This document shows, piece after piece, positions 1 to 64,000 of a stretch of DNA of 64,000 bases. Below the pieces are notes generated by a model. The model worked only from the letters and a program-made list of their open reading frames with translations, was not told where the DNA came from and searched no databases. A program made the position numbers and the translations under genes. Origin of the DNA: a virus; IMG/VR virus record IMGVR_UViG_3300034107_000314, positions 1 to 64,000 of that record. One strand, written 5' to 3'. Each line of letters starts with the position of its first letter. Positions within the stretch are counted from its first letter, which is position 1.

Positions 1-1
1 C

Positions 2-3022
<3,021 letters not shown>

Positions 3023-3030
3023 GGACGCCA

Positions 3031-3366
3031 ATGTTATCATTCTCACCTCTCTCAACAACCTCATTCGCATCATTAGGTGGCATCAGTCCACTTTATGTAT
3101 CTGCGATATTCAATGCCGAGGGCGATTTAGACTTATCGCCAACTATTAAATTATATGAATCGGCAACATTTGACTGTTTTGCAGATTTATCAGCAAGTTT
3201 ATACGTTGTACGTCAAATAAATGTGTATTATACTGTATACGTAACTACAGATAAAAACTACATTTCAAATTTTTATGTCAATACAGATTTAAACTACCAA
3301 TTAACTGTTACAAGATCATTAGATCTCCTTCTCAATGCAGTAAAGGAAACTCAAGATGGCTTCTGA
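3031..3366 (+). CDS. Hypothetical virion-associated protein
   Basis: 111-aa ORF tightly packed in the structural operon. Confidence 0.6.
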   Translation: MLSFSPLSTTSFASLGGISPLYVSAIFNAEGDLDLSPTIKLYESATFDCFADLSASLYVVRQINVYYTVYVTTDKNYISNFYVNTDLNYQLTVTRSLDLLLNAVKETQDGF

Positions 3367-3661
3367 AATACACTATGGTGATATTGGAGTTAACTTTAAT
3401 ATAACAGTTATGAATGGAACTGCGGTTCTCGATGTTTCTAATGCTGACGACATATATATTATATTTCAAAGGCCCGATGGTAGTGACTTAACAAAAACTG
3501 CCACTCTAGTCACAAATGGCACTGATGGAAATATAAGATATACGAGCGTTAGTGGCGACTTAGATCAAGTTGGCACATGGCAAATTCAAGCAAGAGTAGA
3601 TTTTGGGGCCAGCGTCTTTTCTACAGATATTCAAAAATTTAAAGTCTATAGGAATATATAA
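3356..3661 (+). CDS. BppU N-terminal-like (Ig-type) fibre/baseplate adaptor protein
   Basis: Pattern D.G....ITV....LDVS.A....IFQRPDG....K.A......DG.I.Y.....DLDQ.G.W.IQA.V. Confidence 0.65.
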   Translation: MASEIHYGDIGVNFNITVMNGTAVLDVSNADDIYIIFQRPDGSDLTKTATLVTNGTDGNIRYTSVSGDLDQVGTWQIQARVDFGASVFSTDIQKFKVYRNI

Positions 3662-3662
3662 T

Positions 3663-4175
3663 ATGGCATGGCAAAATGAAATGGTTATAATATTAAGACA
3701 CATCGTAGACGATCTAGATTCATTAAATTATATGTTTAGCGATTCTAGACTAGAAGAATCAATCTTAGTAGCGTCTCAACTAATACATAATGAGCTGGAA
3801 TTTAATATAGAATACACTATCGAAGTGGATAATGGATTCCTAAGCCCAGATCCAACATTAACTTCTCCTAAAGATGATGACTTTATTGCTTTGTGCTGCA
3901 TGAGAGCAGCTGTGATGCTAATGACTAGTATGATAAAAACATATTCCCTTAAATCTATATCTATACGCGATGGGGCATCTGCACTTGACACCCGTGGTAT
4001 TGTACAGGGATTAACTCAAGTGTATAAAGATATTACTACAAAATATGCAGATATGAAATTTGCATATGAAACAGGTAAACTTGGATTTGGCAAATCTATT
4101 TTAGGTCCATATTCTCCCGGTTCAGACACTGCAAATCGTGGATATGTAGACTATAGAGCTGGTTTCTTTAATTAA
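3663..4175 (+). CDS. Putative head-tail adaptor (neck) protein
   Basis: ATG at 3663 (MAWQNEM..LR....D......FSD..L). Pattern and position resemble a head-tail connector. Confidence 0.55.
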   Translation: MAWQNEMVIILRHIVDDLDSLNYMFSDSRLEESILVASQLIHNELEFNIEYTIEVDNGFLSPDPTLTSPKDDDFIALCCMRAAVMLMTSMIKTYSLKSISIRDGASALDTRGIVQGLTQVYKDITTKYADMKFAYETGKLGFGKSILGPYSPGSDTANRGYVDYRAGFFN

Positions 4176-4186
4176 AGGAGATATAA

Positions 4187-4402
4187 ATGGCAGACGTTAC
4201 ACAAAAAATTAAAAGTGGCAATGCACAACCTCAAGAGGGTCGCATTGTTCTTCAGGGGCAAAATGCATTCTTCAGTGGTTATCAAACTATCAACGCCCCT
4301 GTAAATAAAGGTTTAACTGTTGCACAATTTGAAACAGCCTTAGACTCTAGATTGGATCGTCCTCGTTATTACACATCAACACCTTCTGGATTACAGTATT
4401 AA
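4187..4402 (+). CDS. Small hypothetical protein
   Basis: Strong SD (AAGGAG) upstream; 71 aa. Confidence 0.7.
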   Translation: MADVTQKIKSGNAQPQEGRIVLQGQNAFFSGYQTINAPVNKGLTVAQFETALDSRLDRPRYYTSTPSGLQY

Positions 4403-4404
4403 TT

Positions 4405-4914
4405 ATGGCTATTTCTCTACCGGATAATATATTCGATATCTTTAATGAGACTGTAGATAATATCTGGAGTAGAAATATAACATTAGTATATCCAGAGATT
4501 AGAGAAGAGTGTCCAAACTGCACATTCAATGGATCTCGGTCTAATGGTATATATAAAACCGGAGGACCATATCCTTTTGAAGATGGATTTTTATGTCCAT
4601 ATTGTGAAGGCGCTGGATATAAAATGGTTGAAACAACAGAGCAAATTCAGGCTAGGGTCTATTACTCTCAAAAAGAATGGGTAAAGATCGGTCCACAGGT
4701 CCAACTCCCTAATGCCGTAGCTCAAATTGTAGCAAAGATAACTGACTTACCCAAGTTGCAAAAAGCTAAATACTGTATACCTCATTACTATCCAGAGGTT
4801 GATAATTATAATAATCAAAGACTACAGAGGGTTAGTGATTTTTATCCACAGGGATTTTTGCAAAACCCGGTAAGGTATGTTGTAACATTTTGGAATGCAT
4901 ACAATGAATCTTAA
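4405..4914 (+). CDS. Putative head-closure/neck protein with CxxC...CxxC motif
   Basis: CPNC...CPYC.G.G zinc-finger insert; position in the neck cluster. Confidence 0.55.
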   Translation: MAISLPDNIFDIFNETVDNIWSRNITLVYPEIREECPNCTFNGSRSNGIYKTGGPYPFEDGFLCPYCEGAGYKMVETTEQIQARVYYSQKEWVKIGPQVQLPNAVAQIVAKITDLPKLQKAKYCIPHYYPEVDNYNNQRLQRVSDFYPQGFLQNPVRYVVTFWNAYNES

Positions 4915-5530
4915 AGGAAATATTAAACTTATTGATTCTAGTTCTAAAATATCATCTAATATATTAAAAGCTTTAACAGATGAATTAAAAACTATTATCG
5001 CTAAGAAGAGACCAAAGATAGAATCAGAAATTAAAACAGTTATTAGATCAGCTTTATTAAAATCTCCTGAAATACAATCCCTAAAGGACGGTATACTAAA
5101 ATTTGATTTTGGTTTAGATTTTGACCCCTCTGATGAATTAGTAAATGCTATTATTAATGCCACCTATGTATATTTTAGATCTTTTAGATTAAATTTAAAT
5201 GGGGCATCGAACGCACTGAGTATTTATATCCAACCCTCTGATTTCTCCAACTTGCTAAGTAATAATTTTGCTCAAATCACTACAGAAAAAGGCGTTAGTT
5301 TGCCTTGGTTGCAATGGTTGTTAACAGAGGGTGATGCAATCGTAGTAACTCAATATAGTGTAGAATATGGGCCAAGCTCGTCTAGTCGTTCTGGTGGTGC
5401 AACAATGAAAGTGGGAGGAGTCTTTAAAGTTAATTCAGCTTTCTCTGGTACAGTTGATGATAATTTTATTACTCGCGCTTTAGAAGGTTATCAAGATAAA
5501 ATTCAACAGATTATAAGGGACAATATATGA
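4904..5530 (+). CDS. Putative neck/tail-completion protein
   Basis: Synteny; LPWL.WLL..G and NFITRAL C-terminal motifs. Start reassigned to the ATG at 4904. Confidence 0.5.
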   Translation: MNLKGNIKLIDSSSKISSNILKALTDELKTIIAKKRPKIESEIKTVIRSALLKSPEIQSLKDGILKFDFGLDFDPSDELVNAIINATYVYFRSFRLNLNGASNALSIYIQPSDFSNLLSNNFAQITTEKGVSLPWLQWLLTEGDAIVVTQYSVEYGPSSSSRSGGATMKVGGVFKVNSAFSGTVDDNFITRALEGYQDKIQQIIRDNI

Positions 5531-6504
5531 GTTATAATCCCGGATTAGTTGGCATAGAAAATACTCAAGATTCAGCACTTTCTAATATTTTGCTAGATAA
5601 CTTTGTTGCATTCTACGACTGGGGTTTGATGGATAAAGGTGGTTTTTCTAATCTTACAATACCAAATTCAGGAATGTATGGTGGGTCAAAAACAACTTTA
5701 AGAATTGCACAAGACCCTAATTATCCCAATGGAAAAGTATGGCAAGCATTTAAAGAAAACTGGGTGTGGGAAACGGGCATATCAAAAACAACACAACCTA
5801 TACAAATTTCTGGTGTATATGTAAATAACAATTTCATACCCTATACATACAATGCAACTTCAGGATATTATGTTGGAGCTGGCCCATCTGGTTATAGAAT
5901 TAATTATCCTGATGGAAGAGTGATATTTAATAATGCAATACCGACAAGCTCTACTGTGCAATTAAACTATAGCTATAGATGGGCTAAAGTAGACAAAGCT
6001 GAAGGTGTTCCATTTTTTAGACAAATTCAAAATAATAGTTTAAAAATAGATCAGAACTTTCTTACTGGTTCTGGTGAGTGGGCGCAGCTGGGGCAAACGA
6101 GGGTTCAATTACCAGCAATTTTTGTAGAAGTTGTTCCTAATAGAACGTATCAAGGTTTACAGTTAGGTGGTGGCCAATGGGCAAATACAGATATTCTATT
6201 TTATGTATTATCTAATCGTGAATCGGATTGTTCAAATATACAAAATATTATTTCTTATCAAAATGATAGGATTATAACATTATTCAACAGCAATAAAATA
6301 TCAAAGAGTGGGGCATATGGATTATCTTTTAACGGCAATCTATCGGATAAGAAATACTCCTATCCTTACTTATTAGAGAATTACCCCTATCAATCGTGTA
6401 CTATAAGAGATACAAAAATTAATAATATAGCTCAACTATCGGTTGATTTTTATATCGGAACTGTTAGGTGTTCAACTCAAGTAGAATTGACATCTTTAAC
6501 TTAA
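5527..6504 (+). CDS. Putative tail terminator protein
   Basis: Immediately upstream of the tail tube gene; V.LPAIFVE....Y...QLGGG motif. Confidence 0.5.
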   Translation: MSYNPGLVGIENTQDSALSNILLDNFVAFYDWGLMDKGGFSNLTIPNSGMYGGSKTTLRIAQDPNYPNGKVWQAFKENWVWETGISKTTQPIQISGVYVNNNFIPYTYNATSGYYVGAGPSGYRINYPDGRVIFNNAIPTSSTVQLNYSYRWAKVDKAEGVPFFRQIQNNSLKIDQNFLTGSGEWAQLGQTRVQLPAIFVEVVPNRTYQGLQLGGGQWANTDILFYVLSNRESDCSNIQNIISYQNDRIITLFNSNKISKSGAYGLSFNGNLSDKKYSYPYLLENYPYQSCTIRDTKINNIAQLSVDFYIGTVRCSTQVELTSLT

Positions 6505-6507
6505 AAA

Positions 6508-6522
6508 TGTGTATAGCTTAAT
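6508..6522 (+). promoter_or_regulatory. Putative phage late promoter TGTGTA-N5-TAAT
   Basis: TGTGTA TAGCT TAAT in the gap before the tail tube gene; same motif at 9911, 36793 and 63463 (- strand). Confidence 0.6.
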
Positions 6523-6566
6523 AGCTTAAAGCTTCCTTAATATAGATCTATAACGGAGAACAAAAC

Positions 6567-7610
6567 ATGGCAAATAATCGTATTTTTTATGCAGTCCAAG
6601 CTTTAGGAATTGAATCTCCTAGTGCTAGTGGAAACGGTATCCCTCTTATGGAAGATACTGGTAGTGGCACTATCACTTGGATGAAGGGTGTTCAGAGTGT
6701 TGGTATCACCACAAATTTCAATCTTGAACAAGCTTTTGAACTTGGCCAACTTGCTATTTATGAAAACATTGAAAATATTCCTGAAATTGAAGTGACAGCT
6801 GAAAAGGTTATTGATGGACACGAATTACTTTACTTAACCTCTTGTCCAAGTGGAAATGCAAATATTGTTGTTGCGTCTAATCAAAAAGCTGGTGTTTATC
6901 TAGCTATTTATAATGATGCATTGACATCTGCTAGTGGAACAACAGGTGCTGTTGGAATTGTTTATTGCTCTGGTATGAGACCAAGTACTGTTAGTTATAC
7001 ATTCCCAGTTGAAGGTAATTCCACAGAATCCATCACTCTTGTTGGCAATGATAAAGTTTGGGTAACTGGAGTTCCTCAGTCTGGAGTGACTGGTGGAGCT
7101 GGAGTTAATTTAGGCTCTGGAAACTACCCAGTGTTTCCGGGTATTGACGGCACTGCCCAGTCTCCAACTGGAACAATATTCCGTAGACAGCACTTTGTTA
7201 CTGCTAGCTCTCAATTACCGAATGAAATTAACGTTGCTACAAGTTCTGGTAAAATCCAAAGTATCAGCGCTAGCGTTGATCTTGGTCGCGAAAATATCTT
7301 TGAACTTGGCTCATTCCGTCCATATACAAAGTTCACTTCATTCCCTGTTGCTACAACTTGTGATATTGAAGTCATTTCTTTGAGTGGCGATAGAGTCAAT
7401 GCGGCTGGATCTGGTGGCAATTTGTCAAATAATGAGATTAAATTAATGTTCTTAAATGGTAGCAGATGGCTCAAAATTGAACTAGGTTCTCAAAATAAAC
7501 TGACAAGTGTTAACTATACAGGTGGGGATGCTGGTGGTGGTAATGCTACTATGACATTCTCATATCAAGGCTTTAATTCCTTTAAAGTCTCCACAGGCGT
7601 CCAATCATAA
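6567..7610 (+). CDS. Major tail tube protein (internally duplicated tube domain)
   Basis: Position upstream of the chaperones and TMP; GGAG SD; two related halves (GVQSVGITTNFNLEQAFELG / KIQSISASVDLGRENIFELG). Confidence 0.8.
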   Translation: MANNRIFYAVQALGIESPSASGNGIPLMEDTGSGTITWMKGVQSVGITTNFNLEQAFELGQLAIYENIENIPEIEVTAEKVIDGHELLYLTSCPSGNANIVVASNQKAGVYLAIYNDALTSASGTTGAVGIVYCSGMRPSTVSYTFPVEGNSTESITLVGNDKVWVTGVPQSGVTGGAGVNLGSGNYPVFPGIDGTAQSPTGTIFRRQHFVTASSQLPNEINVATSSGKIQSISASVDLGRENIFELGSFRPYTKFTSFPVATTCDIEVISLSGDRVNAAGSGGNLSNNEIKLMFLNGSRWLKIELGSQNKLTSVNYTGGDAGGGNATMTFSYQGFNSFKVSTGVQS

Positions 7611-7629
7611 AAATAGTTAGGCTATTAGG

Positions 7630-8670
7630 ATGGATAACAAGGATTTTTTAATGTATCGCATAATGAAAGGCCGTCTCCGCTTTTGCAGGGACGGTCTTTT
7701 CTTATATATCAAAGAACCGACCCCTGATACTATGTATGAGTCTATTGCAGTTTATCAGGAGTTTTACGATAAGGCATATGGATCTGGCGCTTTTTTAAAA
7801 GATGAGATATCAGAAATATTAATGGATAAAAATCTATATTCTCCATTCGACGATCAAGATATTGAGAAATATAAAAAGGATATAGAAGAATTAAAACATG
7901 AATGCTACAAAAATTTTCATAGACAAAAAGAATTATACGGTATAAAATATCTTATTAAAAAGACAGAAGATATGATTAATAAGATTTATAGGAAAAAAAA
8001 TCAGTTAGATCATATCACATGCGAAGGCGTAGCGTCACTAGCGCAATGGAACTGGATTATTGAACAGTCAACATATTATGTAGATACAGATAAACTATAC
8101 GATTGGCAATCTTTAAGTCTAAGTACAGTGATGGGAATCTATGAGGATTCTGTAATATTAACTGAAGATTTTAGAGCTATAGCAAGATCAAACAGCTGGA
8201 GACCTATGTGGAATTTAGGAAAAAAAACCGGAGATTTATTTTCTAATCCATCTTCAATGCTTACTAGGGATCAAATCATGTTAGCATCATTCTCTTCTAT
8301 GTATGATTCTGTATATGAAAGTCCAGAAAGCCCTCCAGAAAAAGTTATAGAAGATGATGATTGTTTAGACGGGTGGTTTATTGATCAAAGAAAGAAAAAT
8401 GAAAAATATAAAAAGGAACAAGAGGCCGAAACTATTATCACTAATAAAAAAATAGCAAACTCTAGTGAGATATTTATAGTTGCTCAGACTCCTCAAGAAA
8501 TAGATTATATTGATTCATTAAATAATATTCAGGCGAAGCAGGTAAAGAGGGGAAGAATGGATCAGTTGATGGAAAAGGGGACAATTAAGGACATTGAGTT
8601 TAATGATGTGTTACTTGATTTGCAAGTACAACAAAATAGTAGTATTATTAATAGAGCTAAAGGAAAATAA
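7630..8670 (+). CDS. Tail assembly chaperone (long, GT-like form)
   Basis: Lies between the tube gene and TMP; N-terminal half aligns by eye to 9025..9909. Confidence 0.6.
   Translation: MDNKDFLMYRIMKGRLRFCRDGLFLYIKEPTPDTMYESIAVYQEFYDKAYGSGAFLKDEISEILMDKNLYSPFDDQDIEKYKKDIEELKHECYKNFHRQKELYGIKYLIKKTEDMINKIYRKKNQLDHITCEGVASLAQWNWIIEQSTYYVDTDKLYDWQSLSLSTVMGIYEDSVILTEDFRAIARSNSWRPMWNLGKKTGDLFSNPSSMLTRDQIMLASFSSMYDSVYESPESPPEKVIEDDDCLDGWFIDQRKKNEKYKKEQEAETIITNKKIANSSEIFIVAQTPQEIDYIDSLNNIQAKQVKRGRMDQLMEKGTIKDIEFNDVLLDLQVQQNSSIINRAKGK
7666..7700 (+). terminator. Intrinsic terminator-like hairpin inside the 5' end of the next gene
   Basis: AAAGGCCGTCTC-CGCTTTTGCA-GGGACGGTCTTTT; GC-rich stem plus T tract just downstream of the tail tube gene. 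Confidence 0.6.
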
Positions 8671-8671
8671 C

Positions 8672-9022
8672 ATGGATAATCTTTCAAATTATTTAAAAAA
8701 ATCTTTTGAATTAAAGCAGCGGGGAGAAGAGAAGCGCAAAGAAATGTCCAAAGATAAACTTTTTGGCATTGCTAAGAAAAAAATTCAAACTACAATGATT
8801 GGATCAATATCTAGCATTGAAAATAACTTTGGATTTTTATGGGATGTGGAAAATCCTACTTCAGAACAAAAACAGCTGAAGAATATTTTTGAAGAACTGC
8901 GGTCGGAAATCCTTGATCGTGGTAATACACAAATAAGGAACTTGGAAAATGAGTTTACTCATTATGAAATTTCATGGAAAAAGTATACCATGAATTTACC
9001 TTTTATTAAACGAGGAGAATAA
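8672..9022 (+). CDS. Hypothetical protein (tail assembly region)
   Basis: ATG at 8672 (MDNLSNY) right after the upstream stop, with an AAGGA SD. Confidence 0.7.
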   Translation: MDNLSNYLKKSFELKQRGEEKRKEMSKDKLFGIAKKKIQTTMIGSISSIENNFGFLWDVENPTSEQKQLKNIFEELRSEILDRGNTQIRNLENEFTHYEISWKKYTMNLPFIKRGE

Positions 9023-9024
9023 CT

Positions 9025-9909
9025 ATGTCAGAAGGATTAAGGACGGTTGTTGAAGGTGATGTTACGGTTCTTGTTAAGAAACCAACCCGTAAAGACCTTA
9101 ATGAATCTCAAATTGTTTATAATAAAGCATGGAGAAAGTCTCTTGAGGAAAACGCTATTCTCCGTCAAAAATTAAATGATTATTTAATTGAGCAGGGCGT
9201 ATGGAGTGATGCTAAGCAAAAGCAATATGAAGGATATATTACAAAGATTAATGATAGAGAGCTTTTAATTAAAAAGGGTGGTATTCCACTTAAAAAGGCA
9301 AAAGCTATCGCTCTTGAATTAAGAAAGCTAAGAACTGAATTCAGAGAATTAATCGCAGAGCGAACAGGATATGATAATAATACAGCCGAAGGCACAGCAG
9401 ACAATACAAGGTTTGATTATCTAGTCTCTGTGTGTGTACTTGACCCATCTACCAAACAACCTGTGTTCAAGGATGTTGATGATTATAATGAACGGGGCAA
9501 TGAGCCTTGGGCAGTTAAAGCTGCTAGCGAGCTTGCTAATTTCTTATATAATCTTGATCCTAACTATGAAAGTAATCTTCCTGAAAATGATTTCTTGAAG
9601 AAGTTTAAATTTACGGATGATAAGGGTAGATTGATTAACAAAGATAAGCATCTTATCTCAGTTGATGAAAATGGAGTCGAAAGACTTATTGATGAAGACG
9701 GTTATTTCATAGCGTATGAAGCAGATGGCACGAAATACTACATCAATAGAGAAGGTCATAGGGTTGAAAAAGATGAGGATATTGTTAAGCAACCGTTCTT
9801 GGATGATGATGGCAATGCTATTGATCCAGATGCAGTTGAGTCCGAACCTGAAGAAAAGCCTCCAGAAGTTGTTAAAACTAAAAAAAAGAAAGCTGATTCT
9901 ACTGAATAA
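9025..9909 (+). CDS. Tail assembly chaperone (G-like form)
   Basis: GAGGAG SD; directly precedes the TMP; paralogous to 7630..8670. Confidence 0.6.
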   Translation: MSEGLRTVVEGDVTVLVKKPTRKDLNESQIVYNKAWRKSLEENAILRQKLNDYLIEQGVWSDAKQKQYEGYITKINDRELLIKKGGIPLKKAKAIALELRKLRTEFRELIAERTGYDNNTAEGTADNTRFDYLVSVCVLDPSTKQPVFKDVDDYNERGNEPWAVKAASELANFLYNLDPNYESNLPENDFLKKFKFTDDKGRLINKDKHLISVDENGVERLIDEDGYFIAYEADGTKYYINREGHRVEKDEDIVKQPFLDDDGNAIDPDAVESEPEEKPPEVVKTKKKKADSTE

Positions 9910-9910
9910 T

Positions 9911-9925
9911 TGTGTAATATATAAT
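9911..9925 (+). promoter_or_regulatory. Putative late promoter TGTGTA-N5-TAAT
   Basis: TGTGTA ATATA TAAT in the intergenic region before the TMP. Confidence 0.6.
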
Positions 9926-9942
9926 TAGGATGGAAAGTAGCT

Positions 9943-9997
9943 ACATGCTGGATAGTGTCCAATACATATTAAGATGCTTCCGGCATGTTTATTTTTT
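9943..9997 (+). terminator. Long hairpin plus U-rich tail in the TMP leader (attenuator/terminator-like)
   Basis: ACATGCTGGA(9943)/TCCGGCATGT(9988) outer stem, AGTGTC/GATGCT inner stem, then TTATTTTTT. Confidence 0.5.
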
Positions 9998-10012
9998 ATA
10001 GGAATAAAATAA

Positions 10013-13000
10013 ATGGCTCAAAAGTTCACAATAACTGCTGAATTAAACTTACAAACTAAAAATTTAAGTCAGGTTGTCAACAATTTAAAGCAGCAGTTCC
10101 AAGGGGCCAATTTAAATATTAAAATTAAAGATTTGGCCGCTGCTGAATCTTCAGTTCGTAATATTTCTAAAGGTGCTAAAGATGCTCAAAAATCTTTCTC
10201 TTCTTTAGGTGGAAGTATAGCGGCAGCAGCAAAACGCTTCTCGGCTATTACTCTTGCCACAGGAACCTTCGTTGGCTTAACTAGAGCTATTAAAAATTCT
10301 ATTGGTGCAGCTATTGAATTCGACAGAGAAATGATAAAAATTTCTCAAGCGACTGGAAAAACAGTTAGCCAATTACAAAGCTTAAAAAATGAAGTTGGTA
10401 GTGTAGCATCTACTTTTGGTGTTTCATCTAAAGAACTTATAGAAGCTGCTAGAAATTTAACTCAAGCTGGCTTTGCCGCTGATAAAGTTTCTGGGTCATT
10501 AAAATTATTAGCCCAGACTGACTTAGCAGCTACATTCGATTCTATCGCTGATACCACAGAAGGCGTGATCGCAGTTTTGAGTCAGTTCGGTAGACAAGCT
10601 ATGCAATCGGGTACTGAAGTACAGTTCCTTGAGAAGTCTTTATCTGCAATTAATCAAGTTTCTAAAGAATTTGCTGTTGAGTCTGGAGACTTAATCACAG
10701 CTATTAGAACTACAGGTTCTGCTTTCGAAACTGCTGGCGGTAGTCTTGATGAATTAATTGCATTATTTACATCGGTTAGAGCAACAACACGCGAATCGGC
10801 TGAGAGTATCGCAACGGGTTTTAGAACAATCTTTACAAGAACTCAACGTCTTGATACAATTAACAATCTTAAAAAATTGGGAATTGAATTACAGGATGCT
10901 GAGGGTAAATTCGTTGGCCCGATGGAAGCTGTTAAAAGATTAAGTATAGCCCTCAATACTATTGATCCTAAAGATTTTAGATTCAATCTCATCGTCGAAC
11001 AGTTAGGTGGATTTAGACAAGTTTCTAAAGTTATTCCGCTTATTCAACAATTTGCCACTGCTCAAAAAGCTCTTAGTGTAGCGCAGGGCGCTAGTGGTTC
11101 GTTGGCAAAAGATGCCGCAACCGCACAACAATCATTGTCAGTACAAATACAAAAGACAAGAGAAGAATTTTCTAGATTTATTCGTGAACTAACCGAGAGT
11201 AAAACCTTTAAGGATACTGTCGGCTTTTTGCTAGACATGGCTAACGCTTTTATTAAAGTGGCAGATACGTTAAAGCCATTGATACCTATGATTGCTGGAT
11301 TTGGCGCTATAAAATTAGGCCAGAGTTTGCTTCCGGGTATACAGTCACTCGTAGGAGCTAAGAAAAAATCCCAAGGCGGTAGAGTTCATGCCTTTGCTAG
11401 TGGTGGCGTTGTTCCCGGTCACGGTAATGGTGACACAGTTCCGGCTATGCTTACTCCGGGCGAGTTTGTTATTAGAAAAAGTTCTGTTAAGAAATTGGGT
11501 GCTGATAATTTAGCTAGAGCTAATAAATATGGCATAGGTGGCGAAGTACAATATTATAAAGAAGCTGGCGAAGTAAAAGAAAACGACCCCAACAAAAGAG
11601 ATATATCCAAGGTTCAAGAAAATATCAAAGCTGTAAAGTATACAACACAAGAAAGAGCGGAATCTAAAAATATCGCAGAAGGCGATTTGCCGATGGTGGG
11701 GAAAAAGGGAGAAACAAAAAAGAAAGCTATACCATTTGATATCGGTGCAGCGTTCTTAAGACCGGGAGGTAGAAAAGCAGACACCACTGGCTTTGTACCT
11801 ATACCAAAAGACCAAGAGATAGCTCAAGCAGCATCTAGCACAATATTAGGCGAAAAATTCTATCAAGGTTTTAAAGATTCAGACAAAGAAGGCGAAAGAG
11901 GTGTATATTATAAATTACACTCTAGGTCACTCGCTGATCCCGCCTCAACACAAATAGAAAGTAAAATACAAAGTAAAGTCATTGAAGCTGTTGATGAGTC
12001 TGCTGATATAGTTTCAAATATGACAGGCGTCAAAGCTGACGATGCTCAACTAGGAAAAATATTAAAAAAGGCAAACATAGATCAAGTTAGTGGTAATATC
12101 TTTGAAGCCATGTTGCTTAATTTAAATGCTCCATTTGACTCAGCAGATACTTCTTCAGTTTCTTTTGACTTTAAAGAAGGTTTAGGAAATGTAGCTGGTC
12201 TATTTGACGATGCCCAAAGCTTAGTTTCAAATCCTACAGATGCCAGAAATTCTTTCACAACAGATTCTATTAAAAAAATTGCTCCAAAAATTACAAACTT
12301 AGTAAAAGAAGAAGTGGACAAAGTAGATCTTAAACAGCTTACTGCTGAAAAAATACCATATTTAATAAATGCGGATAAAACAGGCGGGGGTCTTCGTTTG
12401 TCAGATTACACTTCTTTAACTGGTAAAAAAAGTGCAACAACTGATGAGATTCAAGCAAGTTTAAATAAAGCTGGATATACTCTAAAACCCACAACAAAGG
12501 GTAGATATTCTATTGTCAAAGGGGTAGCAGAAGATGAAGAATTTGCAATGGGTGGCTCTCCATCAGGCTCAGACACTGTTCCAGCCATGCTTACTCCCGG
12601 CGAATTCGTTATTAATAAAAAGTCTGCTCAAAAAATTGGTAGCTCTGCTTTAAATAAAATGAATAAAGTTGGTAAGTTTGCCGATGGTGGCCCCGTTCAA
12701 TATTTAAATCCGGGTGGAAATGTTGGAAAGTTTGGGAAAGTTTCGGGCGCAACTGCTCTTGGTGGAGCTAAAGCTAGCCCGTTCCAAGCGTACTCAACTA
12801 AGGCTGCTGGGTTTAACCCGCCTCCATCAGGTCCACCAAATAACCCTAGCTCCAACGCTGCCGCCTCTCAAGCTAGTCAAGCTTTACAAGAAGTTGGAAC
12901 AGCTGCAACATCGCTAAAAGATCAGTTAAACGCAGTGATCGAATCAACTTCAAACGCTGGGGCTGGAATTTTTCTTTTAGGATCTGCGATCTCTTCGGTC

Positions 13001-16000
13001 ACTGCTCAAATGTCAGGTATGGACAAAGCATATGCCGATAGTATTACAGCATTCACTGGAACCTTTTCTACAATATATGGTATTGGACAGTCATTAAAAA
13101 CTACTGGTGCTAGCTTTGCTGCGAATATAATTACTAATAAAAGATATAAAGATTCTATTGATAAAGATACCCAAGCCTTAAACGCTCACAGTAAAGCCCT
13201 GAGTGCTGATAGTGGAACTCCGGGGGGTGGTGGAAATGATAAATATGTTGCTAAGTTCACTACAGCTCTTAAAATTGCTGATGGGGCTATCACGGGCTTT
13301 GCAATTGCTTCTGCTGCTCAGTCGGCTATAGTTGCTTATCAAACTGCTAAAGCGGAGAAAGAAGCTGATAAGCTTAGTAAGGCTATGGATAACTTTACTA
13401 AGAATCTAAGCAATGAGGCAGAGGTTCGTTCAGGAATGAACAGAACTTTACTCGCTTCCGAGAAAGCCCAAGCAAGGGCGAATGCAGCTAGTGGTACGGG
13501 TGCAATGGCGGGTGGTGGAATTGGGGCATTGATAGGAGGCGCTCTTGGTAGTTTGGCTGGTCCAGTTGGCGCTCAAATCGGCGCTACTCTTGGTAGCAGC
13601 ATCGGAACAACCATAGGAGCAGAGTTCTCTAACTCTTTTGATCAAGCTAAAGTTACGCAAGCTGCAACTCAATTAAGCGATGCTTTCTTGACCTCAACAC
13701 GGGGCGTAGACTCTCTTAATAAGTTTATGACAAACATAGACAAAGCAAGCACTGGCGATGTCGAGAAAGAATTTGGAAAAGTTTCAGTAGAGCTTGCAAG
13801 AGCGCAAACAGCTTTAAACTCTTTTGATCCTAAAGTTCTTGAAACTGGTTCTGAAATAATGAAGGCTCAATTTAATAAAGCCGCAGAAACAGTTGCTAAT
13901 TTTCAAAATGGACTTGATAAATTAACTGGCGCTCTCATTGGAAAATACGCTAAAGATATTCAAACAGCTGCATCTGTTGGAAAAATATTAGATATTCAAC
14001 CCTTTGTAGATAAATTTACAGCTGGCAAATCTCAGGAAATTAAAGCTAAATATGCGCCACAAATCGAAAGGGCAAAAACTCCAGTTGAAAAAGGTGAACT
14101 GCAAAAACTTGGAAATCAAGAATTAGCAAAAGCAACCGCAGAATATCAAAAGACTTTACTGCAAGTTAAGTTACAAACTCTAGCTCAAGAACGTGCATTA
14201 GTTTTAGAAAGACAGACCAGAGAAAAGATTATCGGTACGTTAAATGAAGAAATTGCACTGAGAGCAACTCTTGAAAGATTTAATGCAAGCGTTGAAAAGG
14301 CTAGTAGAGCTTCTGATCAATTGGATGCCGCTTTTAGTGATAGCGTTCAGGGACTCAAGTCATCTGCCCCAGATCCTTCTGTGTTCGATATGGAATTCCC
14401 AGATACTAGTTCATTAAATGAAGCAATGTCTGTATTGAGTTCTGTGGGGCCGATTGGAGAGAAATTAGCTACGAGCTTACTAGACTTAAATAAAATTTCA
14501 TTAGGCTTAGGGCCAGCTCTTGAAGCTTTAACGGCTAAGAGTTTTGGTAGTGGTAATATTGATGACGAAATTAAAAAAGTTGTACAAGACGCTTTTGGCG
14601 TAGATGTTGGAAGTGCTGTTGGCGAAAGATTAGTAAAAATTATCAGTGAGCAATTTAAAGGCGTCGATCAAGAAAAAGGTGGGGTTCAGGGCGCGATTGA
14701 CCCTAAGAAAATTAAAGAACAGTTCGAAGGACTTGCTAAAGAGATCAGAGAAAAGGGCAAAGGTATTGCCACTGCCCTCAATGAAGCTGATAATAAAAGA
14801 AGAGCTATCGCGGATAAGATTAATGAGAGTGAGAAAAGAAAATTAGACCTGACTAATCAAAGTATTGATTCCTATCAAAGATTAGTTGAATCTGTTGCTC
14901 AAGCTCAAGGTAGGCCAGTTTCCTTGCTTGAGAAGAACTCTATGAGATTTGCTAAGCAAGTTGCTCTTCTTGGTAAAAACGCTAATAAAAGTATTCCGCA
15001 AATTGGTAAAGATCTTAGCAATGCTAGAAAGTCTCTTAGCTCTGGGCAATTTAAAAATGATCCTATGAAGCAAGCAGAGGTTTCTCGTCAAGCTTCTAGA
15101 TTACAAGAATCTCTCAAGAACTTAGCTGATCAATCTGGTAGAACAAAAGATACACTTAATGAATTAGAAAAATTCAAAGCTCAAAGAGAACAAATACAGC
15201 AAAATTTAACTGACTATGCTTTTGGTACTACAGAAGATAGACAAGGAAAAGATGAGGTAGCGGCAGCGACTAACCAAGCACTTCAAACGGGTGATATCAA
15301 TTCTATTGAAGGCCCAATGAGAAAAGAAGTTCTTGGAATGTTGGATAGCATGGGCGAATTTGGCAAGCAAGCTAAAAAGCAATTAACAGCTAATTATTTT
15401 GCGGGTCAAGGAAATCAACAACTTGCACAAGCAGCTCTAGCTGAATCATCTACTCCAGAACAAGCTTTGATTGGTGAATTATCAACTATTTACCAACAAG
15501 AAATTGCTGCTCAAAAAGAATTGATGGCTTTAGAGAATAGTTATAGCCAAGATCAGATAGCTGAATATCAAAAAATTACTAATCAGATCGCAACATTAAA
15601 TCAAACCCTTGCAGATACGTTAGCTGAGGTTAGAGCGCCAGCAGATAAAGCTGTTGCAGCGGTTGGAGCGCCAGTTCCAAAATTAACTACTGATACTATT
15701 GACGCTGAAACAACTAAAATCAATGGGCAGCTTAAATTATTAGACGCTTCAATTATAACATTCACTGCAAACATTGATAAGATTAATGCTGTTCTTGCTA
15801 AAGTAGAGACTCAGAAAAAAGCACAAGGCGGCTTAATATATAAAGCTGATGGTGGGAATATATTCCAGCCAAAGGGAACTGATACTGTTCCTGCAATGCT
15901 TACGCCGGGTGAATTCGTAATGAAGAAAAGTGCAGTTGATAGAATTGGCGCTGGTAATCTTAGTGCTATGAATAAAGGTTATGCTAAGGGTGGGAAAGTT

Positions 16001-19000
16001 GGTTACTACGCTGATGGTGGATTAGTTGACCCTAAAGTACAAGAGCGTATAGACAAAGCTAAAACAGAAGAAGAAAAATATGACCTTGCCAAAGGATATG
16101 CTAATTCTAAAAAGAATGCAATAGATATCAAAACTGAACAGCCCGGCGCTTTTGGTAGATTGATGGGAAGAAAAGCTGAGCCAGATTATAGCTCTTTGAA
16201 AAAAATGATGATAGGCGTAGGCAAAAAGGCAGATGGGTCTTATGAAAATCAAGTTTCATTAGAATCAATATTAAAAGGTGGAGCTGCAAATTTATTTAAG
16301 ACCAAAGAAGGGTTCCAAGGTGGCGATGTATTTGCTAGGGAATTATCTGATGACGACCAAGCCAGAGCTTTAGCTTTCACAGATGCTTCTTCGGGTGCTA
16401 TTCCTAGTTTTGGTAGGGGTGTATTACAAGGTATGACATCTATACCATTCGTAGATATTGCATCTATTATTGGTAAAGGTATGGGTATAGACATAGATAA
16501 ATTAGAATGGCAAGGAAAGCCAATAGGCAGTCTAAGTAAAGCTAGCTTATATGATGTAGTTGCTAGAAGTTATTTACCACCAGCTCCAACTGATGAAAAT
16601 TCAAAATACTGGGAAGACTGGGGTCTTGAAGGTGGTAAACTACTCAATCCTCTTGAATGGTTAACTGGATCTGTTGCCGCTGGAGCCGGATCAAAATTAA
16701 TGAAGTTTGTTGCTACTAAAGGTATTGTAGGTAGAACAGTAGCTAAGGCTGCAACTAGTGGAAGTAGCTTTATCTTTAAAGCTATTGATAATGTTATAAG
16801 CGCCCCTTTTAAAGCGATTGGTGGAGTGGTTAAAAAGGGATTGGGTATGGGTGCTAAAAAGGGTGGTTCTGAGTTAATTCAAGAAGGTGGAGAAGCTGTA
16901 TTAAAAAGTTCTATAGATGCTCCATTAAAGAGATTAACTGCGGATCAAATCAAAGAAAAAGTTGCAAAAGAAGCTATAGAAAAAGAAGCAAAAGAAAAAG
17001 CTGCAAAAGAATTAGCCGAAAAGCAAACAAAAGAAACAGCAGAACAAGTACAGAAGCAAGCAGCTTTAGAGGCAGAACAGAAAAAGGCTTTAGAACAAAC
17101 AAAGAAACAAAAAGCTCAAGACTCTGCTGAAAATATTAAAAAGGAAAAAGGGTCTGATACGACTATGGATGAGGATTGGGCTAAGGCTCAAGCAGAAGGT
17201 AAAACTATCAAACCTCAAGGTGGAAGTGCAGTAAAGGGCGCGATGATACTCTCCGCTGGAATTTCTGCGGCAGTTACACCAGAAATGGCTACGCCTACTG
17301 TTGCGCCTCCAATTGCTCCATCCCAACTAGAAACTCCTCCAGAAATGGCAGCTCCAGTAACTGAAGCAGCACCTGTAGCTGAAGTTAAACCAGCTGAAAC
17401 TGCTCCTGCTACCACAGAAGAAGCTAAAAAGAAAAAGAAGAAACGTAGAAGAGGTGTGAACCCTAATGCTATGATGCCTATGATGGGCATGGGCATACCT
17501 AATTGGATACAACAGGCTACAGCTCAGGCTCAGGCAGCACAACAGAAAGCTCAAGGCGATTGGTTTAATTTTATGAATCAAGGGCCGCAAGTTATTGCTG
17601 GTCCGGGATTTAGATATTTTGCATCTGGTGGCATGGCTAAAGGTACTGATACTGTTCCTGCTATGCTTACTCCCGGTGAATTTGTTATGAATAAATCTGC
17701 TGTTGATAAGCACGGCGTTGGAATGATGCAGCATTTAAATTCAGGTGGAGAAGTTAAATATTTATCTGGGGGCAGTTTTGTTGGACCACAACAACCAGAA
17801 GATGATTATAATTTAAGTAGAAGCGAAATGACTAGTGAATCAATCAGAACAGGATTGTCTCCTTCTGAACTGAGCGATCAAAGAGATAAATACACAGCAA
17901 AAAGGGATGCTGAAAGAGCTAAAGCAAAAAGTATAATGGATAAAATCCAAAAGGACAAAGCGGATAAAGCTAGTGCAGCAAAAGCTCAATCTGCGGCAGG
18001 AGCTGCTGTTGGAGGCATACTTGATCCTAGTTCTGGATTTGCTAGCTGGGATAAAAATAATAAATTCCTACCTCCGGGAATGGGTCCATCATCGACTCCA
18101 GCTCCAGCCGCTACTGCTGCTCCAGCTAGTCCTGCACAACCCGCTAGAAATGAAAATGCCCAAAGAACACTAGCTTCAAGAAATAAAAGAAGGTCTGGTT
18201 CGGGCGATATTAATGTTGGTAGCATGGCAAATAACGCTATGGTAAACGCTGGACAACAACAAGGTCCGGGATCTTTAAACGCTCTAAGAGAAGTAGCTCA
18301 AAGAAGAGCGTCTGAAGGTAAGCCTCCTGCAACACCCGCAATAACCCCTCCTGCTGCCGCTGCTGGTGCTGCTGGTGCTGCTGCCGCTGCAATGACCCCT
18401 ACTGCTCCTGTTGCTGGCGCAGCCGCTACTGGTGCTGCTGGGGCAGCTGCCGCTCCTGAAGCTCCAAGAAGACCTTCTACGCAAAAGGGTGGAGGTCCGA
18501 TGAGAGATAGAGCAATTCAAGCGAATGCTGCTATGAAGGCTAATAGAATGGGTTTTCAACAAATGATGATGAATCGTAATAGACCAATGACCCGCTCACA
18601 AATGATGGCTGGGGGTGGAGCTGCTAATCCAGCTGCTGAACAACAAGCACAACAAGCGGCGGGTGGTCAAGGGGCTGGAACCAAAGAAGGACAAGCTGCC
18701 CAACAGTTACAAAACTCAGATACACAAGCGGCTAAGGGTGGTGGTAATGCACCAGATATGAGCGCTTTTGCTTCTAGTGTAGAATCCCTTAATCAAGTTG
18801 CTACAACCTTCTCTACTTTTACTGAAACCCTATCCAACCTTGCAAAATCTTTTTCTGGATTAACAGTGACGCATACAGTGACAGTTGACGGTAGTATAAA
18901 TGTTAATGGGGTTAATGCCACTACTATATCAGATTTAATTTCCAAGAATTTAACAGCAGTAATTGGCGCAGAAGTAACAAAACAAATCAATTCTATTAAG

Positions 19001-19006
19001 AAGTAA
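10013..19006 (+). CDS. Tail tape measure protein (2997 aa)
   Basis: TP901-type TMP N-terminal domain (A.EFDREM..I....G.....L..L...V; ESAESIATGFRTIF.R), Ala/Gln/Lys-rich helical composition, and four GG...DTVPAMLTPGEFV modules. Confidence 0.92.
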   Translation: MAQKFTITAELNLQTKNLSQVVNNLKQQFQGANLNIKIKDLAAAESSVRNISKGAKDAQKSFSSLGGSIAAAAKRFSAITLATGTFVGLTRAIKNSIGAAIEFDREMIKISQATGKTVSQLQSLKNEVGSVASTFGVSSKELIEAARNLTQAGFAADKVSGSLKLLAQTDLAATFDSIADTTEGVIAVLSQFGRQAMQSGTEVQFLEKSLSAINQVSKEFAVESGDLITAIRTTGSAFETAGGSLDELIALFTSVRATTRESAESIATGFRTIFTRTQRLDTINNLKKLGIELQDAEGKFVGPMEAVKRLSIALNTIDPKDFRFNLIVEQLGGFRQVSKVIPLIQQFATAQKALSVAQGASGSLAKDAATAQQSLSVQIQKTREEFSRFIRELTESKTFKDTVGFLLDMANAFIKVADTLKPLIPMIAGFGAIKLGQSLLPGIQSLVGAKKKSQGGRVHAFASGGVVPGHGNGDTVPAMLTPGEFVIRKSSVKKLGADNLARANKYGIGGEVQYYKEAGEVKENDPNKRDISKVQENIKAVKYTTQERAESKNIAEGDLPMVGKKGETKKKAIPFDIGAAFLRPGGRKADTTGFVPIPKDQEIAQAASSTILGEKFYQGFKDSDKEGERGVYYKLHSRSLADPASTQIESKIQSKVIEAVDESADIVSNMTGVKADDAQLGKILKKANIDQVSGNIFEAMLLNLNAPFDSADTSSVSFDFKEGLGNVAGLFDDAQSLVSNPTDARNSFTTDSIKKIAPKITNLVKEEVDKVDLKQLTAEKIPYLINADKTGGGLRLSDYTSLTGKKSATTDEIQASLNKAGYTLKPTTKGRYSIVKGVAEDEEFAMGGSPSGSDTVPAMLTPGEFVINKKSAQKIGSSALNKMNKVGKFADGGPVQYLNPGGNVGKFGKVSGATALGGAKASPFQAYSTKAAGFNPPPSGPPNNPSSNAAASQASQALQEVGTAATSLKDQLNAVIESTSNAGAGIFLLGSAISSVTAQMSGMDKAYADSITAFTGTFSTIYGIGQSLKTTGASFAANIITNKRYKDSIDKDTQALNAHSKALSADSGTPGGGGNDKYVAKFTTALKIADGAITGFAIASAAQSAIVAYQTAKAEKEADKLSKAMDNFTKNLSNEAEVRSGMNRTLLASEKAQARANAASGTGAMAGGGIGALIGGALGSLAGPVGAQIGATLGSSIGTTIGAEFSNSFDQAKVTQAATQLSDAFLTSTRGVDSLNKFMTNIDKASTGDVEKEFGKVSVELARAQTALNSFDPKVLETGSEIMKAQFNKAAETVANFQNGLDKLTGALIGKYAKDIQTAASVGKILDIQPFVDKFTAGKSQEIKAKYAPQIERAKTPVEKGELQKLGNQELAKATAEYQKTLLQVKLQTLAQERALVLERQTREKIIGTLNEEIALRATLERFNASVEKASRASDQLDAAFSDSVQGLKSSAPDPSVFDMEFPDTSSLNEAMSVLSSVGPIGEKLATSLLDLNKISLGLGPALEALTAKSFGSGNIDDEIKKVVQDAFGVDVGSAVGERLVKIISEQFKGVDQEKGGVQGAIDPKKIKEQFEGLAKEIREKGKGIATALNEADNKRRAIADKINESEKRKLDLTNQSIDSYQRLVESVAQAQGRPVSLLEKNSMRFAKQVALLGKNANKSIPQIGKDLSNARKSLSSGQFKNDPMKQAEVSRQASRLQESLKNLADQSGRTKDTLNELEKFKAQREQIQQNLTDYAFGTTEDRQGKDEVAAATNQALQTGDINSIEGPMRKEVLGMLDSMGEFGKQAKKQLTANYFAGQGNQQLAQAALAESSTPEQALIGELSTIYQQEIAAQKELMALENSYSQDQIAEYQKITNQIATLNQTLADTLAEVRAPADKAVAAVGAPVPKLTTDTIDAETTKINGQLKLLDASIITFTANIDKINAVLAKVETQKKAQGGLIYKADGGNIFQPKGTDTVPAMLTPGEFVMKKSAVDRIGAGNLSAMNKGYAKGGKVGYYADGGLVDPKVQERIDKAKTEEEKYDLAKGYANSKKNAIDIKTEQPGAFGRLMGRKAEPDYSSLKKMMIGVGKKADGSYENQVSLESILKGGAANLFKTKEGFQGGDVFARELSDDDQARALAFTDASSGAIPSFGRGVLQGMTSIPFVDIASIIGKGMGIDIDKLEWQGKPIGSLSKASLYDVVARSYLPPAPTDENSKYWEDWGLEGGKLLNPLEWLTGSVAAGAGSKLMKFVATKGIVGRTVAKAATSGSSFIFKAIDNVISAPFKAIGGVVKKGLGMGAKKGGSELIQEGGEAVLKSSIDAPLKRLTADQIKEKVAKEAIEKEAKEKAAKELAEKQTKETAEQVQKQAALEAEQKKALEQTKKQKAQDSAENIKKEKGSDTTMDEDWAKAQAEGKTIKPQGGSAVKGAMILSAGISAAVTPEMATPTVAPPIAPSQLETPPEMAAPVTEAAPVAEVKPAETAPATTEEAKKKKKKRRRGVNPNAMMPMMGMGIPNWIQQATAQAQAAQQKAQGDWFNFMNQGPQVIAGPGFRYFASGGMAKGTDTVPAMLTPGEFVMNKSAVDKHGVGMMQHLNSGGEVKYLSGGSFVGPQQPEDDYNLSRSEMTSESIRTGLSPSELSDQRDKYTAKRDAERAKAKSIMDKIQKDKADKASAAKAQSAAGAAVGGILDPSSGFASWDKNNKFLPPGMGPSSTPAPAATAAPASPAQPARNENAQRTLASRNKRRSGSGDINVGSMANNAMVNAGQQQGPGSLNALREVAQRRASEGKPPATPAITPPAAAAGAAGAAAAAMTPTAPVAGAAATGAAGAAAAPEAPRRPSTQKGGGPMRDRAIQANAAMKANRMGFQQMMMNRNRPMTRSQMMAGGGAANPAAEQQAQQAAGGQGAGTKEGQAAQQLQNSDTQAAKGGGNAPDMSAFASSVESLNQVATTFSTFTETLSNLAKSFSGLTVTHTVTVDGSINVNGVNATTISDLISKNLTAVIGAEVTKQINSIKK

Positions 19007-19011
19007 TATAT

Positions 19012-22000
19012 ATGGACCACAAAACATCAGCTAGAGGATTAGGATTAAATATAAGAGGATTAGATGTTAGATCTGGAATTCTAAGCACAATGCCACTTAG
19101 AGTTCAGGCTGAAAATGCCACATATATACCTCATAAAAATAATACAGATTTTACAGTTTCTAACCCAGCTCTTATTAACTATACTCCTTCTGGCATTGCT
19201 AATATTATATTAAATGATTTTTCTTCTAATAAATATGATTCATTTTTTTCATCAAACCAAGGTAAAAATTCTAATGAATATGAACTAGAATGTAGTTGGT
19301 ATATTAACGATATAGATATTGAAGATGATATAGCTATTGTTGGCACTAGAGACTGGACTAGTACTGAGAAATATACCACTATTAAATATTATCCAACTAT
19401 AGTATCTACCGATGTAATATCAAATGTAGCTATACAAAAGACTGAAGACGTAGAAGATAATATAGTCACTTGTAATATATATAACTGGACTGTGAATTGG
19501 GCCACTGCGAGCTTGACATATGGTTCAGGTTATGTTATTATCAACAGTTTTAATTGTGATGGTTCGCAAACTACAACCCCTATATACTTGCCCCCCGGAA
19601 GCACGGGTTCTTTATCTTCCTCTTCTACCGCTAAACCTACATATAGTTTAAATGGTTCTTGGACTAACGACCCCTTAGATCCGGGTGGATTTATTAATTC
19701 AGGACTTTTATCTAGTGAAACAATTACTACTAGTTGTCCAATAGATACGTATAGATACACAGACACTAATTATAGAAATAGAAAATACTGTTTAAAAAAT
19801 ACATTTTCTCATTACGTTCCCAATGCAGATTATCCTGATATCGATGTGTTTACATATTTTAATATTAAAAATTTAAATAGTATTTTTCAAAAACCAAAAT
19901 ATTTAAACAACAGACCCGCAGATAAAAATGTTCAAGGCAATCAATTAAGCTCTAATACTCCATTAGGTAAATACCCAACATATCCTAAAGAATTTCCAGA
20001 CTATAGTGATATTTTCATCCAAGTTGATTACGTCAAATCCACGGGTGGTCTTAGTACCTTAACGGATAATATAGTTATTACATCTGGCATGGATAGTAGG
20101 TATATATATACATTTGGTGGATTTTTAAGTTATAGCGACTATACATTAAAATGCTCTACCCTATCTAGATCTAATTATAGTACAAAATCTAAAGATCTTA
20201 TAGCAGATGATGAAGACTATAAATGGTATATGGTTTATAGAGATACTTCGGGGGATTATGAGTTCTTGACATTGAGTTCATATATTATTCCAAGTTCAGT
20301 ATTAACAACTTCTGCATTAAATACTAATTTTAGTAAAGTCCCCCTAGTTGATAATAGATTTCATAAAATCTTTAATCCTCCTGTAGATATTGGCAATAAA
20401 TTAGATCCTACGACTGGAGGCACATATCTAGTAGAAAATAGTGTGATATCAGCCGATAGTATCAAAGTTATTAAAGTTGCTAATTATGGAAATTGTGGCA
20501 AAGTTGATATATATACTAAAAAGAACGGTAATGTATTGTCAATTAGCGGAAATCAAATTACCTCATCGGGACATGGATTGAATACGGGCGATTCGATAAA
20601 GATTACTTCTGCGTTAAATTCAACATCTGGATTAACACCGTTTAATGGCATAAGATATGTTAGTGGAGTATCTTCTGATAAGTTTGCTATATATTTAGAT
20701 CAAAACTTTAAAACTCCAATTAGTGGAACTGTAAGATCAACAAGCGGTATATTATGGAGTGCATTAGATAAGAGCAACTGGAAGTATAACGGAACTCTAT
20801 ATTCGCCTCAAGGTAAAAATGGATATGGGTTTTCTTCAAAATTAAGATTGGTATCTGAGACAGGTGTTGAATCTTCTAATATCGTTGATCGTGCAATAGA
20901 ATCTAGCACTACTGATGACACATTTACTAAACCTCAAGCATATTTAAATAGCTGGGTTTCGTGGAATAATTTTTATCCATTCGAAAGGGCTACATCTAGC
21001 GAAGCTTCAATAACATTAGAGAATGGGAATAAATTTGGTGCAGACTGCCAAATCTCTAAAGTTTCAGATAATAATTATGTATTAATGATTACAGAACCGG
21101 GGGCAGAAGTATCTTTTAAAATATTTGATGATTTCATCATATCAAGTCAAAGCACTTCTCCAACACAATCTACAGAACCTTTGCCAAATAATCAATTTGT
21201 AATACCTAATTTTCTTCCGCAGGGCAGAGTGCATTTTTACAAAATGACAAAATCTCCATATTCTATTGAATATATGACATCAGTAGCAGCAACTGGCAAT
21301 CCTTGGAAAGCATATGAAGATCTTAATCAGGCACATAAAAGTAAATCTAATATAGATAGCTATACTAATTATCCAATTTCTGTAGAAAAAGTAAAATCTA
21401 ATTATTCAATAACTTATGATAATTATTGGCTTGGTGCTAAATACTATAGTTGGAAAAATAGTCAATACATCTTAGATACTACTTATGGCATCGAAGTACC
21501 TGATCAATCTAATAGCATTAATCGTTATGCCTTTTCAGATAGTTTTGGAAAAGCCGCCGCCTTTGATTTAGATGCTTCGAATAACCATTTATATTGTGTT
21601 GCAACAACAAATGTAAAAAATAGTGATTACAAAAACAGTCTTAGAGTATTTGAAGTAGATTGTTTAGCTGAAGCTTTTAGTATAAATTTAACTAATACTG
21701 GAATTTCATCTTTAAGTGGAATTAGCAATCAGTCTTCATTCTTTTCGTCTCTTGCTCAAGAACACTCTAATGAAATATCTAAATACGGATCAAATGTGGA
21801 TTTTGATGACAGTCGATTAATAATTGGCTGGCCATCTGACAAAAGAGGATTAGAGTATTTATATATTTATGATAGAATTGGATCTGGATATGAACCAATC
21901 CAAACAATTACTAGCGGTGGAAATAATAATTTTGGAGAATATTTTGTTGCAGATAATGATTTCTTGGTTACAAATAGATATTCCGATATTGATGACTCTG

Positions 22001-23379
22001 GAAATGTTACAGACCCATTGAATTACGTATACGTTTATGAACGCGATGCTAGGACTAATAGATATTTATACATGCAAAGAATATCTCCAACTATAGATTT
22101 AACTAAAGATCAGTATCAATCATTAACATCTGATGCATATATACTAACTTCAAATTTGTCATATGATAATACCACAAATGACAGCGCTACGTTAACATCA
22201 GATTTATATGGTAAATATGATATCTATGATAATTCATTAATCGTAAGAGATTATAACGAACATGCATATTTTGTATACAACTCCAATGATAATAAATTTA
22301 TTTGCAGAAGTCACAATTTAGTATCAGATACAGATCTGCTAACTACTTTTGGTGTATTGAGAATGAGGCCCAGTAGCTCGTCTCTATCTAATGGATCTAC
22401 GGGCGAATTCATTGAATCGTTAGAAGTCATGGAAGGAACTCAATTTTTATCAACTGCTAGAATTATCACTAAATCATACCAGAATCCAAATTATTTACCT
22501 CTATTTATGAAAACTACAGAGGGTTATAGTTCTGGCGAATTATATTTAAGTACATATGGTAATTTATTATATGATCCTAAACCTACTGGACTTAGTTTAT
22601 ATATTCAATCTCCACAGCCGCATACGGGTGGAATGACACTATTTGCTAAACAATACGATGAATATGCTAGCGGTATGAATTTATTTTTAAAAGCTATTGA
22701 ACCATACAGCACAGGATTTCCGTTATTTATTAAAAGTAACTTCACTGAAACTGAATTTACACTTGTAATGAATCCAAATTTTGTTAATTATTTTCCATTA
22801 TATCTCAAAACATTTGAAGCTCAAACTCTAGAATTTGATTCAAGTGGAAATCCTACAGGAAATACTATTGAAATTGAATTAGAGGATATTGGATTCAACG
22901 AAGGATCATTTGATCTATTTATTGAAAACTACCATACGGGCGTTCCTAATGGGTGGAATAATATGAATCTCGCCATGAAGACATACCCTTATATGGATTT
23001 TGGTAGAAATTTAAATTTAACAATAGGTCAAAGTCCACCAGTAGCTTCTAGTGGTTTAGAGTTATTCCTTTGCAATCCTAGTGGCACTACACCTAATTCT
23101 AGCGGAGGAAGCTTTGGTATATCTAATTTGTATTTACAAGGGCCAGAACGAGTAAATGGCTACGATTATTCAAATTCAATTAATTTATTTATGAAAAGAA
23201 TTATGGATGTCGAAATGCCTTTATTTGTGTATAATACATATACTAGTGGAGGATTAGATACTTATATACGTGGTGGTATACCTTTTACTGGGGGAATGGA
23301 TCTATATATGTCTGGAGTATCATCTCCTATTAATACTTCAGATTCTGGAACACTTTATATAGCTGGGACTGTATTATAA
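19012..23379 (+). CDS. Large tail-associated protein (FG-GAP-like propeller motifs, C-terminal short repeats)
   Basis: ITSSGHGL.TGD.I.I domain, repeated (F/Y)G..V..D....IIG.P motifs, and ~20 hxL(F/Y)h repeats at the C-terminus. Confidence 0.6.
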   Translation: MDHKTSARGLGLNIRGLDVRSGILSTMPLRVQAENATYIPHKNNTDFTVSNPALINYTPSGIANIILNDFSSNKYDSFFSSNQGKNSNEYELECSWYINDIDIEDDIAIVGTRDWTSTEKYTTIKYYPTIVSTDVISNVAIQKTEDVEDNIVTCNIYNWTVNWATASLTYGSGYVIINSFNCDGSQTTTPIYLPPGSTGSLSSSSTAKPTYSLNGSWTNDPLDPGGFINSGLLSSETITTSCPIDTYRYTDTNYRNRKYCLKNTFSHYVPNADYPDIDVFTYFNIKNLNSIFQKPKYLNNRPADKNVQGNQLSSNTPLGKYPTYPKEFPDYSDIFIQVDYVKSTGGLSTLTDNIVITSGMDSRYIYTFGGFLSYSDYTLKCSTLSRSNYSTKSKDLIADDEDYKWYMVYRDTSGDYEFLTLSSYIIPSSVLTTSALNTNFSKVPLVDNRFHKIFNPPVDIGNKLDPTTGGTYLVENSVISADSIKVIKVANYGNCGKVDIYTKKNGNVLSISGNQITSSGHGLNTGDSIKITSALNSTSGLTPFNGIRYVSGVSSDKFAIYLDQNFKTPISGTVRSTSGILWSALDKSNWKYNGTLYSPQGKNGYGFSSKLRLVSETGVESSNIVDRAIESSTTDDTFTKPQAYLNSWVSWNNFYPFERATSSEASITLENGNKFGADCQISKVSDNNYVLMITEPGAEVSFKIFDDFIISSQSTSPTQSTEPLPNNQFVIPNFLPQGRVHFYKMTKSPYSIEYMTSVAATGNPWKAYEDLNQAHKSKSNIDSYTNYPISVEKVKSNYSITYDNYWLGAKYYSWKNSQYILDTTYGIEVPDQSNSINRYAFSDSFGKAAAFDLDASNNHLYCVATTNVKNSDYKNSLRVFEVDCLAEAFSINLTNTGISSLSGISNQSSFFSSLAQEHSNEISKYGSNVDFDDSRLIIGWPSDKRGLEYLYIYDRIGSGYEPIQTITSGGNNNFGEYFVADNDFLVTNRYSDIDDSGNVTDPLNYVYVYERDARTNRYLYMQRISPTIDLTKDQYQSLTSDAYILTSNLSYDNTTNDSATLTSDLYGKYDIYDNSLIVRDYNEHAYFVYNSNDNKFICRSHNLVSDTDLLTTFGVLRMRPSSSSLSNGSTGEFIESLEVMEGTQFLSTARIITKSYQNPNYLPLFMKTTEGYSSGELYLSTYGNLLYDPKPTGLSLYIQSPQPHTGGMTLFAKQYDEYASGMNLFLKAIEPYSTGFPLFIKSNFTETEFTLVMNPNFVNYFPLYLKTFEAQTLEFDSSGNPTGNTIEIELEDIGFNEGSFDLFIENYHTGVPNGWNNMNLAMKTYPYMDFGRNLNLTIGQSPPVASSGLELFLCNPSGTTPNSSGGSFGISNLYLQGPERVNGYDYSNSINLFMKRIMDVEMPLFVYNTYTSGGLDTYIRGGIPFTGGMDLYMSGVSSPINTSDSGTLYIAGTVL

Positions 23380-25562
23380 TGAGTAAAGTAAGTGTGCTAT
23401 TTGCAGGACAGGAAATTATATTAGAATATGGCTTTGCCTCATCTATACAAAAAGATTTTAATAGAGCTGATGATGGAACTATCTTAACTGAAAAACACTC
23501 TTTAAATCTTAAAGGATCTTTTACGGCAACTGGAAATACAGCTGAAACAAGATATTTAAACTTGCTACAAAAATCGGTAGACTATGCTGATTTTAAGGGT
23601 GGCAAGCTAATTGATCGTTTAGTTAGTTTACAAGGTGGCCCACTCAATGTTGTAAAAATGAAATTAAATGGATCTGTATATGAGCAAGATGGTGATGCTA
23701 TAATCACATATCCGTATGCAGAACTTATGAGTGTTAATATATCTGAACCACCTGACGATACCGCTGGTATTCATTTTCAAGAAATCACTTTAGTTTTCGA
23801 ATCAATTACTCCACCAACAGATAGTATTGCGGTCAAATATAAATTAAAATCTGCTGCTGAAAGTTTTGAGATAAAAAAAGAAGAAGATAAGATGTCATAT
23901 TTTATTATGACAATAAGTAATGATGATTATGTGAGGAATGTCGAAAAAGATCCGTACTACTCATATAGTATCACACATACATTATCGGCTCAAGGATTGA
24001 CTGTTATATATGATAAAAGTAATGCTTTTCCATTTGCAACCAATGCAACCACTAAAGACTTCTTAAACGCAGGCTCTCCTACTAATCCCCAAAGTGTTAA
24101 TAATCAAAAATATGAAGCTTTTTATCAAGCTTATAAATATGTTAATGAAAAGAAAAAAGATAGTTTAGTTGATGTTGCTATATCTACAGATATACATGGT
24201 AGGCCATTTGTAGGCTCAAACATCTTCAATCCATTAGCTTGGGTAGTCACAAGTACAAGTGGGGCAGCTGTATCAGAGTCAACATTTAGAACTACTGATT
24301 TTAAAAAGCAAAATTCTGGAGCTGGAACTGAATACTTTGCCCCAGAATATCCAGAAGTTACTGGGGAACTACAGGCTTCAGGCGCTTTAATCAGTAAAAC
24401 GCTTTGGAATGCTGCATCGGGAGCTGTACACGCCACAGGGCTTTATGGTAAGGGCCGCTATGGTGAATATAATATAGTTAGATCATCGAATGTTGATATA
24501 GTTGGTGGTCAATATTCAATGACAACTAGTTATTTTTATTCCCGAAATCCCGCCACTATTGAAATTAATGGAGTTTTTGAAAAGGGCGAAGATGGAGACG
24601 ATACTATTCGCGTTGAAGGCACAATACAAGGTTTAGATTCTATGGGCGTAGACTCAGATAGAACTAATAAATTTAAAAATGCGCAGACACTTTTTAAACG
24701 CATTATATATGATGGATCTATTAAAACCGGAAGCACTCCAACTTCATATTACACTAAGACCAATCAAAACAATGATCCCAAAAAATATGATACAGTATTA
24801 CCAATATACCCACAGCCAACTGGATCTCCTTATTTAAGCGGAGCAACACTTAATTATGCAGTAGGTACTGGAAATATCACAGGTATGAATATGACTGGGA
24901 TATTAAAAGATAGCGGTACATATAGCACCCAAAGCACGTGGTTTACTGATAAAGTAATTAAACCTTGGGCGTATGGCACTATGATTTACGCATTTGCTAA
25001 CGATGTATTTACTAATAATTCATATTCTCATTATTATGGTATTGATAATGTATTAGACTACAGGCCAACAACAACTTCTATTACCGAAAATAAAATTGCT
25101 GGTACTATACAGTTTAGCGCTACATACAAGGGGATATCTGAAAAAACAAGAGCTTTAAAAAATGCTATGGGTGCATTAACAGTTTCTTTAAACGTACAAG
25201 ATAATAATTATGTTGCGGGAGTTGAGGACACAGAATTAGGATTTTCATATACTTCAATGAGGCAAATTGCAATTGTTCCAGTTATTGGAAGAAAAGAAGG
25301 TCCAATTATACAAAATATGGGTACTACAAAAGAAATGGTAAGAACGGTAACTCTTGAAGCTACTTATGGCGCTGAATATAGATATCCAACAGCACCAGTC
25401 GTCGCAACTGGATTAATGGTATCTAAAATGTTTGCGCCTTCAGGAAAACTTTCTGGACCCGGAAAACCCGATGTAGTTCCATATTTAACAGATTTGCAAT
25501 ATCAATGGGATTGGCCCAATGGTAAACTTTCAATGACAACAGCTTGGACATTTACACCATGA
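23379..25562 (+). CDS. Putative distal tail/tail-tip protein
   Basis: Synteny after the TMP; beta-rich 727-aa ORF. Confidence 0.5.
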   Translation: MSKVSVLFAGQEIILEYGFASSIQKDFNRADDGTILTEKHSLNLKGSFTATGNTAETRYLNLLQKSVDYADFKGGKLIDRLVSLQGGPLNVVKMKLNGSVYEQDGDAIITYPYAELMSVNISEPPDDTAGIHFQEITLVFESITPPTDSIAVKYKLKSAAESFEIKKEEDKMSYFIMTISNDDYVRNVEKDPYYSYSITHTLSAQGLTVIYDKSNAFPFATNATTKDFLNAGSPTNPQSVNNQKYEAFYQAYKYVNEKKKDSLVDVAISTDIHGRPFVGSNIFNPLAWVVTSTSGAAVSESTFRTTDFKKQNSGAGTEYFAPEYPEVTGELQASGALISKTLWNAASGAVHATGLYGKGRYGEYNIVRSSNVDIVGGQYSMTTSYFYSRNPATIEINGVFEKGEDGDDTIRVEGTIQGLDSMGVDSDRTNKFKNAQTLFKRIIYDGSIKTGSTPTSYYTKTNQNNDPKKYDTVLPIYPQPTGSPYLSGATLNYAVGTGNITGMNMTGILKDSGTYSTQSTWFTDKVIKPWAYGTMIYAFANDVFTNNSYSHYYGIDNVLDYRPTTTSITENKIAGTIQFSATYKGISEKTRALKNAMGALTVSLNVQDNNYVAGVEDTELGFSYTSMRQIAIVPVIGRKEGPIIQNMGTTKEMVRTVTLEATYGAEYRYPTAPVVATGLMVSKMFAPSGKLSGPGKPDVVPYLTDLQYQWDWPNGKLSMTTAWTFTP

Positions 25563-28500
25563 TTAAAATAGATGAACCTATTATGTTCTTAGGAGCTTAT
25601 GTAACAAGCGTAAGTTTAAATGGAAACTGGGGAAGTAGAAGTAGTCAATGTAATATCACTCTTGTTGAACAAAATCCAGACCCTTCAGGCGTAGAAGATA
25701 GATTTGGAAACGTAGCTGATCCTAAAAAAATTGGTAAAAAAATTGATGATATACAGTTTGCTCCAGCCACAGGATATCCAACAATTGGAACCGCTTGTAA
25801 ACTAACCATCGAAGATCCGACAGGAGAATCAGAACCTTTTGTTTTTGTTGGAACCTTACAGAGATGGGGATATGAAGAAGATCCATCCGCTGGTAGAAAA
25901 TATGACGTTACCCTTGAATCTCCCGGAGAGTTTCTAGATAATGTTCATGTTATCTTAAATAAATGGCATGGATATGCTTATACAAGCGACCTTAATTTAA
26001 ATCCTCCAACTCTTAAGCCTTTATTTACATACGCTTCTACAACACAAGAAGATGATGTTGTAAGAGATGTAACAGGTAAAGCAAAGATTGATCCAGTTAC
26101 ACGCCAATTATATCCAAAAACTGGAATTCTATACACTCCTTCAAATGTCATTAATTTATTTGCATATAAAGAGAATGTCCAGAAAGGTGGATTGAATGCG
26201 GTGGGTGGTAAATTTGGTGCTTCAGATATTACTACTCAGGGTTATCCATTAGCTACAATTTTAGAAGATATGAGAGATTGTTGTAATGTCAAATTACAGC
26301 ATCCATTTGGCGGTAAATTAACATTATCAGAAACAGAATATGATTTAGATTTATCTGGATTTCAAGATGCTATGAAAGAAATAGGAGATCTAAGAGTAGA
26401 GGGCGATACTTCGACCTTAACTCAAATCATAGATCTTATAGCTGAAAAATCTTTACATAATTATTATGTTTATATTGATGAACCTCTATATCCAGTTAAT
26501 CCTCCGACAGCCAATGAAATTAAACTTGGTGTTATGCGAGAAGCTTCTATTAAATTTAAATTGATAACAAGAAAAGAACCTCTTGAACCCAAAGCTATAG
26601 AAAATTTAGTTAAAGAATATTTAAGACTAGATAGTCCAGCTCGAATTTTAAAAAGTTACAAATTAGGTCAAGAATCTACATCTAAATTAGTTACTCAAAA
26701 AATGATTATCGGTGGGCCAGCAAGTAGAACTTGGGTAGCTAATAAAGAACATATTTTACCTATTTGGGGACAAAAGGGGTATGGTAAAAATGCATTTTAC
26801 TATTATGGTAATAGCGTAGATGAGTATTATAATATGTTTTCTCCAATCACTGTTACTGCTGACGCTATAAGCATGACAAGAGAAAGGCCAACTACTACTA
26901 ATGTTCAAGAGGGTGATTTCTTAAGCTATCAAACAAATTTACTAGAGATGAGATTAGCTTTAGCGAATGATAGAAATGCATGGAATATATACCATAAACT
27001 ATTTGCCTTAGCATTGAAAGAAGCTGAGATAGGTGGATACTTACCTGCATTCTATGAGACATATAATTATAATTCGCCAATTGCATTGGTTGCAGCGTTT
27101 GGCTCTTTTAATAAAGTAAAAGACCTAGAGCAAATATTTGATGGACGTAATAGTACTCATGATTTAATGGATACTAGTTTCCAGTCAGCAGAAATAAGAA
27201 CATCTTATATGTTTGGAACTAAAGATGCACAGATAGATTATTTACAAAGGGCAATTAATACAAGATGGAATGCGATTTCAGCAGTTGCAAAAACTATGTA
27301 CGGGAGACAGTTTTTAGTTGCTGTTCCGTCTGAACCGGGTGGAGTTGAAAATAACTTCCGATGGAATGTTGCCGATCAAGAACCTAACTATGTATGGCAA
27401 ACTACAGGATCTGCTTGGGCTGGTGAACAAATAATTGATTATATTCCAGATGCATCATTTTATAGTAAAGGAATGGGTGATTTAAAACCAACCGTTACAT
27501 ACCCTTTGTTTAATTATGAGGGATACGCTTCTGGGGGAATCAGAGATTATAGCACTGCTGTATTGGCAGATTATAGTGCTTTTGGATCGCAATATGCTGT
27601 GATTGATTATCAAAGTAAACCACCTTCTGGTGCATGGGATAGGAAAGCCATTACTACCTATGCTGGAGGTCTTAGAATTGATCAGGAATGGGGAACTCGA
27701 TACTTTGACGTTACTAAAATGAAAATCGATTTAAAAGGTTTGCCAGAAAAAAATAAAGTAACTGGTAAGATCACCAAGACTAATAATGTTTATGGATTTG
27801 TAAAAGTAGACGTACCTCCTGTAAAAGTATATGATGAATACACAACCCAAGTAAATGCCTTTGGAGTTCTGGCTCAGTTAATTTTTAGAGATAATTCATT
27901 GATAGGTAAGAAAGCTAGAGTTGGTTATTACAATATGTTTGGCAGTGAGAATGTAGTTGATAATGCAGAAATACCCCCTTCTATGATGCCGCCTATGCTT
28001 ATTAGTATTCCACAGCAAAGTACAAGATATGTATGGGGTCCGTGGTGGGCATTTAGTGATTTTTCTGGTATACAAAAAATTGATCCTAAAGCTAAGCCTG
28101 ATGAAAAAGAGAAACTCATAGCTGCCGCAGATAAAAAAGCAAGAGAGGCTAGAAAAGGAACTCTTAGCTTTGAAGTCAAGCCAGAAATAACGCCAGAAGT
28201 TTTTGGATCTACTGCGATAATGTATACTGAAATGCAAAAATTATGTACAGCCGATTTAACAAAATTGCATTCTGCGGAAACTGGATATATTGAATTAGCA
28301 CAATTTCCTAAATTTAAACTTGGAGACGCTTTGAAAAATGGACCAGCCATTAAGGACATGTCTATTAGTATAAGCGATGCTGGAATTTCTACAACATATA
28401 GTTTTACTAATTGGACAGACGTAGATAGATCTCAAATGTCAAAATATAATTTTTCAAGACTGATGGCTGCAAATAGACTAAAATTTGACAAGAAATCGGA

Positions 28501-28924
28501 AAACGACCAAGCGATTGCAGAAAGACGAGCTTCATTAAAGCCAGTCAATGAAACATTATTAAAATCTATGCATCAATTAAGATTTGATCAGCTTAAGCAT
28601 TCTAATAATGGTGTTTTTTGTAGTATGCAAAACACTATGTGGAGATCGTTAAACCAACCCCAGCCCGGAGATAAGGATTATGATAAATATCCTGTAGTAA
28701 ATGCGCACTCTTCATCTACTGAATCAGCGATGAAATCAATTGGATTAAGTCCTGAAGAAAGTTTTGGATCGTCTTTTGAACAGTCGCATTCTCCAGCTTA
28801 TATTTGGGATCAAAGATTTCCCGAAGCGCATAAAGTATTATTTAACGAGGGGATTGTTAAAGGTTTTGATAATGAAATGCCCCCTTATCCACCACCTCCT
28901 CCAGCACCTACCGCAGGACAATAA
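25559..28924 (+). CDS. Putative baseplate hub/Tal-like tail-tip protein
   Basis: ATGA overlap at 25559; N-terminal FLGA.V.S......G...S.C.ITLVE...F.G.LQ.W......G..Y.V.L.SP hub-like pattern. Confidence 0.55.
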   Translation: MIKIDEPIMFLGAYVTSVSLNGNWGSRSSQCNITLVEQNPDPSGVEDRFGNVADPKKIGKKIDDIQFAPATGYPTIGTACKLTIEDPTGESEPFVFVGTLQRWGYEEDPSAGRKYDVTLESPGEFLDNVHVILNKWHGYAYTSDLNLNPPTLKPLFTYASTTQEDDVVRDVTGKAKIDPVTRQLYPKTGILYTPSNVINLFAYKENVQKGGLNAVGGKFGASDITTQGYPLATILEDMRDCCNVKLQHPFGGKLTLSETEYDLDLSGFQDAMKEIGDLRVEGDTSTLTQIIDLIAEKSLHNYYVYIDEPLYPVNPPTANEIKLGVMREASIKFKLITRKEPLEPKAIENLVKEYLRLDSPARILKSYKLGQESTSKLVTQKMIIGGPASRTWVANKEHILPIWGQKGYGKNAFYYYGNSVDEYYNMFSPITVTADAISMTRERPTTTNVQEGDFLSYQTNLLEMRLALANDRNAWNIYHKLFALALKEAEIGGYLPAFYETYNYNSPIALVAAFGSFNKVKDLEQIFDGRNSTHDLMDTSFQSAEIRTSYMFGTKDAQIDYLQRAINTRWNAISAVAKTMYGRQFLVAVPSEPGGVENNFRWNVADQEPNYVWQTTGSAWAGEQIIDYIPDASFYSKGMGDLKPTVTYPLFNYEGYASGGIRDYSTAVLADYSAFGSQYAVIDYQSKPPSGAWDRKAITTYAGGLRIDQEWGTRYFDVTKMKIDLKGLPEKNKVTGKITKTNNVYGFVKVDVPPVKVYDEYTTQVNAFGVLAQLIFRDNSLIGKKARVGYYNMFGSENVVDNAEIPPSMMPPMLISIPQQSTRYVWGPWWAFSDFSGIQKIDPKAKPDEKEKLIAAADKKAREARKGTLSFEVKPEITPEVFGSTAIMYTEMQKLCTADLTKLHSAETGYIELAQFPKFKLGDALKNGPAIKDMSISISDAGISTTYSFTNWTDVDRSQMSKYNFSRLMAANRLKFDKKSENDQAIAERRASLKPVNETLLKSMHQLRFDQLKHSNNGVFCSMQNTMWRSLNQPQPGDKDYDKYPVVNAHSSSTESAMKSIGLSPEESFGSSFEQSHSPAYIWDQRFPEAHKVLFNEGIVKGFDNEMPPYPPPPPAPTAGQ

Positions 28925-28927
28925 AAA

Positions 28928-30454
28928 ATGACAAGTTTTGCTTCAGGATATAGAAATGATTTATGGACTTCTAGGGGCATTGTACCTATTACTGGTGAAA
29001 ATGCACAGACTATAGAAGAAAGATTAAGAAGTGTATCTTTCGACCCTACAAAGATGTATCCCAGTACAGAAACCCCAACACCATATAACAAACACTTCTC
29101 TTCTGGTGTGTTCTTTCAATTTAATACATCGCCCACTTCTTTTGACCTTGACCCTTATTTCTTTTTTGCTAAGAATGATTATTCTATCACTGTTAGATCA
29201 GGGAAATCAAAAGATATCAACCATAAAAAGGAATCTGCAAGTGCTACTCATAGCGTACAAGCAATGGTACACAAAGGGCCACTCTATCTTTCTGGGTGGG
29301 GATATGATATAGCTGGCTTGCCAGTGCCTTCTAGTGGTATATTGCAAGATAGCCGTATCTTTGATCCTAATACTGCCATTGAACGTAGATTATGGAAAAC
29401 TGGCCCTGTTGACTTAAGATGGGATGACGATAGAAAAGTGTGGGTTGGTGGCCCTGAAATTATCGAAGGCAAAATGATGACTTCATTGCCAGCAGGAGAT
29501 TTTGAAACTCCAACTACTGGCTCAGGAGTGATATATAGGATTAAAAAAAATACCCTTGGTACAAAAATTGTATTTTCTAGTTTTAACATAGAACGTAATG
29601 AATCTGGATTTTATAAACCTGATCCATTTGGAATACCAGTAAACGATGTAAGATCTGGTGTGCCAGAGATTGTAACATTGTACAATAGAAATAACAAAGT
29701 TACCTTAGCCTCTGGTGAATATTTCTCTGCAATGAAAATTAATTATGAATGGCGGGTAATGGGTGGAGGCGGTGGAGGAAATTGTATTGTGGGTAAATTT
29801 AAAAAATTAAATTGCTCTGTTCCAACAGTTGTTAAAACCACTGTTCCTTCATTTACATTACGCAAGAAAACTATTTCTAATGCTAGCACTTATGAAATTA
29901 AATTTGATAATATAGGTACAACAAGAGTATTTTATTTTCAAACAGATCAGATATATTTAAAAGATCTTATTCCGTCTGATGCAGCCGGAGGAAAGGTTGT
30001 TTCATCTCTTGGAACTGTAGATATCACACAAACAGTCAATGGAAATGGATTACCGTATAGCGGCTATTTTGCACTTTCGGCTTTTAGAAATTGCGAGATG
30101 AGTAGTGATGTCTATACATTTAAATTTCCTAATAGTGGAGATTATGTAGATTTAGGCACTACTCAGCCAGATGGTACTACTGCCAATGGAGTAGCTACGT
30201 TGGTAAGCTATAAACAATTAAATAAATTATTTGACTGTCCTCAAAGTAATGATAATTTTGGAATTGTCACAGATGATCAAACAGGTAGTGAATATTTTGC
30301 AATGCATCCATTTAAATTTATTAAACACGATGTACGTGTCATAGCTTGCGGTTCTAATATAGAAGTTATCTGTAATAACACTAGGAAAACTGCACATGTA
30401 ATTACAGAAGTGGATGATTGTGCGAATGCAGGAACCTCTGTAAGTAGAGAATAA
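28928..30454 (+). CDS. Tail-tip/spike-associated protein
   Basis: GPVDLRWD..RKVW motif, poly-Gly linker, Cys-containing C-terminal half. Confidence 0.5.
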   Translation: MTSFASGYRNDLWTSRGIVPITGENAQTIEERLRSVSFDPTKMYPSTETPTPYNKHFSSGVFFQFNTSPTSFDLDPYFFFAKNDYSITVRSGKSKDINHKKESASATHSVQAMVHKGPLYLSGWGYDIAGLPVPSSGILQDSRIFDPNTAIERRLWKTGPVDLRWDDDRKVWVGGPEIIEGKMMTSLPAGDFETPTTGSGVIYRIKKNTLGTKIVFSSFNIERNESGFYKPDPFGIPVNDVRSGVPEIVTLYNRNNKVTLASGEYFSAMKINYEWRVMGGGGGGNCIVGKFKKLNCSVPTVVKTTVPSFTLRKKTISNASTYEIKFDNIGTTRVFYFQTDQIYLKDLIPSDAAGGKVVSSLGTVDITQTVNGNGLPYSGYFALSAFRNCEMSSDVYTFKFPNSGDYVDLGTTQPDGTTANGVATLVSYKQLNKLFDCPQSNDNFGIVTDDQTGSEYFAMHPFKFIKHDVRVIACGSNIEVICNNTRKTAHVITEVDDCANAGTSVSRE

Positions 30455-30455
30455 A

Positions 30456-33368
30456 ATGTCTAATAATTATGGTAGAGATGAGATATTAGTTTATGTAAAA
30501 AGAACATCATACTCTGATAGAGTTCAGGGTGGCATTATTGGCAATTGGGAGTATTACCAAATGGCCAGTTTGCCAACTAATGACAATCCTAGATATTCTC
30601 ATGGGGATAATAATCCCGATCAAAATATTATTAGTACCTTCTACTATAAATTAAAAAATGGACCATCTGATATAGGGATGCAACTTGGCCCATATCCTAA
30701 AGATTCTGGAATAGCAAAAGATGGCAGTGTTTACTATTTCTCTCCTGAGATTATGGCACAGGTAAAACTATATGTTGGAGAAAATGCTGGGAAGCCTGAA
30801 TTTAAAACTTTTTATAAATCTTTTGTAACTGATGTAGCATATAAAGAAGATCATATACCATATAGAAATTATCAATTATCATTTGATAAAGCTGCATCAT
30901 TTCCATATCTTCCAGAGGAATTAATTCATGGCACTGGTATTCCAGAAATAACAATTAAAAAATATGATGGATCTAAAAGAATTACCAATGAAGATCAATT
31001 CAATGAGTTAAAAACTATCCCAATAATAAGTGGTATACCAAAAGTTATAAGGCAAAGTGGAGTTCTAACTCTAACTACTCCATATGCAGATGAGACTGTG
31101 TACAAATCTTATACTATGGAATACCAAGAAAGTTATATCAGTGTTGCTATAGATACTTTAGAATTGGATTCAAAATTATTTATTAGTCCTTCTACTGAAA
31201 CTACTGGTTCATCTGGCAAGCCCAAAATTGTTCTTAATCCATTATCTGTCACTATAGAGAATTTAAAAACTTATACATTTACAGCTGCCGCAGAGAATTA
31301 TTCTACAGTAAAATGGCAATTGAGTGTAGACGCTGGTCAAACATTTGCAGATATACCAAATCAAACATCGACAGTTCTTGTGGGCCAAGCTGGGATTATT
31401 ATGACTGGTTATCAGTTTAGAGCTGTATTTACAAATGCAATTGGATCTAGTTATACGATTCCTGCTACGTTAAGTATAAAAGGATATCCACCCAAAGTAT
31501 CTAATGGTAGAATATTATTAACTCCAGAACCCCTAATTTATAACACGGGAATTCCAAATATTAATCCTTATCCTAATAAATTTATAGTAATGGATAGAGG
31601 AGTTGTAACAGATTTAAATGGAGTTTACCCCCCGTGGGGTTTGACTGCTTGGCATGAAATTCAAAAAAGAAGAGAGGCTGGAACTCAGCTCCATAAACTA
31701 CCTCTTCATGAAATGTATAATCGCACAAAAGCACTCCCCTGTCAAGCTACATATGTTGCTTATAAAATAGGAAAAACTGGTCCGAAAGCAGCGGATCAAT
31801 ATTTTGTTAATAATGCTACTGATCCAAATATGAATAATAAGATTACTTGGACCCCTAGACAAGCTGTATATATTTTTAACAACAATCCAAACGCATATAA
31901 AAGACAACCTGAATGTTGGCCGTGGTCTTGTCGTAGATGGCAAACAGAGAGAAAAGATATCGTCGATCCACAAAATCCAGATGCTTACGAGTTGATATAC
32001 TATACTCAAGATCAGAATGGAAAATTTGAAACTACAACATTAGATAAAATTCCAAAATTAAATATTAATTTTAGTACCTTTACTGGACATGCAGGAGGTA
32101 AAAGTCCATATATTTTAGATTCTGGGCCAACTCCATTGTCAGACGAAGAATCATATATAAAAGGATATTATTACTCTAAACTATCTATTCCAGTTGGCGA
32201 TCTAGATGACGCTCAGATGGAGCAGTGTGGATGCGATCCTGACGATGCTAAAGTTGAATTTGGCGTTGAGATTTTTCCCATCCTTCATCAAGCAACATGC
32301 AAATTAATTCTTAAAGCTGGATTTTTATGTTATAAAACTTTAACATGTCTAGTGCCAAATGTTGGAGTGGCTAATAAAAAAATTATACATCCTTTCAATT
32401 CTTGCAAATTTAATGAAGATTTACAAATTGATTTACAGAAATTTACATATCCAGACTTAGAAATTAATAATGATAGTTTAGATTTCTACGAAAGCGAAAA
32501 GGCTATTTTATCATACGTCTTTAGTTCTGGTAAATTACCTATTGTGACCGATCCATACACTCATGAAAGCGGAATAATAAAATCGTTAGACGGGGGAGTT
32601 GCTATTGATTTAGCGGGTAAGACGGGTTTTGTGTCTGTATCTGCTAGATATCCTTGTAAATATAGTAGCGATATTCATGTATATACAATTGGTGAAGATT
32701 ATACTATGGAGTCATTTTCTTATCCATTAAATGTAATTCATGATTGTCCAACTGATCACCTTGCAAAAGTTTCTCTTAGAGGGAATGGAACTGATTATCA
32801 AGAAGATCCAGAAAAAGTCATGACTGGTGGAGATTACTATATTAATGATAAAGGTCAAAGAATTTTTTGGAACGTCTGTGATAAAGAAACAGAAACGGAA
32901 ATTTATATCTCTAAATCTCTTGGAAATGCGCGTGGTTATGTATCTGCTCAGGATCAGTGTTGTGAATATTGTAAAGAAGTAAAAGAAGGTGCAATTCTTG
33001 CAGATTATTTTTCTAATCCAATATGTTTTGAATTAGATAAAGAAGGTACAAGCGAAAGTATTAATCAATATGAGCAAGCGGGTAGTTGTAAGTTAGACCA
33101 GAGAAAACCATGTGTTAGTGGATTGATACAAGGCAAAGCCACCCTTAGAGCTATTGCTAGACTGTATGGACCTCAAGCTGAATTTGAAGCAACTATTGAT
33201 GTGTTTGATACATATTTAGAATTTGATGGTGGATTATTGATGAATGACACTGGCTTTATTGATGTTGCCGGAGTTGGAGTTAGCGGAGTTCCATCCGTGT
33301 GGGTTATTGGAGATGTTACGTTAGACTCATTTGGCACTATGCCAAGTCCATATGGAGATATAATTTAA
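30456..33368 (+). CDS. Tail protein with Ig-like domain and Cys-rich C-terminal half
   Basis: P.SVT......TFTA.A......KWQ.S.D.G.TF.DI.......L.......GYQFRAV.TN..GS.....ATL.I is an Ig-like signature. Confidence 0.65.
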   Translation: MSNNYGRDEILVYVKRTSYSDRVQGGIIGNWEYYQMASLPTNDNPRYSHGDNNPDQNIISTFYYKLKNGPSDIGMQLGPYPKDSGIAKDGSVYYFSPEIMAQVKLYVGENAGKPEFKTFYKSFVTDVAYKEDHIPYRNYQLSFDKAASFPYLPEELIHGTGIPEITIKKYDGSKRITNEDQFNELKTIPIISGIPKVIRQSGVLTLTTPYADETVYKSYTMEYQESYISVAIDTLELDSKLFISPSTETTGSSGKPKIVLNPLSVTIENLKTYTFTAAAENYSTVKWQLSVDAGQTFADIPNQTSTVLVGQAGIIMTGYQFRAVFTNAIGSSYTIPATLSIKGYPPKVSNGRILLTPEPLIYNTGIPNINPYPNKFIVMDRGVVTDLNGVYPPWGLTAWHEIQKRREAGTQLHKLPLHEMYNRTKALPCQATYVAYKIGKTGPKAADQYFVNNATDPNMNNKITWTPRQAVYIFNNNPNAYKRQPECWPWSCRRWQTERKDIVDPQNPDAYELIYYTQDQNGKFETTTLDKIPKLNINFSTFTGHAGGKSPYILDSGPTPLSDEESYIKGYYYSKLSIPVGDLDDAQMEQCGCDPDDAKVEFGVEIFPILHQATCKLILKAGFLCYKTLTCLVPNVGVANKKIIHPFNSCKFNEDLQIDLQKFTYPDLEINNDSLDFYESEKAILSYVFSSGKLPIVTDPYTHESGIIKSLDGGVAIDLAGKTGFVSVSARYPCKYSSDIHVYTIGEDYTMESFSYPLNVIHDCPTDHLAKVSLRGNGTDYQEDPEKVMTGGDYYINDKGQRIFWNVCDKETETEIYISKSLGNARGYVSAQDQCCEYCKEVKEGAILADYFSNPICFELDKEGTSESINQYEQAGSCKLDQRKPCVSGLIQGKATLRAIARLYGPQAEFEATIDVFDTYLEFDGGLLMNDTGFIDVAGVGVSGVPSVWVIGDVTLDSFGTMPSPYGDII

Positions 33369-34975
33369 TGGGATGCGACTATACTGATGTTGTTAAAGTT
33401 CTAGACTATACACCTGATGCATTTGAGTATGCCAATAGAAAATCTTACCATAAATGGCGATTGATTGGGATGCAAGTTGATCACACGTTTGTTGGTGGGA
33501 TAAGATTGTCAGATCCATATTCTAATCTTCAAGCTACGGGCGTTAATATCAATGGTATGAGCGAAGTAGATAAATCTGGAGTATTTATTACTTATAATCA
33601 AGGTTTAGAGGGGATAGTAACAGGATGTATTGTTTTAGAAGAGATAAATCAAAATAATCAATTAATTAATAGAGGTGCTAGTTATCTTAGAGCTAAGGTA
33701 GACGGGGATGGTAATAATTCTGCTACGTATGGAATTTTAGGCAATTGTAAAAATCCAGACAAAAAAAGATATGGGCAAAGCTCTTATGATACTAACGCAG
33801 TAACTAATTTTTCTGAAGCCGATCAAAGTTGGGCAAGGTTTGAAGGCTTGGAACAACTTCCCGCTATACCAACAAATGTGCAAGACGAATTGTTTAGCAA
33901 GCCAATGCTTAATGCATGGGCAGATCCACAAGATTATTATTTATGCTGTTGTCCAACAAACGAACAGTGGGAAATGCAAGTTCGTATTGAGATAGATGAT
34001 GGAGGGGTTAAAAAATATTTTGTCCAAAGTCCAGTCTATAAACAAGATAATTTCCCAAATAGTATAGATCTAGGAACATTTAATCAATACTATGGAGATG
34101 GGCGTGGAAATAGATATTATTATAGAACATGTGAAGCTATCAGCTATCCACCCGGAGGAATTGGAGAAGGCACAAAACGCCAAAGAGATTCTATAAGTAC
34201 TAAGTTATGTGTTGATTATTCAGATGCTATATATAATGTAGGTTATAGTGGTAAACCAGACGGATTGCTATTTGAAGGATCTATAAATTTACAACAAGTA
34301 ACACAAGGGGTATTTGTGAAACTTACTAGTTTACCATCTTGCAAGCATTTCAATCAAACTATTAACATAAGAATTCCTTCGGGTGCATTTCCAGATACTC
34401 CAGTCGGCAGGGAGAAACAGGATAGATGTTATGATCCAAATGAATATGGATATGATCCAGATCAACCTATGTGCTTTGAGCATATTAGAAAAGAAAGAGC
34501 TGTAATTAGAATTATGCCAGTTTGTATGGCAACTGCTTTCACTCAAGGCAGGGGAGGTGGACAAAAGGCTCAGATAATTAAACATTTTGATGTTCTTGAG
34601 AGGCATTATGATAGATGGGATAAAGCTGCTGGACCGGGCAATGGATTTAAAATTTTTGATGAAGTATTTGACTTCCCTGCTCAAAAAATGAGAGTAAGAG
34701 TTATATCTCATGGTAAAAAGTATCTTGAACAATATGCTAAAGATTTTCCATATAAGATAGTATCTGATGTAAACAATATTGGAACTATTATTCCAAATCC
34801 TGATTTTATGGTTCCGTATTTCTTAACAGGAGGTAATGTCACTGACAGGGCGGGTGGAGCAAAAGGTTGTTCATGTAGTCACTCCGCACAAAGTGTAGGT
34901 AGTTATCCTATACGTCCATATAACCAATTTAAATACTGTCCAAATGATTTTTCAGGTGAAAAGGATTGTAAATAA
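33368..34975 (+). CDS. Cys-rich tail-tip protein
   Basis: TAATG overlap gives a start at 33368 (MGCDY); 16 Cys counted. Confidence 0.55.
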   Translation: MGCDYTDVVKVLDYTPDAFEYANRKSYHKWRLIGMQVDHTFVGGIRLSDPYSNLQATGVNINGMSEVDKSGVFITYNQGLEGIVTGCIVLEEINQNNQLINRGASYLRAKVDGDGNNSATYGILGNCKNPDKKRYGQSSYDTNAVTNFSEADQSWARFEGLEQLPAIPTNVQDELFSKPMLNAWADPQDYYLCCCPTNEQWEMQVRIEIDDGGVKKYFVQSPVYKQDNFPNSIDLGTFNQYYGDGRGNRYYYRTCEAISYPPGGIGEGTKRQRDSISTKLCVDYSDAIYNVGYSGKPDGLLFEGSINLQQVTQGVFVKLTSLPSCKHFNQTINIRIPSGAFPDTPVGREKQDRCYDPNEYGYDPDQPMCFEHIRKERAVIRIMPVCMATAFTQGRGGGQKAQIIKHFDVLERHYDRWDKAAGPGNGFKIFDEVFDFPAQKMRVRVISHGKKYLEQYAKDFPYKIVSDVNNIGTIIPNPDFMVPYFLTGGNVTDRAGGAKGCSCSHSAQSVGSYPIRPYNQFKYCPNDFSGEKDCK

Positions 34976-36216
34976 TGGAAAGCCTCAGAAGTAAAGATGG
35001 ATTTGATTTTGAAGAAGATGATTCTAAATATCCATATAAAATAGATACGTTTGATATAGGCAATAAAAGAACAACTGCTTTTAATTATTCTCCTAGATAT
35101 TTTAGAAAAAAGGTTGGAGGCTCAAATGGACTGTACCAAGTTATTGGTGGAAATATACCAAGTGACATGGCAACAGAGTATACATTTAATTTTGGTAATA
35201 ATACTAGCTCGCCGCCTCCACCATTAGTATGTAATCTTAATAAAGGCACAGCGGAAAATTTTAGATCTTTTAAAAGTATTAATTTGACTCCAAGTTATAT
35301 TTCTCATTATCGAGTTTCTGAATATCCATCGGAAAAACCCGGAACAAAAAGATCTGAAGCAAATTATATTAATCCTGAAATGGGCAATCTAAATAAACCA
35401 AATTTTATGTATCTTCCGGTTTTTCAAAATTCATGCAGTACGCATCCAAGGGCTAGCGGGTATGCCCATGATGATATTAATGGCATATGTTTAAAATATT
35501 ATGAATATGATCTTCCTCCTGAAGCCGAGGGAAAGTGTTGTCAAGATGGAGTTGACTGTATTAGAAGTGTAAAATTATTTAGCACTACTGGTAGTGAAAT
35601 TCCTGCGAAAGACGAATACGCAACTTTTGATTGCTTGACAGATAATAGGAATGCAAATAATATATTTGATGGTCATGATTGCGGATTTAAAATAAGTTGT
35701 ACCGCTGGATATAGAAGGCAAGGCGGAGTGAGCAACCCGTGTAACTCTTATAATCCATCACCCCCTCCAAAAATTGGATCTTGTCCTAGTATGGGTGGTA
35801 CTACTGAACTAGTTAGTGTTTTTGTAAGTACTATATTTCATTTTGCAGGAAATTCAGACTGTGGGAATAAAAGAAGTACTATTACAGTCAGTAGCATAGA
35901 AGAATGCTCATATTGCGCCTATACTGAATGTAAAAATGGATATTCGCAGCCAATCGAAGGACCAATTAAACCGCCCGGATGGAGTCCCAGCTCTGCTTCA
36001 TATACTAAACATTGTAAAACTATTTCATCTGACAAAGCTAATTATTGTGGATGTCTCTATAATGAAGTGGGTGGTGATGTTTTAATAAGTACTATGAATT
36101 CACCAACAACTAGATTTCCAAACTGGTCTAGGCTATTTATTGACGATAATGGTACTATCACAAGTGCGCCATGTGGTGCTGGTGAACAATATATGACTTG
36201 TAACGATGTTAGCTAA
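34975..36216 (+). CDS. Cys-rich tail-tip protein
   Basis: 20 Cys counted in 413 aa; translationally coupled to the upstream gene. Confidence 0.55.
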   Translation: MESLRSKDGFDFEEDDSKYPYKIDTFDIGNKRTTAFNYSPRYFRKKVGGSNGLYQVIGGNIPSDMATEYTFNFGNNTSSPPPPLVCNLNKGTAENFRSFKSINLTPSYISHYRVSEYPSEKPGTKRSEANYINPEMGNLNKPNFMYLPVFQNSCSTHPRASGYAHDDINGICLKYYEYDLPPEAEGKCCQDGVDCIRSVKLFSTTGSEIPAKDEYATFDCLTDNRNANNIFDGHDCGFKISCTAGYRRQGGVSNPCNSYNPSPPPKIGSCPSMGGTTELVSVFVSTIFHFAGNSDCGNKRSTITVSSIEECSYCAYTECKNGYSQPIEGPIKPPGWSPSSASYTKHCKTISSDKANYCGCLYNEVGGDVLISTMNSPTTRFPNWSRLFIDDNGTITSAPCGAGEQYMTCNDVS

Positions 36217-36226
36217 GGAGAAGGAA

Positions 36227-36571
36227 ATGAAAATTATTTTGGACAAAGAGATCGTTAAGAATATTTTAATTCAGGAAGAGTTTTATAGCAAAGTGCCTGA
36301 ATATTATTTCTTGAAGGAAGCCGGGTATAAGATTTTAGAAGAGATGTCAAGAGAGGGTGGCTGTTCAGCGTGTTCAGAAAGAAATTTGATCGAACCCACT
36401 ATCTCTGCGTTTATATCTCATACTGTCAATCTATTGTTTGACTGTGGCCCCGAAGCTCTAGTTAATTTTAAAAACTTTGTTAAGTTATTAATTGATAAAG
36501 GCGACGATTTACAGATAGGCGTTTTTTACAAAGATAACGACGATGCCGAAGTACAGGAACTAATTATATGA
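36227..36571 (+). CDS. Small CxxC protein
   Basis: AAGGAG SD before MKIIL; GGCSAC motif. Confidence 0.6.
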   Translation: MKIILDKEIVKNILIQEEFYSKVPEYYFLKEAGYKILEEMSREGGCSACSERNLIEPTISAFISHTVNLLFDCGPEALVNFKNFVKLLIDKGDDLQIGVFYKDNDDAEVQELII

Positions 36572-36792
36572 GCGATATTTTTACACTTGCTAATAATTTT
36601 GGTAGATCAGCTTACGAGCATATGAAAGACGGTTTTAAAAAAGTTACAGATGAGGATTTTCAAAAAAGATTAGACATCTGCAAAACATGTGAATATCACA
36701 ATGCAAATACTAATCAATGCAATAAATGTGGATGCTTTTTAAAAATTAAAGCCTCTTGGAACTCTGAAAAATGCCCAATAGATAAGTGGTAA
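36568..36792 (+). CDS. Small Cys-cluster protein (DUF6171-like)
   Basis: RL.IC..C........C..CGC....K......CP..KW. Confidence 0.7.
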   Translation: MSDIFTLANNFGRSAYEHMKDGFKKVTDEDFQKRLDICKTCEYHNANTNQCNKCGCFLKIKASWNSEKCPIDKW

Positions 36793-36807
36793 TGTGTATA
36801 ATATAAT
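36793..36807 (+). promoter_or_regulatory. Putative late promoter TGTGTA-N5-TAAT
   Basis: TGTGTA TAATA TAAT; the 16-mer TGTGTATAATATAATG is identical to the 63462-63477 (-) site. Confidence 0.65.
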
Positions 36808-36841
36808 GATATATCACTTTTTTCCTATGTAGGAGGTTTTA

Positions 36842-37798
36842 ATGGCGTCAATTACTTTTTCGGTTATAGATAATGCTAATGTTGGTAGCGGTATTACTGG
36901 CTCTGGACTTGGATTTTATGGGAGTTCTTTTGGAGCTAGCGTATCGACATTATCATATCAAGATACAACTTATGTTACAAATGCAGATGGAACTGACAAT
37001 GGTGGTTCTGTTAAGAATATTAAATTTTTAGGTAATGCATCTGGATGCTATTTAAGTCCAGCAGCAGCTACAGGTATATTAACTGATATCAATGGTTCTG
37101 AAGCAACCTTAATGATTAATTTCAATCATACAATACCTGTTAAAGTACAGAACTGTCAGCTTAGAATTTATAATAGAGCTAATATTGACACTCCAGCAGT
37201 TGGTGTAATTACTAAAGTTGCTGAGATAGTTAATTTTAATAATATAGCCTATGATACTTGGGTTTCAAGTCCGGGTAATGATACGGGTAATCGCAGGGAT
37301 GCTTTTGGTGATGCTTATTGGTGGGGCGTTGGCTGGCCCAGTGGTGCAGTTTATACTGCTCCAACATATGACACATCTGTAAAACCATATTATATTAATT
37401 CTGTTGGTGTTAAATTTAATAACTTTACAGATTATCAATATATCAAAGGTTCAGGAAATCCTGATGCTGCACTTTCAGCTACTCCACCAGCTTATGAAAC
37501 AGTTGGCGGTAGTGGATTGATTGTTCCATTACTAGATTCGCCCGGTAGTGGTGGTAGATTTCTGCATACAGGAGTAACGCCAGCATTCAAGCCTAAGTTT
37601 ACTCAGTATGTCAATACAACATATCAAGCATTACTTGGTAGAACTGTCCCCTATGCATCCAGCACTTATTTAGCAGATACATATGGTGGCACAGGATATG
37701 ATCTTATGCACACTTGGAGGGTTGCAATTTCCGCTAGTCCTCTGAGCATTGGAAGTAAAACTAATTTTGGATTATATGTTTCATTAGAATATTTATAA
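36842..37798 (+). CDS. Putative virion structural protein
   Basis: AGGAGG SD and its own late-promoter motif; Gly/Ser/Thr-rich. Confidence 0.55.
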   Translation: MASITFSVIDNANVGSGITGSGLGFYGSSFGASVSTLSYQDTTYVTNADGTDNGGSVKNIKFLGNASGCYLSPAAATGILTDINGSEATLMINFNHTIPVKVQNCQLRIYNRANIDTPAVGVITKVAEIVNFNNIAYDTWVSSPGNDTGNRRDAFGDAYWWGVGWPSGAVYTAPTYDTSVKPYYINSVGVKFNNFTDYQYIKGSGNPDAALSATPPAYETVGGSGLIVPLLDSPGSGGRFLHTGVTPAFKPKFTQYVNTTYQALLGRTVPYASSTYLADTYGGTGYDLMHTWRVAISASPLSIGSKTNFGLYVSLEYL

Positions 37799-37804
37799 TA
37801 TCGA

Positions 37805-37888
37805 GAGAATAGATGGCGACCTTTTTGCTGTTTCGAGTCGCGGCTCATTCTTAAACTATAGTTGAAAACGAACAGCGGTAAACTATAG
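37805..37888 (+). ncRNA. Putative structured RNA: two hairpins with complementary loops
   Basis: Stems GAGAAT/ATTCTT plus GCGAC/GTCGC, and CTATAGTT/AACTATAG; loops TTGCTGTT and AACAGCGG can pair. Confidence 0.4.
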
Positions 37889-37892
37889 CGAT

Positions 37893-37925
37893 AAAAAAAG
37901 CCCCGGATAATACCGGGGCTTTTTT
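37893..37925. terminator. Bidirectional intrinsic terminator
   Basis: AAAAAAAGCCCCGG-ATAATA-CCGGGGCTTTTTT between convergent gene arms. Confidence 0.92.
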
Positions 37926-37996
37926 ATTGCTTTATCCTTAAGTTATCTTCGATTGGAAGCAATAATCCATCTTTATTAGATAACTATATTGATAAA

Positions 37997-38341
37997 TTAG
38001 ACTTCTTTTTTCTTATCTGCATCCCACTTCATCCAGCCAGCGTCAGGAAGCCACTTGTCGTCCTTGTCCTTGCGTTTAGGGAAGAGTCCCCCGCCTTTCT
38101 TATGTACTCCAAAAGCGAGCTTTGCACGGCAATTCTTGTTCGTACAACGAAGTTCATAATATTCATTCTCTTCTGTGTCTTTGCGTACAACGTGAGTTAA
38201 GTCTTCGCATCCACACTTACCACAACAAGAGATACAAAACACCTCTTCAAGATTGGATAAATCTTTAAAGGCGTCTGTCATCTTATCCGCTTCAACTCCA
38301 ATTGTAACACTACCAACTGTTTTTGTAATTGTAAAACTCAT
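37997..38341 (-). CDS. Zinc-ribbon protein
   Basis: CGKCG...YYELRC...C.AKLAFG..K.GG.LFPKRKD. Confidence 0.6.
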   Translation of the reverse strand: MSFTITKTVGSVTIGVEADKMTDAFKDLSNLEEVFCISCCGKCGCEDLTHVVRKDTEENEYYELRCTNKNCRAKLAFGVHKKGGGLFPKRKDKDDKWLPDAGWMKWDADKKKEV

Positions 38342-38342
38342 A

Positions 38343-39137
38343 TTATGCTCCGATTAAAATATTTGCTGGAATTGGTTTGCTATTGTTTTGATAATCATTC
38401 AGCAACTTGATCATATTGATAGCTACTTTCTTTCTGACATCTTCAAGTTTATCATAAGTTTTTTCACCTATGTTAATGAACTTGAGTACGTCGATATTCA
38501 TTTCTCTACATTTATTAGTAAGCAATTTAATTTGCGCTCCACTAATAGGATCTTCTTCCTGATAAGCTCCATCTGTTGGGCCTGATTTAATCATATCTCT
38601 AACAGCTTTGCCAACATCCTTATTGCGAGTCAACTCTTCTGCTGCAACACATCGCACCTTGAGCAGCTTACGCAAACATCGACCTTCTGCACGGGTTGCT
38701 GCTGTAGCACCGGGATATGCCATAAATAAGTCATCAGTATTGATACTGAATACTTCTGCAATATCCCCGTATCGAATTGTTTCACCTGTTGAATGTGAAC
38801 GTACTACGATCTCATATACTACAGTTACACGACCGGGATTATTCGACGTTGAGTCTGAAGATATAACCATATTCACTGGTCTACTATCTACGATCTTACC
38901 AATCAATAGTTCCACGACTCTACGCAAACCGTAACAATTTGGATATTTATCTCCATTAATCTCAATTAATTCGTTGTTAGTAAACTTCGTCATCACATAA
39001 TCATGCCATTCAGGAGACAATGGATCTGGTCCTTCTTCGGCATTTTCAATTATGTTCGTAGTTTTAGAGGTATCGAAGACAGTATCTTCAACATGAGGTT
39101 GATAATTTTCATCGAAAATAGATTCTACATTACTCAT
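38343..39137 (-). CDS. Rad52/Sak-like ssDNA annealing protein
   Basis: A.TRA.GR.LR..L.....AEEL motif; C-terminal IS.AQ.K.L helical domain. Confidence 0.55.
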   Translation of the reverse strand: MSNVESIFDENYQPHVEDTVFDTSKTTNIIENAEEGPDPLSPEWHDYVMTKFTNNELIEINGDKYPNCYGLRRVVELLIGKIVDSRPVNMVISSDSTSNNPGRVTVVYEIVVRSHSTGETIRYGDIAEVFSINTDDLFMAYPGATAATRAEGRCLRKLLKVRCVAAEELTRNKDVGKAVRDMIKSGPTDGAYQEEDPISGAQIKLLTNKCREMNIDVLKFINIGEKTYDKLEDVRKKVAINMIKLLNDYQNNSKPIPANILIGA

Positions 39138-39906
39138 TGTTTATTTCCAATTCTATTAACCGATCCTTTTGATCGGGAAATTTGTTGCTAATTTTAGTCA
39201 ATTCTGATTTGATAAGCTCTACTAGTTGATTATTAGATCGTAAGGATACATGTCTTAATAGATATTTAACTCTAATAACACAAAATCCTTTCGATAATAA
39301 AGCTCCGTTTTTGATCGCATCGTACTTTATATTCCTACTTAGCGAGGTTTCTCCATAAACTGGAAGAAAGTGTTGAGGACCATCTATCTCAATAGCAGTC
39401 CTGAGAGATGGTATGTATAAGTCCACCTCAAACCTCTGTCCGGGGATCAATCCGACCTTATGTATTATAACATCGTACCCAGCTTTTGTCAACTCTTCGT
39501 ACAAGAATCTTTCGGCTTTTGACCCCTCTGTACTTGCTTTTCTTAATGCCTGACCCGCTCTCTTCTGCATCTCCAGTCTCTGCTCAGGAGATTTTAATTC
39601 CCAGTTCTCTTTAGCATTTTGCTTGAAGATTTCCCTATCAGATTCGCTAACTTCACTCCATTTCTTAGATCGTTTGATGCTAATGTTATGCTTTTCTTCT
39701 TTTGTTCTTTTCTTACCTAGCATTGGAGGACTTATCTTTCCTTGATCAAAAGCGATTCTTCCAGCTTCCTTTTTTGATCTAAGGGTGTAGCCAGATTGTT
39801 TAATCATTCTGGCAATTTTATTTGGATAAGTATTTAAAGATTCTGCTATCTCTCTAATACTCATTCCACTTTCATAATCATCTATAATTTTATTTAAATC
39901 AAACAT
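39130..39906 (-). CDS. Vsr/DUF559-like (EDxHD-type) homing endonuclease with HTH and NUMOD3-like motifs
   Basis: Y.SGMSIREIA..L HTH; GKKRT.E.K..IS; S..E..L....VDLY.P....AIEIDG..H. Confidence 0.75.
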   Translation of the reverse strand: MFDLNKIIDDYESGMSIREIAESLNTYPNKIARMIKQSGYTLRSKKEAGRIAFDQGKISPPMLGKKRTKEEKHNISIKRSKKWSEVSESDREIFKQNAKENWELKSPEQRLEMQKRAGQALRKASTEGSKAERFLYEELTKAGYDVIIHKVGLIPGQRFEVDLYIPSLRTAIEIDGPQHFLPVYGETSLSRNIKYDAIKNGALLSKGFCVIRVKYLLRHVSLRSNNQLVELIKSELTKISNKFPDQKDRLIELEINNE

Positions 39907-40340
39907 TTATATAATTCATCCATATTTTCTGCAATATAAATATCACTTCTATTAGTAAAATTCTGAACAATTTTTTTGTGCGATTCGCTTCTTACTACGA
40001 TTTTAAACTTATCAAGAATACTTCTACACGCTTCATAGCTCATGACTTGATTTAACCAAGGAATATCCCACAAGAATAACCAATTATCTGTATGTGAATT
40101 ATTTGACAATACTATTTGAGCAGTGTCAAAACTAAAGCACACTGCTTTTCCTGTAAAATTTGATAATCCTATGATATTCATCATAAAGCAATTTGGTGGA
40201 GTCATTGGGGGTATTAAATTTTGATAGAATATATACGGAGATACTTTATTTGTCTCAGCGCCAATTTTTGTGATCAATTGCAATAGTTCAAAATTTTGTT
40301 CGCAGCCACCCAAATTATTAACTACAAATCCTAAATTCAT
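39894..40340 (-). CDS. Glycosyltransferase-like fragment (GT-B N-terminal-like)
   Basis: N-terminal G(F)VV..LGG, L.D.PW, IVV.S...K pattern; located in the GT cluster. Confidence 0.35.
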   Translation of the reverse strand: MNLGFVVNNLGGCEQNFELLQLITKIGAETNKVSPYIFYQNLIPPMTPPNCFMMNIIGLSNFTGKAVCFSFDTAQIVLSNNSHTDNWLFLWDIPWLNQVMSYEACRSILDKFKIVVRSESHKKIVQNFTNRSDIYIAENMDELYKCLI

Positions 40341-41086
40341 AGTATCTCCTTTAATTTATCTAATGTTATTTTTGATTCCTTTTCAAACCCCAAATTTTGC
40401 AAAATACTTGCTACTGCATGAAAACTTGTTGACTTGGATAAAACTTCCTCTATCTTATCTTTCATATCTATCTTCTTATTTAATTCTTCAAGTATATTCG
40501 CGTTAAGATCTATTGGGCGACATCCACATAGAATAGAATTATATACATTATCACCACTTGCAAAACTTAACTTTGAAGAAGCGTAAATGTTCTTTCTGGT
40601 TGGTTCTGGAGCATATCCACAATATCTATTATGTTTGACAATTTGACTAGAATAGAATCTAGATATTACAGATTCTGGAACATTAACATTTTCAAGATTT
40701 TCCAGTGGAGTGTCTTCAATTGATACTAGATCAGCTTTATACTTATCTTGCTTTTCTCCCTTTAGATAAACAAATAAATCTGCATGTCCAGTATCCAATA
40801 TCCAATGGTATAAATCGCCAAAAGCGTCTTTAAACATTTTAAAGTTTGGATGTTCAGGAAAATTATCTTTTTGCAGGACACAAACTCTCATATCTGGACG
40901 TTCTTCAATATTCTTAATCACCGCTTTGGTTAAGAAATTTGCATCTGCTATATATAAATCTGGCTTTACAGTATAAAAAGTATCAAAGGTCGATACTGAA
41001 CCGGGATCATGTTTTGCAGCTTTAAATCCTGAATATAATAGGCATCTACCATATGATATCAAACTATTATCGACTAGTGTTTTCAT
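40337..41086 (-). CDS. Divergent glycosyltransferase-like (CgeB/GT-B-like) protein
   Basis: KPDL, Y.ADLV.I, YCG, ..IY.SSK.S pattern. Confidence 0.4.
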   Translation of the reverse strand: MKTLVDNSLISYGRCLLYSGFKAAKHDPGSVSTFDTFYTVKPDLYIADANFLTKAVIKNIEERPDMRVCVLQKDNFPEHPNFKMFKDAFGDLYHWILDTGHADLFVYLKGEKQDKYKADLVSIEDTPLENLENVNVPESVISRFYSSQIVKHNRYCGYAPEPTRKNIYASSKLSFASGDNVYNSILCGCRPIDLNANILEELNKKIDMKDKIEEVLSKSTSFHAVASILQNLGFEKESKITLDKLKEIL

Positions 41087-41780
41087 TATTAATATCCTTT
41101 AAGCTATCTATTTCTTTTATAAAACTATTACCAATATCAATGCATTTAAAGTTTCCATTATTTTCTATAATTTTATTAATTACTTCAAATGTCAACATAA
41201 ATTTGGGATTAAAATCATTTCTTAATATTAATTTTCTTAATATATTAACTTCTTGCTCTGCGAGAAATGCTATTTGACACCACTTTACAGGTAAACTATA
41301 AGATAGCACTGTTGCATTTCCATTTACTATCGTAACTCCAACTTCTTTATCATCAAACTGCTTCCCCTTATCAACCAATAAGAACGATTGATTGAGATTT
41401 ACATTTTTAAACAAATCTTCACTAATTACTAAGTCCCCATGTAAAAATAGTATATTGTCAAGCATTGAGTTGTTGACTGCTATTTTTAAACTTTCCCCAC
41501 TATTTGTATTTTCATAGGCTGGATTTTCAATAATGCGTGCTTGTTTATTGATTTTACGTATAATTTTATTTATATCAAATCCACAAACTATACTAATTTC
41601 ACACTTATTAAAAATCGCATTGATTATATCTATTTGATTGTCTAATATTGTTTTACCATTATATTTTAACAAGCATCTTGGCTCATAGGATCTTGTTCTA
41701 GAACCTAATCCAGCTGCCAATACAATCACTTGAATAGGAGGAAAGTTCTTATTTTTAATATTTCTTGTAAATCTACTCAT
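41067..41780 (-). CDS. NTP-transferase (LicC/sugar-phosphate nucleotidyltransferase-like)
   Basis: VIVLAAG.GSR....P.CLL..NG.TIL..QI; N..Y..TN...SL; L.GDLV; EID. Confidence 0.85.
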   Translation of the reverse strand: MSRFTRNIKNKNFPPIQVIVLAAGLGSRTRSYEPRCLLKYNGKTILDNQIDIINAIFNKCEISIVCGFDINKIIRKINKQARIIENPAYENTNSGESLKIAVNNSMLDNILFLHGDLVISEDLFKNVNLNQSFLLVDKGKQFDDKEVGVTIVNGNATVLSYSLPVKWCQIAFLAEQEVNILRKLILRNDFNPKFMLTFEVINKIIENNGNFKCIDIGNSFIKEIDSLKDINNENTSR

Positions 41781-42400
41781 GTTACAAAAAGCGCTTCTGG
41801 GATATACCTAACTAAAGCCTTGTTAAATGCATTACGAATAAGATCCATAGGTTCAACAATAAATGATTCCTTGTTTATAACTTCTTTACTAAAAGATATT
41901 TCTTTAATAGGAATAAAGTAATTAACTAGTTGATGTATAGTTGATAAATACTGATATTGTCCATTCGTAATATAATCAGAGTAGACAATTCCAGTCAACT
42001 TGTCTTCGAATTTTTTAAGCGTTTTCTCTACAAAATTTGACATATAAGTAGAACCAGAAGATAGTGTCATGTATATATCTGTTTGTGAGTACATTTTTTG
42101 TATTGCAAATACTTGTAAAGCTTTCACATCAAGAGTATCGACTGTTTTAATGTAAATATAGTTCACATTATTATGGCTTATCTTTTTGATACTATAGTCT
42201 TTAAACTGTTCATAAATAACTTGAGATTGACTGCAACAGCTATTAAAAAATACATTAATTATATCAGCAGAGCTTTCAGATATAGCACCGTTAGATATCA
42301 TACATATATTTGTTGGCTTTACAGTATTGTCAACTACACTCAACACAGACTTTAAAAAATCTTTACTGTCTTCAATTGGCAATATTACGGTTGATTTCAT
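41777..42400 (-). CDS. Degenerate GT2 (GT-A fold)-like protein
   Basis: TVILP....L.SV...T..P..I..I(SNG); DI...L(SSG)..Y...F.EK....F.....GIVYSDY. The acidic DD/DxD residues are absent. Confidence 0.55.
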   Translation of the reverse strand: MKSTVILPIEDSKDFLKSVLSVVDNTVKPTNICMISNGAISESSADIINVFFNSCCSQSQVIYEQFKDYSIKKISHNNVNYIYIKTVDTLDVKALQVFAIQKMYSQTDIYMTLSSGSTYMSNFVEKTLKKFEDKLTGIVYSDYITNGQYQYLSTIHQLVNYFIPIKEISFSKEVINKESFIVEPMDLIRNAFNKALVRYIPEALFVT

Positions 42401-42926
42401 CTATTTCCTCCCAAGTTTTAATCATTGATGGTGACTGTTCTTTTATTTTTTCTTCATATGTCATATTTTTGACAATATCATTTTCTTCGTCAATCTCTAA
42501 TTTACTTCCTTTTAAATACTTGAAGATATAATTAAAATATGCCATACCATTAATAGAATCCGAATCATGTCTTATTAAAGCTACTGGGATATTAGATGTA
42601 GTTATTTTATTTATTTTTAAATAAAGATCTTCATTAAAATCTTCACCAACAATATTTACAACAGTCCATCCATTTTTGATATTATTAATGAATTGGTCTA
42701 ATATATAGATATCCGGTATTTTATTATAATTTAGTACAATATTATATTGGCATTCCAAGTATCTCATTTCATCAATAATATCGTCAGCAGACTCTTCTAG
42801 ATTATGACAAATACCAATCCAGTTTGGATTATGATGTAATACCTTAGATATATTATCTTTTAATTGTGATAAGTGAGATACATCTTTTAGTATAAAGATG
42901 TATCCTATTTTATTGTATATATTCAT
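42372..42926 (-). CDS. Hypothetical protein, possibly degenerate GT-A-like
   Basis: Located in the GT cluster; only weak alpha/beta pattern. Confidence 0.4.
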   Translation of the reverse strand: MNIYNKIGYIFILKDVSHLSQLKDNISKVLHHNPNWIGICHNLEESADDIIDEMRYLECQYNIVLNYNKIPDIYILDQFINNIKNGWTVVNIVGEDFNEDLYLKINKITTSNIPVALIRHDSDSINGMAYFNYIFKYLKGSKLEIDEENDIVKNMTYEEKIKEQSPSMIKTWEEIDEINRNIAN

Positions 42927-43342
42927 AGTACTTTCGTATACTCAAGTTTAAATTCTATATTACTAAGAACGACAGATTTTAATTGTATATACTGAAATTG
43001 GTTTAGAAAATCTTTTACTAATTCATTTGTAATAAAAGATTTAAACCCCTTGGCCTGTTCTGCCATTTGATTCAATTCTAATAAATTACCAGTTTTTCTA
43101 TATGCAAATACTAGTAGATCAAAATCAATATCGCTAATGATTAAACTTCCTTCAGGTCTAAGTTTCTTTACAATTAGAGAAAGAATATTTGGAATTTTGT
43201 TAATACTATACTGTCTCAACAATCCATCAAGTATAATTGAAGTACACTCAGAATCATCTGCAACATATTCCAACATTTCAACCTGTGATAAAACCTTAAA
43301 TGATTCGTCTTTAATAGACCTGTTTCCAAGATATACTTTCAT
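42923..43342 (-). CDS. Degenerate SAM-dependent methyltransferase-like protein
   Basis: K.YLG...D......I.....L......L.....KL.P.G.L.I...DF resembles Methyltransf_11, but the GCG and H.LEH motifs are lost. Confidence 0.55.
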   Translation of the reverse strand: MKVYLGNRSIKDESFKVLSQVEMLEYVADDSECTSIILDGLLRQYSINKIPNILSLIVKKLRPEGSLIISDIDFDLLVFAYRKTGNLLELNQMAEQAKGFKSFITNELVKDFLNQFQYIQLKSVVLSNIEFKLEYTKVL

Positions 43343-44424
43343 ATAAATAAATCCTTAACTAAATTGCTATTTGTAAAATTAAACTTATCGACAGAACTAA
43401 TACATTTTTCTGAAATGTCTTGATATGAATCTTTGTTATTTAAAAATAACTCATATACTTCTCTCATTTTATTTTGTAAACCTAACACATCAATATTTAG
43501 CCAGTTGTCTTCAGATGTATATAAATCATCAAATGAATTATTTTCTGAATAACAAGGAGCTAGGTAAGAACGCACTGGATATCCATGAATATCATATTCT
43601 GAAATGCCAATTCCATCAGTATAAATAGGCACTACTCCCAATGCAGTTGCTTCGATGGCTGGATAGCACCAGCCTTCACCATGACTAGGAATTACAATTG
43701 CGTGACACTGCCTAAGAGTAGAGAAAACTATCTCTTCTGGTATCTGGTCAGCAATAACGATTTCTTTTTTAAATTTCTTATACTTTTTCATTTTGGACTT
43801 AACATTATCACAAAATTCTGTGACTTGTTTTATATTTCCAACAGTTTTTATATATAAATTTACTGGTTCTATATATTCAAATTCACTATGGAAAGCAATT
43901 AACAAGCTCTCTAAATTTTCTTTTTCATGTATAGATCCTATGAACACAAAATTAAATTTATTATTTAGCTCAGGTATACTTACTGTAGATTTTGTATCAA
44001 TAATTTTATTATAATTAAAACTATGGTTAAATACTTTTACCTTATCTGCATCAATTCCAGATCGTAATAGACATTCCTTGGATACCTCGCTAGGAACAAA
44101 AATTAAATCCATTAGTTTAATATTTTTAATCCATAGTGTATTCGTTAATTTTAACATATCAAGCTCTAATGCCGCTATGTTAATTGCCCCTCCGATATAT
44201 TTATAATCTTTGGGAAGGTAATGATGGACAACGTAATCAAAATCATCAGATGTTTTAGAAGTTAATTCCTTGATATCCTCTTCAAAATATGTATTTGCAT
44301 TGTTATATTTTATTTGAGTGCAATATACATCATGCCCAGCATTGTGCAGAGCTAATGCATTATATGTAGCGGCTTTTGCCCATTCAGTACCATCAGCAAA
44401 ATTTCCTATATATTTAATTTTCAT
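43339..44424 (-). CDS. Glycosyltransferase family 4 (GT-B)
   Basis: FVPS, F.F.FIG....KEN...L..AF..EF, PSHGEGWCYP.IEA.A.G (EX7E motif). Confidence 0.9.
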   Translation of the reverse strand: MKIKYIGNFADGTEWAKAATYNALALHNAGHDVYCTQIKYNNANTYFEEDIKELTSKTSDDFDYVVHHYLPKDYKYIGGAINIAALELDMLKLTNTLWIKNIKLMDLIFVPSEVSKECLLRSGIDADKVKVFNHSFNYNKIIDTKSTVSIPELNNKFNFVFIGSIHEKENLESLLIAFHSEFEYIEPVNLYIKTVGNIKQVTEFCDNVKSKMKKYKKFKKEIVIADQIPEEIVFSTLRQCHAIVIPSHGEGWCYPAIEATALGVVPIYTDGIGISEYDIHGYPVRSYLAPCYSENNSFDDLYTSEDNWLNIDVLGLQNKMREVYELFLNNKDSYQDISEKCISSVDKFNFTNSNLVKDLFI

Positions 44425-46073
44425 TTAGCACCTAATTTCTGTAATCTAGCGTTTTCCCAGTCATTAAACATTGATCTCATATTTAAGCACATATGGAATG
44501 CTTTTTCAATATTAAATTCCTCATATCTTTTTTCCATGTCTGGATGAGAATAATCATTATAATAATATCCGGGAATAGTGGATGTTAAAGTTGCTCTATA
44601 AGTAAGATCCTTTACCATTCTTTTCCACATAGACTGATTAATCAATTCTGGCTTACCAAGTACATGAATAAATAGCCAGCTAATCTGATCTGATGTTGTC
44701 ATATTTGCTATATCACTTGGTAGTGATGTTTGAGGAGTAAATAATCTAGACCCAGATTCCCAAGTTTGAGATTTATCAAGCACCGGAGCGTTTAAGAAGT
44801 AATTAAGCCATTTATTTGCGGCATAATCCCAATTATAAATCTCTTTAGAATTTTCATAGCATTTCTTAGCTATGTAATTTCTCTTGGACTTATCTAAGCT
44901 TAAACTTTCAATAGTTGCTGCTAAAGCTTTATTGTCTGGTATAGCTCGGTTACATCCCGTCTCAAGTTCTTTATAAAGAGCCAGAGGTTTAATGCCAACC
45001 CCTTTAATGTTATTAATCAAAGATTCCATAGCAGAATATTCAATTGATATAACTGGCAAACCTGCGTATGCAGCTTCTAACTGAGGCATTCCCCAACCTT
45101 CACTATTCGCCCATTGAATATAGACATCAAATAGATTATATACTTTATTGAGTTCGTCTTCATTAATCTTGTTTGATATTCCAACTACTGCTGATGAAAA
45201 TGTATTGCATTTATAACAAAATGTTACAGAGTCATTAAAGAATAGTGGCTTGATATCACCACAGTTTTTACACTTGTAGGTCATCAAGACTTTATTTCCA
45301 AGTCCATTCTCTTTAATCAGCTCTGGGATATCCCAACCAACATCAGGATATGCAGTATGGCAATACAGATAGACATTCTTCATGTCAGGGTTGTTATCTA
45401 TAAAGATTTTGAAAGCTTTGAACAAATCGTTATAAAGTTTTCTTCGTTGATTTCTCATGACTGTGCCAAAGATAATGATATCTTCCTCAAGTCCGAAGCT
45501 ATTACGCAATTCTTTCTTATTTTTAATTGGAAAGAAACTATTGCTAGCGCATGGTGATGCTACGTCAATAAAGTTAATATTCTTTGATTGTTTGAGCATG
45601 GTATCTCTTCCAAACTCTGAATATGCGAATACACCATTTGCAGATGAGTAAGTATCGATCCAGCTTGATGCTTGAGGTTCGGCATCTACAGTTGGCATGA
45701 TAGCCCAATTAAAGAAATCTCTAAATGGAGACCTTTCCTCAAATTCAAGCATCCACCAATCTCTAATATCCATTACAAAGTCCGGCTGAAAATCTAGCAA
45801 GACATTATTAAATGAAAATTCTCCAAATTTATTAGCCATAGAAGCATTGTAGAAATTCATCGCCTCATGATTGTTTGCATCTGGGATATTTGCATAAAAT
45901 TTCCAAGGGATATCTTTAATTTCTTCTGCTTCTGGTCCTGAAAAGCATCCTAATTCAGCCACTTCAAGCTCTGGGTGTTTAGATAATCTTTTTAAGATTT
46001 CCTTGGTATATACAGAGTATCCAGTGGGGTGAAAAGACGCCTCAGTTACAAAAAGAACTTTTTTCTTTTTCAT
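44421..46073 (-). CDS. Glycosyltransferase family 4 with zinc-ribbon insert
   Basis: TGY......I..RL, V.RNQ.RK...L..AF, YN.FDV......EGWGMP.LEA..AG.P; CKNC...CYKC insert. Confidence 0.9.
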   Translation of the reverse strand: MKKKKVLFVTEASFHPTGYSVYTKEILKRLSKHPELEVAELGCFSGPEAEEIKDIPWKFYANIPDANNHEAMNFYNASMANKFGEFSFNNVLLDFQPDFVMDIRDWWMLEFEERSPFRDFFNWAIMPTVDAEPQASSWIDTYSSANGVFAYSEFGRDTMLKQSKNINFIDVASPCASNSFFPIKNKKELRNSFGLEEDIIIFGTVMRNQRRKLYNDLFKAFKIFIDNNPDMKNVYLYCHTAYPDVGWDIPELIKENGLGNKVLMTYKCKNCGDIKPLFFNDSVTFCYKCNTFSSAVVGISNKINEDELNKVYNLFDVYIQWANSEGWGMPQLEAAYAGLPVISIEYSAMESLINNIKGVGIKPLALYKELETGCNRAIPDNKALAATIESLSLDKSKRNYIAKKCYENSKEIYNWDYAANKWLNYFLNAPVLDKSQTWESGSRLFTPQTSLPSDIANMTTSDQISWLFIHVLGKPELINQSMWKRMVKDLTYRATLTSTIPGYYYNDYSHPDMEKRYEEFNIEKAFHMCLNMRSMFNDWENARLQKLGAK

Positions 46074-46076
46074 ATA

Positions 46077-46400
46077 TTATTCCGTTTTACATCCTGCTGA
46101 TTTGAAATTTTTGACTCTAAATACAATTTTTTGACGATTTTGATCATTAAAAACCCACTTATGCTGTCGGGCTTCAGATTCAATAATAAGCATATCACCT
46201 TTTTTGAAGTGTTTAGCAATGGTTGTAGCACCACTATCCCAAGCTTCAAAATCTAAAAAGTCCACCCTGCGATGCTTTTCCCCTTCTTTATCTTTTCTAT
46301 AGTCTTCAACAGCTAAACAAAAATTAACAACATAAGTATTATTAACTTCCCTTAGTTCTGGCTCATTAGCCAATTTTCCTACAAAACAACAATTATTCAT
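46077..46400 (-). CDS. ssb: Single-stranded DNA-binding protein
   Basis: MN....VG.L..EPELR......V.F.LAV....KD.......DF....AW...A......KKG. Confidence 0.9.
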   Translation of the reverse strand: MNNCCFVGKLANEPELREVNNTYVVNFCLAVEDYRKDKEGEKHRRVDFLDFEAWDSGATTIAKHFKKGDMLIIESEARQHKWVFNDQNRQKIVFRVKNFKSAGCKTE

Positions 46401-46409
46401 ATGTAATCC

Positions 46410-48017
46410 TTAAATTTGCATAACTCTTTTTACAACAAATGATTTATCCTTCTTTTCCTGTACTTCTCCATATAATAGTACCGTATTGCCTTCGAAAAGC
46501 AACTTCTTATATTGGGAAAATTCTTCAGAAAAAACCGTAATAGAATCTAATTCACCCGAACTATCTTCGGCAATTACAAATGCCATAAACTCGCCTTCGT
46601 GCTGACCTCTTTTTAGTTTATATTCTCTAACTTGATTTACTTTAACTGCTAATTTGGCATCTTGCATTTTCTTTACTTCGCCATTAGCAATCTCTTTACA
46701 TGTGATATTTACATCATCTAAAGCAAGATTATCTGACTGCGAACAAGTTAAAGAACAACCCATAAGTTTCTGTTCAATATCTGCAATCCACACATAATCG
46801 TCTTCAAGTGAATAAGGAGGATTTTGCAGAGCTTGGTAGATATCTAGTACAGAAGTGATCCTACGGGAATTAATCTTATCATTATTATTAATCATTCTAT
46901 TAACTAATTCAATGAATGGAGCGTTAGCCATGTTTGTGCTTTTCCAATGATCTATGATCCACCCTTGCTCTTTGATAGTTAGCTTATTCCAAATATCAAA
47001 TTCAAAGATCATTCTATTTCTATTAAGCTTATTATTCTTACCTATTAATCCACCTACACTAATAATAGAAATGAATGCATTCTTCTTTATCTCATTGCCA
47101 ATAAGGAACAAGCATTCTAACCAATTGAAGTCTTTGATAGGTTTTCTTGCAATACCTTCCGCTTCTTTGACAACCTTGGCTAATGTTTCCTGTTCACCCT
47201 CTCCAACATTCTTAACATCGCTATATCCAAAGTATATGACATTCCTATCTCTATCCATTGTAAAGCGACGATAGAAGAAGTCAAGTCTAGGGGGCAGAAC
47301 TTCAATTCCTTGTAGTTTCGCATCCATAATCAACTCTTTAATCTCTCGCTGCTTATCTGGCTTACTAGATGCATTGTTTAGATACACTGTATAAAATTTA
47401 ATTGGATCATGAGTTTTACAATATGCAGAAGCAAAAGAGTTAATAGCGTATGCCACAGCGTGAGATTTATTAAATGAATAGCGAGCAGATGCTGCAATCC
47501 ATTCAAAAATCTTAGCTGCTGATACGTCATCTACTAATCCTTTAGCTTTTGCTCCATTGATAAACTTCTCTTCAACTTCTTTCATAAGTGCCGCATCTTT
47601 TTTACCCATAGCTTTACGTAGTGAGTCAGCCTCTTCAGGTGTAAAGCCAGCAATCTCTGTAGCAATACGCATAGCTTGTTCTTGATATACGATAATTCCA
47701 TAAGTTTTACCCAGCACTGTTTCCAGTGCCGGGTGTAAATATTTGGTCTCGTCAATCTTAGCCTTGCGATCTGTATAGTGCTTGGTCATGGATTTGCCGT
47801 CTAATTCGGCCTCTAGCGTGCCGGGGCGAATAATGGATACCAAGTCAGCTAATTCGTCAATAGAGCGAGGTTGCGCCCTTTTTGCCCAACTGGAACCCAG
47901 TCTGGACTCCAATTGAAAAACACCCTTAGTTCTCCCGCTGCAAATCAGATCCCAAGTCGCTTCGTCGTCAAAATTTTTGATATCTTCAATATGAACCATT
48001 GAATGCCCTTTCGACAT
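46410..48017 (-). CDS. dnaE: DNA polymerase III alpha, C-terminal part (fingers, HhH, OB)
   Basis: G.T.GVFQLES, RPG, TYG.IVYQEQ.M, AD.LRKAMGKK, Y.FNKSHA.AY, G..MAF...ED.SG. Confidence 0.92.
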   Translation of the reverse strand: MSKGHSMVHIEDIKNFDDEATWDLICSGRTKGVFQLESRLGSSWAKRAQPRSIDELADLVSIIRPGTLEAELDGKSMTKHYTDRKAKIDETKYLHPALETVLGKTYGIIVYQEQAMRIATEIAGFTPEEADSLRKAMGKKDAALMKEVEEKFINGAKAKGLVDDVSAAKIFEWIAASARYSFNKSHAVAYAINSFASAYCKTHDPIKFYTVYLNNASSKPDKQREIKELIMDAKLQGIEVLPPRLDFFYRRFTMDRDRNVIYFGYSDVKNVGEGEQETLAKVVKEAEGIARKPIKDFNWLECLFLIGNEIKKNAFISIISVGGLIGKNNKLNRNRMIFEFDIWNKLTIKEQGWIIDHWKSTNMANAPFIELVNRMINNNDKINSRRITSVLDIYQALQNPPYSLEDDYVWIADIEQKLMGCSLTCSQSDNLALDDVNITCKEIANGEVKKMQDAKLAVKVNQVREYKLKRGQHEGEFMAFVIAEDSSGELDSITVFSEEFSQYKKLLFEGNTVLLYGEVQEKKDKSFVVKRVMQI

Positions 48018-48201
48018 AATTCTTATACGCTTCTTCCAGCAATTTTATTAACTCATGATCATCATCAGTTATATATTCAGTCTGAGTATAGTCATCATAA
48101 TAATCCTCAGAATACCAGTCACCATCTGCATCTCGCTTATAATAACCATTATCTGTTTTAACATAGAAAAAGACTTCTCTGCTAACTGATATTATTTTCA
48201 T
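47986..48201 (-). CDS. Small acidic hypothetical protein
   Basis: 71 aa, overlapping both neighbours. Confidence 0.6.
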   Translation of the reverse strand: MKIISVSREVFFYVKTDNGYYKRDADGDWYSEDYYDDYTQTEYITDDDHELIKLLEEAYKNYVERAFNGSY

Positions 48202-48905
48202 AATGTAATATCCATAGGGGCATTTGCAAATGACTTCTCAAAGTTAGTCTTAGAATTTAACTTGCGTTGATACTTCATAAATCTGACAAAGATATTTGCA
48301 GTGTCAACAACATCATAGATAGCGTTGTGGGCATTTGCTTTACTCTCTTCGGGGAATCCAAAGAACTCTCTCAGGTATCCCATGTTTAATTTCTTAACTG
48401 CATCATTATCTTCAAACCATCCAAACAATACATCCATCATGTCTACTTTATAAATTTGATGAACGAGCTTTTGCTTTCCGGTTTTTTCTTCAGATGGCCC
48501 ATACATTTGACAATACCTATTTAAGATTGGCATATCATAGTTATTGATATTAAATCCTACAGGAATAGGTGCAAAGTATGGAGATCCTTTCATATTAAAC
48601 TTAGTTACAAAATTAGAGAACTGCTGCCAAGCAACTTTAGGCCCAACAGCTTTTTCTAATTGTTCGCGAGTCTTGCGAGTTACGTCAAGAGCTTCTTGTT
48701 CAACAGGATCGAACCCTGCTTTAATAGCTTTCTCATCATCAAACTCAGGTCGTACTTCAATGTCAAATACTCCACCCGGCTGAAGTGTTAGCTTCTTACC
48801 ATGCAATACTACTGCTGAGATTTGAGTCAATTGACACTTGTTTGGATTCTTGCCTGTGGTTTCAAAGTCAAAAATCAAAAAATCACGATTGCTGTTTAGT
48901 GACAT
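48198..48905 (-). CDS. dnaQ: DEDDh 3'-5' exonuclease (Pol III epsilon-like)
   Basis: DFETTG, GFN...YD, HNA..D. Confidence 0.88.
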   Translation of the reverse strand: MSLNSNRDFLIFDFETTGKNPNKCQLTQISAVVLHGKKLTLQPGGVFDIEVRPEFDDEKAIKAGFDPVEQEALDVTRKTREQLEKAVGPKVAWQQFSNFVTKFNMKGSPYFAPIPVGFNINNYDMPILNRYCQMYGPSEEKTGKQKLVHQIYKVDMMDVLFGWFEDNDAVKKLNMGYLREFFGFPEESKANAHNAIYDVVDTANIFVRFMKYQRKLNSKTNFEKSFANAPMDITL

Positions 48906-49116
48906 AGTTCTCTCTCAATTCTAAAAATTTATCAATAGCTTCGTTTAGGTCGTAAAATATTTGTGAGAATTTATTATTATGGACTTGATATATTCCATTC
49001 TTCTTCTCTCTGTACCAAGGAACATGATTTCTTAGATCGGATAAGCTCAAATCTTTAAAGTCAATGTCATTACCATCCCTGATAACAGTTGCGTAGTCTA
49101 GAAATTTTTCCTTCAT
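48883..49116 (-). CDS. Hypothetical protein
   Basis: 77-aa ORF in the operon. Confidence 0.6.
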   Translation of the reverse strand: MKEKFLDYATVIRDGNDIDFKDLSLSDLRNHVPWYREKKNGIYQVHNNKFSQIFYDLNEAIDKFLELRENYVTKQQS

Positions 49117-49117
49117 G

Positions 49118-50620
49118 TTAGTCCTTGTCTGTAATCTGCATAATTTTATCTAGTAAGTTAATCCCAAGCACATCAAATTTAGTCAGTCCAACTTTATCCA
49201 AGTCATGCATTTCAAATGCCACTAATCTATGACCATTCTTATCTGTAATAAGAGGCGCATCATTAATTAGATCTTCATTAGAAATAATTACTCCTGCCGG
49301 ATGTTTTCCTTGAGATTTATAAGTTCCTTCTATTCTTATAGCAAGAGAGAAAAGATCTGACAACTCTCCAGATAAATTACCCCCCTTGTCGATTCTACAC
49401 CACTTCTCAAGTCTCTTTGGATCATTTTCAAGAGTCCACCGAATCACTGATTTGATATCCATTTCTTCCAACTCATCCGAAATGCTAGCTTCTTGTGGCA
49501 AACTTTCAGTGATCTCGTTTAGCTCACTAAAAGATAAGTCCCCATAAACTCTAGCAACATCTTTAACTGCTGATCGACCTTGTAAACGTCCAAATGTAAT
49601 CATCTGATAAACTCTCTCATTGCCATACTTGTTCTTAATATAGTCAATGATTTCATCGCGGTGAACAGATGGAACGTCCATATCAATATCCGGCAAAGAA
49701 ATATTGTCTTTTGTAAATCGACCAGCATTTAAAAATCTAGAGAATAGTAAGTCATATTTCATAGGATCAATATCAATGATTCCAAGTAAATATGACACTA
49801 GACATCCACCAGCACTTCCACGGCCCGGACCCGGCAACCACTTATTGTTTCTTACATATTGAATAATGTCTTGCACAATAAGAAAGTATCCAGACAGTTC
49901 AAATCCATGAATAACAGATAGTTCATACTTAATACGATCAGTATATTCTTTCTTCCTATCGCCTTTTAAATGCATAAGTTTTGCTCGCCATCCATCCCTA
50001 CACAATTGTGTTAAGTAGTCATTTTCAGACATATCTCCACAATCTACGCGAGGTAGCTTGGGCTTAGAAAGAATGCTATACTGTTGCAATTCGGAATATA
50101 ACTGTTTAGTTCCAAAGTATTGCTTTTGACTAGGTATAATCCTATGAGGTGGATGAAAGAAATAATGATCAGACTCAAAGAACTTTTTATATTCTCCCAT
50201 GTCTACATCTTTAGCTTTCTTAAGTGTAGTTTTAAAGTTAAGACATAATACCATTCTATGAAGAATTGCGTCATTCTGTTCAGCATAATAAACTGGCATA
50301 ACTGCTAGTTCATCTTCTGTATAAAATTGTAAGTCTTCTTTATCGTATTCTATCTTTTCTTTAGAAGCTAGCTTAATTAAAGCCCTATACCCTTTTAAGG
50401 ATTTAGCGATGTAATATCCACCGTTCTCTTTCATTCCAAGGATTGGAACAATCCCCGCTTTATTCATGGCATTGAAGAAATCAACAACACCACTAATAGT
50501 TTCAATATCAGCAATTAAGCAATGAGTATAACCTAATTCTTTGCATTTCTTGGCAGCTTCATCTGGTTTGATGAAACCTTTCAATAATGAATAGTGTGTT
50601 GTTATAACTGGCAATATCAT
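49118..50620 (-). CDS. dnaE: DNA polymerase III alpha, N-terminal part (degenerate PHP, palm, thumb)
   Basis: HYSLL.G, YFLIV.D, GPGRGSAGG.LV.Y.LGI..IDP..Y.LLF.RFLN..R, PDID.D, G.HPAGVII, GL.KFD.LG. Confidence 0.92.
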   Translation of the reverse strand: MILPVITTHYSLLKGFIKPDEAAKKCKELGYTHCLIADIETISGVVDFFNAMNKAGIVPILGMKENGGYYIAKSLKGYRALIKLASKEKIEYDKEDLQFYTEDELAVMPVYYAEQNDAILHRMVLCLNFKTTLKKAKDVDMGEYKKFFESDHYFFHPPHRIIPSQKQYFGTKQLYSELQQYSILSKPKLPRVDCGDMSENDYLTQLCRDGWRAKLMHLKGDRKKEYTDRIKYELSVIHGFELSGYFLIVQDIIQYVRNNKWLPGPGRGSAGGCLVSYLLGIIDIDPMKYDLLFSRFLNAGRFTKDNISLPDIDMDVPSVHRDEIIDYIKNKYGNERVYQMITFGRLQGRSAVKDVARVYGDLSFSELNEITESLPQEASISDELEEMDIKSVIRWTLENDPKRLEKWCRIDKGGNLSGELSDLFSLAIRIEGTYKSQGKHPAGVIISNEDLINDAPLITDKNGHRLVAFEMHDLDKVGLTKFDVLGINLLDKIMQITDKD

Positions 50621-51648
50621 TCAACAGCTCCCGGATCTTTATAAGTTCCAATCACAAATCCCGGTCTAGTACATGTTTCGACCGTTTTTTGCATTCCAAT
50701 AGTTTTGATTTGATCTTCGACATGATGACACATAGTTCGTTCAGTTCCCGGCCAGTTTGTCTTATAGTAATGACATAGCTTTTGACATTTAAAACTTTTT
50801 CGATCTTGTGATATGGGTTTAGGATTTTGATTTGCTCTGATCTCTTCAAACATTGTTTTCAGAGTATTACTAAGAAAATACTCGTCATCATCTTTATCAA
50901 AAGCAAGCGTAAATGGTCCACCATCCCTACAGAAAAAGATAGTCATTAATGTATATCTATACTTGGGATAGAGTTTGCCAACGGCATAGTGATAAAGAAG
51001 TAGCTGGGTATCCTTCATCAGCTTGTCATAGTCCTTACGCTCTCCAGTCGCCCAATCAAGCCTCTGGCCAGTCTTCCAGTCGATTACTTCTATTGTACCA
51101 TCTTCCATCTCAGTTACAAGATCTATTGTCCCTTTTATCGCAAGATTTCCAGAAATTGGCCCATCTGGGCCATCAAAAGTGAATTTTGCCCAAGGCTCAT
51201 TGATTGGAATGTCAAAGTGAGGTTCAGTATCAATTACTTTTCTATTTCGTGGATCAAATTGACCCTTATTATACGACAATGTATCCCAAACCATTTTTTC
51301 ACAAAATTTATAATCTTTATCATCAAATGAATTATGTGTTGAGTTTTCTCTGTAAAATTGAAAACTTCTATTTAAGACTGAATAAACAAAAGCATCGCTA
51401 TGTAAATCTTTTTCAGTAAAAGAAAAATCACCCAAAGGTTCTTGAGTGATTTTCATGGTTGATCTTTTATTGAACTGAGTCCTTTTTTTACATATTGCTA
51501 ATGTTTCAAGCACTGCGTGAGTTATAGTTCCCAGATCTGCTTTTTTTCCTGATGGAGAATAATGACCCAGCACGTATGTCATAAAATATTGCAGTTCACA
51601 ATATTTCCAGTTGTTAAGACTGGAAGATCTAAAATAAGTAGTAATCAT
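50617..51648 (-). CDS. Cas4/AddB-like PD-(D/E)XK exonuclease with Cys ligands
   Basis: S.L..W..C, G...H..LE, G.IDL......EVIDWKTG, QL..Y, C...C...C. Confidence 0.82.
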   Translation of the reverse strand: MITTYFRSSSLNNWKYCELQYFMTYVLGHYSPSGKKADLGTITHAVLETLAICKKRTQFNKRSTMKITQEPLGDFSFTEKDLHSDAFVYSVLNRSFQFYRENSTHNSFDDKDYKFCEKMVWDTLSYNKGQFDPRNRKVIDTEPHFDIPINEPWAKFTFDGPDGPISGNLAIKGTIDLVTEMEDGTIEVIDWKTGQRLDWATGERKDYDKLMKDTQLLLYHYAVGKLYPKYRYTLMTIFFCRDGGPFTLAFDKDDDEYFLSNTLKTMFEEIRANQNPKPISQDRKSFKCQKLCHYYKTNWPGTERTMCHHVEDQIKTIGMQKTVETCTRPGFVIGTYKDPGAVE

Positions 51649-52460
51649 TTGATTGATGTTACTGCTTGTCTTTTATATACCTGCTCTGGTGGATTTAATA
51701 CTACGTCTTTAGACAACCATTTCCACTCATCTAAAACTTTAAGTAACTCTTGACAAGATTCTTCAATAGACATGTTTGCATTATCTAAGACGTAATCAAA
51801 CCCATTATAATTATCTAACGCTGATTCACTTACATGAGAGTCTTCATTGTGGAATCTTGTTAATCTAATAATTTTTCCTCCGGCTTTTTTAACTGCCTCT
51901 ACTTCATTTTCAAATCTAGCATCAGAAATAATAGCGAAGTTCGATTGTTCTGCTAAAATATCTTTAATTGCTCGATCTGTCCATACATCTGGATATATTT
52001 TTCTACAAATATCTGTGCCAAAATATTGGATAAATTCTCTAGCGGTCATTTCTCCTGTCTTGCCTTTAATTTTTGTAGGCATGTCTTCCCATTTATATTT
52101 AATAGGTGTATTTTTTTGTTGATCTGTTCCATACAATAATTCTTTGTCAATATTAAACAATGAAATTGCAATTTCTTTTAATGTAGTTGCAAAAGCGTAA
52201 TGCTTAACAAAAGGCCATACATTATCTATTGCCCAGATCGCAAAATCCATATCTACTCTGGTAATATCAATAATTCCTTGTCCGCTTTGTGTTTTACCAG
52301 ATGTATCGGTTACTAATGTTTCAATAACTAGTTCCCCTTGATCAGTAATTTCAAAAGCATCGATAATACCATATGATTTTAATTGATATCCATGTAAAAA
52401 ATTACAAAGAGTATTTTTGCCTGATTGTTTTTTTCCAGAAAATGCTAATATTTGACCCAT
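51645..52460 (-). CDS. Deoxynucleoside monophosphate kinase
   Basis: FSGKKQSGKNT, FA..LKE, TARE..Q..GT...R, SDARF.NE, H.SE. Confidence 0.88.
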   Translation of the reverse strand: MGQILAFSGKKQSGKNTLCNFLHGYQLKSYGIIDAFEITDQGELVIETLVTDTSGKTQSGQGIIDITRVDMDFAIWAIDNVWPFVKHYAFATTLKEIAISLFNIDKELLYGTDQQKNTPIKYKWEDMPTKIKGKTGEMTAREFIQYFGTDICRKIYPDVWTDRAIKDILAEQSNFAIISDARFENEVEAVKKAGGKIIRLTRFHNEDSHVSESALDNYNGFDYVLDNANMSIEESCQELLKVLDEWKWLSKDVVLNPPEQVYKRQAVTSIK

Positions 52461-53533
52461 TAAAAAAGCCCCTTAATTTGTGGTTTGAGTTCGTAATTGA
52501 TATCTTCAATAGACATGTCTCCAATATCCTTCTTTGATATTTTAGGTGTGAAATAATTAAATCTTCTACCACCTTTTTGGATAATGCCTTGTGCTGCCTT
52601 TTGTCCTGCCTCATCATTGTCTGTTAATATAACAATATTCATTACTCCAAGCTCTTCAAGATTAATTAATTGATCTTCACTAAGATCAGATCCAAATATG
52701 CCAGCGCAATTTTTAATACCTGATTCGTATAATCTCCAAACATCGCCTTGACCTTCAACTAATACAATTGTTAATAACTTTTGGATGTGTGGTTTAGTAA
52801 CCGATAGTCCATACAAAAAGAAAGATTTTTTAAAGCCTTTGCTGTTGAACCATTTTGGCTTAGTATGTTCGTCGGTTGCCCTTCCGACACATCCCACATA
52901 CTGAGAATTTTCATCATACACAGGAACGACTGCTCGATTGAACATTTGTCTATTAGAATTATAACACTCTCCAACATCAAAAGCTATCAAAGTTTCTGGT
53001 AAAAAACCTCTACTTATATAGTATTTTGATGGAATGTCAAGTGTTGCAATAACTTGCTCCCGTGATATGTTTAAGTTTAATTTTTCAGATTTACGAGTTA
53101 ATATTTCATTAATCTTATTAATCTCATAAATGCTTTCACTTATCTTTTCTTCTGGTATATCTATGATCTTTTTATTTAAGAATGAAAGTGAAAAATTTAA
53201 AGCTTTATAAAAATTAACTTCTTTACCTTCTCTTTGAGAAAGAACACCTCTCACAAAACCTATCATATTTTTACCATAGTCTTTTTCACAAGAATGCGTC
53301 CAACAAACCCAATTACCTTTAGTCTTAGAACCATCAGTAAAGATGCACGACCCTTCGCAGTTATCTCCTCCATGAACTGGACAAGGAAAGGCTATTCTAT
53401 TTGGAAATTCAGTATATTCAATCTTTAAAGCATTTAGTAATTCTGGAACTTTATCCGATAGCTCATTACATATCGAATAGATCTTCTCCCGACTCACTTT
53501 CTCGTATTTCAAAGGAATTGTCTTGACTTGCAT
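52460..53533 (-). CDS. dnaG: DNA primase (CHC2 zinc finger plus TOPRIM)
   Basis: CPVH.GDN...W.C...C; R...P........G..GR; LVEG..D; D.D.AG; KDI.D. Start taken at ATG 53533, which has a GGAG SD. Confidence 0.9.
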   Translation of the reverse strand: MQVKTIPLKYEKVSREKIYSICNELSDKVPELLNALKIEYTEFPNRIAFPCPVHGGDNCEGSCIFTDGSKTKGNWVCWTHSCEKDYGKNMIGFVRGVLSQREGKEVNFYKALNFSLSFLNKKIIDIPEEKISESIYEINKINEILTRKSEKLNLNISREQVIATLDIPSKYYISRGFLPETLIAFDVGECYNSNRQMFNRAVVPVYDENSQYVGCVGRATDEHTKPKWFNSKGFKKSFFLYGLSVTKPHIQKLLTIVLVEGQGDVWRLYESGIKNCAGIFGSDLSEDQLINLEELGVMNIVILTDNDEAGQKAAQGIIQKGGRRFNYFTPKISKKDIGDMSIEDINYELKPQIKGLF

Positions 53534-54914
53534 TCGCGGCTCCATTTTTAAGTTCATCTCTTGTATACCATTCAGTAAGTTTAGCAATCGAGCCATTCAT
53601 TTTAACATTAATATAATTGCCATACTCAAGTCCAGATCCATGTCTAGCTTTGATAATAACAAGTTTACGATTTCCATTCTCATCACCGTCATCTGCCACT
53701 TCTTCGTCGCTTTTCATTTGAAACTTAGCAACTGTAGACGCAAGCCATTGAAGTCTATCAGATTGTGCGATTTCCTCTTCTCGATTAAGCTGCACAAAAG
53801 ATAAACATGGTAGGTCGTATTTAATACAGAAGTCATTCATCTTTGTAATCTGAAAGCCTAAAGCTTGGTATTCTTGCATGGCAGCGGTTAGTCCAGCTGA
53901 ACTCATCAACTTGAAATAATCGTATATGATTAAGCAATCTTTAGTTCTTCCATTCTCATCAAATCCAACATATTGATGCACCCATCTTTTAATAATGTTA
54001 AGGATGTTATCAAACGGTTGACCTGCGATTGATATATAGTGATACGGTATCTTTTCAATCAACTTGGCTGCGGCAATCACCTTTTCTTTTGAGTTAAAAC
54101 TCTTAGCAAAAGCCCCTTTCGCAATCTCGTTAATCTTAATTCCGCTAATATTTGCTAACATACGGTTTCTTTGATCGCCAAGATCCATTTCTGTATCTAA
54201 ATATAGAACTGGGATATTATAAACTTCCGAAACATACTTTGCCACATTAGTAGAGATCACACTTTTACCAACACCAGTTCTAGCTCCGATTAGAGTGACT
54301 GACTTTCTTCTAAGGCCACCTCCTATCGCTTCATCAAATCTAGGAAAGCCTGTAGGAATACCAAGATAATCAGAAGGATTGTTAATAAGGTAATCTACAT
54401 AAGAATCAATATCTTCGCCAAGAAGTACAGTCTTATTGTTTTGTTCTTTATATGCAAGTGAAGTGATCTCCATGATTGGAGTTTCAACCATGCCAATGAT
54501 ATCTTCTACGCTCTCATCGCCTGTAACTTTAGTCATTGACTTATCACAGACAGATAGCGTCTTTTTAATATCTCTAGCTAATTTAAGTTTAGTTAACTTA
54601 GCAGCAAATTTAGGAATGTTATCTTTATTGATAGGGAAGTTAAAAAGCGACCGGATGAAACTCATTTCAGTCGCTTTATTGATTAATTCATACACGCCTA
54701 ACTTTTGAGCTGTTGAGAATATAGAGAGGTATTCAATATTCTGGTTATTGTTGATAACATCTTGCAAGCATGTAAATATAACCTGATTTAATTCGTGGCT
54801 AAAGTATTCTGCTTGCAAGAAGTCAAGCTCAACATAAACTTCCAGTCCGAACTGACAGATGCCAGCTAAGACGGCACGTTCAACTGGTAAATTCTGTAAT
54901 TCGGACTGGCTCAT
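53466..54914 (-). CDS. dnaB: Replicative DNA helicase
   Basis: E.AVL, GIPTGF..FD...GG, GARTGVGKS, TEM, DY, QLNR, I.KARHG. Confidence 0.92.
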   Translation of the reverse strand: MSQSELQNLPVERAVLAGICQFGLEVYVELDFLQAEYFSHELNQVIFTCLQDVINNNQNIEYLSIFSTAQKLGVYELINKATEMSFIRSLFNFPINKDNIPKFAAKLTKLKLARDIKKTLSVCDKSMTKVTGDESVEDIIGMVETPIMEITSLAYKEQNNKTVLLGEDIDSYVDYLINNPSDYLGIPTGFPRFDEAIGGGLRRKSVTLIGARTGVGKSVISTNVAKYVSEVYNIPVLYLDTEMDLGDQRNRMLANISGIKINEIAKGAFAKSFNSKEKVIAAAKLIEKIPYHYISIAGQPFDNILNIIKRWVHQYVGFDENGRTKDCLIIYDYFKLMSSAGLTAAMQEYQALGFQITKMNDFCIKYDLPCLSFVQLNREEEIAQSDRLQWLASTVAKFQMKSDEEVADDGDENGNRKLVIIKARHGSGLEYGNYINVKMNGSIAKLTEWYTRDELKNGAANASQDNSFEIRESESGEDLFDM

Positions 54915-54915
54915 A

Positions 54916-55296
54916 TTAATTCACTCCGTAAAACTTTTTCACAACCCAAGGCAACTGATGATAAGCAGAAACTATTTTATCTGCCTGATCTTGTGTTAAT
55001 TGACGATTCTCCAACGCTATATTCTTTTCGGCGATAAGTTTGTTATTCGCTTCAAGCAATCTCTTGTTTGAATCTAGTATACTGTCAGCATAAGACTGCA
55101 TTTCTTCAAGCTGTAGTTCATATTCAAAAACTTGTTTATCCAACTCATCGATTCGCTTCTTTAATTCTTCTTCTGCGGAAGTTCCAAACTGACGATTAGC
55201 AAGCTCGTAAACATGAATGGTTTCAATCTGAGCAACTGCATTTTTAATAACTTCAAGTTGATTGTACACGTTTAATGGATTCTTTTCTTCGCCCAT
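54916..55296 (-). CDS. Coiled-coil hypothetical protein
   Basis: Start reassigned to MGEEKN (GAGG SD); heptad-rich. Confidence 0.6.
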   Translation of the reverse strand: MGEEKNPLNVYNQLEVIKNAVAQIETIHVYELANRQFGTSAEEELKKRIDELDKQVFEYELQLEEMQSYADSILDSNKRLLEANNKLIAEKNIALENRQLTQDQADKIVSAYHQLPWVVKKFYGVN

Positions 55297-55306
55297 TGTA
55301 TTGTCC

Positions 55307-55534
55307 TCAAGGATAAATTCTGTAGATTGGATATGGATAATATACAGGTTGATACGTTTGAACCTGCACTGGTACATAAATTGTTCTAGGCACAACTACG
55401 TACTGCGGTTGTTGTACTACGTATTGATATTGGACTACGATTGGTTGAGGTTGCTGAACCACAACTGGAATTTGTGGATTAACCACAAACAATTGACCTA
55501 ATGACATTGCTGCCAGTGCTACTAGTGTATTCAT
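55307..55534 (-). CDS. Small secreted-type Pro/Val/Gln/Tyr-rich protein
   Basis: Hydrophobic leader MNTLVALAAMSLGQ followed by a P/V/Q/Y-rich tail. Confidence 0.65.
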   Translation of the reverse strand: MNTLVALAAMSLGQLFVVNPQIPVVVQQPQPIVVQYQYVVQQPQYVVVPRTIYVPVQVQTYQPVYYPYPIYRIYP

Positions 55535-55848
55535 TTATCACTCTCTCTATTTGTATTCAAAAGACCTTCTGCGAATAACGCCCCATTCATAAAATTAGAA
55601 ACCGCGTTTTCACCCCTTGAAAACGCCACGAAAGCTCTTGAAAAGTTTTCTGGAAAAGGAACATGCTCTTCTATGATTTCTATTACCCATGCGTTATCAT
55701 CAATCTTACTAGCAACCTCTTCTCCTACTTTAGAAAGAATACCGTTCAATGTTTCTTGAGGTTGATCAAGGTCTGAAACTAGTAAAAATTTTCCATCTTT
55801 TGTTAGACCAAACGGTTGAGCTTTCATCCTATCTTGTGTCTCTGTCAT
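55531..55848 (-). CDS. Hypothetical protein
   Basis: AGGAG SD; 105 aa. Confidence 0.65.
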   Translation of the reverse strand: MTETQDRMKAQPFGLTKDGKFLLVSDLDQPQETLNGILSKVGEEVASKIDDNAWVIEIIEEHVPFPENFSRAFVAFSRGENAVSNFMNGALFAEGLLNTNRESDK

Positions 55849-55942
55849 TCAAATCTCCTATGATTGTACTACTGATTATTCCATATAGCACAATACAATA
55901 GAATGCTATGAATAGTATAAACCCTATTTTAAGATATGTCAA
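55829..55942 (-). CDS. Small single-pass membrane peptide (37 aa, not in the ORF track)
   Basis: TTG start overlaps the dUTPase stop (TTGA); reads MTYLKIGFILFIAFYCIVLYGIISSTIIGDLNDRDTR*. Confidence 0.5.
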   Translation of the reverse strand: MTYLKIGFILFIAFYCIVLYGIISSTIIGDLNDRDTR

Positions 55943-56385
55943 GACCCTGAACTCCCAAATCCATTTTCCCCGCGAGAAGTCTCATTCAAATTCTCAACGG
56001 AAACTGGTGTAAAATCTGGAGAATATTGAAGCAGCATTTGTGCGATTTTATCCCCATAATTAAAAGTTTGATATTCATTGCTTTCATTAACCAATAAAAC
56101 CTTCACCTCTCCTCTGTATGGCGAATCAATCACTCCAGCCATAGTATCAATCCCCTTCTTCACTGCGTGACCAGAGCGAGGCCAAATTAGCCCAACAAAC
56201 CCCTTTGGAATAGCCACTGCAATCCCAGTTGAGATAAGTCTTCGTTGCCCCGGAGGAATTGTAATTGTTTCTTTCTCGTCATTATACAAATCCAATCCAG
56301 CATCAAAAGCATTAGCTTTATCTGGAAGTTTTGCAGTGGGTGTAAGTAATTTAACTGGTAATTCTCGACTTTCAAATGTACTCAT
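55939..56385 (-). CDS. dut: Trimeric dUTPase
   Basis: AGLDL, PRSG, GVID..YRGE, KIAQ, RGENGFGSSG. Confidence 0.95.
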   Translation of the reverse strand: MSTFESRELPVKLLTPTAKLPDKANAFDAGLDLYNDEKETITIPPGQRRLISTGIAVAIPKGFVGLIWPRSGHAVKKGIDTMAGVIDSPYRGEVKVLLVNESNEYQTFNYGDKIAQMLLQYSPDFTPVSVENLNETSRGENGFGSSGS

Positions 56386-56831
56386 GATTTTCCTTTCAAT
56401 AAACAAGATTCACAACGATAATACTCTCTAACGTATAACGGCAATACCATTTCGGATTTCCCGCATAATTGGCATTGCTGCTCAATTTTATTTTTATCAA
56501 TGGGTTTTCTATTTCTTTCAGTTAAAGTGATTTCAGGAGTTTTAATATCTTTTGCGTCAGTTCCATCGTCTAAAAATTGATTTACTCGTTTTTCAATAGA
56601 TATAGACTGCTTTTTGTTGATCTTTGTATTAATATTACTTGATTTTTGCATAGTAAATTGATTCATATCAAATTTATTACTATTAACTTTATCGGTTATT
56701 ACTGTGGGCTTTGGTACTGGTTTTGAATCCAACGCATCTAAAATATCCATTCCCATTCTAATTAAATCAAAATCTCCTGAGTCTTTTCCTCTTTTGATTA
56801 ATTTTTCTGCTCTATCCTTAAGATCGTTCAT
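56382..56831 (-). CDS. Hypothetical protein with C-terminal zinc ribbon
   Basis: CQLC...CESC; start at MNDLK. Confidence 0.6.
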   Translation of the reverse strand: MNDLKDRAEKLIKRGKDSGDFDLIRMGMDILDALDSKPVPKPTVITDKVNSNKFDMNQFTMQKSSNINTKINKKQSISIEKRVNQFLDDGTDAKDIKTPEITLTERNRKPIDKNKIEQQCQLCGKSEMVLPLYVREYYRCESCLLKGKS

Positions 56832-57300
56832 AACTCTTATTCCTTCCCATATTTTCAAGAACCTTCATGGCTGTTTCTACTGATCCAATTGTTGCTTCCC
56901 CCGCTAGTATTCTAGCTTCAGATGTTGTCTTGAGCATTTGTAATTTCAGTCCTGACTTATGATGCCTAATGGCTGAATGGTATTTCTCTTCCCACTTAGC
57001 ATACTTATCATGACTGACACCAGTCACAATATACCATATGCCCTGTTCTGCCCAAGCTTTAACAGCTTTCTCTCTCGCTACAATACTTTTGAGATGCATC
57101 AGATATTGGTTTAGTAAAAAGATTGAGGCTTGATAATCTGGAAATGTCATAGATTTTAATTCTTCGCGAGAATAGTGCAATATCTTTCCTACTTCATGAA
57201 CTTTGTCTCCAAAGTCAGTTCCATAGTCTATTTTACTCTCTGAAATCCAATTGTCAATATTCTCATGGAATTTTTTTATCTTTTCTTCTAATTCCTCCAT
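56818..57300 (-). CDS. Helical hypothetical protein (possible UvsY-like mediator)
   Basis: All-helical, near RecA; function is speculative. Confidence 0.4.
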   Translation of the reverse strand: MEELEEKIKKFHENIDNWISESKIDYGTDFGDKVHEVGKILHYSREELKSMTFPDYQASIFLLNQYLMHLKSIVAREKAVKAWAEQGIWYIVTGVSHDKYAKWEEKYHSAIRHHKSGLKLQMLKTTSEARILAGEATIGSVETAMKVLENMGRNKSYERS

Positions 57301-57701
57301 ATCTTACCTCTCCACTCTTCAATAGATTCGTTATGAAACAGTTCTATTAATTCAAAATTATTTATTTCACACCATTGTTTCTTATCTCTATCCCTAGCTT
57401 GAGCTTTATAAAAATCCATTTTACTCTTAAAAAAGAAGTTATTAAACTCTGTGTGTTGTTCGCCATGCACTTCAATAATAAGTTTTCTCACAGGAATAAA
57501 AAAATCCGCCTTAAGGGTGGATTTTCTAGTTGATGTCTTTGTTCCGGGTAATACTAATTCTTCTAAAATTCTATCATTAGGATATCTCTCCTTTAATAGC
57601 TCTTTAGCTTTATTGTGTAGTCCAGATCTTTTTTCTGTATCAACAATATTATTACTTGGAATCCATGAATACTCTTGTTGGTCCAATCCTATAATTTTCA
57701 A
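57288..57701 (-). CDS. PD-(D/E)XK/Vsr-like endonuclease
   Basis: L.ADFFIP.....IEVHG.QH...RD..K..WC..N. Confidence 0.8.
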   Translation of the reverse strand: MKIIGLDQQEYSWIPSNNIVDTEKRSGLHNKAKELLKERYPNDRILEELVLPGTKTSTRKSTLKADFFIPVRKLIIEVHGEQHTEFNNFFFKSKMDFYKAQARDRDKKQWCEINNFELIELFHNESIEEWRGKIWRN

Positions 57702-58696
57702 TATAACATTTCCTTGACTTTAAGTTCAAGCAGGGCGTAGAATTCTGAATGTTCGTGAAGATAATTATATACCTTCTCTTGTCCTTGAAGTTTAACCTTT
57801 TCAGTTTCAATAAAATCAAGGTTATACCAAGATCCAGCAACTGAGATTAATCCAAGGTCAATAGCAATCATAAGAATTTCTTGTACTTTATCAATACCCT
57901 GTCCAAATCTAATCCAACTGTCGCAAGTTTTATATGGTGATCCAATTGACGAACATAAGATATCCCATGTTACTTTTAGTCCAATGACATTCTTATTTTC
58001 TTTTGAAGATCCTGCTGCTTCCCAAGGAGCTACGCTTTTAACTTCCATGCGTGTATCTGCTTGGAATTGGATCTTAACGCCACCATCGGCCATTTTTGAC
58101 TTACCGTAGCCACTTGTGTTTGTAATCATGTGCGTAATCATAATTACTAAGCATTTTTGATTAGGAACCGTTTGCCCAGTTTTCTTAACAAAGTCGGATA
58201 AGATCTTTGGAAGTCCCGGCCTTGTCATTCCACTAATATCTTCATCAAGATCGCGAGATGGAATAAGGGAAGAGATAGAGTCAATGACCAATACGCAACC
58301 CTCATTATCTTTATCTGATATTAATTTTCTTGCAATATCTAAGAATGTTTCTGCTGCTAGTGGCTCATCTCCAGATCTAATAACTTGAACTAGCGATGGG
58401 TCGATCCCCGGAATTTCAAAGTTCATTTCTTTTAATCGACCTTCAACATCAAGATAAATGATCTTGCGACCAAGAGCTTGACAGTTGGCGATGATCTGCA
58501 TAGTTGTCGTTGTCTTTCCAGCCTTTGGAGGACCGGATAAGATCATCCAAGAACCCTCTTTGATACCACCACCAAGAGCCAAATCAATAGCAGGACTAAT
58601 TGATATCGTTTTGTAATTTCTCTTTGTCTCAAGGACTTTATCTCCTGTAGTAACATAGTCGCCATATTTTTTAATAAACTCTTTGTCAGTCGCCAT
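57698..58696 (-). CDS. recA: RecA/UvsX recombinase
   Basis: D.ALGGGI, SGPPKAGKTT, LD.E, VIDS, GG....F.A..R, G.I...GSWY, K.QG. Confidence 0.9.
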   Translation of the reverse strand: MATDKEFIKKYGDYVTTGDKVLETKRNYKTISISPAIDLALGGGIKEGSWMILSGPPKAGKTTTTMQIIANCQALGRKIIYLDVEGRLKEMNFEIPGIDPSLVQVIRSGDEPLAAETFLDIARKLISDKDNEGCVLVIDSISSLIPSRDLDEDISGMTRPGLPKILSDFVKKTGQTVPNQKCLVIMITHMITNTSGYGKSKMADGGVKIQFQADTRMEVKSVAPWEAAGSSKENKNVIGLKVTWDILCSSIGSPYKTCDSWIRFGQGIDKVQEILMIAIDLGLISVAGSWYNLDFIETEKVKLQGQEKVYNYLHEHSEFYALLELKVKEMLY

Positions 58697-59132
58697 TTTC
58701 AATTTCCTTTAGTCTCTGCAATAGTGTTTTACTTCCAAAAGATTGTCTAGGAGTGTAGATAGACTCCTTCACTTCTATTATCTCAATTGTATCATGCTTT
58801 GGAGCATTGTCAAGATCAATTCTTATTTTCTGTAAAGAACTTTTGACATTCCTAGCCCCCAAAGAGATGGTTTTAATACCCTCTCTGGAGTTAATAAATT
58901 TCATCATTGCGTCTTCGCCAAACTCTTTTATCAGCTTATTAGCTAATCCGATTTGACGAATATATATACTTTTCCATTTACCTTTATTCCAAAATTTATA
59001 AGGTAATGTGCCAGCCTTTTCATGCTTTGCTTGTCTTTGACAAATAACCTCAGCTACGTACTGAGCAGGAGTGCAAAAATCCCCGGTAGACGGGGATTTA
59101 TATTTACTTAAGTCTGTTCTTTGCTTTGACAT
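58686..59132 (-). CDS. Hypothetical protein
   Basis: 148-aa ORF in the operon. Confidence 0.65.
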   Translation of the reverse strand: MSKQRTDLSKYKSPSTGDFCTPAQYVAEVICQRQAKHEKAGTLPYKFWNKGKWKSIYIRQIGLANKLIKEFGEDAMMKFINSREGIKTISLGARNVKSSLQKIRIDLDNAPKHDTIEIIEVKESIYTPRQSFGSKTLLQRLKEIENGD

Positions 59133-59599
59133 TTACAATTTTCTTTACATCTTTTTTTTTGTTTGTACATAAGATTATCATTTTCTAAAGTGAGTTCTCT
59201 TATTTCTTCGTTTTGTGCCAATGCAAATTCTGGCCAATGAAACTTTTTAACATGTATTTTATTGTCATCTTTTAGAATTCCAAAACACATGTATTTATAT
59301 GTCATAGTATCATTATTTGTAATATCCTTAGATATACCTCTTGATATAAAAAAGTTATCTAAACCATTTTTATCTTCAAAAATAGTTTCTTCTGGCATAC
59401 CGGGGCATATTACTTTAACTTCAGTGATGTTTAAATTATTATTATGACAATATATTTTGAGCCTTGTCCAAGGATCTTTTTGATCTTCTATGTCAAAATC
59501 AGATATTGCTGAATTGCCATCACTCAATATACATCTCCATAGTATTTCGCCACTATGTAGTAATTTTATTGTATGTTGATTATAAGATGTACAGATCAT
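59108..59599 (-). CDS. Hypothetical protein
   Basis: 163-aa ORF in the operon. Confidence 0.65.
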   Translation of the reverse strand: MICTSYNQHTIKLLHSGEILWRCILSDGNSAISDFDIEDQKDPWTRLKIYCHNNNLNITEVKVICPGMPEETIFEDKNGLDNFFISRGISKDITNNDTMTYKYMCFGILKDDNKIHVKKFHWPEFALAQNEEIRELTLENDNLMYKQKKRCKENCKCQSKEQT

Positions 59600-59823
59600 T
59601 TATCATCTCTAATTTTATGGATATATGATACATTTTTCTGAGCTGCATCTGATCGTCTTTTTGCAGCAGTTTCATCTGCTCTCATTGACGCTTCTTGTGT
59701 CATAGCGATAAAAGCTGTATCCTTCTTTTTGGCAAATACTTCAAAAGTAGTAGGCGATGGAGATTGTACTACGTTTTCTTGTTTTTGCTTTGGCTCATTT
59801 ACTGGTACTTTTTTCTTTGCCAT
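59596..59823 (-). CDS. Small basic hypothetical protein
   Basis: 75 aa, translationally coupled. Confidence 0.6.
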   Translation of the reverse strand: MAKKKVPVNEPKQKQENVVQSPSPTTFEVFAKKKDTAFIAMTQEASMRADETAAKRRSDAAQKNVSYIHKIRDDK

Positions 59824-59824
59824 T

Positions 59825-60184
59825 TTAAAATCCTTTATTAATGAATGCTCGTCGAGCTTGTGTTAAAAAAATCTCTCTTCGACTTCTCAAGTATTGAATA
59901 TAATTTTCAAAAATGCTTTTATCTACTTTTTTAAACTGGAAATTGTAAGCATTTATTTTATTCATATCCATTCCATATGGATCGAACAATTCTCCTCTAC
60001 CATGTTTCACGTAGTATATATGTGTAAACTTTTCATTTTCTTTATTGTGCAGCGTAACTGTTTTAGCTACAGCTTTATTCTCATCATCATCTACATAACC
60101 AGTTTTATCTATGTATGCGACTTCAACTAGATCTTCTTCTGGGATAGATAATCCATTAAGATTTTCATTTTCATTTCTTGCCAT
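59825..60184 (-). CDS. Hypothetical protein
   Basis: TAATG overlap gives the start MARNE at 60184. Confidence 0.65.
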   Translation of the reverse strand: MARNENENLNGLSIPEEDLVEVAYIDKTGYVDDDENKAVAKTVTLHNKENEKFTHIYYVKHGRGELFDPYGMDMNKINAYNFQFKKVDKSIFENYIQYLRSRREIFLTQARRAFINKGF

Positions 60185-60417
60185 TATGTTCCACTCAACC
60201 CTTCCAATTTTTCTTTGACCTTCTGTACGCAATTCCACTTATCAAATCCAACTACATGGATTTCTCCATTGTCAGCCATTTTATATTCTTCAAATAAATC
60301 ATCGCAATCAATTTCCATTGGATCATAGCTACCGTCTGGTAACATTCTATATATATAGATTTTGAATTTTAATACACCCATATGTGGACCGATGTTTATT
60401 TTTTGTCTATTTATCAT
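60184..60417 (-). CDS. Hypothetical protein
   Basis: 77 aa, coupled. Confidence 0.6.
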   Translation of the reverse strand: MINRQKINIGPHMGVLKFKIYIYRMLPDGSYDPMEIDCDDLFEEYKMADNGEIHVVGFDKWNCVQKVKEKLEGLSGT

Positions 60418-60755
60418 AGTTTTCCCGTTTCTATGTATTTAGCTTTTTTTTCTGGAGTTAAATTTGATATTTTTTTCAAATCTTGTCTTTCTTGACGTTT
60501 GTTTAATTTGTCTACTGTCCCATCTTTTGCCATCTTGTCCTCTAATCCGTATCGTCCAAGAGCTTTGGCGTTCTTTTCAGCCAACTGTCCAAGCGTCTTG
60601 ACTTCCTTATTTATTATAACGGGAGGTCCATCTAAAACAACTGACAATCCTTCAAGTTTGCAAAAAGGACATTGTTTTTTCAATGGCTCTTTAATGCTGT
60701 GAAATTGCTCAAATTCTTCTTTGCATTCTGAACACATATAATGATATGTCGGCAT
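60414..60755 (-). CDS. FmdB-family zinc-ribbon protein
   Basis: MPTY.Y.C..C...FE........P...CP.C. Confidence 0.85.
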   Translation of the reverse strand: MPTYHYMCSECKEEFEQFHSIKEPLKKQCPFCKLEGLSVVLDGPPVIINKEVKTLGQLAEKNAKALGRYGLEDKMAKDGTVDKLNKRQERQDLKKISNLTPEKKAKYIETGKL

Positions 60756-60756
60756 A

Positions 60757-61020
60757 TTATTCCTCTAATAAATATTCATTTGGATCATATTGTCTATATT
60801 CGTCCCCACTCCATACTAAGAATGTTCTGTAACTTTCTCTATATGCTATCTTTTCACTCTCAGATAAATCCGATCCAGATAATAATAATTCATAAAATTC
60901 TATAAATTCATCATTAATAAATAATGATTCCTGCTGTACGCTAGATTTTTTAGTGTCATAATATACTATGGAGCCAATTAAGGCTCCACAGATTATAATT
61001 ATTGGTAATATCTTCTTCAC
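60757..61020 (-). CDS. Small N-terminally anchored membrane/secreted protein
   Basis: MKKILPIIIICGALIGSIVYY. Confidence 0.6.
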   Translation of the reverse strand: MKKILPIIIICGALIGSIVYYDTKKSSVQQESLFINDEFIEFYELLLSGSDLSESEKIAYRESYRTFLVWSGDEYRQYDPNEYLLEE

Positions 61021-61706
61021 TTCAATCTTTCTAATATCCTTCCAATGATTTTATTTCTAACAATATCACTAGCTTCTAGGGCGCATATACCAACGCCATC
61101 TAGATTTTCTAGTTTATGGCTGACGCTTTCTAATCCCCCTCTAATGCTCATTGGAAGATCTGATTGGTCTGCATCTCCGTTGATTACTGCGCGTGAATGT
61201 ATGCCAATTCTTGTTATAAACATTTTTATCTGCTCAAATGTAGCATTTTGAGCTTCGTCAAGTATCATAAAACAATCATGAAAATTTCTTCCTCTCATAT
61301 ATTCGAGTGGACACATTTCAATAATATCGCCATCTCTAAATTTTTTCACCATGTCTCTACCGAGATAGGCATTCATCTCTTCAATGATGGGTACGAGATA
61401 AGGTTGGATTTTTTCATCTTTATTTCCCGGTAAAAATCCTAATCCTCTTCCCGCTTCAACCGTAGGACGTGTGATAATTATCTTTGAAATTTTTTGATCT
61501 AAAAGCCAACTGCAAGCTAAGCCGACCGCAACAGATGATTTACCAGATCCTGCTGGCCCAGTACATATAGTAACATCGTTTTCTACCATTGATATAATGT
61601 AGTTTTCTTGATTAAGGCTCTTCGGTTGAAGAACTTTACGATGTGGATTGATAACAGCGGTTGTTTTTGCTTTGTTAGCTTCTTTTCTCATTCTTGATCT
61701 TGACAT
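61017..61706 (-). CDS. phoH: PhoH-like ATPase
   Basis: GPAGSGKS, TRP.VE.G..LGFLPG, PL.YMRGR, ILDEAQN, TRIG, GD..QSDL, DIVR. Confidence 0.95.
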   Translation of the reverse strand: MSRSRMRKEANKAKTTAVINPHRKVLQPKSLNQENYIISMVENDVTICTGPAGSGKSSVAVGLACSWLLDQKISKIIITRPTVEAGRGLGFLPGNKDEKIQPYLVPIIEEMNAYLGRDMVKKFRDGDIIEMCPLEYMRGRNFHDCFMILDEAQNATFEQIKMFITRIGIHSRAVINGDADQSDLPMSIRGGLESVSHKLENLDGVGICALEASDIVRNKIIGRILERLK

Positions 61707-61736
61707 GTTTGTTCTCCCTGTGATTATCTAAAATCA

Positions 61737-62852
61737 TTAACCACTGGATATGTTAAATTCACTTGAAGTATTTTTGTAAGTATATCTGTATATTGAATAA
61801 CTGCTTTGACCTGCGTCCCCGCCACTCCTTTCTCTGCTTACTAAGAAATTGTTAGTACCCAAATCTATTTTTAGTTTATTATTAATTCCTAATACTATAC
61901 CAGTAGAAGTCAATGTCTCATATACTGACCTGAAAACATCAGCAACATTGCCTGAGCTTTTTATATACACTCCTGATACGAAGCTTTCTAAAAATTCATT
62001 CAAGCTATCTTCATTAGGATATAGACTTGTTATTGGTATACCTGTATTATAAATCCCACTATGATCAATTCCTTTATAATACCCTGTCTCTTGTAATATA
62101 TTACCAGTTTGTACAGGTATAAAACCTCTGTCGATAATTTCAAAAGAGCATGATATATCAAATGGATATTTTATATATTTATTAGCAACTGTAAGGAATC
62201 TACCATATGATGGAATTTCACCGTAATCAAATCCTATATTTACTTCGGCAGACAGTAAACCATGACCACTTGCCATATGTGCTGCTACTTCTGGAGGCAC
62301 TCCGCTCAAAAAGAAGTCTTTCCTTTTGCTCGTAGTTCCAGTAATAGGCACTATTCCAATTTCTGTTGGAACGATTGCTGTTGGAGGTATTCCACTGCAT
62401 TCTAATGAATGGCCTTGAAAATTTACATCTTCTGTAAAAAAATTATCAGTACCAAATTTATAATTAATTGATGTTAATAATAAATCTTTTAACTCCATTC
62501 CACTTGGATATTGGTTAAATCCATTACTATAATTATACATAACTACCCAGCCTGAACACGGGGAGATTATTAGTCCCCCCGAAGGCAGTATACCAGATGT
62601 TTTACTATTGTATATAACACCTGTATTCAAAACTATAGATGGTGAATCACTCGATATAAATTTAGTGAGACTGACTTCTACATTTGATTTTTTGTAAATA
62701 TTTTTAGCTGCAAATGGATTACCCCAAGTTGGAATTGTAGATACGTCAAAAGTTTGATTTACTGATAAATTTTGAACACCAGATATTTCTACTGTGTTTA
62801 ATTTAAAAGTATGTAAATCATATCTTATTAATACTGGGGCATTGTTGTTCAT
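61737..62852 (-). CDS. Tail tube protein paralogue
   Basis: Aligns by eye to 6567..7610: SGVQNLSVNQTF / KGVQSVGITTNF and LKIDLGTNNFLVS...SGGDAG / LKIELGSQNKLTS...TGGDAG. Confidence 0.7.
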   Translation of the reverse strand: MNNNAPVLIRYDLHTFKLNTVEISGVQNLSVNQTFDVSTIPTWGNPFAAKNIYKKSNVEVSLTKFISSDSPSIVLNTGVIYNSKTSGILPSGGLIISPCSGWVVMYNYSNGFNQYPSGMELKDLLLTSINYKFGTDNFFTEDVNFQGHSLECSGIPPTAIVPTEIGIVPITGTTSKRKDFFLSGVPPEVAAHMASGHGLLSAEVNIGFDYGEIPSYGRFLTVANKYIKYPFDISCSFEIIDRGFIPVQTGNILQETGYYKGIDHSGIYNTGIPITSLYPNEDSLNEFLESFVSGVYIKSSGNVADVFRSVYETLTSTGIVLGINNKLKIDLGTNNFLVSRERSGGDAGQSSYSIYRYTYKNTSSEFNISSG

Positions 62853-63430
62853 TGTATTTCACAAGCTCCACCAGAGTTATTTTTTTTACTATGATTCGAT
62901 ATTAAAATACACATTTCAATAAAATAATTTTCATCATATGTTCTTTTCATCATATTTATATCCTTGTGAACCCATTGTACATTATTTTCAGTATAACCAA
63001 TAGAACTATCTATTCTATCCAGTGAAGCCGTATGATTTGACTGCTCGTTATATTTTATAATTATATCTTGTCCTGATAATGCGCATTTTTTACCCTGTTT
63101 TAAAAAAAGATTCCAAGCATATTCTATTGTTATTGTAAAATCAACACTTCTTCTGCTTCCTCTTTTTCTTCCGCCAGCACCTCTTTTGATAGAGTCCCAA
63201 TAATCTCCACTAATATCTCCAAATCCTTTCCATTGATGATGGTGATTTCCTTTGGGGGCGCATTTTGAACATCTTTTACTTTGCCCTTGTATTAAATGAG
63301 TAGAATATACATCTCTAATATTACCGCATTCACAAATACATCTCCACACCGTATGATTTCTATTAGTTTGTACTCTTTGCTGTACAGTCCATTTTCCGAA
63401 TTTTTCACCAGTCAGATCTTTTAACTTCAT
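62849..63430 (-). CDS. HNH-type homing endonuclease
   Basis: DLTG.KFG.WTV...W.C.C.CG N-terminal domain; Q..KCALSG...SLDRIDS..GY...NVQWV....N.MK. Confidence 0.88.
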   Translation of the reverse strand: MKLKDLTGEKFGKWTVQQRVQTNRNHTVWRCICECGNIRDVYSTHLIQGQSKRCSKCAPKGNHHHQWKGFGDISGDYWDSIKRGAGGRKRGSRRSVDFTITIEYAWNLFLKQGKKCALSGQDIIIKYNEQSNHTASLDRIDSSIGYTENNVQWVHKDINMMKRTYDENYFIEMCILISNHSKKNNSGGACEIQ

Positions 63431-63527
63431 TTTACACTCCTGTTTTATATCAATATAATCACATTATATTATACACAAAACAGGAGGCAAATGTGATTAA
63501 TTAAACTAATTCGCAGCCACCAGAAGT
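62876..63527 (-). mobile_element. Free-standing HNH insertion in the last codons of the RNR gene
   Basis: Removing it restores ...ALAC-SGGACEIQ*; the 8-bp repeat TCTGGTGG occurs near both junctions. Confidence 0.7.
63437..63486 (-). promoter_or_regulatory. RBS-sequestering hairpin with embedded late promoter motif
   Basis: CTCCTGTTTT GTGT A TAATATAAT GTG ATTATATTG ATAT AAAACAGGAG: ~23-bp stem hiding the AGGAG SD; TGTGTA-N5-TAAT lies in the 5' arm. Confidence 0.8.
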
Positions 63528-63998
63528 ACAAGCAAGAGCCTGTTCTAGTTGTGTGTCATCATATATCTCTTCTACAACTGTATAGTCCACTTCTTTGTAC
63601 TCCCGTTTGAGTTCTGTCCATAGTTTGAAGTTATAAATATCCTTCATGCAATATGTAAGCTCTTTAATATCACCTTCAAAATACTTATTAGCAAATTTCT
63701 TGCATCTCTCTACCCATTCGACTTTCGCTTTTCCTTTGATTGGACTTCCAAGACCAGAAATGCTATCACACGCTGCCCAAAGATTATCTTCCCATAAATT
63801 AAGAGCTACTTCGATCAAACCACTTACAAACATAACTCCTTCACCATAATGAGATATCATCTCACTAGGTAAATACACAGCCGTGAATGGGGCTTGTGGA
63901 TAATCTTTATCTCCAGTCACTGGAAGTAAAGAAATGCCGCAGAAGAATTCTCTATTAGCATAGATAAAATCCTCTACTTCATTCCATTCATCGGGCTT
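63501..63998 (-). CDS. nrdJ: Ribonucleotide reductase, class II (B12-dependent RTPR-like), 3' part
   Basis: EW..V..FIY.N.....GISLLP....Y.QAPF and C-terminal ACTSGGCE; frame is open to the window end. Confidence 0.82.
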   Translation of the reverse strand, partial: KPDEWNEVEDFIYANREFFCGISLLPVTGDKDYPQAPFTAVYLPSEMISHYGEGVMFVSGLIEVALNLWEDNLWAACDSISGLGSPIKGKAKVEWVERCKKFANKYFEGDIKELTYCMKDIYNFKLWTELKREYKEVDYTVVEEIYDDTQLEQALACTSGGCELV

Positions 63999-64000
63999 AA

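Follow-up and report, generated by a model that had tools for sequence, protein, structure and literature searches.

Tape measure proteins (TMPs) are usually regarded as rulers and as channels through the membrane. Piuri and Hatfull reportedly addressed, in 2006, the role of peptidoglycan hydrolase motifs embedded in mycobacteriophage TMPs. In lambda, gpH is cut into gpH* (~78 kDa) and gpHC (~14 kDa), the cut having been located only to a glycine-rich region (PMC12617516), and gpHC stays bound to the tip via its last ~30 residues (PMC12617516, PMC10721106). In T5, pb2 is cut after R1127 during tail assembly, yielding pb2* and a 92-residue muralytic pb2C, an enzymatic piece that is later released (PMC10038345). 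The C-terminal 25–42 residues are the sole resolved, hub-bound part of the lambda, Douge, JBD30 and T5 TMPs. The published account of Thermus phage P23-45 describes gp96 as a 5,002-aa TMP fused to a virion RNA polymerase, and proves that a giant TMP can carry a working enzyme active in the host on entry (PMC10770324). Among head proteins, the MuF-fused polymorphic toxins present a virion scaffold whose toxin or enzyme domains can be exchanged; VIP2-type ADP-ribosyltransferases are among these domains (PMC7302621).

The window analysed here is a 64,000-nucleotide stretch of the 155-kb genome of an uncultured phage (IMG/VR record IMGVR_UViG_3300034107_000314), which encodes a TMP of 2,997 aa, P0001 (Table 1). 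P0001 matched PF10145 with E = 3.5e-16 and 60 bits, above the cut-off of 33.2, which places it in this TMP family, and also matched five PHROG TMP families (4211, 28, 1533, 167 and 1272). The profile TIGR01541 (tape_meas_lam_C) was matched by the module only, at profile positions 268–304 (E = 6.4e-4), and the 19 bits obtained fell short of the cut-off of 104.75. The ORFs flanking the TMP gene are all large and lie on the same strand; none gave a Pfam match at E ≤ 0.01 or a match to a PHROG with known function.

Table 1. Features of the TMP gene, with nucleotide positions in the window and residue positions in P0001.
Feature	Position (nt)	Residues	Strand	Basis or content
TMP gene P0001	10013..19006		+	one uninterrupted ORF, 2,997 aa
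N-terminal conserved TMP domain	10013..11353	1-447	+	PF10145 at 170-320
Module 1	11354..11590	448-526	+	core DTVPAMLTPGEFV at 474-486
Cassette 1	11591..12538	527-842	+	alpha/beta domain, then winged-helix-like end
GNIFE motif (E698)	12092-12112		+	cassette 1 alpha/beta domain
FDF motif (D719)	12161-12181		+	cassette 1 alpha/beta domain
PTDAR motif	12233-12250		+	cassette 1 alpha/beta domain
Winged-helix-like end	12320-12523	770-837	+	weak winged-helix match
Module 2	12539..12730	843-906	+	core at 854-866
TMP body	12731..15805	907-1931	+	hydropathy scan; hydrophobic segments, then long Ala/Leu/Lys-rich sequence
Module 3	15806..16039	1932-2009	+	core at 1957-1969
Cassette 2	16040..17572	2010-2520	+	orphan region, helix-like stretch, Pro/Ala-rich linker, basic run
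KKKKKKRRR run	17426-17452	2472-2480	+	cassette 2 composition
Module 4	17573..17797	2521-2595	+	core at 2546-2558
Low-complexity Ala/Gly/Pro/Gln/Met-rich linker	17798..18649	2596-2879	+	composition
Conserved C-terminal tail	18650..19003	2880-2997	+	iterative search

The N-terminal domain, which is shared with SPbeta-type TMPs, is the most conserved part of the protein, with 47–69% identity to relatives in alignments that stop at module 1. The body is only about 29–30% identical to the bodies of relatives. Three hydrophobic glycine-zipper-like segments were found in it by hydropathy scan (982–1001, 1091–1110 and 1163–1188), and a profile search gave a weak Gly-zipper match; such stretches after module 2 are typical of a TMP body. 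The module-to-module spacing of about 900–1,100 aa is a conserved mode. Most of the low-complexity linker had no homologues, and in an iterative search the C-terminal 118 aa matched the C-termini of 123 local-set proteins, the query included. By analogy with the hub-bound C-termini described above, this tail is expected to be the part placed in the tail-tip hub.

The 13-mer DTVPAMLTPGEFV is present exactly four times in P0001, starting at residues 474, 854, 1957 and 2546 (nt 11432, 12572, 15881 and 17648). The original prediction had described these as identical peptides with synonymous codon divergence, and the ORF scan and codon comparison bore this out: the 39-nt core copies differ at 5–9 positions per pair, all in the third codon position and all synonymous. 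Its identification of the protein as a TMP held as well, every (F/Y)AxGG-type motif it had listed was present, and the inserts it had put at ~330 and ~540 aa measured 316 and 511 aa. Each 13-mer is the core of a ~75-aa module, consisting of AxGG hairpin-like flanks (with AxGG 10–15 residues upstream of the core), the core itself, a short helix that ends in L..MN, and additional AxGG motifs. A repeat profile run on P0001 recovered four modules and no more. The protein contains 15 A.GG sites compared to 3.6 expected from its composition, and eight of these lie inside the modules, which cover 10% of its length (binomial P = 3e-5).

Outside the core, the flanks of the four copies are only about 50% identical to each other. 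For module 1, all 20 nearest neighbours listed were first modules of other TMPs, and those listed for module 2 were second modules. Most of those listed for module 3 were penultimate modules, located about 400–600 aa from the C-terminus, while the list for module 4 was mixed, with many last modules, usually about 185–195 aa from the C-terminus. None of the 20–21 nearest neighbours listed for any copy was another copy from the same protein. Judged from these relationships, the four modules are orthologues of long standing, each specific to its position, and not repeats that shuffle freely. Modeled alone from 137 sequences, the module gave a low-confidence model (pLDDT 62); it is predicted to be disordered and to have no autonomous fold.

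At least 3,947 protein clusters contain the module, most of them PF10145 proteins that have 2–4 copies, and IMG/VR loci contained TMP-length reading frames of 2,000–5,800 aa with up to eight. Its core is near-invariant across siphovirus and myovirus proteins and recurs exactly in hundreds of them. The exact 13-mer occurs in 64 of 149 non-anchor modules, and the position after the core Asp is T in 91% and S in 5%; these conservation figures are inflated, because the core seeded the searches. The module matched 19 PHROG families, in most cases towards the C-terminal end of the profile; 13 of these families are annotated as TMP, in agreement with the expectation that a single related motif is common near TMP C-termini. 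Mycobacteriophage Douge gp16 has two modules (963–1036 and 1412–1458). The module was also present in T4-like cyanophage virion proteins, once just upstream of a peptidoglycan hydrolase domain: in gp159 of cyanomyovirus S-SCSM1, a PF01832 glucosaminidase follows 30 aa after the module.

Module profiles A1 and A3 matched lambda gpH at 725–785 and 728–798, respectively (E = 2.7e-6 and 4.7e-5). By sequence, the module is thus an ancient junction element homologous to gpH 725–798. As it does in P0001, the module edges on AxGG-type sites in gpH, where it lies in the glycine-rich cut region, at the start of gpHC. Unlike P0001, gpH carries a single module without any cassette; the D-T of DTVPAML is missing from its core (there is no D-T/S), and the gpH cut is assigned only to a region. 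Cuts before AxGG at 707, 711, 718 or 734 would give products of 77.4–79.8 and 12.5–14.8 kDa, which reproduces the published sizes of gpH* and gpHC. In T5 pb2, the mapped cut falls directly before AEGG (FVPR/AEGGMMY), a tetrapeptide of the type found at the module edges here. The module profile found nothing significant in pb2, so this parallel rests on four residues. Furthermore, pb2 has one C-terminal passenger, whereas the slots in P0001 are internal and bracketed.

Among related TMPs whose N-terminal domains are 95–98% and bodies 82–92% identical, the first inserts are unrelated, and the breakpoints lie where module 1 ends and where module 2 begins (pairs P0036/P0039, P0015/P0024, P0011/P0015 and P0034/P0046). 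The last inter-module slot is more variable than the first: in 47 TMPs it fell into 36 clusters, and between L013 and P0002 the flanks of this slot are 87% and 93% identical and the inserts only 23%. On these alignments, the first insert is replaced wholesale exactly at the module edges, and the last slot is hypervariable. The original prediction that the modules delimit variable inserts and mark points of exchange agrees with these breakpoints. It had also anticipated a conserved body with variable inserts; the inserts are indeed variable, but that contrast was overstated, because the inter-module body is itself poorly conserved (about 30% identical). Nor did the inserts vary in every comparison. 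In P0122, the one close relative, which is 90% identical to P0001 overall and 98.7% in the N-terminal domain, conservation of the inserts equals that of the body (93% versus 90%), indicating that they are maintained protein parts and not junk.

AlphaFold2 predicted a confident alpha/beta domain in insert 1 (pLDDT 80–95). This cassette is a member of a recurrent family whose E...D...DxK-like motif makes the PD-(D/E)xK nuclease fold a candidate. E698 and D719 are invariant in the family; the third motif reads DAR here, not DxK, and the Lys is found in only nine of 17 aligned family members. Cassette 1 had no Pfam match and no usable match in the ESM Atlas. A Foldseek search of the PDB with the module–cassette–module model returned no match at E ≤ 0.001, and there was no nuclease among the 50 VIA matches listed for the domain folded within a larger construct. 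Nor did a profile of the cassette-1 core identify a nuclease among PDB sequences; its match to aspartokinase was at chance level and was discarded. With a putative nuclease-like fold and a possible winged helix, cassette 1 is likely to act on DNA or to hold it.

Cassette 2 comprises an orphan region (2010–2320), a Lys/Glu/Ala-rich helix-like stretch and a Pro/Ala-rich linker, in addition to the basic run. It matched no Pfam or PHROG family and had no relatives in the local set, viral contigs or metagenome contigs. The only match among 1.84 billion representatives was the 90%-identical TMP P0122, and in these searches the cassette thus appears as an orphan whose only relative is in a sister phage. 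In the TMP P0049, a PF03496 ADP-ribosyltransferase (1015–1164) lies between modules at 815–866 and 1202–1257; a credible Pfam enzyme domain was present in only one of the 58 cassettes surveyed.

On balance, we consider it probable that P0001 is a modular TMP in which conserved junction modules fence swappable passenger cassettes. The chain would run from the N-terminal domain through module 1, cassette 1 and module 2 to a membrane-active body of about 1,000 aa, and then through module 3, cassette 2, module 4 and the linker to a hub-binding tail. The module would serve as a linear element for docking or maturation, through which non-helical passengers can be spliced into a helical ruler. As TMPs exit the tail before the DNA, the cassettes are probably passenger domains delivered to the envelope or the cytoplasm of the host. 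Non-helical enzyme segments also occur inside mycobacteriophage TMPs and SPbeta YomI, but those are peptidoglycan hydrolase motifs, and the cassettes here are not hydrolases. The P23-45 enzyme is N-terminal and fixed, and the accessible part of that account mentions no repeated junction module or cassette exchange. As in the MuF toxins, a conserved virion protein carries swappable domains; the MuF scaffold, however, is a head protein with C-terminal fusions only and no repeated delimiter, in contrast to the repeated module of this TMP.

Whether the chain is also cut is a separate matter. The original prediction had taken the modules for processing or loading sites that free the inserts. Support for this comes only by analogy with T5 and lambda, and we rate cleavage just before AxGG at some or all modules somewhat below an even prospect. 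More doubtful is the stronger version, in which the module is a portable maturation signal of siphoviruses and myoviruses, every module directs a cut before AxGG and the TMP is a true polyprotein. The virion would then contain five or more separate pieces, which would enter the host one after another before the DNA: the N-terminal domain, a nuclease-like protein that binds DNA, a channel-forming body, a ~55 kDa orphan protein and a hub-bound tail. The same AxGG rule would give the lambda gpH cleavage site. A lambda gpK-like, diglycine-directed maturation protease was considered and rejected, as both Prok-JAB and NlpC/P60 are absent from the 155-kb genome.

The modules might instead be assembly or structural contacts only, with the tail assembly chaperone, the lumen of the tube or hub, or other TMP chains as possible partners. 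The chain would then never be cut at them, and its inserts would stay tethered as integral parts of the TMP; cassette 1, for example, could keep the leading end of the DNA near the head-proximal part of the tube. A near-invariant core across siphoviruses and myoviruses is what would be expected of a binding motif with a conserved partner, and the module is disordered alone and not visible in the lambda and Douge maps. The frequent loss of the catalytic-type Lys and the winged-helix-like end of cassette 1 fit binding better than catalysis, and the equal conservation of inserts and body in P0122 points the same way. However, contacts alone leave unexplained why modules sit exactly where the lambda TMP is matured, and why they border hydrolase and ADP-ribosyltransferase domains, which would need freedom to act. 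No partner was found, all neighbouring genes being without annotation, and we regard this explanation as rather unlikely.

By eye, D-T/S-V-P-A-M-L..G-E-F-V resembles the G-D-S-M-x-P..G-D-x-V signature of S24/S26 peptidases, raising the idea of a miniature self-cleaving protease of the LexA/signal-peptidase type, with the Thr/Ser as nucleophile and AxGG as an Ala-Gly-type site. The predominance of a hydroxyl residue after the Asp and the upstream position of AxGG would suit such an enzyme, but the general-base Lys is not conserved (K 63%, R 28%), neither the Asp nor the Ser/Thr is present in the lambda copy, the module, besides being too short, is predicted unfolded, and there was no Pfam Peptidase_S24/S26 match even at E 5. 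Such peptidases have a conserved Ser/Lys dyad and an autonomous beta-barrel fold; conservation and fold are thus both against it, and we rejected this very improbable idea. The least probable explanation is that the four copies arose recently by duplication within the gene, or are a gene-conversion artefact, and have no special role, the inserts being simply fast-evolving TMP sequence. Identical 13-mers within one protein might suggest this, but the synonymous differences and diverged flanks argue otherwise, as does the recurrence of the exact core in so many other proteins. It was rejected because the nearest modules sit at the matching position in other phages (mostly so for modules 1–3; mixed for module 4) and never in the same protein among those listed.

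Literature searches on the core motif, TMP polyproteins and TMP ADP-ribosyltransferases did not turn up a description of this architecture. Previously known were single enzyme-bearing or cleaved TMPs (T5, P23-45 and mycobacteriophages). What the modular TMP adds is a general grammar, in which one conserved junction module, common to lambda gpH and T4-like cyanophage virion proteins, fences slots where close relatives swap whole domains. It also offers a testable guess for a 40-year-old question, namely that lambda gpH is cut before AxGG at residues 707–734. Because relatives swap the first insert exactly at the joints, it is probable that the ruler doubles as a carrier of passenger proteins that enter the host. 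Should these indeed be delivered, environmental phages with giant tails hold a large, mostly uncharacterised set of proteins, which could include nuclease-like domains and ADP-ribosyltransferases and would reach the host before any phage gene expression.

The window TMP (P0001) has hits to PF10145 (E 3.5e-16) and to five tape measure families of PHROG, and the core DTVPAMLTPGEFV is present in it exactly four times. The original prediction had placed four 13-mers here, diverged only by synonymous changes, and we recovered the same amino acid and nucleotide coordinates: the four 39-nt copies show 5–9 differences per pair, all of them third-position and synonymous. Every (F/Y)AxGG-type motif listed in that prediction was likewise located in the TMP. 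A.GG occurs 15 times, compared to 3.6 expected from composition, and 8 of the 15 fall inside the modules, which make up 10% of the TMP length (P = 3e-5).

Coordinates of the window TMP, its repeats and inserts, and the module-bearing cyanomyovirus proteins
Feature	Position	Strand	Remark
TMP gene	10013-19006	+	one ORF, 2,997 aa
DTVPAMLTPGEFV copies	nt 11432, 12572, 15881, 17648 (aa 474, 854, 1957, 2546)	+	exact match in TMP ORF
Cassette 1	aa 527-842 of window TMP		between modules 1 and 2
Cassette 2	aa 2010-2520 of window TMP		between modules 3 and 4
KKKKKKRRR run	window 17426-17452, aa 2472-2480		then Met/Gln-rich stretch into module 4
Synechococcus phage S-SCSM1 gp159	L084:2177-5026		annotated virion protein; module aa 587-666
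Synechococcus phage S-SM2 SSM2_012	L085:2999-5296		one full module with exact core

The source virus record is 155,259 bp long and complete by CheckV, the window being its initial 64 kb. For the sixteen large same-strand ORFs scanned around the TMP (window 1883-9909 and 19012-37798; up to 1,455 aa), nothing in Pfam was hit at E ≤ 0.01, and PHROG hits came solely from ORF 1883-3019, to two families of unknown function. Two of the proteins encoded here (7630-8670 and 9025-9909) are chaperone-like candidates. By these profile comparisons, the tail module is very remote from that of described phages.

Alignment of the four copies defined a module of ≈65–80 aa that starts with an optional K-x-Q-G-G-x-I-Y, followed by (F/Y)-A-x-G-G, a brief Gly-terminated spacer and the invariant core. 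After the core come a short helix (x-K-x-A-V-x-K-x-G-x3-L-x2-M-N) and one or two more (Y/F)-A-x-G-G-x-V units. While the core is 100% identical in the four modules, the flanks are only ≈50% identical between copies. Since AlphaFold2 predicted only the short helix when given the module alone (137 sequences; pLDDT 62), and the modules had a pLDDT below 60 in a larger model, the module is not an autonomous domain. It resembles a linear element that would need a partner.

By sequence comparison, the four copies are old and position-specific. Among the 20–21 nearest neighbors listed for each window module, none was another module of the same protein. Of these listed neighbors, those closest to module 1 were first modules of other TMPs and those closest to module 2 were second modules, while those of module 3 were mostly penultimate modules, ≈400–600 aa from the C-terminus. 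Module 4 had a mixed set, with many last modules ≈185–195 aa from the end, as well as first and penultimate modules. Recent duplication or gene conversion is excluded by this pattern.

At least 3,947 protein clusters match the four-copy profile (8,000 candidates scored), the majority with PF10145, and of the best 120 hits most (96) carried three modules, with 19 carrying two and 6 carrying four. On IMG/VR contigs, where reading frames were defined from stop to stop, module-bearing frames are mostly 2,000–5,800 aa long and contain between one and eight copies. Giant frames of 5,273–5,799 aa with six to eight modules were seen at L025:2102-19498, L023:2123-17941, L028 and L035. Over the whole set, inter-module distances have two modes, at ≈100–300 and ≈900–1,100 aa, which would fit repetition of a body unit of ≈1,000 aa. 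Searches for relatives were seeded with the core motif, and the exact 13-mer was found in 347 of 576 modules overall, a figure inflated by ascertainment; the conservation of the core is nevertheless real, and among the 149 modules that cannot have acted as search seeds, 64 had the exact 13-mer. The module matched no Pfam family. In PHROG it matched 19 families, usually close to the profile's C-terminal end, and 13 of these carry a tape measure annotation; its match to positions 268–304 of TIGR01541 was below the family cut-off. In the PDB sequence set it matched lambda gpH (residues 725–798), two sites in mycobacteriophage Douge gp16 and, weakly, JBD30 gp46 (1014–1069).

Exchange of inserts at the modules, as originally predicted, holds in relatives, since identity breaks at module edges and the slots vary between conserved flanks. 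In a comparison of 108 TMPs with an N-terminal domain, module 1, insert and module 2, the pairs P0015/P0024, P0036/P0039, P0011/P0015 and P0034/P0046 had unrelated first inserts, with N-terminal domains 95–98% and bodies 82–92% identical. In pairwise alignments, identity was lost right after the N-x-Y-A-x-G-G that closes module 1 and regained at the opening A-x-G-G of module 2. Across 47 TMPs, the sequences separating the last two modules formed 36 clusters, and the last-slot insert of L013 was only 23% identical to that of P0002 between flanks that were 87% and 93% identical. The expected contrast between a conserved body and variable inserts was borne out in part: first inserts are swapped in relatives, but the body itself is only ≈30% identical to that of relatives. 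In P0122, the only close relative (2,993 aa, 90% identical to the window TMP), the inserts are no less conserved than the body (93% vs 90%).

Mycobacteriophage TMPs contain embedded hydrolase motifs. Enzyme-bearing TMPs published previously include T5 pb2C and the virion RNA polymerase gp96 of P23-45 (PMC10770324). The family of cassette 1 was found in 36–46 of ≈200 TMPs of the local set and never outside the first slot; it has the invariant motifs G-x-I-F-E (E698 in the window TMP) and F-D-F-P-x-G (D719), followed by P-T-D-A-K/T/R. Its core gave a confident AlphaFold2 model (pLDDT 80–95). Structure and profile searches recovered no nuclease or other fold for the core. Because of this, and because the third motif is DAR in the window and has Lys in only 9 of 17 aligned family members, a putative PD-(D/E)xK assignment stays a motif-level lead. 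Cassette 2 had no relatives among 1.84 billion representatives besides P0122; it ends in a Lys/Glu-rich stretch and a Pro/Ala-rich linker before the KKKKKKRRR run. P0049, a metagenomic TMP of 1,619 aa, carries a PF03496 ADP-ribosyltransferase (aa 1015–1164, E 8e-20) bracketed by its second and third modules; of 58 surveyed cassettes, one matched this family and no other gave a credible Pfam match. By eye, and with no Pfam confirmation, the first insert of P0039/P0040 contains DDGDTF...YDAYE, reminiscent of staphylococcal-nuclease motifs, and P0005 has FVHELEH (HExxH) between modules 2 and 3.

The modules had also been proposed to mark processing or loading sites in a polyprotein. Lambda gpH is cut in its glycine-rich region after tail assembly, yielding gpH* (≈78 kDa) and gpHC (≈14 kDa); only residues 818–849 have been resolved (PMC12617516, PMC10721106). 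The lambda module starts at ≈725, at the beginning of gpHC, and, unlike the window modules, is without the D-T of the core. Five AxGG are found in the glycine-rich region (L087, gpH aa 700–785), at 707, 711, 718, 734 and 779. Computed cuts before any of the first four give 77.4–79.8 kDa and 12.5–14.8 kDa, in keeping with the published fragment sizes. In T5, the cut in pb2 follows R1127 and frees a 92-residue muralytic piece (PMC10038345). This site reads FVPR/AEGGMMY (slash, cut), and the module profile gave nothing significant against pb2.

With these precedents, it is possible, if somewhat doubtful, that the window TMP would be cut at its modules as a polyprotein. A tail set by the full chain would be about 450 nm long, against about 325 nm for a chain lacking the cassettes and the C-terminal linker. 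The genome of the window phage encodes no lambda gpK-like JAB or NlpC/P60 protease. S24/S26-like self-cleavage by the module was rejected on conservation and fold. The main rival, in which the modules serve purely for docking or assembly and the inserts remain attached, we consider only slightly less probable than cutting.

TMP cleavage was already published for lambda (PMC12617516) and T5 (PMC10038345). We found no description in the literature of a conserved junction module delimiting exchangeable slots, common to lambda gpH and cyanomyovirus hub-region proteins. In T4-like cyanomyoviruses, one full module with the exact core is present in large proteins whose gene adjoins the gp26 and gp51 baseplate hub genes, and in S-SCSM1 gp159 a PF01832 glucosaminidase begins 30 residues after the module. 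Because S-SCSM1 and S-SM2 are cultured phages, they are usable as test systems.

Follow-up and report, generated by a model that had tools for sequence, protein, structure and literature searches.

A clade-conserved, locally reduced glycan-assembly cluster in the replisome operon of an uncultured lake siphophage and its candidate acceptors

To our knowledge, mycobacteriophages provide the only experimentally shown case of virion glycosylation in tailed phages, and the BclA-type Gly-X-Thr collagen of the Bacillus anthracis exosporium is O-glycosylated. In the mycobacteriophages, the summary in PMC12619734 (citing Freeman 2023) places the glycans at the C-termini of capsid and tube subunits, on Ser/Thr-rich tails. 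Chloroviruses and mimiviruses possess autonomous glycosylation machinery, including PBCV-1 A064R, NY-2A B736L and a virus-encoded GMD (reviewed in PMC9614988), and B736L binds GDP-mannose (PMC9614988). Phage DNA-glycosylation systems include the T4 alpha/beta-GT, MT + 5mYOX + GT clusters (10.1101/2023.12.21.572611) and arabinosyl-5-hydroxycytosine (PMC13326640), and in every described route the acceptor base is made either by a ThyA homologue or by a C5-methylase together with a dioxygenase (10.1101/2023.12.21.572611; PMC13326640). Here we analyze a sugar-enzyme cluster in the window, the first 64,000 nt of IMG/VR record IMGVR_UViG_3300034107_000314, which derives from an uncultured lake phage with a 155-kb genome; its clade, a large and uncultured one, consists of aquatic siphophages (~145–155 kb), and the glycan-assembly cluster is a core component of it.

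Gene content, setting and conservation of the cluster

The first-pass annotation had described eight contiguous sugar-transfer-like genes, and eight back-to-back minus-strand ORFs do fill the interval 39894–46073 (-) exactly, though three are solid sugar enzymes by Pfam and motifs (two GT4s and an NTP-transferase), four resemble sugar enzymes only via relatives or weak leads, and a 148-aa ORF has no match. The lead enzyme, GT4-550 (550 aa; 44421–46073, -; Glycos_transf_1 E 2e-11, PHROG 2170 E 4e-24), carries its EX7E motif in the expected place (325–333, invariant in 30 homologues), and was modelled by AF2 at pLDDT 87. Its fold is GT-B, interrupted by a Cys4 insertion that is invariant (C268, C271, C286, C289) and followed by an additional C-terminal helical domain (about 434–550). 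The best solved-structure match is chlorovirus NY-2A B736L (Foldseek E 4.5e-20; superposition VIA Z 28.2, rmsd 2.8, 374 aligned), with BshA, MshA and sucrose-phosphate synthase (Z 25–26) as well as GlgM and SenB among the close neighbours (Z 23.6–26.4 over all five); BshA, MshA and sucrose-phosphate synthase act on small molecules, which speaks against a virion acceptor. Homologues of GT4-550 occur in at least 118 IMG/VR relatives (47–73% identity), with 2696 matches in the protein collection, and some bear an intein directly after the invariant block DIRDWWM108. The second GT4 (GT4-361, 361 aa; 43339–44424, -; Glycos_transf_1 E 6e-9, PHROG 2170 E 1e-17) has its EX7E motif at 250–258, again as expected, and adjoins the 550-aa GT4 in 71 of 80 related loci; the Glycos_transf_1 matches of both exceed Pfam's cut-off. 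The third solid enzyme, a MobA/GlmU-type NTP (sugar-phosphate nucleotidyl) transferase (237 aa; 41067–41780, -; Pfam NTP_transf_3 E 3e-10), is found at 52 of the 80 loci and shows NCBIfam MocA/GlmU N-terminal matches, a GxGxR loop and an LAAGLGSR signature at residue 24.

The remaining ORFs are best read through two relatives with larger clusters, G001 and G002. A 207-aa ORF (41777–42400, -), matching no Pfam, PHROG or NCBIfam family alone, is a decayed GT2 remnant, as it aligns (E 4e-6) to a 278-aa G001 protein in the same position that is a true Glycos_transf_2 (E 6e-17) and whose D-A-D (DXD) motif reads S-G-S here. Next to it, a 249-aa protein (40337–41086, -) is a shortened GT-B-like (YkvP/CgeB-type) protein: its Atlas model is similar to clusters of YkvP/CgeB GT-like proteins (TM 0.61–0.62), and it is about 100 aa shorter (E 2e-9, ~97 gap positions) than a 347-aa G001 protein with a weak Glycos_transf_1 match. 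Perhaps GT-A-like is the 184-aa protein (42372–42926, -), a truncated member of a virus-only family without the N-terminal Cys4 domain that appears as four nearly invariant Cys in the alignment of its ~270-aa relatives; its neighbours in the Atlas are exclusively viral (in one cluster, 13% of the members have GT2), and no solved structure matches significantly. The conserved 139-aa protein (42923–43342, -; sub-threshold UbiG match, E 0.0024) is possibly the remnant of a methyltransferase fold, with homologues at 46 of 80 loci by tblastn and 54 by blastp and nothing significant in a profile search of solved structures. At the cluster end, the 148-aa protein (39894–40340, -) matches no Pfam, PHROG or NCBIfam family, has homologues at 11 close loci, and has weak homologues (27–33% identity, 157 aa) that end the G001 and G002 clusters on the far side. 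We interpret the eight genes as a reduced local version of the clade's glycan-assembly cluster, in which two catalytically intact GT4s and the intact nucleotidyl-transferase are kept and the GT2, GT-B and GT-A-like neighbours have lost some motifs or domains.

Every sampled relative has the cluster, GT4 genes occur in 18 of 18 long relatives examined, and synteny with SSB and DnaE is kept; median identity across loci is 50.5% for GT4-550 versus 47.9% and 47.8% for the DnaE parts, so the lead enzyme is as conserved as DnaE. In one distant relative the cluster spans 18 kb, with a GDP-fucose-type pathway and about ten transferases, and G001 also has GT2, a GT10 fucosyltransferase and GT25; GT10 and GT25 are LPS-type families, a further observation against a virion acceptor. 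Our firmest conclusion, held with high confidence, is that a genuine glycan-assembly module belongs to the core of this clade.

The cluster runs in the same direction as the replisome genes upstream (46077–54914, -; by Pfam DnaB helicase, primase, dNMP kinase, PD-(D/E)XK nuclease, DnaE N-part, DnaQ-like exonuclease, DnaE C-part and SSB) and joins them without a gap, so that it immediately follows SSB and DnaE in one operon; no intergenic gap of at least 45 nt occurs between 55395 and 37997, and the nearest strong sigma70-like promoter is at 55942–55914. A promoter-like motif, TGTGTATA, occurs upstream of the tube, tape-measure and portal genes, 36842 and a tube paralogue, and also upstream of the gmd operon (130858) and the operon of a third GT island (101821), with none inside the GT cluster; because small genes in the 87–111 kb arm have it too, it is no more than a candidate late promoter. 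Elsewhere in the genome, gmd adjoins the terminase genes (syntenic and 62% identical in G001 and G002), GT4-350 is 52–53% identical in the same two relatives, and the clade keeps both gmd in this place and a third GT4 at another. A second sugar island holds a GT4, a GT7-like protein, a sugar C-methyltransferase and a reductase, adjoined by a host-type DUF1559 prepilin-like surface protein, and the third holds two further GT4s. All of these sugar enzymes look soluble, with no TM segment in the cluster and no polytopic membrane protein, GtrA/Wzx/Wzy and GT-C types included, in the whole genome.

Ser/Thr-Gly dipeptides in virion and other proteins

The annotation had further proposed that the phage glycosylates its particle at (S/T)-G sites, given SG and TG dipeptides counted by eye, and those counts proved exact: 13 SG, 6 TG and 0 GS (with 3 GT) in 61737–62852; 10 SG, 7 TG and 6 GS in the major tube; 25 SG and 10 GS in 19012–23379; and 4 SG and 4 GS in RecA. 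With 2000 shuffles per protein, the excess was reached in none for the paralogue, 19012–23379, 900–1886 and the collagen protein, while the tube gave p ~0.002; codon pairs are diverse, so the excess lies at the protein level. The major tail tube protein (6567–7610, +) is of the tandem-duplicated tube-fold type (AF2 model pLDDT 73; Foldseek to SH-Ab15497 major tail protein E 3e-11, P74-26 tube 5e-8, T5 tube 2e-7) and has 17 S/T-G versus 8.4 expected; predicted coil holds 11 of the 17 entirely, and a further 3 fall at the ends of strands. Its diverged second copy in the replication arm (61737–62852, -; BLASTP to tube E 1e-4; TGTGTAT motif 61 nt upstream) shows the strongest excess (19 versus 6.7 expected, with 3 in reverse order), and a second diverged tube-like gene outside the tail operon occurs in 5 of 5 relatives examined. 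Downstream of the tape measure, a tail protein of 1455 aa (19012–23379, +) has 39 versus 21 expected, 8 of them in a C-terminal repeat, [ST]G-x(1-2)-[LM]-x-L-[FY]-[LIM]. As described earlier, Thr precedes almost every triplet Gly in the collagen-like fibre (3' part of the gene at 3–1886, +; PHROG tail-fibre and collagen-like matches; 5' part at the other contig end, 153005–155257), whose window stretch is almost pure Gly-X-Thr (~99 triplets, then a globular C-terminal domain).

What did not hold was the generality of this richness among exterior virion proteins, as 1883–3022, 34975–36216 and 149207–150622 are reversed and the capsid protein has 4 versus 4. Observed/expected SG is 1.40 in late proteins (GS 1.13) and 1.31 in non-virion proteins (GS 0.92), and the asymmetry recurs in phages without GT genes, namely in lambda virion proteins (SG 1.60 versus GS 0.90) and T5 replication proteins (1.45 versus 1.02), with T5 pb4 and DNA polymerase reaching p 0.002–0.004 in the identical shuffle test; this comes close in spirit to the refuting outcome named at the outset, equal SG enrichment in homologues from phages lacking GTs. 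Among cluster-bearing relatives most tube homologues lack enrichment and six are reversed, although the tube of the nearest relative, L115 (63% identity), is enriched (14 versus 7.1 expected); paralogue homologues are mostly unenriched as well, the closest having 1 SG and 0 TG. S/T-G is retained across all five aligned homologues at just 4 of the 17 sites in the tube and at 1 of the 19 in the paralogue, and TG enrichment is absent from G001 and G002 structural proteins. Gly-X-Thr fibres do not extend beyond the nearest subclade, in contrast to the universal GT core, and complete relatives without collagen still keep 4–5 GT4s.

The S/T-G excess is therefore very likely not the cluster's sequon; it is a general Ser-before-Gly preference of proteins, unrelated to the cluster, which in this lineage is stronger in a small number of rapidly evolving tail proteins, in part through the 19012–23379 C-terminal beta-repeat. 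The (S/T)-G attachment site, on which alone the proposal had tied the enzymes to the virion, is thus not supported; what stands of the particle-glycosylation proposal is the large, intact, self-encoded glycosylation capacity (cluster, gmd and two other islands).

Candidate acceptors of the glycan

Our leading reading, to which we give a probability of roughly 35%, is that this clade-core module would act on virion proteins of the phage itself, at least one of them. The sugar enzymes would be produced alongside the replication machinery; activated sugars would come from the nucleotidyl-transferase and gmd, most likely GDP-linked 6-deoxyhexoses; and the soluble transferases would build an oligosaccharide stepwise on its acceptor, in the cytoplasm or at the membrane inner face, the most probable acceptor being at least one virion protein as in chloroviruses, mimiviruses and some mycobacteriophages. 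Leaning this way are the TGTGTATA motif common to virion genes, the gmd operon and the third GT island, the chlorovirus enzyme as best structural neighbour of GT4-550, and the portal/capsid setting of a homologue in phage S-CBS4; the lack of membrane proteins and of acceptor-base enzymes was counted for a cytoplasmic, non-DNA acceptor. The replisome operon, sigma70-like promoter and lack of an internal TGTGTATA would suggest a timing that suits DNA or host-surface modification at least equally.

Nearly as likely is remodelling of the host envelope, with soluble GTs at the membrane inner face acting on lipid-linked O-antigen, LPS-core or exopolysaccharide intermediates. Flippases of the host would export the product, and the altered surface would block superinfection or keep progeny off infected cells and debris. 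Expression with early or middle replication genes behind a sigma70-like promoter, GT families typical of LPS/EPS synthesis (GT4 here; GT2, GT10 and GT25 in G001) and the phage-borne DUF1559 protein fit it, but the genome has no membrane protein of the GtrA/Wzx/Wzy or GT-C type, gmd and the third island are preceded by the motif found upstream of virion genes, and surface-conversion genes are usually accessory, whereas this cluster is universal in sampled relatives, conserved like DnaE and an intein target. A small-molecule or other cytoplasmic acceptor, be it a compatible solute or thiol-like cofactor, RNA or host proteins modified to reprogram host metabolism, is unlikely: the solubility of the enzymes and the BshA-to-SenB structural neighbourhood agree with it, yet those matches mirror only the generic GT4 fold, and up to ~ten different transferases plus a deoxy-sugar pathway suggest an oligo- or polysaccharide instead of a single glycoside.

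Slightly less probable still is hypermodification, in which the GTs would glycosylate bases of the replicating genome against restriction as in T-even phages or MT/5mYOX systems. The position right behind SSB and DnaE in the replisome operon, the nearby dNMP kinase, a homologue beside the primase in phage S-EIVl and the possible presence of cytidylyltransferase and GT-B enzymes in known DNA-glycosylating clusters (10.1101/2023.12.21.572611) all suit this alternative, which had also been raised in the annotation; it is weakened in that every known route to an acceptor base is missing from the genome (no thymidylate-synthase-type (ThyA) hydroxymethylase, 5-hydroxy-dCMP synthase, TET/JBP dioxygenase or C5-cytosine methylase), an ordinary ThyX is present, and, a weak point, T4 beta-GT is outside the best 50 structural matches of GT4-550. 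Least probable, and judging from the comparisons largely refuted already, is an O-glycan particle coat at (S/T)-G sites including collagen Thr-Gly: the protein-level excess in the tube paralogue, the tube, 19012–23379 and 900–1886, the enriched L115 tube and the Gly-X-Thr fibres speak for it, but are outweighed by equal asymmetry in non-virion, lambda and T5 proteins, reversed virion proteins, unconserved sites, collagen-free relatives rich in GT4s and the share of the excess made by the beta-repeat.

Comparison with described glycosylation systems

With phage DNA glycosylation the locus shares GT genes, a nucleotidyl-transferase and expression with replication genes, and differs in having no acceptor-base enzyme. 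The only cultured-phage homologues of GT4-550 are the GT group 1 proteins of cyanosiphoviruses S-CBS4 and S-EIVl (PHROG 2170; 23% identity, E 6e-20 and 8e-15), which are shorter (about 380–420 aa) and whose contexts disagree: that of S-CBS4, the closest, lies between portal and capsid genes by a methyltransferase, whereas that of S-EIVl adjoins the primase, an observation against a virion acceptor.

The BclA case resembles this phage in its long Gly-X-Thr runs, and the genome encodes a 6-deoxyhexose pathway, but only the nearest subclade has collagen, whereas all sampled relatives have the GT core, and sequence did not confirm a C1q/BclA-like globular domain in the fibre. The mycobacteriophage case is alike in that the phage encodes GTs of its own, which could act on capsid and tail tube subunits while in the cytoplasm; in difference from the glycan sites summarised above, the capsid and tube proteins here carry no Ser/Thr-rich C-terminal tails, and the cluster lies outside the structural module. 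Relative to chloroviruses and mimiviruses, this is a tailed bacteriophage and not a giant eukaryotic virus, its GT genes sit in a replisome operon, and GT4-550 is only 18–19% identical to B736L, from which its Cys4 insertion and its additional domain at the C-terminus also set it apart; what it shares with them is virus-encoded soluble GTs, a GDP-mannose 4,6-dehydratase pathway and many GTs per genome.

The sugar-gene cluster and its conservation

Evaluating the eight contiguous minus-strand ORFs at 39894-46073 one by one, we found that their position and contiguity were exactly as the first-pass annotation had placed them, while its description of all eight as sugar-transfer-like genes held for three intact enzymes and three decayed or truncated transferase relatives; of the other two ORFs, one is doubtfully methyltransferase-like and the other is unknown. 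The intact enzymes, all on the minus strand, are a GT4 glycosyltransferase of 550 aa (GT4-550, 44421-46073; Glycos_transf_1 at 44.2 bits, cut-off 26.4; PHROG 2170), a second GT4 of 361 aa (GT4-361, 43339-44424; 36 bits with the same cut-off and PHROG) and a MobA/GlmU-type NTP-transferase (41067-41780; family match plus GxGxR loop). Both GT4s carry the EX7E motif in the C-terminal Rossmann domain (E325-E333 in GT4-550, E250-E258 in GT4-361), and the two Glu of GT4-550 are invariant in 30 homologues. The two-Rossmann-domain GT-B fold was recovered in the predicted structure of GT4-550 (AF2 pLDDT 87), which scores a VIA Z of 28.2 against 3oy2 and exceeds Z 20 against many GT4 structures; its best structural neighbour is chlorovirus B736L, which binds GDP-mannose and whose acceptor is unknown (PMC9614988).

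Among the smaller ORFs, that of 207 aa aligns (E 4e-6) to a true GT2 at the same position in G001, a near-complete related phage genome, with the D-A-D motif of the G001 protein replaced by S-G-S. The 249-aa ORF corresponds to a 347-aa GT-B-like protein minus ~100 residues, and its Atlas model resembles YkvP/CgeB-type GT domains (TM 0.61-0.62), while the 184-aa ORF falls in a family confined to viruses and is missing the N-terminal four-Cys domain of the other members. The sole match of the 139-aa ORF is a sub-threshold methyltransferase, the 148-aa cluster ORF had no family match, and solved-structure profile searches with the 139-aa and 184-aa families returned nothing significant.

Assessing conservation, we identified at least 118 IMG/VR relatives of GT4-550 at 47-73% identity and 2696 matches in a large protein collection spanning lake and ocean samples. 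The neighbourhood is kept across 80 fetched loci (SSB in 74, the C-terminal part of DnaE in 79, GT4-361 in 71, the NTP-transferase in 52), with a median GT4-550 identity (50.5%) at the level of the replisome proteins (48-55%), and GT4 genes are carried by all 18 long relatives examined. Across the 30 homologues the EX7E motif and a Cys4 insertion are invariant and a DIRDWWM block is shared. Six homologues (P0051, P0054 and P0056-P0059) are 868-896 aa long and contain Hint/LAGLIDADG intein domains that interrupt them between residues 108 and 110, directly after the invariant DIRDWWM. Inteins usually occupy such sites in essential, conserved proteins, and an intein inside a glycosyltransferase is unusual; its presence implies that the insertion site is functionally critical.

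At the homologous position, G001 possesses an 18-kb glyco-gene run (L110:4684-20000 plus L111:1-2880; G001 64.7-82.9 kb) that includes three GT4s, a GT2, an NTP-transferase, a GT-B, a GDP-fucose-synthase-like reductase, DUF6492, a CgeB-like GT, a GT47/RXYLT1-like protein, a GT10 alpha-1,3-fucosyltransferase, a second GDP-mannose 4,6-dehydratase (GMD) and a GT25-like protein, which makes the window cluster a reduced version. The cluster is real, and it is more interesting than its annotation implies: it belongs to the core genes, is tied to the replisome, serves as an intein target and forms part of a very large set of sugar genes.

Genome setting and further sugar islands

The source record (155,259 bp, complete by CheckV; the window is its first 64 kb) has, by sequence comparison, no cultured relative: megablast of the cluster to cultured phages found no match, and the capsid protein, 78-81% identical across the clade, has a sole match among 50,697 phage records, in Bacillus phage G at 21% identity. 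Tail genes occupy the plus strand of the window, including a 2997-aa tape measure and the 347-aa major tail tube protein (6567-7610), for which the AF2 model gave matches to the tandem-duplicated tube proteins of SH-Ab15497, T5 and P74-26. Replication genes occupy the minus strand from 37997 onward, and those upstream of the cluster encode DnaB, primase, a dNMP kinase, a PD-(D/E)XK nuclease, a DnaE in two parts separated by a DnaQ-like exonuclease, and SSB. Between 55395 and 37997 all intergenic gaps are shorter than 45 nt, and the closest strong promoter-like site for the cluster operon is of sigma70 type at 55942-55914. The late and replication arms converge on a hairpin terminator at 37894-37925, which closes both. 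The cluster lies in the replisome operon, on the strand opposite to the virion structural operon. The HNH endonuclease gene (39130-39906) contains a perfect TTGACA-17-TATAAT promoter with an upstream TG (39492-39464, minus strand) that points toward the 264-aa and 114-aa genes at the operon end.

A second, strongly diverged copy of the duplicated-fold tube protein (61737-62852, minus strand) is kept outside the tail operon by each of five relatives inspected (L091, L092, L094, L095, L097), in the replication arm wherever this could be checked, and evolves much faster than the main tube (23-31% versus 40-63% identity); these homologues were recovered by searching the relatives' whole records, and a search for related loci with the paralogue found none.

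Beyond the cluster, the GMD gene (gmd) adjoins the terminase genes, and a second island at 72-80 kb encodes a GT4, a GT7-like protein, a sugar C-methyltransferase, a reductase, a GNT-I-like protein and DUF5672. Both G001 and a further relative, G002, conserve gmd and the 72.3-kb GT4 in syntenic positions. A DUF1559 prepilin gene beside the second island gives a hint of a Planctomycete-type host. A third island (genome 98682-101842; L127:15682-18842), downstream of a TGTGTATATATTAATGGAGG motif at 101821, adds two more GT4 genes of 301 and 377 aa. The promoter-like motif TGTGTATA(A/T)TATAAT was found upstream of the tube, tape-measure and portal genes, of 36842 and of the tube paralogue, as well as upstream of the gmd operon, the third-island operon and the HNH gene (sites include window 6508, 9911, 23226, 36793, 62913 and 63477, and genome 130858, 136043, 138203 and 141267), with none inside the cluster; because it further precedes several small genes at 87-111 kb, it is a candidate late promoter at most.

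Ser/Thr-Gly bias and collagen fibres as proposed acceptor signals

The first-pass annotation had proposed that glycans sit at (S/T)-G sites on exterior virion proteins, from counts of SG, TG and GS that all proved exact on recount. Using 2000 composition-preserving shuffles, we found the excess of SG and TG in none of the shuffles for the tube paralogue (19 versus 6.7 expected), the 1455-aa tail protein at 19012-23379 on the plus strand (39 versus 21), the product of 900-1886 and the collagen protein, with the tube itself less extreme (17 versus ~8.5 expected, p ~0.002). A DNA-level oligomer artefact was rejected since codon pairs are diverse, making the excess a protein-level feature. Simple beta-turn bias, in which NG and DG would rise together, was likewise rejected for three biased proteins, in which neither is raised, though a general Ser-before-Gly preference still holds; and the analogy to the proteoglycan Ser-Gly sequon was rejected, since hydrophobic strand residues mostly follow the sites, in place of acidic clusters at their flanks.

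As a property of exterior virion proteins, the bias did not hold up. Observed/expected values are 1.40 (SG) and 1.13 (GS) for late proteins and 1.31 and 0.92 for non-virion proteins, TG equals GT within both classes, several virion proteins show the reversed bias and the capsid protein is neutral. Nor is it tied to glycosyltransferases: in lambda and T5, both devoid of GT genes, lambda virion proteins reach SG 1.60 versus GS 0.90, T5 replication proteins reach 1.45 versus 1.02, and T5 pb4 and T5 DNA polymerase give p 0.002-0.004 in the same shuffle test. Structural proteins of G001 and G002 have SG of 1.55 and 1.63 (versus 1.23 and 1.09 for the rest) with TG no higher, values that lambda equals. 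Among tubes of cluster-bearing relatives, 2 of 15 are enriched (L115, 63% identical, and L123) and 6 reversed, and none of five tube-paralogue homologues is enriched, the closest having 1 SG and 0 TG.

Site by site, (S/T)-G is kept in all five aligned homologues at 4 of 17 tube sites and 1 of 19 paralogue sites, and 8 of the 39 sites in 19012-23379 make up the turn in a repeat of its C-terminal part, [ST]G-x(1-2)-[LM]-x-L-[FY]-[LIM]. On the tube AF2 model, 11 of 17 sites are wholly coil and 3 at strand ends, a mapping that does not discriminate since 33 of 43 Gly lie in coil anyway. With five tests against it (class, GT-less phages, relatives, site conservation, repeat turn), the idea of an (S/T)-G sequon on virion proteins finds no support, and SG/TG counts are unfit as a glycosylation signal because non-glycosylating phages share the bias. 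The repeat itself (window 22500-23379, residues ~1165-1455) is degenerate, has units of ~15-30 residues with the ending [ST]G-x-[LM]-x-L-[FY]-[LIM]-K (e.g., SGMNLFLK, TGFPLFIK, SGLELFLC) and looks like a beta-solenoid-type domain.

The collagen with Thr before Gly was confirmed, with ~99 Gly-X-Thr triplets in window 3-899 and Thr at 161 of ~199 Y positions in a 1808-aa fibre. Such fibres are restricted to the closest subclade (G005, G013 and perhaps G011) and no collagen was found in the near-complete relatives G001, G002 and G018, each with 4-5 GT4s. The core enzymes must have an ancestral and main target other than these fibres. The fibres may still be acted on by the extra GT islands, as a target specific to this lineage; the nearest relatives' contigs, on which co-occurrence of accessory islands and collagen was compared, are only 32-61% complete. 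The long Gly-X-Thr runs resemble BclA-type fibres, which differ in that the fibre here is not co-inherited with glycosylation genes; for a BclA-type C1q/TNF-like domain, L084:4344-4838 gave no solved-structure sequence match, and Collagen was the only Pfam domain.

Both contig ends (genome 153005-155257, L084:3006-5258; window 3-1886) lie inside Gly-X-Thr repeat DNA and look like one fibre gene (collagen, globular domain, collagen, C-terminal domain), with frames offset by one base across the junction, which points to a probable break or collapse of the assembly inside the repeats. A 148-aa gene (genome 141296-141742; L082:10297-10743), flanked by the capsid gene and the 1808-aa collagen-like gene, matches Pfam Gp80 (podophage GP4 fibre I protein, E 7e-19), raising the possibility that the long collagen protein is a fibre of the head and not of the tail. 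Directly following the collagen-like gene, three tandem paralogues of 438, 471 and 455 aa (genome 147894-152002), each with two Laminin_G_3/concanavalin-A-like lectin domains, are candidate carbohydrate-binding receptor-binding proteins; two of the three show the reversed (GS/GT) bias.

Candidate acceptors and comparison with known systems

On balance, our leading guess for the acceptor is virion proteins, at a probability of about 0.35. Weighed for this reading were the promoter-like motif that virion genes share with the gmd and third-island operons, and the chlorovirus enzyme B736L as best structural neighbour of GT4-550. The GT4-550 homologue of S-CBS4 is located between portal and capsid genes, with a methyltransferase, and that of S-EIVl adjoins a primase. 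The host envelope stays a strong rival that we rate somewhat less likely: its support comes from GT families of LPS/EPS type and an early or middle expression context. A crude hydropathy scan found polytopic membrane proteins absent from the genome and TM segments absent from the cluster, such that export would rely on host machinery. We give a small molecule or other acceptor only a slim chance.

Slimmer still is the case for DNA. Described phage DNA glycosylation needs a ThyA homologue, or a C5-methylase plus a TET/JBP dioxygenase (10.1101/2023.12.21.572611; PMC13326640), and searches of the whole 155-kb genome, with control genomes matched, found neither ThyA-type (PF00303) nor C5-cytosine methylase (PF00145) and TET/JBP (PF12851) proteins; an ordinary ThyX is present. 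These absences lower the DNA reading, which would need a route other than those described. T4 beta-GT and alpha-GT are not among the best 50 Foldseek or VIA matches listed for GT4-550, which does not thereby exclude unlisted families. In this widespread lineage of aquatic phages the sugar machinery belongs to the core, is conserved like DNA polymerase, is placed in the replication operon and is without every known route to glycosylated DNA. The acceptor's identity would reveal the role of a large fraction of aquatic-virome 'glycosyltransferase' genes and, if it is the virion, would matter for how particles adsorb, how stable they are and how grazers or host defences recognise them.

Compared with known systems, the cluster differs from Gtr/O-antigen seroconversion in that the integral-membrane partner (GtrA, GtrX, Wzx, Wzy or GT-C) is absent by the same crude scan. 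It also departs from a virion glycosylation system of mycobacteriophage type, for which GT genes would be expected in or next to the structural operon; here they are not, and only gmd sits beside the terminase genes. In mycobacteriophages, as summarised in PMC12619734, glycans sit on the C-terminal ends of capsid and tube subunits, whereas here the capsid ends ...NRRVLAASF and the tube ...FKVSTGVQS, neither with a Ser/Thr-rich tail. We tentatively entertain, as a rather doubtful reading, that these siphophages, an abundant clade of fresh and marine waters with no cultured member, have a self-sufficient glycosylation machinery of giant-virus kind, which is expressed together with the replisome and required to put glycans on the phage's own particle, with up to ~10 transferases, its own GDP-6-deoxyhexose pathway and a GT4 conserved enough for an intein. 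Glycosylation encoded by viruses has been studied in depth in the giant viruses of algae and amoebae, and only recently was it shown in a few mycobacteriophages. If the reading is true, no earlier system of this kind would be known from tailed phages other than actinobacteriophages, whose systems it would far exceed in size.
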